Below, one piece after another: positions 1 to 54,331 of a stretch of 54,331 nt of DNA (position 1 is its first letter; each line of letters begins with the position of its first letter). Location of the stretch: positions 1-54,331 of the forward strand of contig KZ538680.1 in the NCBI GenBank assembly GCA_000934665.2, given 5' to 3'. The DNA is from Catajapyx aquilonaris. Its lineage: Eukaryota. The position numbers were made by a program, and so were the translations under genes. The notes under the pieces were generated by a model. The model worked only from the letters and a program-made list of their open reading frames with translations. It had not been told where the DNA came from and did not search any database.

Positions 1-1500
1 AAAATCGCTTATTTTGGTCTTAACTACAATCCTGCAAAGCGGCTTGCTTTTATCACGATTTGCCGCTTTTTAATGGAATCTCGAACGTACCGCCCCCCAC
101 TAATCAGAAGGCGAGGGCATGAGTCAATCACTGGCCATTGCCCCTGTATCATACAAGTCATTAGAGTGGCCCCTGCAAAGGCGATTCTACGACGGCGAAG
201 GAGGAAACTTAGTTGCGGGTGATGGAATCATTCCAGCAAGGGTGGATCGTGATACTGATCTAGTCAAGGGAGAGTCTTGCTTGACTCTTCATCAGAGAAT
301 ATTTTATACTGTTGTCAACCTTCTCTGAATGCGGCTGCAATTTTCATCGCCATTCATATATCGCCCTCTCTCCTGGTGTCATCGCTTAAGAGATCACGAG
401 TGGGCATCGGAGCAAGAGCATCTATGTGCAGTGCAGTTGTATGTATATGGTAAATGAGCCCAAGAACATGTTTCTTACCCTTAATTTAACCCGCCCCCAC
501 CCCGAGGGGAGAGTCTTTTGAGAACTTCTAAATCAAAGAAACAAACACCTTAGTGGCAATAAAATAACTACTAAACATTATTGGAACACCCTCTATTACT
601 TTGTGCAAGTCAATGTAAAGTTGGTCTTACGCTGCATACGAATCATGTACTAATCTGTACGGGATATATTCAGTATGTCCTGCATGCGGGCTTTATTGTG
701 TCCTGCGGTTTCGGGCTTACTTCTCGAAGCTCCGTTAGACTAACAATAATTATTCGAATGATATCGTCCGATTTGATTGACTTTTTACTCTTTGCCGAAG
801 GCCCCAACGAGTCATCTTATCTTATGTGACTCTCTATACCTTAGAACCATGCCAGTGCAGTCACTGTTCTTAATTGCTATACGTTTTGTAGTTATAGCTC
901 AACAAAGTGTAGGGAAGGCAATGAAATCCGAATAATAATAATAATAATAGCTTAGCAAATCAACGGTGGCAGTGCATTCAAAGTATTCTAAAGGAGAGAC
1001 ATTAGTGAAATAATATACGTATTAAGCGGATGCTGGGGGAAGTCGCTTTGCATTGTTGAAACGTGGTCCCGTCCAGTTACGGCGCAGCATTTCGATCTGC
1101 GTGGAAAATCTGACCAGCTCGCAAGTGAAATACGAGTCTGCTCGAAAAGGGTGCAGCGATTAGTCCATTAGTCGATATAATAAATACTCCAAACGGATCA
1201 CAGGATTCCATACACACACACAAAAAGTTTCGACAAAGCAAAATGTGTACTTTCTTGTCGAAACCCGGGACTATAAAACGTGTCACCTCAAATATACGAC
1301 GCAAGAATACGAGTTGAACTGCACTTATTTTATTTGCCGCGGAAAACCTCATCTTTGTGCCCTATGGCCTACACTACACGGTATGTGTCATCCCTGCTGA
1401 AGGTCTGTTTGAGAGAAATTGCGACGCATTTTAAGGACACATCGCAAGATTAAAGATGGTGTTCCTATATGTCTTTCTGGTGATCACATACTATTTCTAC

Positions 1501-1587
<87 letters not shown>
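1501..1587. repeat. (CTA)n microsatellite, about 29 units
   Basis: Perfect CTA run; explains the poly-T/poly-L ORFs at 1419-1668. Confidence 0.98.
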
Positions 1588-2070
1588 TACTTCGTTTCTG
1601 ACCACACGGCTTCAATCGTATTACATTGTTCTTTTCCGCAAGTGTTACTACAGTACAATATCACTTGAGAAGTGGACCGTCTTGGCAGGATCTGTCGTGA
1701 CGAACGAAGGAAGTCAAAGCATCCAGTGGTGTATGAAAATCAGAAGTTTCACTTGTTCCGGCGCAGTTTGCACTGTGTTAGCATATCTAGGCTACAACAT
1801 GTGTTGAACTTGGCTCATCCTTATAGATGATTGTCTCTTTTGTGCTGTTCGAGGCAACTTGTAAAGGTAATCGAGGGAAAGCTTGTCATAAGCACGCATC
1901 ATTGAAATCAGAGAGACATAGCATAATACCTCATTTACGTATAATTTATTATTATTATTATTTGGAATATATCATAATGGATGGGTGCCATTTGAGATCA
2001 GGATGTAATATCTGTCCCGTTTCGGTTTAGCATGAAAATTTGCCATTTCGCAGATGGTGTTTGGCGCATA

Positions 2071-2448
2071 CAGGGTGTTTGTTACACGTCCAGCATGCCG
2101 CCGTCACCGTATTCCTTGGGCCAAAAGAAGTCGAAAATTTAGGGGGGAGAAATGTCGAGGGAGCAACCTTTAATATGACCTTGACCAGAAACAGTGGTCA
2201 ATGGTTGCCGAAGGAGCAGGATACCAGCGTGGAAAACGCGACTGTTGGGATTTGCAAGGTCACCTCTTTCACAGAAGTGATTACCACCGCTCATATCCTG
2301 CAACTTCGGCAACCCTTCGCCTACTGTTTCTGGTCGTCTACCTGGTTAACGGTTGGTCCCTCGACATTTCTCCCCCCTACATTTTCGACTTGTTTTGGCC
2401 CAAGGAATACGCTGACGGCGGCATGCTGGACTAGTAAGAAACACCCTG
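2071..2448. mobile_element. Foldback MITE, Tc1/mariner-type ends
   Basis: TA|CAGGGTGTTT...AAACACCCTG|TA. Long imperfect inverted arms (e.g. GTCCAGCATGCCGCCGTCA / TGACGGCGGCATGCTGGAC) cover most of the element. TA target-site duplication (TSD). Confidence 0.85.
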
Positions 2449-3587
2449 TATATACTATAAAATCCATTTTTAGTAAATGCTTATAAAACGCTCAGCAGAC
2501 TTCTAAGAACTAAAAGGAGTCAGAAAAGTATGTATAATACTGACTGAGACGGCGAAAGAGGAAAATAATTATTAGACCTGAAAATGTATAAAGTTGGCTA
2601 TTATAGCAACAGTTCTGTGTCACATTATTCTAATGCAAAGTGCATCGTAATATGAATATTTAGCCCAAAAAACCACGATCTAAAATGTTTCGTTTGAATA
2701 ATGGTGAAGTGTTCTTGACAGCAGGTGAATGTATCTGTTGCGCATTGCTTGATCTATATTTTTCAGACAATGACAGCAATAATGGCAGAGGTCCCCACAA
2801 GACTAACCACACCACAGCAATAATCCCGAATAATTTGAAAGATTTGCTCACGTATGTACGTGTTGTAATGTTGCTGTCTGGGTACATGTTGTTATTGCAG
2901 AAGTTACATGTCCATACAAGTTGTTAATCAAGGCTATAGTTTGCATGTTGGCGTCAATCGAGATGTATAGGCCTACTAACATACTGTACTACCTCAGGTT
3001 ATGGTGAGGCATAGACCTACTCTGCTTATTGCTACAAGTAGTATCATTCTATAGAAGGGTGGCATCGACTGGTTGTAAGTTGGGAGGACAAAGCTCTGGT
3101 GAAGATCACCGGTCGTTGGGTGGTCTTTCAGTGGGGCTGCTCGGTGTGTGTTGTTTATGTCGACGCCATTCTTCTATTGAGGGTGCTGAGGTTCTTTTTT
3201 TGAGACTTCTCAGGTCAAATCCACGTGGCTGTGTCTTCATATCTGTCTGGCAAATTATCTTATAAGTGTGACACTCCAGGTTCAGAGGACAAAGGCTCCT
3301 CGACGTGAATTGGATACTCTGTCTGTGTGTTGGGACAGACAAAAGGGTGCTTGAACAAGTTAGTTGCCTGCATAACCTGACATTTGGGCGACTGTAAGGC
3401 TGGATGCCATTCGTACTGGTTCAAAGTCATCAGAGATTCGAACCGAGGTCATAGGCCACTGAATGAGGAGTCATGAGGAGTCACGGACCGAATCTTTGGG
3501 CTGCTTGGATTACTTAATTCGATGGTCCGGTTGTGCGAGTTAGTTGGAAGTATCCTGGTTTATTGGTACACCAGCAGAAGCAGAAAC

Positions 3588-3653
<66 letters not shown>
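3588..3653. repeat. (GAT)n microsatellite, about 22 units
   Basis: Perfect GAT run; explains the poly-H/poly-S ORFs. Confidence 0.98.
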
Positions 3654-4809
3654 AGCACAGTACACAGCACTCGCATATAATAATTATTAATGAAGTGAGT
3701 GTATACGGTACGCCTATACTGATGCAACATGTCTTGATCTCGTCCAAATATTCCTCTCGTGACATCCATACTGTATTTACGTACATTTCTCTTCAAGTAT
3801 ATCGAAAGGAGCAGAGAATTTACTTTATTCGAGCAGTGCTGCAGCACTTGAAATCCTCGTTGACTGCAAAACCGTGCTGCGTCTATATACCTGAGCAGTC
3901 AGACTCTGGATCTGCTAGGCCTGTATAGGTGTGAATGTTTTTCTGGCCTGTGGCCTCATGCATTGATATGGCACAAACAGAGGCGCGGTGGGCAGTTTAT
4001 ATCGTTCAAATCTTCCGATATACGACCCATGCAATGCAGCCTGTCAACAATTGCGTATTGTTTAAAATATCGATCATTATTTTGCATTTTGATTGATCGT
4101 CATTCCAGAACAAAAGTGATTAATCCTCTGTGAGAATAACATGGATGAGCCACTTGTTCTAGATTTACCATCGGTCACTCAATTGGCCTCGGGCTAAAGG
4201 AAGTCGCTGACGCAATAAATTCACTTGTCAATATGATACATCCGTTGCACGGTACTTCCGGGAACCAAATCGTGAGGTTTTGTGTCCTTCACATCTCCCG
4301 GAGAGAAAAACCGTCGCGTGCTTACCGCTAAGAATGGACAACAACAATAATGACATGCAAGCTATTTGTAAGCTAATGGTGCCGAACATGACAAATTTTT
4401 AGTAACAATTACTGTCACTCTGTTCATGATGAGAGGGCCAAACGAAGTGGCAGTGACACGTAATCGGTTTTCCCTCTAGAACCTGGTGCACAAGATGTCA
4501 CAGTTAAAATCACTAGTGCTGGAACCGGCTGGAACAATATTGAAATCGTTTTGTTCAGCAAAATGTGCGGGCGGAGCGAGAATCGAATTGAAGTTATAGA
4601 GTAGCCTATATGATTCATAGGAGTACCGGTATTTCAGATGTGGGACGCGCTGGCCGTTCTCTCTCATATATAGGGTGATGTTGATTATTTTGATCAGTGT
4701 TACTAATCTTTAAAAATCATTTATTGACTTCTAACCACGGACGATAAAGATGGACTGGAAACTTGAGCCGATATCGCAATTTTCCTTGCCCCGTTTTATT
4801 TCCGTTTAG

Positions 4810-5258
4810 TTCCAGTGCTTCCCGCGTCGGCCGCAGGGCACCGCGTTCCATCTTCCTCTCACTGTGGCTATCAAGCGTGGTCGTATACCCTGTGGCGACC
4901 GTCATATGGGGATATGCACCACTTTCATACCAAGTCAGTCGCAGTGAGTTCAATGCCCGAATGTGACATAAACAACACTATAATATTTTTTCTTGATAAT
5001 TATATCCTGCAGCCTCTGGCGTGATTTGGAGAAACGCCAACGCCAACAGCATGTACCTGTCCCTGCGACGCGACCCTGAGGAGGAGCAGCTGGAAGGCTA
5101 CGAGTTCGTGGTGCACAACATGCCCACTAACTTCCCCGCCTCTCTACGACGTAGGGTCGGCATTGTCAATGATATCTGGTACACTCTCTGGATAGTGGGT
5201 GTGCTATTTCCAACGCTACACCAAAACTCAGAGACTATACGGGTATGTTTGGCCCCTG
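4810..5258 (+). CDS. Probable exons of an unidentified multi-exon gene (partial model)
   Basis: Exon 4810-4943 (tttag| ... |gtgagt) joins in phase 1 to the exon starting at 5013 (cctgcag|). Translation: ...RSIFLSLWLSSVVVYPVATVIWGY...SGVIWRNANANSMYLSLRRDPEEEQLEGYEFVVHNMP... Codons at 5040-5150 are GC3-rich. No homology recognised; start and end not resolved. Confidence 0.35.
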
Positions 5259-5457
5259 GTGAGTAACTCTTTGGCAATGGTGTCGGAATTTGGAGCAGCG
5301 CGAGTGTGGGTGCGCACTCGGTTGCGTTCGTAATTTTTTTTAAAGTCTATAGTGCGCCATATATGTGAGGGGTATGGTACTACATTGACAGTTGTCCATT
5401 TGGTTTCTCCCCAAGCGTAGCGCTTGAAATACAGCATGCAGCGCTTATGTGCCACTT

Positions 5458-5609
5458 TCAGAAAGTGACGTATGATGACGCTTCATAAAGCACCAATCAG
5501 AGGCACGATCAGATGGGGTACTCTTGAAGTTCATTGGGCGGCAGGGAGAGGATTGGGTGACTCTGATTGGTGCTTTATGAAACATCATCATAATGTAATG
5601 TCGCTTTCT
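5458..5609. repeat. Inverted repeat / foldback element
   Basis: TTCATAAAGCACCAATCAGAG pairs with CTCTGATTGGTGCTTTATGAA; imperfect pairing extends to CAGAAAG/CTTTCTG. Confidence 0.75.
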
Positions 5610-6339
5610 GGAGACGCATCTGAATAAGACATGCATTGCCTATCACAATGACTCACTCAAGTTATTTACCTGGCAAGTCACCAATATTTTTGAAGAACAA
5701 ACAGCCTGTCACTGCAACAATGATTCATTGCCATGAGAACGTCCTACTGGAGAACTAAAAAGTAATAAGCTTCTTGTTCGTCCATTGCACGACTCCTTCG
5801 CCACAGGTAAGCGTCAGGTAGCTGCTTTGAATTTGTTAGGAATTTTTTATTATGATTCACTTCTATAGAGTGAATTCCAGGTAACAGAATCCAGGGTCAC
5901 TAAATGCGGATGTATCATTTAGAGGTCTCGTTACTGAGACAATGCGCATTAATCAAAACTGCTTTATACCATGCCCTCTGGTGTCTACGATTCCTCACGG
6001 AAAGTTATCTAAATTACAAAGAGGTGTTGCACCTTTAACAATATAGACATGCAACTTGCAATTTTGACATTTCACATTCTTCTCTTACAGCGAGAATCTG
6101 GACCACATCCATCTGAGTCATCAGACACCAGCAAGTCACCAAAGTATCCTCTGCCGAAGCACCAGCCTGACTGCTGAAACTACTTGCTGAGGTTCGCCTA
6201 ATGCGCATCTAATCTTGGCCATCTTATAGTCTAGTTATAATCATCCTGCATGTACTGTACAGCGACTGATCTGGATGTATTATTATTATTATTATTTCGG
6301 AAAAGGCCTGGGCAATAATTGGAGGCGGGCGAGTGGAGT

Positions 6340-6651
6340 ATGATCCTGATAATACTGGGATTGTTGGGCTCCGTGATCGCTGTAGTAGGAACTGTGGTGC
6401 CTGAGGCGTGGGTGATCTACTTCCCGATCAGCCTGGTGCTGTGCCTGGTCATGGCCCTGGTCGGAGACGTGCTCCAGATCAAAAGCAGGCCCAACCACGA
6501 CGACCCCTACCTTGACCTCTACGTAGACCTGGCCATGGGAATCATTTGCGCCATGGCTCTCTTCACCTTCTACGAGCAAGAGATCGTGCCTCTAAATCTC
6601 TCCATCCCGTTCTGGAATAGTGACGACGACGAGACGTCACGCAAGACGTAG
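6340..6651 (+). CDS. Small membrane protein, about 103 aa with three hydrophobic helices, unknown family
   Basis: ATG at 6340 to TAG at 6651; strongly C/G-ending codons. Hydrophobic segments MILIILGLLGSVIAVVGTVV, WVIYFPISLVLCLVMALVG and LYVDLAMGIICAMALFTFY. Confidence 0.6.
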   Translation: MILIILGLLGSVIAVVGTVVPEAWVIYFPISLVLCLVMALVGDVLQIKSRPNHDDPYLDLYVDLAMGIICAMALFTFYEQEIVPLNLSIPFWNSDDDETSRKT

Positions 6652-7566
6652 AGGGTACACTATTTCATTAGAGACTAGCCACGGGCAGCAGTGTATAACA
6701 GGCGAATAAAGGAACGGGGCACGCAGATGATTCTCTGTGAGACTTTAGGTTTGTCTCTCACCCCATCAGGTGTGGATTTCCTGCTATCAGTCACCCCCAG
6801 TCTGACAATAATATTGTTATAAATCCTGACACCTTTTCTTGCGTTTTGATCCGAAATCATGCCATATGCACGCACCAATCTTTCGAGTATAGTTCAATGA
6901 CAGAAATAATGGCCACATACTATGTATACTCTGTAGTCATTTTTGGAGTTTCAAGATCCTGGATTATGCTTGTGGAGTGGCTACATCATTGTATACTACA
7001 GTGCTACAGTAAAGTATGTATAGTCGTAAATTTTTGTTTGTTTGAAAAATTGAAAGTGATAAGTGCAGTAGGCTAAGCAAAAAACCAAATTACATAATAA
7101 AATTTCACAAATCGATGATCCAGCATTGCAACATTTTTCTTTTCATTTCAGCATTAGAATTGCACTGAAAATGGAAATAATATCTATAGACAGTGTGTCC
7201 CATAGCAGTCTCTGACATCCGTATCGGTGGAAATCACGCGTGCCTTTCTGAGTTAAGTCAATATTTGCGTGTGCGACACCACAATACTAAGCAATCTCAT
7301 AAACTGCGATCATACTTGTGATGCGGGACATCACATTATTTTAGCCCAGCACAATATTGTAGTGATACGAATGACTTAAAAAGTTCCTCTGTCGGCCTAC
7401 TACACGACAAAAACGCAATAAATAAATCGGCTGATCAGTATAGGTTACTTATTCAGCAAAAGCATGACCACATCATCACTATACAAACATAGAAACACTG
7501 AACAGGAGAATCAACATTGCTCAAGGCGAACTCGAAGACTGATGATCGGAAGATCAGTGCTGCTGG

Positions 7567-9567
7567 CTAGCCGTTGATGGCGTCCTTTGAGTGCAGCCTG
7601 ATCTGCGGGTAGTGCCTGAGGATCAGCCTCCTGATCCGGTCCAGGTGGTGGTCCGGCATCCCCCAGGTGGACATGACCCCGAGGCGGATCAGATTTGGGC
7701 ATCCCCTCAGCAGCATCCTGGCCGTCCTGGCTTTGACCCCAGTCTGGATGACCTCCATCTTCTCCAGCGAATTCGCACAGCTAGCGGGCGCTCTCAGAGC
7801 CTGTCTCATCCGTCGGTGGCACAGCCTGGCCTCTCCGCTGGTCAGCGTCAGCTCCTTCAGGTTGGGCGAGCTGGACAGGAAGTAGGAGAGGGCGAAGACC
7901 CCTGTGCGGAACACGGACAGGAAGAGGTTCTGCAGCACCGGCATGGTGTTCGGAGGCGTCTCGGAGGCGTCTGCGTCGCCCCTGCCGTCCTCCTCAGAGT
8001 CTTGGTGCCAACCAGCACCCGGGTACTCCCAGACGCTCAGTGTGCTCAGGGTGTCAGCGCATCTCCGGAGCACCCTGCAGACCTGCTTCCACTCCAGCCC
8101 AGGAGGGGCCACACCGGTCAGGTCCAGGGAGGTCAAGGCCCACTGGGAACCGGTCACCAGTCGCTCCAGCGTCTGACCCCTGATGCCACCGATGCCCAAG
8201 AAGGTGATGCCTGGAAGGGTCACCAGCACTCGACACAGCTTGTCCTCCTCACAAAGCGGCGGAGGCTCATCGGCCCTGGGGGGAACCACTGGGGCTGTTG
8301 TCAGCACGACCTGAAGTGAGGTCAGCTGGAGATGGAGCAAGGACAGTGAGGTCATTTACATGCAGACATAGATTCTTGAAAGAGAGGAAATACGTGCGAC
8401 CTCTGGGCAGTGCCTGAGGAGGTCAATGAGCTCCTTGGGCTGGAAGAGCGACCAGGTGGAGATGGTGGTGAAGGTCAGCTTGATGTCCTCCTCCGGGACT
8501 CTGGTTCCGGGACAGGATCCGGGTTCTGGCCCCCACCCTTCCCCTGCTGCCTGGACAATCTCCCTGGCCAGCTCAGGGGTGAGCTCCCTGTAGTCCCTCA
8601 TGGGTCCAGGGACGGCCAGAAGGAGCCTGGCCATGTAGGATGGTCCTGGCAGGGACCTGATCCCAGAGACGCACACTTTCTTCAGGTGCTTCATCCAGGC
8701 CATCCCCATAAGGCCGTGTTGCGTGACCCCGGCCGACAGGGAGATGTCCAGCGACTCCAGCATCGGACAGTGTGACCACAGCTGCCTCAGGATGCTGTCG
8801 CTGCAGCAACGGATCATGCTGACCGAGGTCAGGTTCGGAAGGCATCTCCAGTCTACGCCCTCCAACCTGCTGCTGATCGGCGTCTCGCCACTTTAGGACA
8901 TTAAAATGACACACGTAAGTATTGTAGTCATCCTGTGTGATTTTCAATGCATATACTTTGCTTCGATAGGAGTTCCCGGATGCTGCAGGAAGAATACGTC
9001 CTGGAGCGAGGCCATGCTGCTGATTCCAGAGGCGGCGCTGCACTGCAGATGCGATGGGAGGCCGTGCAGATGCAGCCTCTTCCTCGTGGGGTGGGCCAGC
9101 AGCCCGCAGCAGGACTCCAGGGCGGCCCCTCGGGTCCACTCCTCCCTCTTCTTCCACCATGCCCACACCCAGTCCCAGAACTGGCGTGGGAATCAGAAAC
9201 ACATTTCCGCCTGATGAACAACACCTCGCTGTCGGAAACAGCAGCACAGCAACAGAGCTCAATAGTATAATAAAGACACCGTGTATACCTGTTTGACTGC
9301 GACTTTCCTGGCCCTCTCTTCTCTCTCTCCCTTGATGGCCAGCTCGACCCTGAACCTGTCTGCCAGCCTGTCCTCAATCTCGTCCATGACTGTGTCCACC
9401 AGCTCGTGTCCCAACCTGAGCAGGTACGTCTCCACCGACACCAGCTCCTCCCGAAGCCTGATCAGGTCCAGGTCCGCCGATGCTACGGAGACCACGCACT
9501 TACCCAGCGTTTTCAGGGACAGGCACCGCAGTGTCGGTACCGGGTACTTGTCGCCCAGCTCCAGCAT
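7567..9567 (-). CDS. Leucine-rich-repeat protein with N-terminal BC-box-like motif (putative Elongin BC/Cullin substrate receptor; PRAME/ZYG-11-like architecture), about 583 aa
   Basis: Exons 9567-9289, 9180-8957, 8890-8401 and 8325-7567 are GT-AG bounded and total 1752 nt in frame. N-terminal VPTLRCLSLKTL. LRR-type repeats CPMLESLDIS, LPNLTSVSM, SPNLKELTL, CPNLIRLGV. Confidence 0.75.
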
Positions 9568-10215
9568 CTCTCTTATTTCGACTAATATGGTGACCTCACT
9601 CTCTCTCTCTTGTCACGTTCTGAACTTAACAGTAAATAGAGAATAATAATAGTGCCGTGTACCCATCAAACAATACGGGTTGCCCAGGAAAACGGCAACA
9701 ACCAGGCACATGCCATTGTCGCGATTATTGGGACCATTTACACAGCAACGAGTATTTTGAATTACGCCAGACTCCATTGGTTTCTGCAGAGGGGATTGCT
9801 AAACCTGGACCGGACCATACTAACAATGAAGCGAAATGATTGATGTGTGGATTGAAGTCACTTTGCCTTTAATTCGCACTTTAATTGAATTGTTGAAATA
9901 ATTGTTGACAGTCATTGTTTCTCATTGTGACGCCACCTCAGAAGATTCATTATGAAGGTCATACGTTGAAAGCCTAATAGGACATACTGTAAGTAATAAT
10001 CAATTAAATTATATTTTTACCACAACTATATGAACGGAACCATATTTCCACTATAGCTATGGATAAGCGGAATGAATTTTGTTACGTGCGGTAGTATACC
10101 GGTACCTCGTGAGGATAAATGATAGGAATAATTTTATCTTTCAATTACTGCATGACGTCAATCTGATATCTCCTGCGAATTCCGCAGTCAAACTTTGCTC
10201 ATATCAGTGTAGACG

Positions 10216-11374
10216 ATGACCTCGGTTGGAAACCTGGGCATCCAGGGAACCAAATCCTGCGCCGGCATATTCGTCGGATTTATATGCATCGTTCTGGTAA
10301 CTGTCACGCATCAGTTGGAAAAAATTGCATTGTTTGATGGTTCTGCTGTTCTCCTAGGTCGGCGGGACATTTTGTCCTTCACCCAGTAACTTCCCATGTA
10401 GTAACCCATGTAACTTCACCCAGTTGGTACGTACAGTGGTACAGTAGCCTACAATAATGTAATGTTTGTACGTATAGACTGGAGGCGTGGTCTTGATCTA
10501 CGCTGGTCTCAGGCTACACTCCGTGATACTGAACGACTTCAGCCCGTTCCTGCCGCCAGGATTCCTTCAAGTCTGGGAATGGCTGGTGGTCATTGGTTCC
10601 CTGAATTCGGCAGTTCCTCTGTTGGCAGTTCCGGCTCTCTTAGTGAGGACCAGAACCTCCAGGGTTGTGGTACGCCTATCACCTACAGTCATTTCGGACA
10701 GTTGGAAAAGATGCGCAGTACAAACATGATGAGTGAGTGTTGACCTCTGTTTGTTGCGTTTGGCAGATGCTGACCTTCTGCAGCGGGGTTCTGGGCGGTT
10801 CGTTCGTTTACACCTTGATATCCGGTACGGACATCGCCATGGACGGACAGAACACCTTCTGGATGGACACGGTTCAGCAACGGATGTGGACAACTCTGAA
10901 AAAGGTGTCCCACATGGAAGCCTGGACCAGAGTTCAGCACGACGTACAGTATATCCACTTTAACTTATGAGTATAGTCGCAGAAGAATGTACTGTTAGAG
11001 ATATTATTTGCATTAACCATCATTATGAAACACCCTGCCCATATTTTTGTTTATTTTATTGTTGTCTTTAATTTATTAACCAGTTGTGCTGCTGTGGCGT
11101 AAATTCTCCAGACGACTGGATCCGGAACTCGAGTATTTCCGGGATACCCGCCTGTTGCGTGTGCGACGGCCACGACGAGTCTCAAAACAGCCACTGCCAG
11201 TGTGACAGAGACGCCCATCATCAACACGGCAACAAAACTGACGTTTTCGATGGAGGTTGCCTGCAAGCAGTTAAATCCCTGGTGCTGTCTGAGGCGGATC
11301 TGGCTCATAAAATCGTCCTGTCAGTGGCAGCCCTCCAGCTGCTTGGATTCGCCTATTGCGGGTGGATGGCCTGA
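10216..11374 (+). CDS. Tetraspanin (divergent) 1, about 246 aa
   Basis: Exons 10216-10296, 10478-10669, 10767-10943, 11084-11374. Four TM segments; CCG motif (LCCCGVNSPDDW), PACC, and GC before TM4. Confidence 0.88.
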
Positions 11375-11906
11375 TGACCCTCACTTACTGGAGTTATGAT
11401 CATCACATGTCAAAGAGACAGGCTGTCTATGTAAAGCCATACTTTTACACAGAGATGGAGAGGTAATTTATATGTAAATTTCTCACAGTCATATATGATT
11501 TTCCATTATTTTCCTAACGTCAGATCCTCAAATATTTTTTCATCTTGGATGACCTTCCAGGTTACTTGGGAATATTACAAGAGTGTGAAAATACCTGCCT
11601 GGCAAATGTGGTGTCCCACGCCCCTTGCCACGCAGAGAAACCTAGTTTGTCTTGTATAATTAATATTTCCTATCCTCTATTAACTTCTTTACTCGGGCAG
11701 ACTTCTCGTCATGAACCTTAAAGTAAATTAATTGTATCAAACCTTTCATACCAGATAGTCGTTTGTGACTTCATCTAGATTCACTCCTGGAGAGTCCGGA
11801 AAAAAGATAGTAACATTAGAACAAACACATCTGGTATAGTATTAACAGAATCCTTGCCAGCTTTTAGTTTTTAGCACTATACTACAGAGTATAAATAATG
11901 CAATTC

Positions 11907-13989
11907 TTACAATATGGTGGCTACAGTTGCCTGCGTCGGCTGGCCAGATCGGATGGCAGCAGGTCGGACTTGACGCTTCCTAATTCTTAAGCCATTATTG
12001 TAATCGCAGAAACAGCAGTATTCCAGGATTAATGTGACCACACTAAATCCGAAGGCTAACAAATACATTAGGAATGGCGCTCTCAAATCAGCCAAGGAGA
12101 AGACTGCTTCTTCCATCCTCCTGGTTTCCTCTTCCTCGTCTGCCTTCCTCCTCGACCCGCGAGTCGGGAGATGAAGCATGAAAGCAAAGTTGTCCGACCA
12201 CTTTTGCGTCAAGGCAGCTTCAAAGAGGTGGGTCAATTGCTTTATCATGTTGGGAGAGTAGACTTCACCTCGACCGAAACCAGTTCCCACGAACCAGTGC
12301 AAAAATTCGTCTGGGTGAGAAGACAACTTGTTCTCACCCTTGCTGTTCACAAACCCCTCATTCTCTTCGGATACAAAATGATTGGATGTTACGCAGGCAA
12401 AATCACTCTCGAGAGCGGTAGACAGGCAAGAGTAGTGAGTTCCAGGGACGGAGGCGTTTAAAAATATGTCTTTATACACATGAATGTCCATTTCATCAAA
12501 GTTCAAATTTTTCCACCCGATGAGGTACTCCACTGATGGGATCCCCCATTTGAACCCTGACCCCACCAGCTCTTCCAGAGTGGTAGGAATGTGTTCGTCG
12601 GGCGGGGTCGTGATGAACTCGACCAGTTTGGTCCTGTATCCGCAGCAAACCACGGTCGCAAACAACCAGAAGATCCCGACCGTGAATCGGTGCCGCCAGT
12701 GGGAAGGTCCGGTCAAAGGTTGCTCCAGAAGGATCCGGAAGAGGAAGGCCTGGGAGTGGACAAACGGAAATCGCCTCGGTTTACTTTGTGACCAAGTGAT
12801 GAGAGATAAGGAGAGAGCGCAAGTCACGGTTGCCACCAAGACACTGATCCACAAGGACGGTGTTAATGGGTAGATCAAGACTTTCCACGTCATTTTCGGG
12901 CGAGGCCTACGAGTAACCATCACTGTGTGGGCATGCAAATCCGGTTGTCCCATTTCCAAATTAACAGCGTCATACTCCACATTCAGCATAGTAATAGTCA
13001 TGTTGACCTTCCTCTGAATAATATTACTCAGTCCACCTCTCCACCTTCCGTTTTTATGTTTCTTTTTAACATTTAGGTCGTACTTGCGGAGAAATACACG
13101 CACCTTGCAGTTAAAAGTGTCTTCAATTAGAAGAGAAAAATTCTCCGTCGTAGATATTGACATGTAACCCGCCAAGGTGTTCCTCTTTTTTCTCACTTCG
13201 TTTGTATCATGCTGGAAGAAGTTCCCCACGGTCAGCATCCTTCCGTTGAGGTCACGGGTCATGTCCGGGAAGAGTGACCCCGCCGCGACCTCTTCCCCCT
13301 GCCTGTGGACCCCCAGGTCCACCACGGAAGGGTGTCCCGACCGGCAGTAGAAGCAGGCCGTGAAGAGACGGGTCAGGTGACCACCAGAAGTGGCCACCAG
13401 CTTGAACGTTATTCCAGAGAGCGTGGTGTCCGAGAGCCATCCGAGGTCAGGGGTCGTGTTTGGGGTCATCCAGAAGAGGAAGGGGTCGCGGAGGTTCCTC
13501 AATCTGACCAGTGCTGCCAGGTGGAGGACCAGTTGGGGGAGGGATCCGGACGAATGGGGAGCCAGCACGTTGAAGGAGCATCCAATCAGCGAAGAGGGGG
13601 GTGGCAGAAAGGAAGGTGGCAAGGGAGGTGACCCCGAGGGTCGAAGGTCAGAGGGCATCGATGTGAAGGACAGCAGGTCATCTTGGCTCCTCAGTGCGGG
13701 GTAGTCCTGGTAGGAGAACGTCTCGTTTTCCTCCTTGACAGTGGTTGACCACCGCCCTGTCCCCCGTCCGATGAATGTCCCCAAGCAAGTCCATGGACAC
13801 CCTTCGTCCCTCGTCCCTGGCAACCACCAGTGAGCACGAGTTGTACCCACTCACCAGCAGTCGCTTCAACAGGTCGGATGTCGGTCCTTCGTCGGGATCC
13901 TTCTCTACCAAACCGATGTTTATCTTTCCGCAATAAGTGACAACGACTGGCAGCAGCAGCCCCAAAGTCAGAAACGGGATGGACTGCAT
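11907..13989 (-). CDS. Divergent ionotropic receptor (IR, iGluR-related chemoreceptor) with a frame break near the 5' end; possible pseudogene or rescued by a cryptic intron
   Basis: The signal-peptide ORF from ATG 13989 (MQSIPFLTLGLLLPVVVTYC...CSLVV) is in a different frame from the long ORF ending at 11907. The long ORF has NGRWRGGL (S1), PLTPSLW (M1), LLEQP (pore), GYRTKLVEFITTP (M3), LFEAALTQKW and M4. It shares LVLHLAxxVRLxNL and CFYC with the IRs at 40-54 kb. Confidence 0.85.
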
Positions 13990-15208
13990 GTTGTAATTAT
14001 TCTGACTTGGTGGTCACCGATTGTCTTTAGATGATGAAACTCTCGTGGACATCGAATTATAAAATAATGTTCCCTATGCCTCCGGTTGCAACGAAAGTAG
14101 CCCTGCAATTGATCGTCCCAAGTAACACGTACACAGTACATAATTATACGTCTTACCATTGGTGTTCTGGAAACTCGTCAATATGTTTTAAGTCAATCTC
14201 TTTATTCATCTTCCGTGGCTTAGTTGTGTGTACTGCATGTTATACGCAGCCTTCGTTTGCCGAAACACCTTCTGCGTAAACCTCTTTGATTTGAAATTCT
14301 CTTTTGTCTTTTCTGCTTACCGCCAATGTGCCTATACATATCAAATGAATACTGTATGTTGACCTCAGTAACCTGTTCGTTTATGTGGCCAATGCCAATG
14401 TTTGCTAGACTAAATTATATGAATTGCACTGAATATTCAAATTAGGCATCAGTCATCAAACACTTTTCTAATACACGTATTTGAAATAACTTGTAATTTT
14501 TTATTATTGGATGTAAATCGCATCTAATAATGCGATAGTTTGAACATGATGATTGTGACCCGATCGGATCGGAACCGTTCCACTTCAATGTTCCCATTTT
14601 CTGGCTACCATTAAGTATTAATCTAGCTCTCGACTCCTTTTCTATAAGCTTGTCTCACCTTTGGACTCCAGTAATCACCGCGCAACCTCCGAATGACCTT
14701 GATTGAGTGATCCAGGTGATAACAATCAGATGACGACGACTACTTGGCGCATTGTGCAGATATATATTTAATTACGACTAATAAGTAGTAACAATGTACA
14801 CGTAGCTTGGGATATTTATGCATCATCGAGTAAAGTGAAACAGGTCTATGGGCACCTAACAATGGATGGGTCTAGATCGGGTCGTGCCAAAATAAAACCT
14901 CTTATTCTTCTTCGATTTCTGTGGTGCTGCGTAATTATTGTCTCCGTAAGGGTAACCAAATGACACAGTAACGAACCTGCAAGACACGGCAATGGATATT
15001 CACCAATTTCGTCGCCAACAAAGACACGGTTGCATCATCACATTTATTGACAGGCGGTTATCAGGAAGAGTTTGCGTTTATCTCTAGCCCCATTATCAGG
15101 TACTGCGTCACTCATCGCACCGATCCCAGGAAAGCACTGGGGCTGTCAGTCCAAGAACTACTTCGGTACCGCATCGTCGCCGTACCCTCATCCGCAGGTA
15201 CAGCAAAT

Positions 15209-16606
15209 ATGGCCGGAAAAGGAGGCCTCATCTGCTCGGCTTTTCCATGCCTCCTCCTCTCTCTGGTAAGTCTGTGTCGGTAAAGTCCGTGTCCAGAGAT
15301 TGGCAACTTGGTCATTATTACATGCACTTACGGGGCACTTATGTTGTTCATTTGAGTGAACTACACAGTGTTTTGTTTCCTGTAAAAGCAATGCAAAGTA
15401 AGGCTGAGACGACACCAGTGTTGGTAACATGACCAGTACCAGTCGATGGCAAGCAAATCCGTGAAGGGTTGATAATTATTAATACAACCAACAATGCCGT
15501 AACAAAACACAACCGTATAGCTGTAAAATTGCAATGTCTCACAGGTTATGTAATGTGTGCACAGGAAAATGCAGCTGCCTGTTACTATATGTGAAAATTT
15601 TACGAGAAGAATAAATATTAGCGGTGGATATTAGATGTCAACAAGTGGAGAAGTGTTGTTTTAAGTGGGAGTGTTCTAGACATTTTTCATTTACATGATG
15701 GCGGCCCCTCACAGCCATCATCAGCAAAAATAGATAACACTATACGTAGATATCTGACGTGATGGTAAGGCTTTTCTCCTTATCAAACTGCAAACACCTT
15801 TGTCATAAACTATTGGCTAAACCTAGATGAATTCCATCGTCTGTTGCACAATAAGAAGTAGCCTACACACAAATGACATAAAAGTGACCTATCGTTTATA
15901 TTACATAATGAGAATATGCATTTTAAATATGTAACATTAGTTGCTCGTCAGAATAGCTTCTGCGCAGTTGACGACTTGTTTATACTGTAGTAACTGTACG
16001 TATACACGAGAGATGCCAATGTCCACACGTTAAGTGAGATGCAACTCTGCAGAATTATTGAATATTAATATTCATGCACAGATATGCTTCGGGGCCGTGA
16101 TCGCGGTCGGAGGTCAGCTGCTGGACTTCTGGGCCACGTACAGCCCTCTGCTGGCCCTGGGCCTCCTTCCGACGGCCTCCATCTGGGTCATCATGCTCGG
16201 GGCCATATCAGTCTTCACCACCATCGCCATGATGACCGGAATCTACAAGGAGAACATCGGAATCACTTCTATGGTGCTGAGATAATCGATTTCATTGCCT
16301 TCTATTCTTCTTGACTAATATTTTCCATTGCAGGGAAGCGTCCTGATGGCAGGATCGTTCGTGCTTCAGTTGTTCGCCGGAGCCATGCTCTATGAACTCC
16401 TAGCTAACAATCTGACCACTGCCTTGGAAGGAGCCATGACGATCAACTTCCCAAACGACAACGACACAGACATCCAGACCTTCTTCGCTTGGGATCAGTT
16501 CCAGTTCAAGGTATATAACTGTTTCATTATTTCATAATGAGTCGCATTTCATACCCATTATTTGTACTGTACCATGCATTTTGCCTATATCGACCGTTTC
16601 AGTTAA

Positions 16607-16654
<48 letters not shown>

Positions 16655-17205
16655 GGCCCCGTGTTTGGTTTCAGTGTTCCAAAATCGGTTGTTAATTAAT
16701 TCCAGTACCACTGCTGCGGAGTGAACGGTCCGGACGACTGGTCCACAATGGCGGATATGACTGTCCCGCAATCCTGCCCGGATAAGGTTGTCAACGAGAC
16801 GATTCGGGGATGCGGAGGGGTGATGGAGGCCATCGTGAGGGACGACGTGCTCAGGGCAGCCAGGATCACACTCATCACAGCCATTGTGCAGGTTGGTCAC
16901 ACTCCTCTTCGGTGCTACTCATCACACTTCAAGGGGAGGCTGCTTGGTTGCGCAATTGCGAGAGTACCTTGCAATATTATTATATGAGTACTAATAACTC
17001 TTTCCGTTCTGGCTGCTCCTCTGACCAGCTGACCGCGTGCCTGGTTGGGGTGCACTGCATCTACTCCCTGCTTCGGCGCCAGGGGCACATCGTGGTCCAG
17101 CGCAGCTTCCTGGCATCCATGCGGTCCTCCAGCAGGGTGCCAACGGACAACACCCCTTACATGCCCTACTCGCCCTTCGAAGACAACAGGAAAGCTCTGT
17201 ATTAG
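15209..17205 (+). CDS. Tetraspanin (divergent) 2, about 262 aa
   Basis: Exons 15209-15265, 16082-16273, 16334-16510, 16706-16891, 17029-17205. YHCCGVNGPDDW, PQSC, GC; four TMs; C-tail YSPF. The start codon could lie further upstream. Confidence 0.88.
16609..16650. repeat. (AT)n microsatellite in tetraspanin 2 intron 3
   Basis: About 21 AT units. Confidence 0.97.
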
Positions 17206-18608
17206 CACGCATGTCTGATGAACTATTAATAATACACCGCCGTCTGACGCCATCAAACACATCGTATGCTTCCGTCGACTTGTACCCTGCACATAATGTA
17301 TATCTTCGCAGACTTCATTGGCATCCTCACAACACGTAACAGTCAATCTCGACAAGAAGTGTGCATTTGGGAAGTTTGTTATAATGTTATTATTGTTAAG
17401 GCTGCCAGTATAGCGTCTGCAAAGTTGCATTAGATTATGTGCATTGGCATTCCAAAAAAAAAAAAAAAGAGTTTCGGACAAATGTATCCTGCCGCTATGC
17501 AACCATCAGTGCGCTGTCGTGATATGTTCTCCTTTACTCTTTATAGAGCACTGACGAGGTAGCCCGGGTTATACTATAACATTATCCCACACTTTTCAAA
17601 AAAAATCCCCGGTATACAGACATGTTACCCAGAGACAATTTCAACCAACATAAAGATAAAGTATCACTTCTACCTCCCCATTATTGGTCTTACTATATCA
17701 CTGATGTATTAGCACACTCGCTGACCACAACATTATATAAATATGTGGTCCTTAAATGTTGTAAATTGTAAAAAAAATAAAAATAAAATTATGAACAAAA
17801 TTGAGCTATTAAATTACTAGTTCACTCCAAAATGGCTGGTTGCTGTAAATGAAGGGGATATTTTTGATCTTCAATTATGGTGGTTATCCATGTTGACCCG
17901 CTAAACTTGTGATTTGTAAATACGCACCGCACCATAATTTTCACGGTAATCCTTAATTTTATGAAGAATTTTCTCAATTAAGTTAGACTGCAAGTATTCC
18001 CAAAGAATCACCTCTTTACGGTGTCTGATATGGCTTCCTGGCTTCGTAATAATGGACTTCCAACATGGCACAATATTGTGATGGGCCCAGGATATTACAG
18101 TATCCTTTAGATTACTTATAACTTTCCAGGATAACATTTGTAACATCAGTACTCGATAATACTTTTCAGATTATGCCTATATTCGCTTCAAAAGGAATAT
18201 ATTGTTATCTTGCGCCATTTTCGCAGTGATACTGGGCGAACGCTTTTAGGGATAATTTCCGATTATGCACGATTATCACAAAGTTAATATCGAGAAGGGG
18301 GGGGGGGGGTCAAAGTGACTCCTCATTGAAGCAGCGGAGGTAAGAAAACATGCTAAGAGTGTAAATAACAACATATATTGGTTTAAAAAAAAGTTCCACA
18401 CTCAACCCCGGGTATATAGAAGGTAAATGGACGGCCGGATCAGGGGAGATTAACATCAATCACACCCTGTTGTGGGAAAACCACTTGATCACTCAGAGTT
18501 GAAAATGGGCGAATCCACTTCAACACAAGAGTTAAGTACGTGAGACAATATAGACGGTCCAAAGGGAACGTATTCACAATAATATATGCACTCGAACAAA
18601 AGAGAGAA

Positions 18609-18730
18609 TTCACGCACAATCGGGCCAAATCTTTTGGAGTAACAATCTCAAATAAAAATAATTCCAACGTTCACGCACAATCGGGCCAAATCTTTTGGAG
18701 TAACAATCTCAAATAAAAATAATTCCAACG
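18609..18730. repeat. Perfect 61-bp tandem duplication
   Basis: TTCACGCACAATCGGGCC...AATTCCAACG at 18609-18669 and 18670-18730. Confidence 0.95.
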
Positions 18731-19244
18731 TTATTCACGATTTCACTTGCAAAGCAGGAAGTGTCATATCTGTCAGGGAGAAAGTAAAGAGCAGCTGCCA
18801 TATCTGAGGGCTGTCCTTGGATTCGCGAAATTGTCCAAAATTTTCATAGTCAGAAAGTGAGACAGCAGGTCTGATGCAATATTCCGCAACCTTCGACGGG
18901 GGATTACAGTCATGTCCCCCCCACCTTCTACCCTCATCCCAAACATATACACAATGCATTGTGTTTGTATATGCGGGTCATAGTCCGAGGCCCCTGCCGA
19001 ACCTTATCTGCACTAAAAAAAGACGAACCACACACATTTTTGATACCTGTGTATAGTTTATACCTGTCCGATCGTGATAAGCCAATCCCCAAGGACCCCC
19101 TCACATCGCTTCCCCCAACAGAGACCCGGGGCATTTTAGCAGCCATATCGGAAACAAAGCAACGCCGAGGACACCAGGAAGTGGAGGACGCCCGCAGCCG
19201 CACCCGGACCACCGAAAGACCAAAAGGCCCACCGTCAATCGACA

Positions 19245-22181
19245 ATGGCACCAGCAGGGGTGACAGAAAAGGAGCACAGAATTGGGCTCAAGTACTGCAT
19301 GTACGGATTCAACGCCATCGTACTGGTAAGTCCAATATTCAATCCAGACAATAATGTATGGGGGATAATATTATCAACTCCTATAGAAAACCTATGTAAA
19401 TATCAGCAGACATCCCTGTACAGTGGAGAAGAGTGTCGGATGTACACAAGTTGTACTTGATAAGTAAACAGCACACATTTTCTGAAACCCAGAAACTGCA
19501 GATGATATATAGCTGAAGCTTAAGCTGAAGGCATATCACATTTTAGCATTTGGCGATTTACGCAAATTCAGGTCACACAATAGCCTACAAAATGATCCTT
19601 CTGGAGACGACTGCTGGATAATCAGGCCGAAATTCAAGACCGTGGAAAGGAGAAGTTATGCGCTGATCTCTCCGCAGGATGTTGCAACCATTCTGGGACA
19701 TTCACTTGCCCTAATGGTTTCTTTGTAGGCCATTTGCTTACACCAAACATATCCGTGCCAAAAATCGCAAACTGAAAGGGATAATCGGCCTATACGCTGT
19801 ATATAAAATCCGGGATTTCTTCTGTAGGCATTGGCTAGCTTCCTGGTGGTTGGAGTGGCCATAACGACAAAGTCCTCCCTAGGCATCCAGCTTCCGTCGC
19901 TGGGAGAGGACGTGGCCTTCGCCTTCATCACACCCGTGTCACTGTCCTGCGTCACAATCCTCCTGGCCACCTTGGGGATAGTGGCCGCCAAGAAGGAGCA
20001 CTTCTCTCTCACCCTATCGGTATGTACTAATACATGCATCGCGACATATGCTTCACACGAGAAAGAAGCTGTCTCGTGTGAACATGCCCAGAATATACCC
20101 ATCTGATTGGGCTGTAATTCCTGTCCTGTTTGTCCACAGTACTGCGGACTCTTGATCGTGGTGATGATTCTGGAAATCTTCAGCGCGGTGCATCTGACCA
20201 GCATGGCCGAAGGGTACGGCCTGTCCGATGTAGAGTCCAGGATCGAGAGGGCCATGACCTACCCGTCGCCGTACTCGGACTACGTTCAGAGCACGGTAAT
20301 GCAAGCCCTGGGTGTGACATTAGGACGAAATTAATCCGATAAAAATACTGCGAATTTCTTAAATGATTCGTAAGGCATACCTATACGTATAGGAGGACGT
20401 TTGTAAAATGTGTGTGTGTGTGTGTTTTTTTGGTTGACATTTTCCAGTTCAAGTGCTGCGGGTTCGAGAACTACACGTCTTGGAATAAATTCTACCCTGA
20501 TGGCAGACTCCCTGACTCATGCTGCCCTCCGGGAACACGCGAATGCAGCATCAACTTGGCGGGGCCCAATCAAACCTTCTACATGGAGCCATGCTTCACC
20601 GACCAAAATCTGAAGGGCGCCATCAGTTCGACTATAGGACCCATGCTGGCCGTCGTCCTGACGGCGGCCTTCATCAAGGTAATACGAGGTGTGATCGAAA
20701 AGTTCCGCGATTTTGTTCATAGAAACATTCATATTTACTTTAAGTGCTAATTTCCACCTCAGCGTCACAAGTTCATATCTCCACTGGTTTGCACGGTACA
20801 TCCAAAATCCCGGAACTTTTCGATCACACCTCGTAAGGTTCACTATTTACACCTAAGTTACAGTGCACGTACTGTACATCATATACTGTACTGTACCTAA
20901 ATGTTCTCACTGGCATCTGGGTCAACAGCTGAAGCCCCCTGACTAATATTAGTAGCAGATTAACAGTATAAACAAGAGCTCTTGGTATAAAGTAAGTACA
21001 AAAACTGAGAAACACTATGGACAATTCAACTGGAATGCACTGTAAGAACTGATTACCTTATTGCACTTATTGGAGTATAAATTCTGCTGGTGATCAACAT
21101 AAAGTATGAACAGAAATCCTCATTGTGATATGCAACTTTATGTCCTTTAGCAGTCACTCATGAGCTTAGTTGCACCACATCTATGCGAAGTTGATCATGT
21201 GTATGTGTGTACTTAATGGAGTACACCACTAGCAACCACAAATAGGCCAAAATTGGCAAAATAGTGCAACTAGACACTGATAGTACAGGCACTTTGGTTA
21301 CACCTTATCAGTGTACATTTTGAGTTATGCAAACACACGCTATCTAAGCAAGTGAAGCTTATCAGAGAAACAAACGTTTCGCCTTATCTGCAGGGCCATT
21401 TAAACATGGCCAACCATGCCTAAGATACTTCTCATTCTGCACAATTTCATTGGCAGGGTTGCAAGGTTGCAAACAGGAAGTAATAATCAGCGACCCTGAC
21501 ACACTCACAAGCCATATTTCGCACAAACTTTCATGGCTAGTGTAATCTAGAGTTTCCCTCTTCCTACCTAGGAACATGATTACAAATAAATAAGCATTGA
21601 ACAAACCAGACATGCCAGTGGGTAGAAAAACTTTTTCTGCATGAACAGCGACCCTTAGGCGTTGACATGGAATATGTTATTGGCATTATTGATTATCGCT
21701 TACAAACCCAATGAAGATGTTTTGGCTGGGTGAAAATGCTACTTATTTTAACAATGTAATATGCGAGTAAAACTGTGGTCGTTTACACAATGTGTTTTAT
21801 GGCCTAATTGTAAGCAAAAATTTCTGATTGTGTACTGTTACATAATCAGATATTTTCACTTGCTATCTGCTTATACATATAGCCACACCTCATATTTTAT
21901 GGAAATAGCAAACATATTTTTTTTTGCAGCTCATTCATTCCCCGTTTTGACCTGCTGCATTGTTGGCCATATTGGTGGTGGCAAACTTATGGAGCTGCTT
22001 CATTATGTTCCAGATTCCTGGAATGGTTTTGGGAGCCATCTTTGCCTTCACCATGACCCAAGCTGGCCAGACCAAGTGGGCCAAAGTCCAGATGGAGTTC
22101 TGGCGAATGGGAGCTTTCGGTTCCTCTGCTGTCCCCTACAGTGTCTTTCCGGACATCCCAAAAGAAAAAGACACTGCATAG
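19245..22181 (+). CDS. Tetraspanin 3 (6-Cys large loop), about 275 aa
   Basis: Exons 19245-19325, 19828-20019, 20140-20295, 20448-20678, 22014-22181. N-terminal LKYCMYGFNAIVL; FKCCGFENYTSW; LPDSCC; TM4 ...AAFIK|IPGMVLGAIF; C-tail YSVF. Confidence 0.92.
20685..20833. mobile_element. 149-bp mariner-type MITE
   Basis: Perfect 23-bp TIRs CGAGGTGTGATCGAAAAGTTCCG / CGGAACTTTTCGATCACACCTCG, with TA on both sides. Confidence 0.9.
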
Positions 22182-22438
22182 TGGTTTTCAACTCTTCATC
22201 CACGTGCTTAAACAAAAAAAAAACCAAAACCAAAACATAAAAAAAACCATTTTGATAATATATAGGTTTGATATTTTTTACACATCACTGTTTTGATATT
22301 AAGATGTCAGCAGAATTTCTTGCCGCTTGGGAAAACGTATCTCCAATATGAAATGCTGCACACAGTGTTGAGCGGTAGGACTTTCAGACAAAACTACAGC
22401 TTTGTGTGTCGAGTGTCTTTATTGTCACTCCCCCCCCC

Positions 22439-22605
22439 NNNNNNNNNNNNNNNNNNNNNNNNNNNNNNNNNNNNNNNNNNNNNNNNNNNNNNNNNNNNNN
22501 NNNNNNNNNNNNNNNNNNNNNNNNNNNNNNNNNNNNNNNNNNNNNNNNNNNNNNNNNNNNNNNNNNNNNNNNNNNNNNNNNNNNNNNNNNNNNNNNNNNN
22601 NNNNN
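22439..22605. other. Assembly gap (N run)
   Basis: Ns flanked by poly-C on both sides. Confidence 0.99.
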
Positions 22606-22682
22606 CCCCCCCCCCCCCCTCCTCTTCCTCCTCTCCCCTCCCACCCCCTATTCAGAGTGAGAGGGTTTCACAAGGTGGACGC

Positions 22683-25600
22683 TCAGTCCGGAGCCCTGGA
22701 CGAGGTGTCGGTGGCTGCCCCTGAAGAGGATTCGCCTTGAGACTTTGACGTGGACGCAGTGGCCTGGTCCGGTTGGCTGCTTGGTCCCGCTGTGTCTGGA
22801 ATTTAAAGAAGGCTGTTAGCCGTTGTTGGTAACCACGATCAACAGGCTAAGATGCAATGTGGATGGCCTGGTTTGTCTAAGGGGCACCGAAAAGATCATC
22901 ATTGTCTACGTTGCTACCAGTTGGTTTCTCAGCATTTCTGACCTCTACATTTTAGGCTTGCTCTGGGCATATCTAGCCACCAGGAACTGGATACCTAGTT
23001 TTGTCTCACCCTGTAGCAGAATTAGGTCAGGCTGCAAGGCTAGGTCAACATAAATGGTTGCATTACCAGAGCCTGTTAATGACTCTGAAATACACTTCAG
23101 TTGCATTTTGTCAAATCCAGCCTTAGGATTTGAGCCTATAATCTCGTTCGCATACAGAAATCCAATAAAATCGGGTGCAAATCCAATCCAAAATACAGGT
23201 GCTTGCATGATTATTCTGTAACGTTTCCTGACAGCCACAGTGTCGATAACAGTTTGTGACAAGGGCAAACCAGACCCAGAAACAGGTGTCAGGGCAAATG
23301 ATTATTATCAGCATGAGAGGCGAGTGCAGTGCTCCAAATGTCCATTAGCCTACATGCCATATATTCTATTAAGCCGCCTGTCAATCTGTCAACTCTGAAT
23401 TGAACAAAGTGATGTCAATGTACAAACAGCTGGGAGTGCAACAAATGCTTCATCAGTGGAGTTCAGTGTATACATGGGAACTAAAGCCACGACCTGCAAG
23501 AAGAGGAACACAAATCGGTAAATGAGATCATAAGGTGGAGGAAGACGAGCACTCAGAATCCTTTGCCAATTGAGTTAAATTAAGGTAAGCTAAAAGGACA
23601 TTTCAGGGGATCTGAAAGGAACTAATGGAGAAATCTGGAGATAACAAGGGAAGCTATACGGGGTAAATCCAAATGAACTGAAGAAAAAACTGGCTGCAGA
23701 GGTTACATCAGATTAAGCAAAGTGTAAAGATGCTTAATGAACAAACGCTGCAGTAATTAAAACCGCACGTAGTACGTACAGAGTACCTGTAACAACTGAA
23801 GTCAGGATTTGCTACGAACGATATCATCCCATGATCACAGTATTGTGACGCAGTGGTATGCAGATAATAATTAATACATGATTGGTCTGTTTCACACAAC
23901 TGGAAGCTAAAGTACGCAATTCAAAAGGCAATGGGTAAAAAAAAACCTCCAAATGGAAGAGCTGTGGGGGGGGGGGGGGGGGGNATTAACTCGCAATTAG
24001 CGGTTCCAGGTAATTAAATTGGGTATGCAAACTGAATATGCAAATCTGTGCTGCTGGTTGCACGCGAGGGGGAAAATGAAGCACAACTTTAATGGTGGAA
24101 GTTTAACGATGCTTTGGCCTTCATAAATTAATGACGCTACTTCGGGCGGATCCAAGAAAGCCGAATTCACGCACCAGTTTTCTTAGGTTTAATGAAACAC
24201 ACACTTCATTGCTGATGTTATCTCGACAAGAGTTGGAATAGAGAATGCAAATTAAATGGTCTTGCAAAATATTAACGCGCATTATTTCGCACCCTTAACA
24301 GGGAGTTCTCATTAGTGAATAGGAGCTGTTCATATAAAAAGGATAGGAGGCAGCCTCCGGGGCGATGGAAGTTGATTTATACTAATTGTCTCGGTTAAAG
24401 TTGGGTTTATTAGGAAGGAGCCAAAGCAACTATGGCTATCCGGTTATTATAAGACACGAAGGTGGGACAGATGAAGAGAGAAACGAAGAGGAAAAAGAAG
24501 AGAGGAAAGACTGGTATCGCTCATAGACTGTCTCCTATCCCAAAGACCCGCGCTGCCAGTAGATGTAACTACTGCCGGCATAGCTCTTTGGGGCCATGGG
24601 AGAAACCACCACGACAAGGTGAAGATACCATCGGGGGGATATCTCGATAATGAGATGGCGTAGACCAGATGGCACCTCTACATAAAGTGTTCCTATGGTG
24701 CCCAGGAGTTCACCCTGGGTGCTGGTTCGAATCATTATGCAACACCCGGTGATTTCCCCTCCAGCTACGCATCCACAAAGCAAACCGCATTGAGACACTC
24801 TGGAGTAGGGTTCAGGCGAGGTCAGGCATGGACAGAGGGTGTGTCACTGACCTGCCAGCAAAACACTGGAGCTTCCCGAAATAGCCCCACAAACTCCCAT
24901 CGATCCTGTCTCTTCCCCCCCCCTCCAAATCCCCTCCTCGTTTTTCTGGAGCACACACACGGGCGTTGCCATGGGAGACACCCCCGCTCCTTCCTTCCTA
25001 TTCCTCCCCCACCAAGCCTCTCGCCCACTTTAAATCCTCCTCGGCGCCAATAACTGTCACTGTCCGGACAGGGGAACCCGCTACAAGTGTCCACTTCTGA
25101 CCTCTTCTATCCGTCTCCAAAGTCTCTTGGCCAAGAACAAGTAACAAGGAGACATGGTCTGGCTGGGGCTCAATTGCCTCACCGTTAGCAACAATGAGGA
25201 GCCAGCCAGTTCAGGACGTGACAATTAGGCAGCCAGTGACTTTGTCGAGACTCTACAGACAGGCCACGCTAACTTGCCATTGACGTCATCGTTTTGTTTA
25301 CCAGTTCCTAATGCCATCAGGGGTGCGTTGGGCAGATTTCCGTTGATTAGGAATTGGGAAACAAAACGATGACGTCAATGGCAAGTTAGGGTGGTCTGCC
25401 TAGATAATATTGCATGGAGTGTATAATTGTATTCACTTGCCAACTTAAAGCTGGAACAGTCTCATAATATCTCCCTTTATTCATTTTAATGCGTAAACAT
25501 TGAGTGAATTTTATAATTCCCACTCACTGAATTTAAAAAAAACGCACTCAATGCATATATTTTATGCATTAAAATGAATAAAGGGAAATATTATTCGCAT

Positions 25601-27259
25601 ATCCCGAGTTGGCAAGTGAATAAAATAATGCACTACATGTTTTCAGTGTTTACTATAATGAGCTCATGAGTTAATTGAGCCACCAGCAGGAACACGCCCC
25701 TCATTTGACACGCGCAAAACCTTGTTGTTCACAACATCTGTTGAATCTTGTGCAAATATTTCGCAACTGGGTTCTTCGCAGTGTTCGCAGATGAGACATA
25801 ATTTTATTAAATCATAAATTTCGTGTATTTCGACTCAAAAAAAATCGCAGTTTTCTGACGTTTCCCTAAATCAGCGGTAGGTAAGCCAAGTTTCACCACT
25901 CTCAGAACTCCGGAAGTGGGTCAGGTAGCCGTGGCATCCACATAAATACCAACAAACTTCCTGTTTTATATATGTAAGATTCAAGTAACGTATACTAATA
26001 TTGGAATATTCGTTCAGTCTGTTGCCGTATTTTTTTTTTCGCAATTTCCGCTTGGTTTTTCGCTCCATTTTCCTCGGGAATCGAATTGCTCGACAGGGCC
26101 TGAAAACGCGGGAAATTTAATTGTCCAATCAGAGTGGAGGTGTGGAAAAGAGGGGGGGCTGGGGGTGTTGTGACTCCCTGAGTCCCTGTAATGAAATTCC
26201 CAGTCCGGGAGATTCGGNGGGGGGTTTCATAGTGCGAAATGGCGTTTGCATGACCACAACCTCCCCCAGAAGTTCCCCCAGAGGACCCTCCACAGGATCC
26301 TAATTACGGTTGGCACGCCTGTCAAAGCACTACGGCTAATTACGTCACTCCTCCGGGGAAATCCAGCCAATGGACTACAGGCGCCTCTCCCGTCGCAATA
26401 CGCACCACTTTGTTTGTTCCCCTTTAACATTTGCGGTGGACAGGAAGAAGCAGACAATATTTTACACACGGGGTGTTTGGCATCATGGGTCTGTGCCTGT
26501 GTTTGTCTCGCATGACCCTGAGAGTGGCAGTACTCACGCCCCAAGGAGAAACACCCTATCTCCAAAACGACACTGTAAACCGCAAAACATTAAAAGAGCA
26601 TGACTGATGAGTTTCGCGTCGAGCATCAAATTTTTAATGCTCTTCTACGAAGCATCACAAGAGCATTAAAAATTGATGCTCCATGAGAGATTCACCAGCG
26701 ATTCTCTGTTAATGTTTTGCGGTTTACAGTGTAGTAAGGGTGAAAGTTGCATGCATGCCCTGCACTAATAGCTTTGGAGATAGGGTATTTCTCCTTGGGA
26801 TGGCAGTACAGTGTTGGACATAAATCGAGTCATACTACTAGTGACATTTTCCGAAGGGGCAAAAGAAGGAATCTTGCTCGCCCGGCTTGAAGTATCCTTA
26901 TCTTCGATTCCTTTTTCTGCCACTTCGGAAAATGTCGCTATCAGTATGCCTCGATTAACGTCCAACACCGTACTGCCACTCGTGCAGGGCATGCATGCAA
27001 CTTTCACCCTTTACTAGTTTTGGAGATAGGGTGTTTCTCCTTAGGACGGCAGATGTAGTTGTGAGTTGTGACTGGTAAACTCACCGTCCATGGTCATCTT
27101 GTCTAGCTCTGCGTGCAGGTTCCCAGCTCCGGTGGAGGCTGCGTTTTGGTCCCGGATGTCCGGGAGTGCGTTGCGTCGTCCGGTGCGTCCCGTGTTGAGG
27201 AAGTCCTGGACAGCATCGCCCGCCGTCGGGTCCTGCTGCTGCGAGGTGCCCATCACCAT
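22683..27259 (-). CDS. PKI: cAMP-dependent protein kinase inhibitor (PKI family), about 95 aa
   Basis: Exon 27259-27085 encodes MVMGTS...DFLNTGRTGRRNALPDI...LHAELDKMTMD, with the PKI pseudosubstrate GRTGRRNA and an NES-like segment. Phase-1 intron (gtgagt...ttccag) to exon 22795-22683, which encodes an S/T-rich tail and TGA. Total 288 nt in frame. Confidence 0.92.
25257..25401. mobile_element. Foldback MITE-like element carrying two TGACGTCA sites
   Basis: Arms CTAACTTGCCATTGACGTCATCGTTTTGTTT / AAACAAAACGATGACGTCAATGGCAAGTTAG. Confidence 0.75.
25413..25639. mobile_element. AT-rich foldback element
   Basis: TATTCACTTGCCAACT / AGTTGGCAAGTGAATA and CCCTTTATTCATTTTAATGC / GCATTAAAATGAATAAAGGG. 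Confidence 0.75.
26541..27043. mobile_element. Nested foldback elements in the PKI intron
   Basis: Outer arms AAGGAGAAACACCCTATCTCCAAAAC / GTTTTGGAGATAGGGTGTTTCTCCTT and GGGTGAAAGTTGCATGCATGCCCTGCAC with its reverse complement. An inner CACTGTAAACCGCAAAACATTAA...TTAATGTTTTGCGGTTTACAGTG element (about 26571-26730) interrupts the left arm. Confidence 0.85.
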
Positions 27260-27559
27260 CCTCCTCGTCTCACTCACTCCCTAGTCATGGGCACACCTGA
27301 AACAACACAACAACAAAATAATCACTATAATATCATTACAGTTACTCCGTTAGTTTACTCTCTGTTACAATGTTGTGATTACAAAAACATTCTGAAAAGG
27401 CTTGCAAGGACCGACCAGAGAACGTTTAACACAGGACATGTATTCGCATGTTCTTGGGCACTTTTCCAGATCCTGCCTAAAAATTGAGGTTGACGTGACG
27501 TCACGCCACAGTCCCCCGGACCCAATTTGACCGGAGCCAATCGAACAGGGGGGGGGGGG

Positions 27560-27681
27560 NNNNNNNNNNNNNNNNNNNNNNNNNNNNNNNNNNNNNNNNN
27601 NNNNNNNNNNNNNNNNNNNNNNNNNNNNNNNNNNNNNNNNNNNNNNNNNNNNNNNNNNNNNNNNNNNNNNNNNNNNNNNNN
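27560..27681. other. Assembly gap (N run)
   Basis: Ns preceded by poly-G. Confidence 0.99.
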
Positions 27682-28233
27682 TCTAGTGCAAATCCATAAC
27701 ACAAGGTGCTGCAAATGTCGCTTTTGTCATTGTTTTTTTTTTTTTTTGCTAAGAACTGCAGAAATCCTTTGTACAGGATATCAGCAATGGATACAAGACA
27801 CGGGCCTCATTAACTCCCTGTATTTACCATACTGCATGTCTGCCACTGACTGATACCGGGTATTTACCATTGAATTAGCCTCCCATCCCTCCCCCTCCTT
27901 CCTCATGAAATGGGGATTAAGGGCAAACAGAGCTGAGCTTTTTTTCCCCCAATGATCAGCCCTGGAGAGCTTTTCCAGCCAAACGGGCCAATAAAAAGCC
28001 GGCATTCACAGCCCCAGTTATAATAATTACTGCTTTCATGATCACCAATACATTACTCCACCCAAGGGCTCGCCACCATGCCAGCTGCAGGGAATATTCC
28101 CTTTTGCTTCTGCTCACTTGTCCGCTTGACCTGTCAATCGCAGCTGACCCTGCCTGCGCAACATAACCAACATTGCAGGGCATGTGTTTCAACTGAACCT
28201 TTCAGTTACTAACTTCACATTGGGTGTCAACTG

Positions 28234-28287
28234 GTACACTCTTAACCATTTACCTTCTCTAGAGAGGGTAAATGGTTAAGAGTGTAC
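28234..28287. repeat. 54-bp near-perfect palindrome
   Basis: GTACACTCTTAACCATTTACC-TTCTCTAGAGAG-GGTAAATGGTTAAGAGTGTAC; one mismatch, no loop. Confidence 0.92.
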
Positions 28288-28309
28288 TATACGTCAGACA
28301 ACTAGACAG

Positions 28310-28402
28310 GCCACCACCAGTTGGCGAATAGGCTCTCCCTCTGCACATTACTGCCACTCTCGGGGAGAAAGTAGTACTACATGCACGTTGGTGATGAGTA
28401 AC
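28310..28402. repeat. Dispersed short repeat (second copy at about 31392-31478)
   Basis: Both loci share CCAC(C/T)ACCAGTTGGCG(A/C)ATAGGCT ... ACTACATGCAC..GGTGATGAGT. Confidence 0.7.
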
Positions 28403-29598
28403 TGCCTGGACAAAGTCCACCAGGGAGCTATACTACTCTGTCCTCTAATTGCGGAGTCATGGCTTGTGAATTCTGTACGTATGATTATTAGAGGTGGAAC
28501 TAATCAATATGGCGTGAGGGGGGAAACACTTTAATTAGACGACGGAATCGACCTTTCTTCGCCTCCAAAACTGTCTCGGAGCTTGACCTTGTGGCAACAA
28601 CCATTATACGGAAAGAAGAAGAAGAAGAAAAAAAATTGGGTGATCGATAATGCTGATTCCGAAATAACATTTGACGCCCTGCCCCCGACCCCTTCCTCTT
28701 GCCGCTGCCGCCACACATTCGATGTCTCCATGGCGACAACGTGTTGAATACCAGAACGAACAAGCGATTTTGCAAATTTTGACAATCAACTTGCCTCATT
28801 GTGCCTTCCAGGAGGTGCCTTTAAAAAAACATGGTCGGAGGAATAGAGAGAGACGCCATCGTTTTTTTTTCTTTTCTTTTCTTTCCAAGAATGGATTTTG
28901 CCATCAAGATTTAAGTGGAAGTTGTCGACGTCAACGTGACACTGGAAAAGATGAATCATAGTCTTCCCTGCAAGACTGGTGTACTGTAACATTGCTGAAC
29001 ATTTATGATGTCGTGCAGTTGGTGGCAAAAGAGCGAATTAGCAGCCGCCCCCACAGTACGTCACAATAAATGCCCAGCGATGTACGCAATCCGATATTTT
29101 CAAGCTCACATTGATGACAACATCATACCTATAGGCAGCACAGCAACAATGGGCCGGCCCTGTGGCTTTGTTGTCTTGCCAGTGAAATAATCAGCTCGCA
29201 CTTAATTAGATGATGCAGGTCCGCACAATGAGTACACACCTGTTTGAATTGCGTGTGACGCCAGACGCAGGTCCAATTACGCAACTGCTTTGTTGGCTCC
29301 AGGCCAAATACTATATCGTGGCACCTTTTGATTGGGCATTGTTGATGTGCATCACGCGATCTGTTTTCAATCCCTGTCACAGGCGACAGACACCCCGACA
29401 CAAAGCGGTGCGATGCATCCGGTTTTGTCGCACCGATGCATAACAGTTGCGTAACAGTTGCATGTCACTGTACACCAGGTAAACACAGCTTGCCATGCTG
29501 CACAGTAGAACGTAAACAATATAGACATCGCCTCTCTATTTACACCTTATATGAACGACGTAGAACACAAGGAAGAACTGGGCAACGGAATTACTATA

Positions 29599-30016
29599 CA
29601 GGGTGTTCATGAACAACACCGACAAACCTATACCACCCCCTACCTAGGCACCAGAGGTTCACTTTATGTAGAGGAGTCATTATGTCTAGACCGCCTCCTT
29701 ACTGAGATATTGACCCACCTGCTCTTCAGCAATTTTTGCCTAATCGCTCCTTCTGACTTTTAAATAGAATTTGCAGGTATAACTAGCCATAGAGCCCTTA
29801 CCACCTGTGGGCAAGAAACCAACAAAGTCCGGCCTTCTGACTGCGGTAGAGTTCGTTGGGTGGCCTAACTTCCAGGATATTGTATACTGCCTGCTTGAAG
29901 GCAATTTGCGCGGTAATGAGGCGGCCCAGGCACAATCACTCCTCTGCATAAAGTGAACCTCTGGTGTCTAGGTAGGGGGTGGTATAGGTTTGTCGGTGCT
30001 GTTCATGAACACCCTG
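29599..30016. mobile_element. Tc1/mariner-type MITE with long TIRs (about 110 bp)
   Basis: TA|CAGGGTGTTCATGAACA...TGTTCATGAACACCCTG|TA. Arms include CACCGACAAACCTATACCACCCCCTACCTAG and its reverse complement. Confidence 0.9.
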
Positions 30017-33000
30017 TATAATGATTGCCAGAGATTTCCCTCCTTGATTTACGAGGAATTCTTGAGGATTGTGCCAAAATCTTCTGCGACACACGCAGCA
30101 GTATTTGCCTATTAATTTTCTAATCTTAAACTACTAACGGTTGTAACAACTCCAATTACAGGCTAACTTCCTATATACCAAGTACACGTATATTCGCCAA
30201 TACGTTGATAGTTTCTCATTACTAGTTTGATATTCCGTCACGTCTCTCGATTGCCATGCCAAACTTTCCCCCGCTTTTATGGATCCATCTAATTTATACT
30301 CGAAGGCCTCCTACTTGACATGTAACAGCTGGTTATTCATGACGCAAACTAATAGCAATCATTGCCTGATTTGGATCACGTGTCCAAAATGTCACTTCTC
30401 CAGAAACTTCCAGAATTTTCCTGGACAATGATGTACGTAATGCTGTACCGAATGATACTTCAAGACCGGGAGAAAGAGTGCCCATTGAATATTTGATTCA
30501 ATATATGTGCTTACCACAAATAATTTGAAGTCACGAGTCTTGGTATTGCCCTCCTTTTATATATTCCCCTGTATTGACAGCAGACGATTTGTTTCCGGGC
30601 TCTTCGGACGTCAATACCTCGGGTTGACTATCGTCGTGAAATAATCCATATGTATAGTACGGCCAGTCTGTCGATGTGCCTGGCGTCATGACTCGAGAGG
30701 TGACGTGGCCATCAGGAGATTGTCTATCGGTCCTAAATTCATGCGCGCAGCCCACCCTTGCAATTATCTCCGTCCCCATCTTTCCTACAGTGCCACCACC
30801 ATTAAACAGTGTGTCTCATAAAATGACTTTGACAAACATCCAGTCCAGAGTTCCTCGACATCTCGGGATCACCCATAAGTTCCTCGAGGCCTCGTTACCA
30901 AGGCAAACAGGGGTCATATTATATCCTGGAAGTTTTCTACGTCGATGGCACCACAAACTCGGAGTATTCCTCGCCAAAATCGGTGGTACCTATATCGATA
31001 CGTGCAAAAAAGAGAAAAAAAAGTTGCGCAAATCCCCATCTGTCCACATCCCCAGATTTTTAAAAAAACGGTGTATTTCCATCCAGGGTTGTCATGGCCG
31101 CGACACAAAAGGAGGGTTTTGATGGTTGTGGGGCTCTTGTGCTATATTCGCCTCTCCTATAGCTCTCTCGACCCGAGAGCGCATCAGGAATCCCATTTTC
31201 GCTGCGCAGATATTTCGCCAATCAAATGTGCAACACATCTCCCGACAATCCATCCCAAATGTCTTATAGATTCCTATAGTCGCTGATTTGTGGGCTTCAT
31301 CACAGACCATTTTCTTTACAGAGTTGTAGCGAACCAGTTACCAAAATTTGGCAACACTGCCCGGACCGCTCCCCAATTGGACGTATACATGCCACTACCA
31401 GTTGGCGCATAGGCTGCACACTACACGCGCTCCACGTGGTGACTATGGTAACTACATGCACCTAGGTGATGAGTCAACACTTGTAGGGACAGAGTCACGC
31501 CTATAGCCAATTCTACAAGCTACAAACGATTTGGCATTTGTAATGGAGGAAATTATGCTGGCGACATTATAGTTGGATATTACACAATCGTATGATGCAG
31601 TTTTGCGCAATTTGGTTTTTGGCAGTTGTTGCAGGGCATGTCAACCTTGCATAAAAAAGAGGAGGGGGGGGGGNNNGGGGGGGGGGGGGGGGGGTTATGC
31701 CCGCGAGTCATGCTCCGGTGACATCACCCGGCTGGCCAAATATGACCTATTTGGCAGTGTTGCCATATTGGCAAGGGAAGCTGCATTCCCTCGCTAATTT
31801 TACACCCATGCACTTAAAGTGCGTTTCATAAAAATAAAAATAAAAAGACGCGCGCAACACATAGACGTATTCCTCAGAATTATTTGACGCCATTATCAAC
31901 GGCACTTGATGTCTGGATCGTATTCGATCGCATGTCGGCAGCAGTTGGACAAGTGTCATCGACAGGAGGAATCAATCAAGACTGATTAACAATGTAGTTA
32001 TGTCAGTCGTGACGTCATCCATTGTCATCGCCGCTTACAGGACCAACAATGAAAGCGGATCAAGATGCTGCCAACAATGGCAAATATTCGGGAGGGCATC
32101 TTTGCTTCCCATTCATCCCTGTGCAATGACAACACACGTCGGCTGAACGTTTAAAGAATGGCACACGTTTAACCGTGTTGCGCAGATAACCTGGCGCTTC
32201 AACAATGCATTGAAAATAACTGCTATCAGTTTAATCGGCTATCCATGTATCGATTCGGGGCAAGAGGAGGTCAATAACTTCACTTCCCCTTTCCCCCCTC
32301 CCCATCACCTTTCCACATATTATACAATAATGCAACACGATTTCCAACACGTGTGACGTCACACCTTTATTGTGTAAGTAACCCCGCATGCATTGTTGCC
32401 AAAAAGTACTCACCGCTGGATCCCCATCGGCGCCGAACTTGGCTTGGTCACTGGTCACGTGATTGACCCCATGTCAGGGCTGCAACCAATTGGAGGAAAA
32501 AAAGGGGGGCATTGTTAGATTGCATTGTTGCGAGGGAGAGGTCAAAGGTCTGACCTGTGGTCGATTTTTTTTAAAAAAAGGTAAAAATAATAAAAAAAAG
32601 GGGGGCGGCACGAGTGAAGTTGTGAGGTGTCCGTCCGACCGACGCGGGTATCCGACGAGTACTGGCACCGACGCCGACGACGCCTTTCCCCAGGAAACAA
32701 AACTGAGTTGGTAGAGGGGGGGTTGGAAATAAAACCTTTTTGCAACAAGTCCCAGAAAACCGCGCACAGTTATTGAACATTATCGAGCCAACACTGCTGG
32801 AAACACTCGCGACATGCCAAGTGGGATTCCACTGCAAATATTGTCCATCCTAGCAACCCACATGCCACTGCACATTATTTTTTTAAATTAACTATCAGGT
32901 TGCTGGAGGGAACAACGCTGCTTCCCTCACTGGACTATTAAATGGTATTGCTGGAATTGCAGCTCATTTAAAATATTTACCAAATTTAACCCATGAAATA

Positions 33001-33937
33001 ATTCAGGCATACCACCCGAGTTAATAAGCTGTGGTTGCAATGTTGATGATTAGCGGCTGTAACAAGGTTGGAAGGTCATATTTGTCGGCTAACTTAATTG
33101 TGATTAAAGTCTGCACCTGGATTGGATCTATTGGAGCAAGAGATCCGCGAATGAACCTTAATCAGCCTAATGAACAAAGGCAGCCTTGGTTCCACGCCCT
33201 GAGATAATCAGATTTGGACCTCACCTGCAAGCTGATTGGCTCTCTTTTTTTTTTGCTTGCTCAGGCTTCAAAGCAGGTGGGTGGGGTACGGAATTTTTGC
33301 TAAACAGTAATAATATTTTAAGCAACAAGTTGGTGAAGCGAGCAATTTTAAGGGAATACACAGAGTATACTCCAAACCAAAGGAAACATTAACTGCCAGG
33401 CCAATTCTGATCCAATTTGGTGGCAGCCGCAGAGCTCAAAAAAAAAGGGCAGCCTCCAGATCAAACAGCGTGAGAAAAAGCTCATCACACTAAGCAAACA
33501 CCATTGTCAATACCACCAGTGTTTGAAGTTCCATTGTCGGAAATGAAAATGAGAAATTCCGTGAGGCCTACTCCCTACTGTGCACACACAAAAATATGCA
33601 TATTACAACAAAGCTTGCCGAAAATATCATGCATTCTTTACAGTCGCGGGGACTCCCGAAAAGGCCCATTAAATTGCATCCTCGGTTTCTCCATGAAATC
33701 CACACATCATAAGGAATAAATAACGATCTCTTTTTTGCCATTTACTGCACTATTGTCCTCTGATGTATATTTCCTTCTTAGAGTTTAGTTCACAGGAGAT
33801 CTATTCAGCGTCGTGAGGGCCTTATCATGCCTAAATAATCATGATTAAATTGGAATATGGGATGGGATAAAGATGACACTGAGCCAGAAGTTCCTGATGT
33901 AACTAGCTTGACTATGTCATAAACTGACACATAATTA

Positions 33938-34106
33938 AGGCCCATACACACAGGCCGTCGAAGGTTTTGGTTTTTGGTCAACGCCGCAGACCAATCATGA
34001 CTCATGTAAACAAGCGCAACCCATTGTTTAGAGCTTGTTTACATGGGTCATGATTGGTCAACGCAACCAAAAACCAAAACCGTCGACGGCCTGTGTGTAT
34101 GGGCCT
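33938..34106. mobile_element. PIF/Harbinger (Tourist-like) foldback MITE
   Basis: TTA|AGGCCCATACACACAGGCCGTCG...CGACGGCCTGTGTGTATGGGCCT|TTA; 3-bp TTA TSD; nearly fully palindromic. Confidence 0.85.
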
Positions 34107-35087
34107 TTATGTGACTGATTAATTATTCATAGTTCCCGTTCAATTAATTAGGAAGATTAGGATGATGATGCACACGAGACAAGTTTATGGGTGAGACAAG
34201 AAGCCATGTAGCAAAATATATATGAATAAAATTAGTGACCTCAGTGAAAATACTGTCTACGGAACAATCTGATTCATGTGAAAGAGACAAAATGACAACT
34301 GGAAAATGACGGGTCAACCGGGGAAGTGTAAAACTTCCAAGAACAGCTTCTCGTAAGATGTGGAAATATTTTGAATATTAATTACTGCCAAATTAAAAAA
34401 TGCAAGCAGGCCATTCGATTGCATAGAAAGACCTTCCTGTTTTCGTGGGTGTCTTTTGTTGGAAATTGCATCTCCTCACTGGATGATTTACAGATCATTT
34501 GCATAACTTCAATTGCCAAGTGACTCATAATTTTTATAAGGCAATATTTTGTATTTTCCTAGCCAGATTTGTACGTAACCTTCTAGAGCGTGTGTAAACA
34601 ATTCGGATGGTGATTTACTCTTCGGATAAAGTCCGACACACGTTGCATTTAGAGTTGCTGGCACATGACAGTCCACTGTCGCGAGGGGGGTTGATCGCCA
34701 ATTTGCGGACGGCAAACACGGACTAGTTCCGATATTCCCTCGCCTCCCGATGCACGACCCTCCACGGAATCATGGAGCCATGCCTACCTGTGTCCAGAGC
34801 GGGCCTGTGCTCCGGAAAATCCAGGTTTCCCCGGAGAAGAGTCACTTTTTCAACACAAAGGGGCGGCCATCTTGGATCAGGCAGAAGTTGTTACCTGATC
34901 AATGATGGCGGCCTATTTCACTTAATGCCATTCAGCCAACGCAATTTACCATCGTTAATGAATGTTCTTAATCCATCATATGCTAATTTAATAATTACAA
35001 TAAATTATGGACAGTAATTAACTCAATACCCGCATTACATGTGAACACTTTGCTCTTAACCCGCGGATTGAACAGTTGCGATCCAAA

Positions 35088-37485
35088 ATGGACGTCGTGG
35101 AACTGCTCAACTTCAAGGTAATAAAACCCTCAAAAAACTCATAAACAAAATGATAAAACGAACCTGCACACATGTCCAATAGAATCTGCATGAACGGAAC
35201 TAACATGTTGTTCATTACCTGCATCATAACTCTGAGCATGATGAACTCACTACATTGAATTCATCCGCAATGAATTCAATGTAGTGAGTTCATCATGCTC
35301 AGAGTTCGTCATGTGGAGCTTGTTTTTATGTATTGGCAGCCCAAGAGCATCCCGAAGCGTCCTCAGGACAAGGAGGAGGACCCTGACTTTGAGTACGACT
35401 ATGCCACCCGCCGCCGCAAGCTCCGTCGCCTGGGGTCGGTCTCCACGATGTCCCGGGACTACCCGCAGACCCCGCATCCGGCCCACCCGCAGTTCAGGCC
35501 ACCGCAGCCATCCCCGTCACCAGCCAGACGCAACATGCAGCCCAACACTTCATCTCCGGAGAGGCCACCGTCGTCCAGCCACGCCACGGTGAGCGACGGC
35601 GGCGGGGACGAGGACGAAGTTGAGCTGATCAGCGAGGAGGAGCGGAGGAGGATTCTGGAGATGGTGGAGGCCGAGCCGGAAGCGGAGGCACTGGACGAGA
35701 ACAGCCTCAAGAGGATGATCCTCTCCTTTGAAAAGAGAGCACTGCGCAACCAGGAGATGCGCATCAAGTTTCCGGAACTGCCTGAAAAGTATGAGCCACG
35801 TTTGGAGTCTTTTTCCACAAAATTAAATCGATTGATTCTTTGCCAGGTTCATGGAGTCGGAGCTGGAGCTTCACGAGGGGCTGCAGGAGCTCCACGCTTT
35901 GGCCACCGCCCCTGATCTCTACCCCATTTTTGTTGAGATGCAGGCAGTCCCATCGCTTCTGGGCCTTCTCTCCCACGAGAACACAGACATCTCTGTTGCT
36001 GTTGTCGATCTGCTCCAGGTAACTCTTCAACGAGCGGCTCAAGTGTGACGGAAAGTCTGATCGTAATTTTTGTTTCAGGAACTGACTGATGTGGACACCT
36101 TGAACGAGAGCGAGGAAGGTGCAGAGGTGTTGATCGACACCCTGCTGGAGCATCAAATATGCGCTCTCTTGGTACAAAACCTGGAGAGGCTGGACGAAAA
36201 TGTCAAGGAAGAGTCAGACGGAGTGCACAACACACTTGGTTAGTGCGTACTTTATGAAATAACTTGCTGGCAACTGACGGAATGTGTTTCAGGAATAATC
36301 GAGAATCTGACCGAGTTCAAGCCCGACGTGTGCTTGTTGACTGCTCAGCAAGGCCTGCTCGGCTGGCTGCTGAAGCGATTGAAGGCCAAGATGCCTTTCG
36401 ACGGGAATAAGCTGTACTCCAGTGAGATCCTGTCGATTCTGCTGCAAGGACACCAGGAGAACCACAGGGCTGTAGGTGAAATGGATGGAATTGACGTCCT
36501 GCTGCAACAACTTGCTGTGAGTCTGTAGGAAATCCCAAACGTACCTGAATCACAACCAAGTTGATATCATTTCAGTTCTACAAGCGGCACGACCCGTCAA
36601 GCGCTGAGGAGCAGGAGACTATGGAGAACCTGTTCAACTGCCTCTGCTCCTGTCTGATGCTTCCGCCCAACCGCGAGAGGTTCCTGAAGGGCGAGGGGCT
36701 CCAGCTGATGAACCTGATGCTGCGAGAGAAGAAGCTGAGCCGCAGTGGTGCCTTGAAGGTGCTCAACCACGCCATGTCCGGCCCACACGGGAAGGAGAAC
36801 AGCACAAAGTTCGTGGACATCTTGGGACTCAGAACGATCTTTCCGCTCTTCATGAAGACGCCTCACCGGAATCACCGGAAAGGACTAAGTGCCGAGGAGC
36901 ATGAAGGTACTGCGGGCGATGTGAAACGCTTGAGATTTGCTTCATCGCTTTGTCAATTTCAGAGCATGTGCTGTCGATAATATCGTCGATGCTTCGGAAT
37001 TGCAAGGGCTCTCAGCGCCAGCGTCTTCAGACCAAATTCACGGAGAATGATCATGAGAAGGTGGACAGGCTCATGGAGCTGCACTTCAAGTACCTGGACA
37101 AGGTGCAGGTCGTGGACGCACAGATTGATCGGGAGAGGGAGGTGAGTCTACAGTATGCCGCAATGCTAACGCAGCACATGTTACCTGCATGTTGAATCTG
37201 CAGAATTCTGGTGAGGACGACGAGGAAGACGACGTGTACCTCCGTCGGCTTGAGGGCGGCCTTTTCACCCTCCAGCTGGTGGACTACGTGCTCCTTGAAG
37301 TATGCGCATCCGGCACTCCCTCGGTGCGCCAGAGGGTACTCCAGACGCTCAATTTGCGGGGGGCCTCCGTGAAGACGATCAGGCACATAATGCGCGAGTA
37401 CGCCGGGAACCTCGGAGAAGAAGGAGACGACGAGTGGAAGCAGCAGGAGCAGCAGCACATACTCCAGCTCGTCGACAAGTTCTAA
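35088..37485 (+). CDS. CTNNBL1: Beta-catenin-like protein 1 (Prp19-complex spliceosomal ARM protein), about 608 aa
   Basis: Exons 35088-35117, 35340-35788, 35847-36018, 36079-36238, 36293-36516, 36576-36906, 36963-37141, 37204-37485 (1827 nt). Motifs MDVVELL, NQEMRIKFP..PEKFMESE, LLSHENTDI, ERFLKGEGLQLMNLML, KFVDILGLRTIFPLFM, YLRRLEGGLFTLQ. Confidence 0.97.
35228..35306. repeat. Perfect 37-bp-stem hairpin in CTNNBL1 intron 1
   Basis: 35228-35264 is the exact reverse complement of 35270-35306; 5-nt loop CCGCA. Confidence 0.95.
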
Positions 37486-37908
37486 AAGCTGCCCCTCTGT
37501 GCGATTGGACTTTGACCCATCAAAAGTACTCTTTATGCGTGTGTAGATGTAGCGAATACAGCAACCTGTCATTTTTTAAATGGTGTTCAGTATTTTTATT
37601 CCAGTTGGTGGGTAATTTTAAGCACTTGTTGGACCGTAACACCGGCGTAATGCAAATCTGATTATTCACAGTTATTAAAATAGTACAGTATTACCAATAT
37701 AATTACATTTTTTGCGATTTGTATTTGGCGGGCACAGTTTGGCATAAATATTTCCGGAAAATAGTTAATATATCACCACCTGACAATTTAGCACAATTGA
37801 TTTTAACTACGGTATATAAAAACATGTTCCATTTTTTTAAAAAGCATTCCGTTGGACGAAATATTTTGAACAGTTCGGATGCCAGCCGCATGAATGGGCC
37901 CGACTTAA

Positions 37909-37940
37909 CCACGTGACCCACAGTCTGTGACGTCACGTGC
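37909..37940. promoter_or_regulatory. E-box/CRE cluster upstream of Mff
   Basis: CCACGTGAC, then overlapping TGACGTCA/CACGTG (37928-37939), just before a CAG|GTAAGA donor that suggests a 5'UTR exon. Confidence 0.4.
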
Positions 37941-38200
37941 AATTTTTTTTTCAGGTAAGACTTGCTCTTGTTTCGTGCGTTTGTTTTTAATTGTTTTTAT
38001 ATTTAATCCACGCTCGTTAGGTCCTAATTGATCATTGAAATTTGTTCCCGTTTGGTTGCTGCTTCTTGATCTGTCGTTAGAACAAGGCAGCAGTGCAATC
38101 AGCTGTGGTTCAGAGGGCATGTCTCAGGCCTAGCTGTCTTTTAATCGCACAGAGTGACACATAATTAAATGTGATTAATTTTCGCAGTATTTATTGCAAG

Positions 38201-39113
38201 ATGTCGACCTCAACCAGCCCAGTCCACATCCCCCGCAAGGACCTAGACGGCTACTACGACCCTACCTTCACAGCGGACATCAACAACAAGATGAGGGTTC
38301 CGAAGAGGATCAGGGTCACAGGTCAGTTTGTTGTGCCCTCCGGAGTCGCAGCAGCTCATGACCCCCTTTTGTGTGCAGGAGACGACGACAATGACGACTC
38401 GAACCAGCTGCACTGGGGACGTCCTGCCCACAACGGAGGCGGAGGGGGCGACAAGTTTGAGATGCACGTACCCGATCGTATTCTGGTTGTGGGGCAGGAC
38501 CAGCACATGGGCACCAGGGCGCCTCCGAGGGAGCTGGTCCTGGAGAACGCCGTCATGCCGCCCGATCCTGGCATCGTCAGAGTGCAGGTAACGCTCGCTT
38601 TCGATCGATCTACGCAATTCATTTACGTTCTCTATGTACCAGACTCCACCGAGAGTTATCAGCTTGGACCAGCACATGTTCCCGACGGTGGAGGCGACAG
38701 AGCCGTCCAAGGAAGACCTGGAGGACTCGGACTCCGGGCTGGGACAGAACGGAGGGAACCACCTGTACGACTCCGCAATGGGCGGCACACTGCGGATGGC
38801 CAACATGGGCGCATCTGTCGACTCCGACTGCGGAATGTACAGGTATTACTTCCCTGTACTGCGCAGGGATTAAACTAACGGTACGTTTCGCCGCAGAGAG
38901 TCTCATCCTGGAATGGACACTTCGCTGGCGCCGTCTGAGGAAATGCAGCACCTGCGACGCCAGGTTGCTAGATTGAACCGGCGCATGATGGTGCTGGAAA
39001 TAGAGCACCAGAGCCACCAGCAGAGGGAGAAGCTGTATTTCGCTGTTGGAATCGCATATGTTGTATTGAAGGCACTTGCTTTTCTGCAGCGCTCATTTTC
39101 CGCTCGGAACTGA
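38201..39113 (+). CDS. MFF: Mitochondrial fission factor / Tango11 homolog, about 248 aa
   Basis: Exons 38201-38321, 38379-38587, 38643-38842, 38897-39113 (747 nt). Repeats MRVPKRIRV and MHVPDRILV, TPPRVISL, coiled coil LRRQVARLNRRMMVLE, C-terminal TM anchor. Confidence 0.93.
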
Positions 39114-40435
39114 AGTCTAGGGCTGGATTTATACCGTCGTTTATTTACCGCGAAAGGGACACTGGATTAGGTTTTGTGAACACCCTGGTTTTTTGCCCCC
39201 CTTTTAATTTTGGGGCGTTGGCGCAGATTCATGCCATACATTTTTGATGCTCATGTCCCAAATATTTGTCCAAACTTCCGCTCCTTGTACCTACAGCATG
39301 CTATATCGAACTCTCCATTTTCCGACCATGTTAAAGCGCAGGGCTAGGAAGTAATATTATTTTCCAGAGAGTTGCATGTGGCTGTTACTGCTCCAGTAGA
39401 GGTCGTGTAGTTAACATACTGCAAATCGGTACCTGCTCTGCACGCACTCGTTATATGGAATGGTGCATCGTAAGTGTGTAAAAAAAAAAGCAGATACTAT
39501 TTTACAGCTTATTGTTTCAAGCTCCTGATATGAAAGAACGCGTCACAAATGTCACTTAAAGGCAGATTAGTCACTACTTGTATTTTGGATAGCTTGAAGC
39601 ACTACTGGTAATGAACGTTCAGGTTAAAAGTTTCACTCAGCTGTATAAATTGCACGTAGTCATTACAACTTCCATTAAATTGAGGTGGAGACAGTAACAG
39701 CTACTTTCAACCAGTGAACTGCTGGAAATAATTTACGTCCTGCCCTGTTTGCAAACCTGTTGCAAGCAACCCTATTTCAAACCCTCGTATACTTAAAAGT
39801 TTTGATGATAGAAGCAGGAAATGTACTAGAAATAATGCGTTAAACATGATTAAGTTTGACAACTGTTTTTTTTACACTTAAAGTCAATAAACTACTACTG
39901 TTGAATTTGGATAATAAACATTTTCCCTTGCGTTACGTCTCGGTTATGATCAGTCAATTTTTGGATACAATTTGTTGTGTGAGAGTAGGCCAATTTTTTG
40001 TTTTAAAAAATGCGGGAATGTGTGGTTGTGAAGAGAGGAAAGGTGCCAAGGACTACAAGTGCGCCACCGGTCAAATGACGATTTTTTAAAAAATAATGTG
40101 AAGTTGGAACTCGAACAATTTGATGGATAACAGACAAAATAGTGAATACAATTTTTTTTTGTGTGTATCCTGAATCGATTAAAAAAGCAATTCAGTGTCA
40201 GTATTTGTTTAGTGTAGGCCTCAAGCATGCAACATGGTATGGCAAACCCGTATTCATCACAGCTAACGCTTGGGTGGTGTACCTTCTCTTGTCGTTCAAT
40301 AATGATTGATAGACACCAAACATCATGTGACATTCAGGACAAGTCCTATATCAGTAGGAATATTTCAGTTCATTTGCTACGGCTGGATTATGAGTTTTTG
40401 ATCGCATTGCCAGTACGGTGATTTTTGAAATTGTT

Positions 40436-42522
40436 ATGGCTCGTCATAATGCAATTGATTCGTGTTGGAAGTGCTGCATGATGTTGCTTACACTGACTAC
40501 GAGTGATGCTAGGTTTCCACACTTGACGTGCAATTTGAGTGTGGAAGAGCAACTGGTGAAGGACCTTGTAGGCGATCTGCTTGGATCTGGCTGCAGCCTG
40601 GTGACCATTAGCGACTTCATTGGGCATAGACACATCGCTGGCCGAGCATCGACAATGCAGTCGTCTTCGTATCGTCCGTCCATGTCTTTTCAGAGCAACG
40701 CAACCTTTAATCCAGCTGAGCCCACTTCCTTTACGAGCTTTACGCCACTCTTGGGCACATGGAGTGGACAACCATGCACTTTACATGTGGTGATGCCATT
40801 GTCACCAAGCAGTCTCTCCGGATTGGTGCTTCACCTGGCCAAATTGGTGCGACTGGACAATCTGCATCACCATTTCCTCATCCACTTGGACAGAGCACCA
40901 GACCTAGCAGCACTTGCGAAGCATCCGATTCAAGGCATTCGATTGAAACTGGTGACACACTACGAGAAGAGTAATCAGCAATTAGCATTGTCGACAGTTT
41001 GCTTTTTTTGCAATGAAGGTATGTGTTTTCCATTGAGCTTCAATTGAGCTTAAATTGCGACGTTCCCATTTTCAGGCAAACCGACGCTGCAGCACATTGG
41101 CGCATATCCTGGCGATTTAAGCTTGTCGGACATGTACCCAGATGTGTGGTCCGATCTACATGGGTTTCCTATCCGTGTGTCCATACCGCAAACCTTTTCG
41201 GTACCGGACTTGGACAGCATCCGGAAGATTATGGCCCTGGAAGGACCCACTCCAAGCGTCAATTTTTTGCAACACGTGATTCACAACCTGTGCCTGTATC
41301 TGAACTCAAGCATTAGTGTAATCCATGTACCTATTACTGACATCAAGCGTGAATTCAAAGAGAATGGAACGTGGGTTGGGTCGATAGGCACTGTACAATC
41401 AGGAAAGAGCCACATGGCAGGCATCACTTTCATCACAGCGGAATCCTATACCGACTTTGTGACAACAATTGCCTTGTTTGACGAATCCTTTGTGTTTGTT
41501 ACTCGCATTCCTCGACCTGTGCTGTCCTGGCATGCCCTGTTAAGCCCCTTCAGCTTGGCAATGTGGTTACTTGTATCAGGAACCTATCTCGTGCTGATCT
41601 GCATCTTTTCACTTATCGTTGCAATTGAAAGGAGGTGCTGCCGGAGATGGCTGCATGTCGGCTTATCACCTTTCCACGTGGGGCTCAGATACATTGTACG
41701 CTTCATTGTCGAGCAGCCTTGGAGTGTTAAGATTCGACATGTATCCGCCTTGCATGTACTTTTGCCGGCATTTTTCTTTTACATGTTGGTACTCACTAAT
41801 GCGTATAAGACGAAGCTACTGTCTCTCCTGACAAGTCCGGACAGGGAAGACGTGCCTGAGAGCTTCCAGCAGCTCCTGGATCACTTCCCACCTGATGACT
41901 CCGACTATTACAAGTGGGGAGCGCCTTACCTGGATTCCCTGATGTTGAAACGTTTTGGAACTGAAGCCAACCGTTCGGATTATGAAATGCTGGCCTCGGG
42001 AGAGTTGTTCGACACTCCATTGGAATGCCTGCAAGCTGCGCATGATGGTAAGTAACAACGTTCATGCACGCCAATCCGTAGCTAATCATTAATTAATTCT
42101 TCATTTCAGGCAAGTTTGCATGTGTGATACTGACCTTCTGGTTGCACCTGCACGAGAGCATGTTCTACGATCATCATGGAAAACTGGATTTGAAAGTGTC
42201 TGGAAATAAAATCCAGTCCAATCAAGTGGGATCTGCAATTGGTCGGGGCGAAGTGTTTGCCAGTAATGTGTGCAAAATGTCTATGAACCTGTTTGAAAGC
42301 AACTTGGAGAATAAATGGTGGCGGGACGAGGAGTTCATGTCCTGGCTGCGGTCAAGTAAAAGCAGAGTCTGGAAGGTAGAAACGGAGAGAGAGATGATGT
42401 CCGACCAGGTTGTGGACCTGTCCAAATTAGCTGCCGTATTCATAACTTGGTCAATTATGCTCGGATTGGCCGCTACGTCCTTTGTCTGCGAACAGGTCGT
42501 GAGGACCTTGAACATGACGTAG
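40436..42522 (+). CDS. Divergent ionotropic receptor (array copy 1), about 655 aa
   Basis: Exons 40436-41018, 41076-42047, 42110-42522. Signal peptide, NGTWVGSIG, PFSLAMW, VEQP, NAYKTKLLSLLTSP, LFESNLENKW, M4. Confidence 0.92.
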
Positions 42523-43031
42523 ATCAGTAGTTTGAACTGATATTTGCATGTTCATGTAGAAAATATAAGGCAGCCTGACAGATGCTTCATTGACGTATAT
42601 GCCGCTACTGTATCCTTAAAAAAATTACTTACTTTCTGACGGATCTGTACATTATTCCCTGCACGACCTTCTTTAAAATTGCATTTTTATTTTTGGGTGT
42701 ATTCATGTGGTGTCCCGAAGTAGTAGTGAATAACCTTGCGGAGGTATTTGAATGGAAATTTATTGTCTCTTATAAACGCAAATTACAGCTTAGAACGTAA
42801 CATATTTCATCTGTCGCCATTCATCGTGATGGATCACTCTGCCATTTGGGTGGGACTCTTATTGTGGCGTCGCAGAGACTGTCGTAACAGTCGCACTGTT
42901 GTCTCACTGCTGCGAAATTCCAGGTGATACGTCGACTGGGATTAATAATTTGAATTGTTTATTGTTGACTTGTGTAATTGTATCGCGAGCAATTATTGTG
43001 AGCGATTAGTCGGAGCAAGGTTGAGAGAAAC

Positions 43032-45103
43032 ATGGTCCAAATTCAGGCAGATGTTTGTAGGAAAACATTGATAACAATGGTTGCAACGATATTGGTGACT
43101 CAAGTGATAGGGACCACTAGTGATGTCCTGCAGGTGAAAGAGAGTGTGACCACGGAGGAACTGTTGGTGACAGGACTCGTTGGTGATTTGTTGGACTCCA
43201 GTTGTGGCCTGGTGACCATCACGGATGTTGACGACAATCGCGTAATGGCTAAGGCAGTGACGATGCAGTCTGCTGTGTATCGTACAGTCATGTCGTTCAA
43301 GAGAGTTGCAGTGACTGGTGATCAGATAACCCCTCTTTCTTTCACAAATTTGTCACCAACCTTTGGTGAGTGGACTGCACTGCCATGCACTCTTCATCTG
43401 ATCATGCCTTCGTTGCCCAATGGCACTGCCGCACTGGTACTTCACCTGGCCAAGACGGTGCTATTGGACAACTTGCGTCACAGGTTCCTTATCCACTTGA
43501 GAAGCCCTCATGCAGACGTGTTAGCGACACATCCGATGCATGGAATAAGACTGAAATTGGTGACCCACACTTGTGGGCAACAACTAAACATGTCAACCAT
43601 TTGCTTTTTTTGCCAGGAAGGTAAGCATTATTGCCACTTACAATGTGTGCGAATATAATACCAGGTGTGATTTTCAGGCAAACCGTCAGTTCGACATGTC
43701 GGCATGTACGTCAATGGCCGCAACATTTCCGACATGTACCCAGACACATGGTCCGACTTACATGGACTTCCGCTGCAGCTGTCCATCCCGGACATCGTTC
43801 GAGGAACAGATTTAGATAGAATCCGCATGAAAACAGCTCTCCACGGTCCCACTCCCACACTTTTATTTATCGAGCAAATGCTGTACACTTTGTGCACCAG
43901 CTTGAACTCAAGTCTTGGGTTCACATTTAGATCCCTAGATGAATTTGTAACAATGGACACCAGGCATCCAAACGGTACTTGGGGTTCCACGTATGGGGAC
44001 GTGCAATCTGGAAGGGCCCACATGACGGGAATTAGCTTCATCACACCGGAATCCTACGTTGATTTTCTGAACACAAGACCTTTCTTCCACGACTCAATCA
44101 TATTCGTAACGAAATCGCCTCACCCTGTATTGACATGGTACATCTTGATATCACCCTTTGACGCAGCGTCATGGGGATTGCTACTGGCCGCTGACATTTT
44201 ATTCATTTGCGCTCTTGCATACTTTATGAGAACCGAAAAGAAATTCCACCCCGACGTGCTTCTGGAATCACCTTTTCATGTTTCCTGGAAGTATGCCGTG
44301 CGATTCATGATTGAGCAACCGTGGCCGCTTAAGCTGGCGTACTTGTCCGCACTTCACTTGCTGCTCCCAACCTTCTTCCTGTCCACATTGCTGGTGAACA
44401 ACGCATACAAAAGCAGGCTTCTTTCGATACTGACCAGCCCGGAAAGAGAGAGCAGGCCGGAGACCTTCAGGGAACTGCTGGACCACTTCCCACCTGGAGA
44501 CTCGGATCATTACAAATGGGGCGCGTTCATGGTCGAGGCAATGGTTTTGAACCAGATGGGAATGGCAACCAATAACTCTGATTACATCGCTCTAGCTTCT
44601 GGAGACATATTTCCGCATCCAGCGGAGTGCATGAGAACTGCACAGAAAGGTAAGGCAGCGTATGAGCTTGATTACGGCAGGGTTGATCACTCTCCATTTT
44701 TTTCTTTACAGGCCGGTTCGCATGTCTGATCCTGACCTTCTTCATGCGGCTGCACCAGGCCTCGTTCTACGACCAACGAGGAAACCTGGACCTGCACGTA
44801 TCCAGAGACCACATCTATTTCGACCAAGTGGGAGCCGGAGTGGGTCGCGGTGAGGTGTTTGCCCTCCACATATACAACAAGGTGGTGCAGCTCTTCGAAT
44901 CCAACCTGCTGGACAAGTGGCTACGTGACGAGCTGTTCATGTCCATCGTCCGGTCCAGAAAGACCGGAGGAGCAGCAGCCTCGGAGCAAGACATGATGTC
45001 GGAACAGATAGTGGACCTGCACAAGCTGGCCGTCATATTCATCACCTGGTTTCTGTTCTTGGGAGTCGCCGCAATTGTGTTTGCATGGGAGCGTGCTCAT
45101 TAG
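43032..45103 (+). CDS. Divergent ionotropic receptor (array copy 2), about 650 aa
   Basis: Exons 43032-43620, 43678-44649, 44712-45103; same motifs and intron positions as copy 1. Confidence 0.92.
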
Positions 45104-45245
45104 TGTAATTAGTGCAATTAGTTCGTTTCAAAATTGCCGCCTTAATTTGTGCCATCTGTGGGCCAATCTGGCGAATTATTATTATTATTTGATTATATAA
45201 GCATTATCATGGTGTCCAAAAGCACGTGTGGTCAAATCGCATGAG

Positions 45246-48200
45246 ATGTCTGCTTATGAGGGACAATCCTGCAGCATCCAAAGGTCCATACGGATGGAGA
45301 GATCTGCCATGTTCATGCCGAACCAGGTAATTATTCACACTTCAAATTACCTACTCTTGTGCGTTGACGTACACGTGCAATTTTGCAGGTGGCAGGTGGT
45401 CTGCTGGCCGTGTTTGACAAGTTGATGTCGGAGGTGGCCATACTGATCCGGCCCCTGGTGATGGCCATGCCTGCAGCCGACCCCATAATGGTGGCCATCA
45501 GGAGCCTGCTGGAAAGGGTCGTGGTGGCACGCACCAGAAGGGACGGCCCGTCCTCAGGAGCCCTCATCAAGAAGGTCAGCTCTCGTGCTAATAAGACGAG
45601 CCACGATATTTTTCAACGCCTCTATATGTTTCCAGGCTGTGGAAGGTATCCTGACAAAGTATCCTGCAGCGCTAGTAAGTGACGAGGTGGTTCTCCTTTA
45701 CCTGCAAGTGCATATGATCGTCCTGAAGGCCTTGCAAGATCCCAGGGCGTATGGTCCGCTGGTGGTCAGCAAGGAGGTGACGCGGGTTCTGTTTGCATGC
45801 AGGGTTGAGCTCAGGTTTAACCTGCCCCTTGTCAACGTGTTGATACGAGACAAGGTGGTCCACATGCAGATGTTTGACATGTACCTGGCACAGGATATGG
45901 AGAGCGGGGCCAATTTGACAGCCGTGGACTTTGCAATGAGACTGGTCCATTTGTATCTCGTGGAAGAGAGGCAAAGTGCCCATGTCACGGATAATGACTT
46001 GTTCAACACTGTGGAGATGCTTGCGAGCATTGCCACATACTCCCTTCATCCTCCAGACAGGTAGGGTGATTTTTAAAACTTGGATGTAGCTCGGCACGCT
46101 ACCTTCTTCTCTAATTTTTCCAGGTTGACCGCACTGCTTGACCTTCTGAGGGAGAACCATTACCCAAGGTGTCCCATTGATGAATCACCTGGAGGCTCCA
46201 CGATTGACGAATCTCCTGGAAGCTCCACGATTGATGAATCACCTGGAGGCTCCACAACTGATGAATCACCTGTAGGCTCCACGACTGATGAATCACCTGG
46301 AGGCTCCACAACTAATGAAACACAGTCAGACAGTTCTGAGCCTCAAGAGTCCGATGACTCCCTTGGAATTCTGGAGAAGACAAAGTACATCTTAAGGGAG
46401 TGGGTGGCCATTTATCATTCGCCAACAGTGGGGAAAGACATCAACAAAGCCTCCGTGCTGTTGCTTCAACAGGTTCGGTAGTGAACAGAAAGTGTGGCGT
46501 GTCTGGGTCAGCCTTTTTATGGCCGCTTTTGGGATATTACGTTGAACCCTACTTTTCAGATGTACCTTTGCGGGCTGCTAAAGACTGATGAAGTCTTCAC
46601 TGAATTCTTTCGCCAGAGCACGCACATGTGTATGGAGATTACCTCCCAGTCCTTCATAGAGCAGCCTTCCTCTCAAAATCTGCCTCGAGTCCAGTGTTTC
46701 CATACTTTGAATGCCTTTGCAAAGCTGATTGCTCTCCTTGTGAAGCGCTCAGGAGGCGACGACAACACAGACATCAAGATCGACCTACTGGACAAAGCAC
46801 TGGGTACATTAACTGAGGTCCTGCTTCGAGACCATGAGGACCGTGGCGTAATGTTCCATCAACTGCCTTACCACCGAATGCTCATCATGCTTTTCCTGGA
46901 GCTCAATGCACCCGACCCAATTCTGATGGCAATCAACCAGCAGGTAATTGCATGCGTTCTGTATGGAATCATAAAGAGGAGGATTTCATAAGAATGTGGC
47001 CGTTTGGTACCAGTCGACTTGCATTGCCACTTCATTTTAATATCATATGGCTTTGTTACCAGGCACTGTATACATTCTGCACTGCATTGCACATCATACG
47101 CCCAGAAAAGGCCCCTGGATTCTCCTTCGCATGGCTGGAGCTGGTGTCGCATCGGGACTTCATTAGCCGCATGTTGGCCATGTCTCCTCAAGAGAAGAGC
47201 TGGGGGATGTACGCCCAGTTGCTCATCGACCTCTTCAAGTTCCTTGCCCCCTTCTTGAGGAATGAAGCGATTTCCGTGTCTGTTGGTCACCTGTACATGC
47301 GGACCCTGAAGGTCCTCCTGGTTCTCCACCATGACTGCCCAGATTTCCTTTGCGACTACTGTCACGAGTTTTGTGATGTAATCCCAACCAACTGCATCCA
47401 AATTCGGAACCTAATCCTTTCTGCATATCCCCGGATGATGCACATGCCACATCCCTACCTGGCCAACCTCCAGGTACCGTACTACTCAAATTTAGTGTAG
47501 AGCAGTTATCCATTCATGGCTGTGCGTGTTGGCTAGGATGCGACTCTGATGAATTGTGTTAAAGCCGTTGTCGTTCCTCAGGTGGACCTCCTTCCGGAGA
47601 TTGCAGTGGTCCCCAGGATTCTCATTGATTTCGACTCCATGATCCAGCCGCCATACTTCAAACAGGTATTGTATTCACACCCTTTTCCCACCCATCCGCT
47701 AGCCATATGTATGAACATATTGCGTCATATTTTCACCCACTGGTCTTGCAGGAATTGGATTTGTATATGAAGATCAGGGCACCGGTGGCCTTCCTTTTTG
47801 CATTGAAGCAATACCTCCGGGTGTCCAGTTATGAGCCAGGCATATGCTACAACCATTACGACATCCCGCTCATGAATGCACTTGTCCTCTACATTGGAAC
47901 CCAGGCCGTCGATTACATACTCAGCATGGGATTGGTTCCAAACATGACAACCATCAGGTTCTCCTACCATCTGGACCTCTTCTGGACTTTGAGCTTGAAT
48001 CTGGACACGGAAGGTAAGGAATTAATTTTAGCTTCAACTCATTAACTAATAGTTCCTGCAACACTGTCACAATATTTAAAACCAATTCCACGAGCATATA
48101 ACCAATTGTGCTGGAATATGTCAGATGTATTTGTGTGTGATATTTCATGCAGGTCGCTACGTGTTCCTGAATGCTATGGCCAACCAGCTGCGATACGCCA

Positions 48201-49149
48201 ACAGTCACACCCAATATTTCAGCTGCGCGCTTCTGCATCTCTTTGCTGAAGCCACTTCAGAGTCCTTACGTGAACTCATTGCCAGGTATGGATTCACTTC
48301 ATCTGATTTCTTTGGTCACTTTGTTCACTGGAGGCGTTCCCCACAAGCAATGATCAAATTGCTGGCTATACCCAACTTGAGTTTAGTGGTATTTTATTTC
48401 GCTCATGATATGCTTAAGATAACATTCCACTACAGAGTGTTGCTGCAGCGCGTTATGGACAACAAACCACACCCATGGGGCCTTCTGATTACCCTTCTTG
48501 AGCTGATCAGGAACTCAAAGTACAAATTTTGGAACCACGACTTTGCCAACTGCTGTCCTGAGGTAGAAAAGTATGTGTCAGTCTTAAAGAGCTTCATCAA
48601 TTATTATTTATATGTAATAAGGGCTTTTTTTTCTCCTTTGGATGGATATGCACGGATTGTGTAAGATACAGTAGAATAAGCATGTGTGCATGGGTGCAAA
48701 ACATCTTTTGCACCCAGTTCGAATGCATTTCAGACACATCTTCTCCCTAATGTAAATGCACCTGCAAATGATATTCGAAGATTCAAAGTGAAATTCAAAC
48801 ATTTGCATTTATTTGTCAGTGAACTGGCATCGATATTTGATTAAGAACTTGGATTGTTCAAAAAAAAGTTTTCATCACCATAAATAGCAATTTGACACAT
48901 TTCAGTGAATTGAATGACATCACGAAACTTTATAAAAGAATTCCTGTTATCACAGCACTGATTTCTCAATATTGGTCAATTGACTCGTCATGGATATTTC
49001 TCTTCTTTTTACCCCTCCCACCTTCGCAACTCTTGTGTTCCCCATCTTGTCATTATCTTCAATCAATCAACAGTCTGGTTCAGTTACGTCCTGGTACGAG
49101 CATTGGGCAGGAGCAGACTGAGCCAATCCAAGAGGCAAAGATGGCCTAA
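45246..49149 (+). CDS. CNOT1-like: N-terminally truncated, divergent CCR4-NOT subunit 1 paralog (C-terminal third only), about 841 aa
   Basis: 11 GT-AG exons: 45246-45326, 45389-45574, 45636-46060, 46124-46472, 46560-46943, 47063-47473, 47582-47665, 47752-48013, 48153-48285, 48436-48570, 49074-49149; 2526 nt, no internal stop. CNOT1 motifs [85 protein letters not shown]. Confidence 0.93.
46177..46311 (+). repeat. 27-bp coding minisatellite x5 ([I/T]DESPGGST)
   Basis: ATTGATGAATCACCTGGAGGCTCCACG-like unit repeated five times in exon 4 of the CNOT1-like gene. Confidence 0.95.
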
Positions 49150-50188
49150 TAGCGCAGGCCGTACCCAAGAGGCAGCTCATCATGGAAAACGCTGAAAACC
49201 ATTGAGACACTGTGAGCCATAACACTGGACACAAAAGGTGTGATTAGTGATTAGTGAATCATGTGTAAGAATATCTGTGTCCAGGTTATTAAAACATGAA
49301 GGTTAATCCCCCCACCAAAAAAAGAAAAGTGGTAAAAGACTTGAATTTTTTGATGCCAAATGATTGTGCAACAAGGATACGTGCAGTACGGAGGTGGAAA
49401 TGATGCAGACGTGTGAGCTCGAACCTTTCCCCATAGCTTGTGAGAGTAGTGTTACACTTTAGTCCTCGTGTGTGAAGAAGGATGGGGAACAGAATAAGAA
49501 GTCTGGTGTACTTATAATCTGCCAGCAGAATGAAAGTCAGAATTGTAAGACACTTGTTGAGCTAAATACTCAGGTTTGACTGCACTTATTGGAATTTTTC
49601 TCGTAACTTTCAAATATCATTTAAACACAAAATGTTGTGTGTCATAACCCATTAGTAATAAAATGCTTGGGACCTTTATTGCATACACTGTACTGTAACT
49701 TACTGCATACAGTATAATTATAATTTGGTATAATCACAGTTTGTTATGTTCTGACTCAGATCCACGTTAATTTTCACCTAGACCTATATTTTCGATGTGA
49801 TAGACATAGAATAAATCAATGTGTGTGTGGCCTACGTACTTAATTATTGGCAGGTGAAAGATAAAAGGTTGCATGAAACGGCGCAGTTTGGCTTGATTTA
49901 CGACCAAAAAGACGTAAATCATCACTGGGGGCCAAATAACACGTTGCACACAGTCATGTCCACATGTATTAGTCACTAACTAGCACAATGATCACTGAGC
50001 CTGTACATGTTAGGTAGCACCTATTGTGACATTTGAGTTTGTCTTATTCTGTTCCACGTGTCGCAAATACTTCTCTCACATTACGATTGAATATTTTTGT
50101 TGAACATTTGAGTCACTAGTGACATCAGTGAGGAAGTTGGCCAGCGGAATAATGGAAACGATTTAATTAACCTTGTGACAGTGCAGAA

Positions 50189-52463
50189 ATGTCAAATTGG
50201 TATAGGACAAGTGGTATAGTGATGGTGACGGTTCTGGTGACTATGGGTGCATATGCTGATTTCCCATATGTGAAGACCAATTGGACAAACGAACAAGTGC
50301 TGGTTACTGCACTCATACATGACTTGTTGGGATCTAGCTGCGGCTTGGTGATTATCAGTGACATTGGTGACAACGGACGCATCTCTGCTGAATCCATCAC
50401 GATGCAGAGTGCCGCATATCGTCCGGTCATGTCTCTCAAGAGGATCACTGAAACTCATATGAAGCCAGTTTCCTTTACAGAGTTGTCACCACTATTTGGC
50501 GAGTGGACAAGACAGAAGTGCACCCTACATGTGATCATTCCGCGATCACCAAATGCCCTCTCCACTTTAGTGCTTCAACTGGCCAATATAGTGAGAGTGG
50601 ACAACCTGCGTCACCATTTTATGTTCCACTTGGAAACGTTTCCAGCTACAGACGTGTTGGTGACACACCCAATTCGTGGCATACGGAAAAAATTGGTGAC
50701 TCACTACAGAGATGGACGGCTCGAACTCTTTTCCGTGTGCATCTTCTGCCCCAAAGGTATTCACTTTATTATAGGCGTACCGTATATTGTTGTAATTTAA
50801 TTTTAATGAGAGATTTGGTGTCTCTGTTTGTCCAGAGTGCATGTAGTACCACTGCTTGTAGCACGACCATGAGAGTGGCAGGAGTGTGTGCCATCTATGT
50901 GAGGTACATGGTACTACGTGCATAGTACTATACTGTATAAATGATCATAGGTTAACTCAATTATTTCAGATGCACCGAGTCTGATCCCCCTGGGGCCGTA
51001 CCCGAGAGAGCCAGCCAGTCTGGAAATCTACCCGAACGTGTGGTCGGACATGCAGGGAGCCCCTCTCCTCCTGTCCATACCAGACCAATGGAACGACCTG
51101 CCCAACATGTCCGAGATCAGGTCCAAGATAGCTCTGGAGGGTCCCACTCCAACTCTGACCGCATTCGAGCACTACCTCCGCATCCTGTGCTGCTCTCTCA
51201 ATTGCAGCAATTTCGAGTACGTGCTAACTCCTGTCGACCCGACCCAGATGGAGTTGAAGTATCCCAACGGTACATGGGTAGGTCCGATCGGGACAGTCCA
51301 GTCCGGAAGGGCGCCCCTGACCGTGGCGAGCTTCATTACGGAACACTCGTACGCTGACCTCGCCATGGCGCAGTCCTTCGTCCACGAATACATCACGTTC
51401 GTCACCCACTCTCCCAGAGCTGTCCTGAAATGGCAAGCCCTATGCAGCCCATACAGCCCGACCCTGTGGATAGTAACTATGGCTACGAACTGCATCCTGG
51501 TCTGCGTGATTGCGGTGGTTCTGAAGCACACGGACAGCTACGCCCACTATAAGCTGCCATCCTTGTTGTTAGTAGGGGCCAGGTACGTGATCCGGTTCCT
51601 GATCGAGCAGGCCCAGCCTCTCACGATGGCCGACAGATTCTCTGGCCTCCATCTGATGCTGACCGTCTTCTTCTTGTACGGGATTCTGCTGACCAACGCG
51701 TACAAGACGCGGCTGCTGTCCCTGCTGACCAGTCCAGACAGGGAGGAGGTGCCGGTCACATTCAGACAGCTTCTGGACCAGTACAATCCTAGAGACCCGG
51801 ATTCCTACACGTGGGGGTCATCCATGTTTGAGACCCTGCTGCTCAACAATATCGGAATCACAACCGGTCTGGCTGACTACATCAGGCTGGCCACAGGCGA
51901 AATGTTTTCTAATCCATTCTCCTGCATGAGGGCTGCACAACGAAGAGGTATTTACCTTTATCATTAAATCATAGATGCAGTGATATGTTCCTAACCCCCA
52001 CTTGTTTTGTATACCTTCAGGTCAGTTCGCATGCGTGATTATATCGTTCTACTTGCGCCAGTACCAGCCCTTCTTCTCCAATTATCAAGGGCAACTGGAC
52101 CTGGTCACGTCAATCGACCGCATCCCATTCAGCAACATGGGAAGTGCTGTAGGTCGTGGTGAGGTCATAGCACCTATTGTTCACAACCTGGTTAAGGTGT
52201 CCAGCGAGAGTGGACTGGCCGACAAGTGGTGGAGGGACGAGCAGTTCATGTACTTCCTACGAACATGGGAAAAAATTCAGCTGGAGAAGAGCAAAGACGA
52301 GGAAGTTGAGACTGAGCTGGTGTCCGACCAGACAGTGGATCTGTCCAAACTGATCACCGTCTTCATCGGCTGGTCTGTCGGGCTGGGATTTGCAACCCTC
52401 GTGTTCTTAGGGGAATGGGCGACTTTCAAGGGCCACCCGACAAACACCGTGTATCTTCCTTAG
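50189..52463 (+). CDS. Divergent ionotropic receptor (array copy 3), about 662 aa
   Basis: Exons 50189-50756, 50970-51947, 52021-52463; NGTWVGPIG, PYSPTLW, IEQ, NAYKTRLLSLLTSP, ESGLADKW. Confidence 0.92.
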
Positions 52464-53243
52464 CAGGATGGATATTTACACGGATGTCGTTGTGGTTTGC
52501 AACCGACAGCACTCAGCAGGCTACCAGACAAACTGACTCGAATAATTGTGAGAAAAGCAGAAATTACTTGTCCATGTACTACTGTTACACCACATTATTG
52601 ATATGTATACGCAGACATGTGAGTTTCCTCACACATAGACATCCTGTAGCACTGTGACCTTTCCCCTATGTAAAAGTCAAGGCCATGTCCAAGTAATGGC
52701 TTCTTGAAGAAAACATTGTTAGAGAAGTGAAAATAAAGGAACCAGTTAAATTTCATTAACTTACTGCTTTTATTGTGTGTGAAAATAGAGCTCCATCAAT
52801 TACAGCAGCACTATAATTATACATTCACTACTTTCACTACGATTTCTGACGTAAATGATAACAAAATGCCAACCTTCATTTTTCCAGCGAGTTCTTCAGA
52901 CTTCCAGAAAAAGCAGAATGCCGAGATATTATCCGAATCACGCGATGTGTCGTGACAATTGGCTGTATGTAATGGTGGTGCTCAGGTGTTCTGTCAGCAG
53001 GTGTTAGTGATTTATGGTGATTAGGCCTATTTCTGCTCCTATTGTCCAGTTCGGCCAATCATGTTCTGGCAGTTAACGCGCCTGATTCGAGGGAAAGAGG
53101 AATGTTCGTAACATTTGAGTGACAACAACTGTGATGTGACGCTGGTGACCGATGTCACTGTCACCAATGCTGCATTATGGCGAATCAACAGCTTGCAAAA
53201 TTACATTTAAGGTTTGGATGGGTTTAAGTAGAGGCAGAAAATT

Positions 53244-54331
53244 ATGATGTTCGTATATTTAGTGACTATGGTGATAATAATCGGTAGTAATGCTCATGAA
53301 TTGCGGGTGAACAACACTTTAACGCTGGAAGAAGTGTTAGTGACGCGGCTTGTCCAGGATCTGCTGACTACCGATTGCGGATTGGTGGTGATCAGTGATA
53401 TCGGTGACAATGGACGCGTCACTGGGGAAGCATCGTTCCAGGAGTGGTCTTCTTATCGATCGGTGATATCATTCAAAAGTAACCCCGAATCCGACGCTCA
53501 ACCCCTCGTTTCGTTCACCAATTTGTCACCACTCGCTGGCACCTGGATCGGAGAGCCCTGCACTCTTCACGTGATCCTGCCATCGTCACCAAACCGCACC
53601 GCTGCCATGGTGCTTCACCTTTCTAAGAAGGTCCGTTTGGACAACTTACGTCACAAATTTCTAATACACATGACCGAATCACCACCACTGGACAAATTAG
53701 TGACCCAACCGATTCACGGTGTGAAACTCAAATTGGTGACTCACTACCAGAAATGCAAACAGCGGCTTTGGCTGTCCACAGTTTGCTTCTTTTGCCGACT
53801 TGGTAAGTGACACTGCTACTCCATTTTAAAAATTACGCTACAGATGAATCTTTTAACGAGTGCACACCACAGTTCGCGCAGTTGTCAGAAACGGAGCTGC
53901 GCGAGTGTGGGTGCGCACTGGGGTGAGCTGCCGTCAGATATGAGAAGACCGTAACTCAATGTCCACTTCCGCTTGCGGCGAGAAAAGAAAGCAAGTGGTA
54001 CCAAAAGCACCCAACAGATGGAGTTGGGGTGCCGTTCCTTTTCCCCCATTCCCCCAACGCCACCTCTTGGATGCTTTCGGTAACACTTGCTTTCTTTTCT
54101 CGCCGCAAGGGAAGTGGATATTGAGTTACGGTCCTCTCACATCTGACGGCAGTGAGGTTGTAAAGAAATTCAGCGCTGCTAAACTAACGGTCCATACCCT
54201 CGTCATTCATCCCCAGGCGAGCCAACAATGTTAGACGTGGGTGCGTACCCTTATTCTGACCCTAGACCTGACCTGTACCCTGACGTGTGGACCAACCATC
54301 ACGGCCGCCCTCTGCTCATGTCCCTACCAAT
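53244..54331 (+). CDS. Divergent ionotropic receptor (array copy 4), 5' part; runs off the window
   Basis: Exon 53244-53802 is homologous to exon 1 of the other copies (CGLVVISD, CTLHVI, VRLDNLRH, CFFC). Exon 2 starts at 54217 (GEPTMLDVGAY...DLYPDVW). Confidence 0.9.
53928..54152. mobile_element. Foldback MITE with apparent 4-bp TSD (TGAG) in IR intron
   Basis: TGAG|CTGCCGTCAGAT...ATCTGACGGCAG|TGAG; about 100-bp arms including CTTGCGGCGAGAAAAGAAAGCAAGTG / CACTTGCTTTCTTTTCTCGCCGCAAG. Confidence 0.85.

Follow-up and report, generated by a model that had tools for sequence, protein, structure and literature searches.

A probable 5'-truncated CNOT1 paralogue, possibly a NOT-module-only scaffold, in a hexapod-like arthropod

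NOT1 (CNOT1) is described as scaffolding all modules of the main cytoplasmic deadenylase (PMC12746107, PMC4003280, PMC4032980, PMC5207322, 10.1101/2021.08.25.457683), and one preprint states that most eukaryotes have a single NOT1 gene. A duplicated scaffold is described in Plasmodium, in which NOT1 and NOT1-G (PfNOT1.1/PfNOT1.2) are reported to be mutually exclusive or antagonistic (10.1101/2020.02.12.945477, PMC8562791). Drosophila has the CAF40 retro-duplicates Zeus and Poseidon, one of which is reported to keep and the other to lose or weaken NOT1 binding. Short CNOT1/Not1 isoforms without about 235 N-terminal residues, which form the NOT10/11 site, are described in human and yeast in connection with complex heterogeneity (PMC12746107). 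In listings of the literature, we found no report of a C-terminal-only NOT1 paralogue. Here we describe a candidate for such a gene, hereafter mini-CNOT1, in a 54,331-nucleotide stretch of DNA from Catajapyx aquilonaris (the window).

We rebuilt the gene model from the sequence of positions 45246-49149 (+) and obtained 11 exons comprising 2526 nt, that is 841 codons plus a TAA with no internal stop, and 10 introns of 62, 61, 63, 87, 119, 108, 86, 139, 150, and 503 nt, all 10 of which are of the GT-AG type. The 841-residue frame across 11 canonical exons with all splice sites kept, as given in a preliminary description of this DNA, was thus reproduced. The encoded protein contains only the NOT1 connector and the Not1 superfamily-homology domain (SHD), corresponding approximately to residues 1568-2375 of human CNOT1, and homology supports 10 of the 11 exons, exon 11 being the exception (Table 1). 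When the translations of 10 separate exons were searched against Pfam, exons 2 and 3 jointly spanned positions 2-197 of the 207 in PF23590, and exons 6, 8, 9, and 10 jointly spanned positions 22-365 of the 372 in PF04054. Exon 6 also matched human CNOT1 structures (chains 5fu6, 4cqo, and 4c0d) with an E value of about 1e-57, and the tandem repeat in exon 4 showed 88% matches without any indel. The motif substitutions noticed earlier (P to A in QLRYPNSHT and LLERL to LLQRV) are real in the alignment.

Table 1. Features of the mini-CNOT1 locus (positions in the window)
Feature	Position	Strand	Description and basis
Upstream iGluR/IR-like gene (last ORFs)	43002-45103	+	Paralogy to downstream gene; language-model look-up
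5' flank	45104-45245	+	142 bp between upstream stop and ATG
TATATAAG match	45194-45201	+	Candidate promoter element; motif match only
In-frame stop	45198-45200	+	Closes the frame 15 codons 5' of the ATG; open from 45201
Trace of CNOT1 homology	from ~45216	+	Weak alignment
Out-of-frame ATG	45238	+	8 nt 5' of the mini-CNOT1 start
Exon 1	45246-45326	+	27 codons, MSAYE start; homologous to canonical segment just N-terminal of connector; no Pfam match
Exon 2	45389-45574	+	Connector domain start; PF23590 positions 2-56, E 6e-4 (sub-cut-off); alignment
Exon 3	45636-46060	+	Main connector (MIF4G-like) part; PF23590 E 3.2e-48, PF25097 E 7.6e-47
Exon 4	46124-46472	+	Connector-SHD linker; no Pfam match; alignment
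Tandem repeat in exon 4	46176-46323	+	27-nt unit (9 residues), 5.5 copies, in frame, variable linker
Exon 5	46560-46943	+	SHD N-terminal HEAT repeats, with Nanos N1BM-groove equivalents; no Pfam match
Exon 6	47063-47473	+	Not1 SHD core; PF04054 E 3.1e-51
Exon 7	47582-47665	+	SHD; alignment; no Pfam match
Exon 8	47752-48013	+	SHD; PF04054 E 1.4e-3 (weak)
Exon 9	48153-48285	+	SHD C-terminal subdomain; PF04054 E 1.9e-15
Exon 10	48436-48570	+	SHD C-terminal subdomain; PF04054 E 4.2e-16
Alternative 3' end	48571-48664	+	Exon 10 read-through to TAA 48662-48664; 847-codon model
Segment between inverted repeats	48766-49622	.	42-nt arms 48766-48807 / 49581-49622, 71% complementary; contains putative exon 11
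Putative exon 11 and stop	49074-49149	+	GT-AG model; uncertain
ATTAAA	49288-49293	+	First poly(A)-signal-like hexamer after 45104; begins 139 nt past the stop at 49149; motif match only
AATAAA	49657 and 49810	+	Later hexamers; motif match only
Downstream iGluR/IR-like paralogue	50171-52460	+	Similarity to upstream gene

The stop codon of the upstream gene lies at 45101-45103, and the spacing of 142 bp to the mini-CNOT1 ATG stated in the preliminary description is exact; a promoter and 5' UTR would have to fit into these 142 bp, which counts against a function. It had also been claimed that just the C-terminal part of CNOT1 is present, with no room for 5' CNOT1 exons, and our searches bore this out. 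In a tblastn search of both strands of the window with eight CNOT1 proteins (1394-1997 aa), all significant HSPs fell within 45612-48592, the remaining four were at chance level (E of at least 0.026), and no other CNOT1 exon was detected in the 54 kb, including the 45 kb upstream. With these queries, the window gave no match to the MIF4G domain, which binds CAF1 and DDX6, nor to CN9BD/DUF3819 (CAF40 binding) or the N-terminal HEAT and TTP-binding regions. According to their Pfam lists, full-length CNOT1 matches carry these regions (PF12842, PF16415, PF16417, and PF16418). Three runs on the same sample as the assembly, each assembled separately, yielded DNA contigs that span the 5' junction and proceed uninterrupted from 35277 through the upstream genes into exons 1-5 (35277-46217 in run X1 and 35277-46911 in run X3). 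The DNA contigs differ from the window at two SNPs in the 5' flank (45115 and 45213), and further copies of this flank were not found within the window. With introns kept and everything N-terminal of the connector missing, the gene is a partial copy at the DNA level, as had been proposed.

The canonical segment K-V-G-x-V-T-P-Q-Q-M-A-V-Y-E-E-F is colinear with exon 1 and approximately 10 preceding codons, in an alignment that sets the start Met against an internal Met of the tick and leafhopper CNOT1 proteins. The earlier comparison of the start Met with the internal YEEF motif agrees with this colinear alignment, although its significance is weak, the score being reached by 5, 31, and 39 of 1000 shuffles. 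At the other end of the gene, the 3' terminus is ambiguous between two models, and this also counts against a function. Exon 11 and the read-through of exon 10 to 48662-48664 stand as equal alternatives, and homology to the canonical CNOT1 tail was at chance level for both in a shuffle test (score reached in 534 of 2000 shuffles for exon 11 and in 1179 of 2000 for the read-through tail). The 503-nt intron preceding exon 11 is 3-8 times as long as the other nine introns, and GC3 is 0.54 in exon 11 and 0.35, a non-coding-like value, in the read-through tail. The segment between the inverted repeats is possibly an inserted element; at its right arm, the DNA contigs are interrupted (49570/49627) and a variant path appears, no second copy of the segment occurs in the window, and no Rfam family was found over 44000-50500.

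Mini-CNOT1 is extremely diverged. It shares 43-56% identity with 38 canonical CNOT1 proteins, among which the minimum is 54% and the median 65.5%. At 46 of the 194 columns that are invariant in 27 metazoan CNOT1s (24%), the residue is replaced in mini-CNOT1; in jackknifed canonical sequences, 0-3.5% of the invariant columns were changed in 26 of the 27, and 9.3% in the 'CNOT1-like' protein of Limulus. Exons 9 and 10, which are 96-100% and 91-100% identical among canonical sequences, fall to 69-71% and 63-65% in mini-CNOT1, so that the near-invariance of the SHD across Metazoa does not extend to this gene. Residues invariant from coral to vertebrates have undergone radical changes, such as G231R, R362E, G555R, L564H, D605H, and P743A, among others. 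In a phylogenetic tree, mini-CNOT1 was placed in a pancrustacean polytomy (SH-aLRT 81) with a terminal branch of 1.45, about 7.6 times the median of 0.19; the preliminary description had set the degree of divergence too low. The host is not a fast-evolving lineage, as an exon of its CTNNBL1 is 70-80% identical to those of many insects.

Searches with exon 6 among longer proteins and among fragments, and with exon 3 among 1.84 billion representatives, detected neither an orthologue nor any closer relative, so that cross-species conservation lends no support to a function. The best identity of exon 6 was 69-70% among longer proteins and 71% among fragments, the best-scoring match of exon 3 was 47% identical, and none of the exon 3 matches listed exceeded 55%. 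A tree of the connector region with 42 rows contained no sister sequence either. The host's own CTNNBL1 is likewise missing from the searched databases, and the clade thus appears to be poorly sampled. Among 69 fragments from other species, 5 start at reference positions 360-361, and the ends of 16, 6, and 3 fall at 497-501, 525, and 610, respectively. These termini match exon boundaries of mini-CNOT1 (exons 6, 7, and 8), which fits inherited introns. A processed pseudogene or retrocopy was ruled out by the 9-10 GT-AG introns at positions matching these fragment ends.

We then considered whether the copy bears traces of selection. Neutral simulation to 23.7% protein divergence produced a mean of 8.8 stops and no stop-free replicate among 1000, and the probability that all 40 splice dinucleotide bases (20 sites) stay untouched under neutrality was about 0.004. 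In a site test limited to columns fixed in five insect-clade sequences, mini-CNOT1 differed at 46 of 193 columns invariant in Metazoa and at 99 of 235 that vary elsewhere (Fisher p 9e-5). The site-change gradient was monotonic (36.5%, 45.8%, and 67.9%), a test that is partly confounded because the host's parent gene is itself likelier to deviate at columns variable elsewhere. The replacements were conservative, with a mean BLOSUM62 score of -0.06 compared with -0.52 for random single-base changes (reached by 4 of 10000 resamples), and 20 of the 46 changes at invariant sites exchanged one hydrophobic residue for another. The GC3 of mini-CNOT1 is coding-like, at 0.63 compared with 0.35-0.41 in introns and flanks, and it falls short of the 0.74-0.82 of the neighbouring housekeeping genes, which fits low expression or partial decay. 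SNPs in the coding sequence, as seen in the DNA contigs, were synonymous at 45719 (exon 3) and 46461 (exon 4) and non-synonymous at 49127 (exon 11), three in all and too few for pN/pS. The copy also lacks the marks of an unprocessed pseudogene, as stops, frameshifts, and damaged splice sites are all absent, none of the neutral simulations stayed open, and the replacements are conservative and biased towards variable sites. Since the frame is open and the site constraint is CNOT1-like, the claim that the copy was kept by selection is reasonable for most of its history.

The two genes flanking mini-CNOT1 are mutual paralogues (44% identity, E 3e-91), and a language-model look-up of the neighbourhood returned arthropod Lig_chan clusters with a score of 0.97. 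The chemoreceptor array reported earlier is in keeping with these results, but Pfam Lig_chan stayed below threshold on both genes (E 0.035 and 0.23), so this context is weakly based. The neighbourhood also contains high-copy repeats, at 53.7-54.3 kb. Run X5, which carries the same species label, contains spliced CTNNBL1 and Mff contigs and is therefore RNA. Its contigs give zero cover over 42095-48544 (exons 1-10), a result uninformative on expression, and a low depth of about 1.9-2.5 within 48545-49834, including 49127 (2.5) and 49276; loose ends occur at 49163 and 49354.

We also compared the docking grooves mapped on the SHD. At the Nanos N1BM groove of Drosophila, mini-CNOT1 has S, L, F, and R in the positions of F1876, V1880, I1895, and H1949, respectively. 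Thus 4 of 7 groove residues are altered, all 7 of which are invariant in seven canonical sequences; the binomial probability of at least 4 changes in 7 at the background rate is 0.059. At the vertebrate Nanos NIM pocket, the equivalent of F2353 is V, followed in the exon-11 model by L, R, and P in place of S, V, and A, with the Pro within helix alpha23; the read-through tail differs as well. The earlier premise of a retained Nanos-binding region is consequently unsafe, and with both mapped sites altered a simple recruiter decoy is not favoured. According to a review, the NOT2 anchor begins in the C-terminal subdomain of the SHD. Given the drop in the identity of this subdomain from 91-100% to 63-71%, NOT2/NOT3 binding may have been lost.

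Taken as a whole, the account that we find slightly more probable than its negation is that of a lineage-specific, 5'-truncated, DNA-level CNOT1 paralogue in a hexapod-like arthropod, which has evolved fast under selection and forms a NOT-module-only scaffold. Its parts differ in strength: mini-CNOT1 is very probably a truncated CNOT1 paralogue shaped by selection, while its being a currently expressed NOT-module-only scaffold is nearly a toss-up, leaning a little to the negative. The paralogue reading assumes a separate full-length CNOT1 in the host. The duplicated block would have begun inside the exon encoding the segment just before the connector domain, whereby an internal Met would have become the first in-frame start. 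The predicted product of 841 aa (847 aa with exon 10 read-through) would comprise the MIF4G-like connector and the whole Not1 SHD. After the duplication, fast change under selection probably kept the HEAT-repeat fold, and surface residues including the known peptide-docking grooves appear to have been remodelled. The most likely activity would be that of a NOT-module-only scaffold pairing with NOT2-NOT3 or copies of them and unable to carry CAF1/CCR4, DDX6, CAF40, and NOT10/11. Such a scaffold could be in competition with the full-length one over NOT2-NOT3 or give rise to a complex that lacks deadenylases and has recruiters of its own, and its activity would probably be confined to a restricted tissue. 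The more specific proposal that the grooves of a NOT-module-only scaffold were re-tuned to different RNA-binding partners, so that it antagonises CCR4-NOT or forms a deadenylation-independent complex, seems unlikely to us. In the cells expressing it, antagonism could proceed by titration of NOT2-NOT3, the stability of which is co-dependent with that of NOT1.

The strongest competitor, somewhat unlikely in our judgement, is a non-functional relic, either formerly selected or young, which is now silent or dying without a real promoter and whose frame is a leftover. The tiny 5' space, the out-of-frame ATG upstream, the ambiguous 3' end, the degraded invariant residues and docking grooves, a GC3 between those of housekeeping genes and non-coding DNA, and the failure to find an orthologue among longer proteins, fragments, or representatives would all suit such a relic. 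However, at the observed minimum divergence the frame survived in 0 of 1000 neutral simulations, 20 of 20 splice sites are intact, the replacements are conservative and spare conserved sites, and, had the copy been dead, its branch of 1.45 substitutions per site would be expected to come with many stops and frameshifts. As there are none, any death of the copy must be recent.

The remaining explanations concern the extent or the origin of the locus. Mini-CNOT1 could constitute the 3' portion of a transcription unit, longer than modelled or chimeric, that does not start at MSAYE, with upstream non-CNOT1 exons spliced to the AG at 45244-45245 or with read-through from the IR-like gene. This AG directly 5' of the ATG, the frame open from 45201, the shared strand with the upstream gene at a gap of 142 bp, and the absence of AATAAA/ATTAAA from the + strand between 45103 and 49288 point that way. 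Nevertheless, another IR-like gene of the array also lacks a canonical poly(A) signal past its end, which renders the missing hexamer uninformative, and with an in-frame stop 15 codons upstream and no upstream exon of CNOT1 similarity in the window we regard such a unit as improbable. Less credible still is a reading in which a transposable element captured and carried the gene fragment and the host derives no function from it. The inverted repeats around 48766-49622, the branching of contig paths at the right arm, and the repeats at 53.7-54.3 kb would favour it, but the inverted repeats enclose only the 3' end and not the gene, the flanks have no other copy in the window, the DNA contig depth over mini-CNOT1 equals that of the flanks (although contig depth is a poor measure of copy number), and constraint would be unexpected for such cargo. 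The least probable explanation, marginally below the preceding one, is an assembly artefact or a sole CNOT1 of the genome with misplaced N-terminal exons. The DNA runs do share their sample with the assembly, but separately built contigs of all three are continuous across the junction, and the replacement of 24% of the invariant residues is unlike an essential scaffold in a lineage with an ordinary CTNNBL1.

If the re-tuned scaffold exists, whether as an antagonist or within a separate complex, mini-CNOT1 would be the first example in animals of a partial NOT1 paralogue that plays a regulatory part. A retained copy with the NOT-module platform alone would split the functions of NOT2-NOT3, namely complex stability, recruiter docking, decapping links, and ribosome sensing, from deadenylation within one organism, and it would offer a natural tool for the stand-alone role of the NOT module, which is usually addressed via engineered fragments. 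Remodelled grooves would show how recruiter specificity evolves on a conserved HEAT surface. If the gene is silent, it is merely an unusually well-preserved truncated duplicate.

Compared with known systems, mini-CNOT1 is colinear with canonical CNOT1/Not1, the single-copy CCR4-NOT scaffold, over the connector and the full SHD, and several exon boundaries appear to be common to both, whereas the N-terminal HEAT, TTP-binding, MIF4G (CAF1/DDX6), and CN9BD (CAF40) parts of the canonical protein are missing from it. It covers nearly the same span as chain A of PDB 4C0D, a human CNOT1 C-terminal fragment of 812 residues in a crystal structure with CNOT2-CNOT3. In human numbering, the chain begins near residue 1560 and Met1 of mini-CNOT1 aligns near 1568, placing the two starts within roughly 10-20 residues of each other, which suggests, in line with a review, that such a fragment is a foldable unit assembling the NOT module. 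The 4C0D fragment is a laboratory construct of canonical sequence, whereas mini-CNOT1 is a natural gene of derived sequence with putative binding. The short CNOT1 isoforms are, like mini-CNOT1, natural scaffold variants without one module, but they are described as products of the same CNOT1 gene (PMC12746107), whereas mini-CNOT1 lacks about 1570 residues and occupies a separate locus. Zeus and Poseidon, as far as they are described, resemble mini-CNOT1 in being young and fast-diverging and in duplicating, in an arthropod, a CCR4-NOT subunit that is otherwise extremely conserved; they differ in being full-length retrocopies of another subunit, while mini-CNOT1 is intron-bearing and truncated. 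Both Plasmodium NOT1 paralogues are full-length scaffolds. They likewise represent a duplicated NOT1, but in an apicomplexan and with no truncation described in the sources cited above, whereas mini-CNOT1 consists of the NOT-module part only.

The 841-aa, 11-exon open frame given in the preliminary description was reproduced when we rebuilt the truncated CNOT1 gene (mini-CNOT1) from raw sequence. The coding sequence comprised 2526 nt (841 codons and a TAA) with no internal stops, and the introns were GT-AG in 10 of 10 cases, nine being 61-150 nt long and the final one 503 nt. Pfam searches of single exons detected the NOT1 connector, a MIF4G-like domain (PF23590), and the Not1 superfamily-homology domain (SHD, PF04054), with no match for exons 1, 4, 5, and 7. 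Human CNOT1 chains in 5FU6, 4CQO, and 4C0D also matched exon 6 (E about 1e-57). In tblastn searches of both strands of the window with eight CNOT1 proteins of 1394-1997 residues, significant matches were confined to 45612-48592, the four remaining HSPs all having E values of at least 0.026. Therefore, the 45 kb upstream contains no MIF4G, CN9BD, or N-terminal CNOT1 exons.

Mini-CNOT1 exons and neighboring genes in the window
Feature	Position	Strand	Evidence
Mini-CNOT1 exon 1	45246-45326	+	Rebuilt model
Mini-CNOT1 exon 2	45389-45574	+	Rebuilt model; connector, weak Pfam match
Mini-CNOT1 exon 3	45636-46060	+	Rebuilt model; Pfam NOT1 connector, E 3.2e-48
Mini-CNOT1 exon 4	46124-46472	+	Rebuilt model
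Mini-CNOT1 exon 5	46560-46943	+	Rebuilt model
Mini-CNOT1 exon 6	47063-47473	+	Rebuilt model; Pfam SHD, E 3.1e-51
Mini-CNOT1 exon 7	47582-47665	+	Rebuilt model
Mini-CNOT1 exon 8	47752-48013	+	Rebuilt model; SHD, weak Pfam match
Mini-CNOT1 exon 9	48153-48285	+	Rebuilt model; Pfam SHD, E 1.9e-15
Mini-CNOT1 exon 10	48436-48570	+	Rebuilt model; Pfam SHD, E 4.2e-16
Mini-CNOT1 putative exon 11	49074-49149	+	Rebuilt model
CTNNBL1 and Mff homologues	35115-37568 and 38318-40188		Spliced X5 RNA contigs, no mismatches
Tetraspanin-like ORFs, tandem set of three	11072-11371, 16700-16984, 20367-20747	+	Pfam E 3e-9 to 5e-7
IR-like gene, single 647-codon ORF	11910-13850	-	Sub-threshold Lig_chan match, E 1.7e-6

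Exon 1, together with some ten preceding codons, aligned colinearly with the canonical segment ahead of the connector domain, and the start Met coincided with an internal Met before A-V-Y-E-E-F in tick and leafhopper CNOT1. The exon 1 alignment was weakly significant (its score was reached by 5, 31, and 39 of 1000 shuffles for three references), and because the segment directly adjoins exon 2, exon 1 is likely homologous to the canonical pre-connector segment. The Met corresponded to about residue 1568 of human CNOT1 and chain A of 4C0D begins at about 1560, both positions lying outside residues 1876-2353, for which the numbering offset was confirmed (8 of 8 checks). This chain is the CNOT1 fragment that was crystallised with CNOT2-CNOT3, and review text describes it as folding and assembling the NOT module; thus, the predicted product would have approximately the span of the NOT-module-assembling fragment.

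Mini-CNOT1 is flanked by two same-strand genes that are paralogues of each other (44% identity, E 3e-91). They weakly resemble arthropod ionotropic glutamate-type receptors (Pfam Lig_chan E 0.035, Lig_chan-Glu_bd E 0.23), and a language model linked them to arthropod Lig_chan clusters with a score of 0.97. Farther upstream are Mff, CTNNBL1, and several tetraspanin-like ORFs. The CTNNBL1 and Mff introns are 54-222 nt long and GT-AG, backed by spliced contigs from X5, a run under the same species label that we took as RNA on account of these contigs; the Mff RNA contig terminates 10 nt past an ATTAAA at 40178. The minus-strand IR-like gene stands apart from the 40-52 kb array. A 9-nt unit, ATTAGTGCA, occurs in 2.7 copies at 45099-45122 and runs across the upstream IR-like gene's stop codon. 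At 53705-54331 there is a very high-copy repeat (summed contig depth 4000-8400 vs about 20-35 in the flanks) with many loose contig ends (53926-53929 and 54152-54153). Each of the three DNA runs had about twofold contig depth at 50480-51124, which lies within the 5' part of the downstream IR-like gene and, with contig joints connecting 50818/50855 with 53859/53924, probably shares a repeated segment with the 53.9 kb repeat.

Compared over its length with the C-terminal regions of 38 canonical CNOT1 proteins, mini-CNOT1 showed 43-56% identity (median 48%); among themselves, these regions share at least 54% identity (median 65.5%). It differed at 46 of 194 columns (23.7%) that are strictly invariant in 27 non-redundant canonical CNOT1 sequences, a set ranging from coral through molluscs and arthropods to vertebrates, whereas jackknifed canonical sequences differed at 0-3.5%, with the exception of the Limulus polyphemus 'CNOT1-like' protein (9.3%, or 20 of the 214 columns that the others keep invariant). 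The latter may be another diverging CNOT1 paralogue; the Limulus lineage underwent genome duplications. Mini-CNOT1 loses most identity in exons 9 and 10, the most rigid part of the family (63-71%, against 91-100% for canonical CNOT1). A maximum-likelihood tree of 33 rows placed it within an unresolved pancrustacean group of insects and malacostracans (SH-aLRT 81), and this placement is unsure given so long an end branch (1.45 substitutions per site vs a median of 0.19). Protein sequence database searches found no relative nearer to it than canonical CNOT1. A host CTNNBL1 exon was 70-80% identical to sequences of many insect orders, which indicates a hexapod-like arthropod. Since host CTNNBL1 is ordinary and the host is not fast-evolving, the divergence is therefore a property of mini-CNOT1, and the genome would be expected to carry a conventional CNOT1 at another locus. 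The top-scoring match of the CTNNBL1 exon was a partial nematode (Ostertagia) protein (53% identity, 97% of the query), possibly a mis-modelled or contaminant sequence, and all other top matches were insects in the same 70-80% range.

Because the regions concerned are absent, the predicted product cannot bind CAF1/CCR4, DDX6, CAF40, NOT10/11, or TTP-type recruiters, while its content suggests that it keeps the platform region where NOT2 and NOT3 anchor in CNOT1. Review text places the NOT3 anchor on HEAT repeats 1-5 and has that of NOT2 begin at repeats 9-10; given the strong change of the C-terminal subdomain, mini-CNOT1 may have lost NOT2/NOT3 binding. Binding of recruiters such as Nanos had also been attributed to the retained region. 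The groove for the Drosophila Nanos N1BM helix is described as human F1876, V1880, L1889, I1895, L1946, H1949, and L1962 (PMC5207322). Seven canonical CNOT1 sequences carry every one of these residues unchanged, and the mini-CNOT1 equivalents are S, L, L, F, L, R, and L, with four changed (binomial P 0.059 vs the background rate). The vertebrate Nanos NIM pocket is described as being made by the two final helices, of which alpha23 carries F2353 (PMC4003280); in the exon-11 model the F2353 equivalent is V, the next three residues are L-R-P instead of S-V-A, and the tail of the alternative, read-through model differs as much. Both mapped Nanos sites are altered, and thus retained recruiter binding is not supported at these two sites.

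We lean toward a lineage-specific truncated CNOT1 paralogue that was kept as a coding gene with a predicted modified NOT-module platform. The main rival, a silent relic that died recently, seems rather unlikely, and five lines (frame, sites, replacement type, composition, and repeat) say that the bulk of the divergence arose under selection. When the coding sequence was mutated neutrally to 23.7% protein divergence, a minimum fixed by the invariant sites, simulated replicates acquired a mean of 8.8 stops and 0 of 1000 stayed open, indels being ignored, which is conservative; survival of all 40 splice-dinucleotide bases under neutral mutation had P about 0.004. At columns where five insect-clade sequences agree, which allows the parent state to be inferred, 46 of 193 metazoan-invariant columns were changed vs 99 of 235 variable elsewhere (Fisher p 9e-5) with a steady gradient (36.5%, 45.8%, 67.9%), a test partly confounded because the parent gene of this host is also likelier to differ at variable columns. 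The mean BLOSUM62 score of the replacements was -0.06 vs -0.52 for random single-base non-synonymous changes (reached in 4 of 10000 resamples), and 20 of the 46 invariant-site changes were hydrophobic-to-hydrophobic swaps; such mild replacements would fit a retained HEAT fold with an altered surface. GC3 was 0.63 (0.48-0.79 per exon) vs 0.35-0.41 in its own introns and flanks, with 0.74-0.82 in neighboring housekeeping genes and 0.56-0.72 in IR-like genes. A linker tandem repeat (27-nt unit, 5.5 copies) is in frame with the coding sequence. The three SNPs seen across the whole coding sequence (two synonymous, one non-synonymous) are too few to test. If retained as a coding gene after truncation, the evolved platform could compete with the full scaffold for NOT2-NOT3, or could build a deadenylase-free complex with partners of its own, and would probably be tissue-restricted.

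A chimeric or read-through transcription unit is improbable. The stop codon of the upstream gene is at 45101-45103, and the distance to the ATG is the 142 bp reported previously; this flank contains a TATATAAG match 45 nt upstream of the ATG, a stop codon in frame at 45198-45200, and, 8 nt ahead of the start, an ATG in another frame, all of them motif matches only. Least probable of all is an artefact, or a sole CNOT1 with misplaced 5' exons. Three DNA runs of one sample, which may be the assembly's own source, were assembled separately, and unbroken contigs at 35277-46217 (X1) and 35277-46911 (X3) span the upstream genes, the gap, and exons 1-5; the truncated 5' edge lies in the DNA itself and does not come from scaffolding. 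Transposon cargo is very improbable. Fragment ends in predicted proteins of other species cluster at the boundaries of exons 6, 7, and 8 (69 fragments in total: 5 starts at the junction of exons 5 and 6, 16 ends at that of exons 6 and 7, 6 where exon 7 ends, and 3 close to where exon 8 ends), which fits inherited introns and DNA-level duplication. At the 3' end, 42-nt inverted repeats, 71% complementary (48766-48807/49581-49622), flank exon 11 and enclose 857 bp (48766-49622), which may be an inserted element or a stretch of high polymorphism. Contigs from three DNA runs were broken at 49570/49627, a minor variant path (5 SNPs, 1 insertion) runs over 49571-49626, and further DNA contigs link 49084 to 49163 and 49196 to 49461. 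The repeats and the contig branching at the right arm count against the spliced exon-11 model. The preceding intron is 3-8 times longer than the others, and the exon 11 peptide did not significantly match the canonical CNOT1 tail (534 of 2000 shuffles reached its score); read-through of exon 10 to a TAA at 48662-48664 (847 codons) scored equally (1179 of 2000). GC3 leans slightly to the spliced model (0.54 for exon 11 vs 0.35 for the read-through tail, which resembles non-coding DNA), and an ATTAAA starts 139 nt beyond the exon-11 stop. In either model, the last SHD helix is not conserved. X5 RNA contigs at 48545-49834 were of low depth (about 1.9-2.5), covering 49127 and 49276, and the piece at 49163-49354 runs into unrelated sequence at both ends.

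Full-text literature searches listed no publication on a NOT1 paralogue limited to the C-terminal part, and such a paralogue is known so far from one genome. Both NOT1 paralogues of Plasmodium are full-length. They are described as antagonistic (10.1101/2020.02.12.945477, PMC8562791). A preprint abstract gives NOT1 as a single gene in most eukaryotes, and NOT1 isoforms without a short N-terminal part are described in human and yeast (PMC12746107). Elsewhere in the complex, Drosophila CAF40 retrocopies are described as evolving fast.
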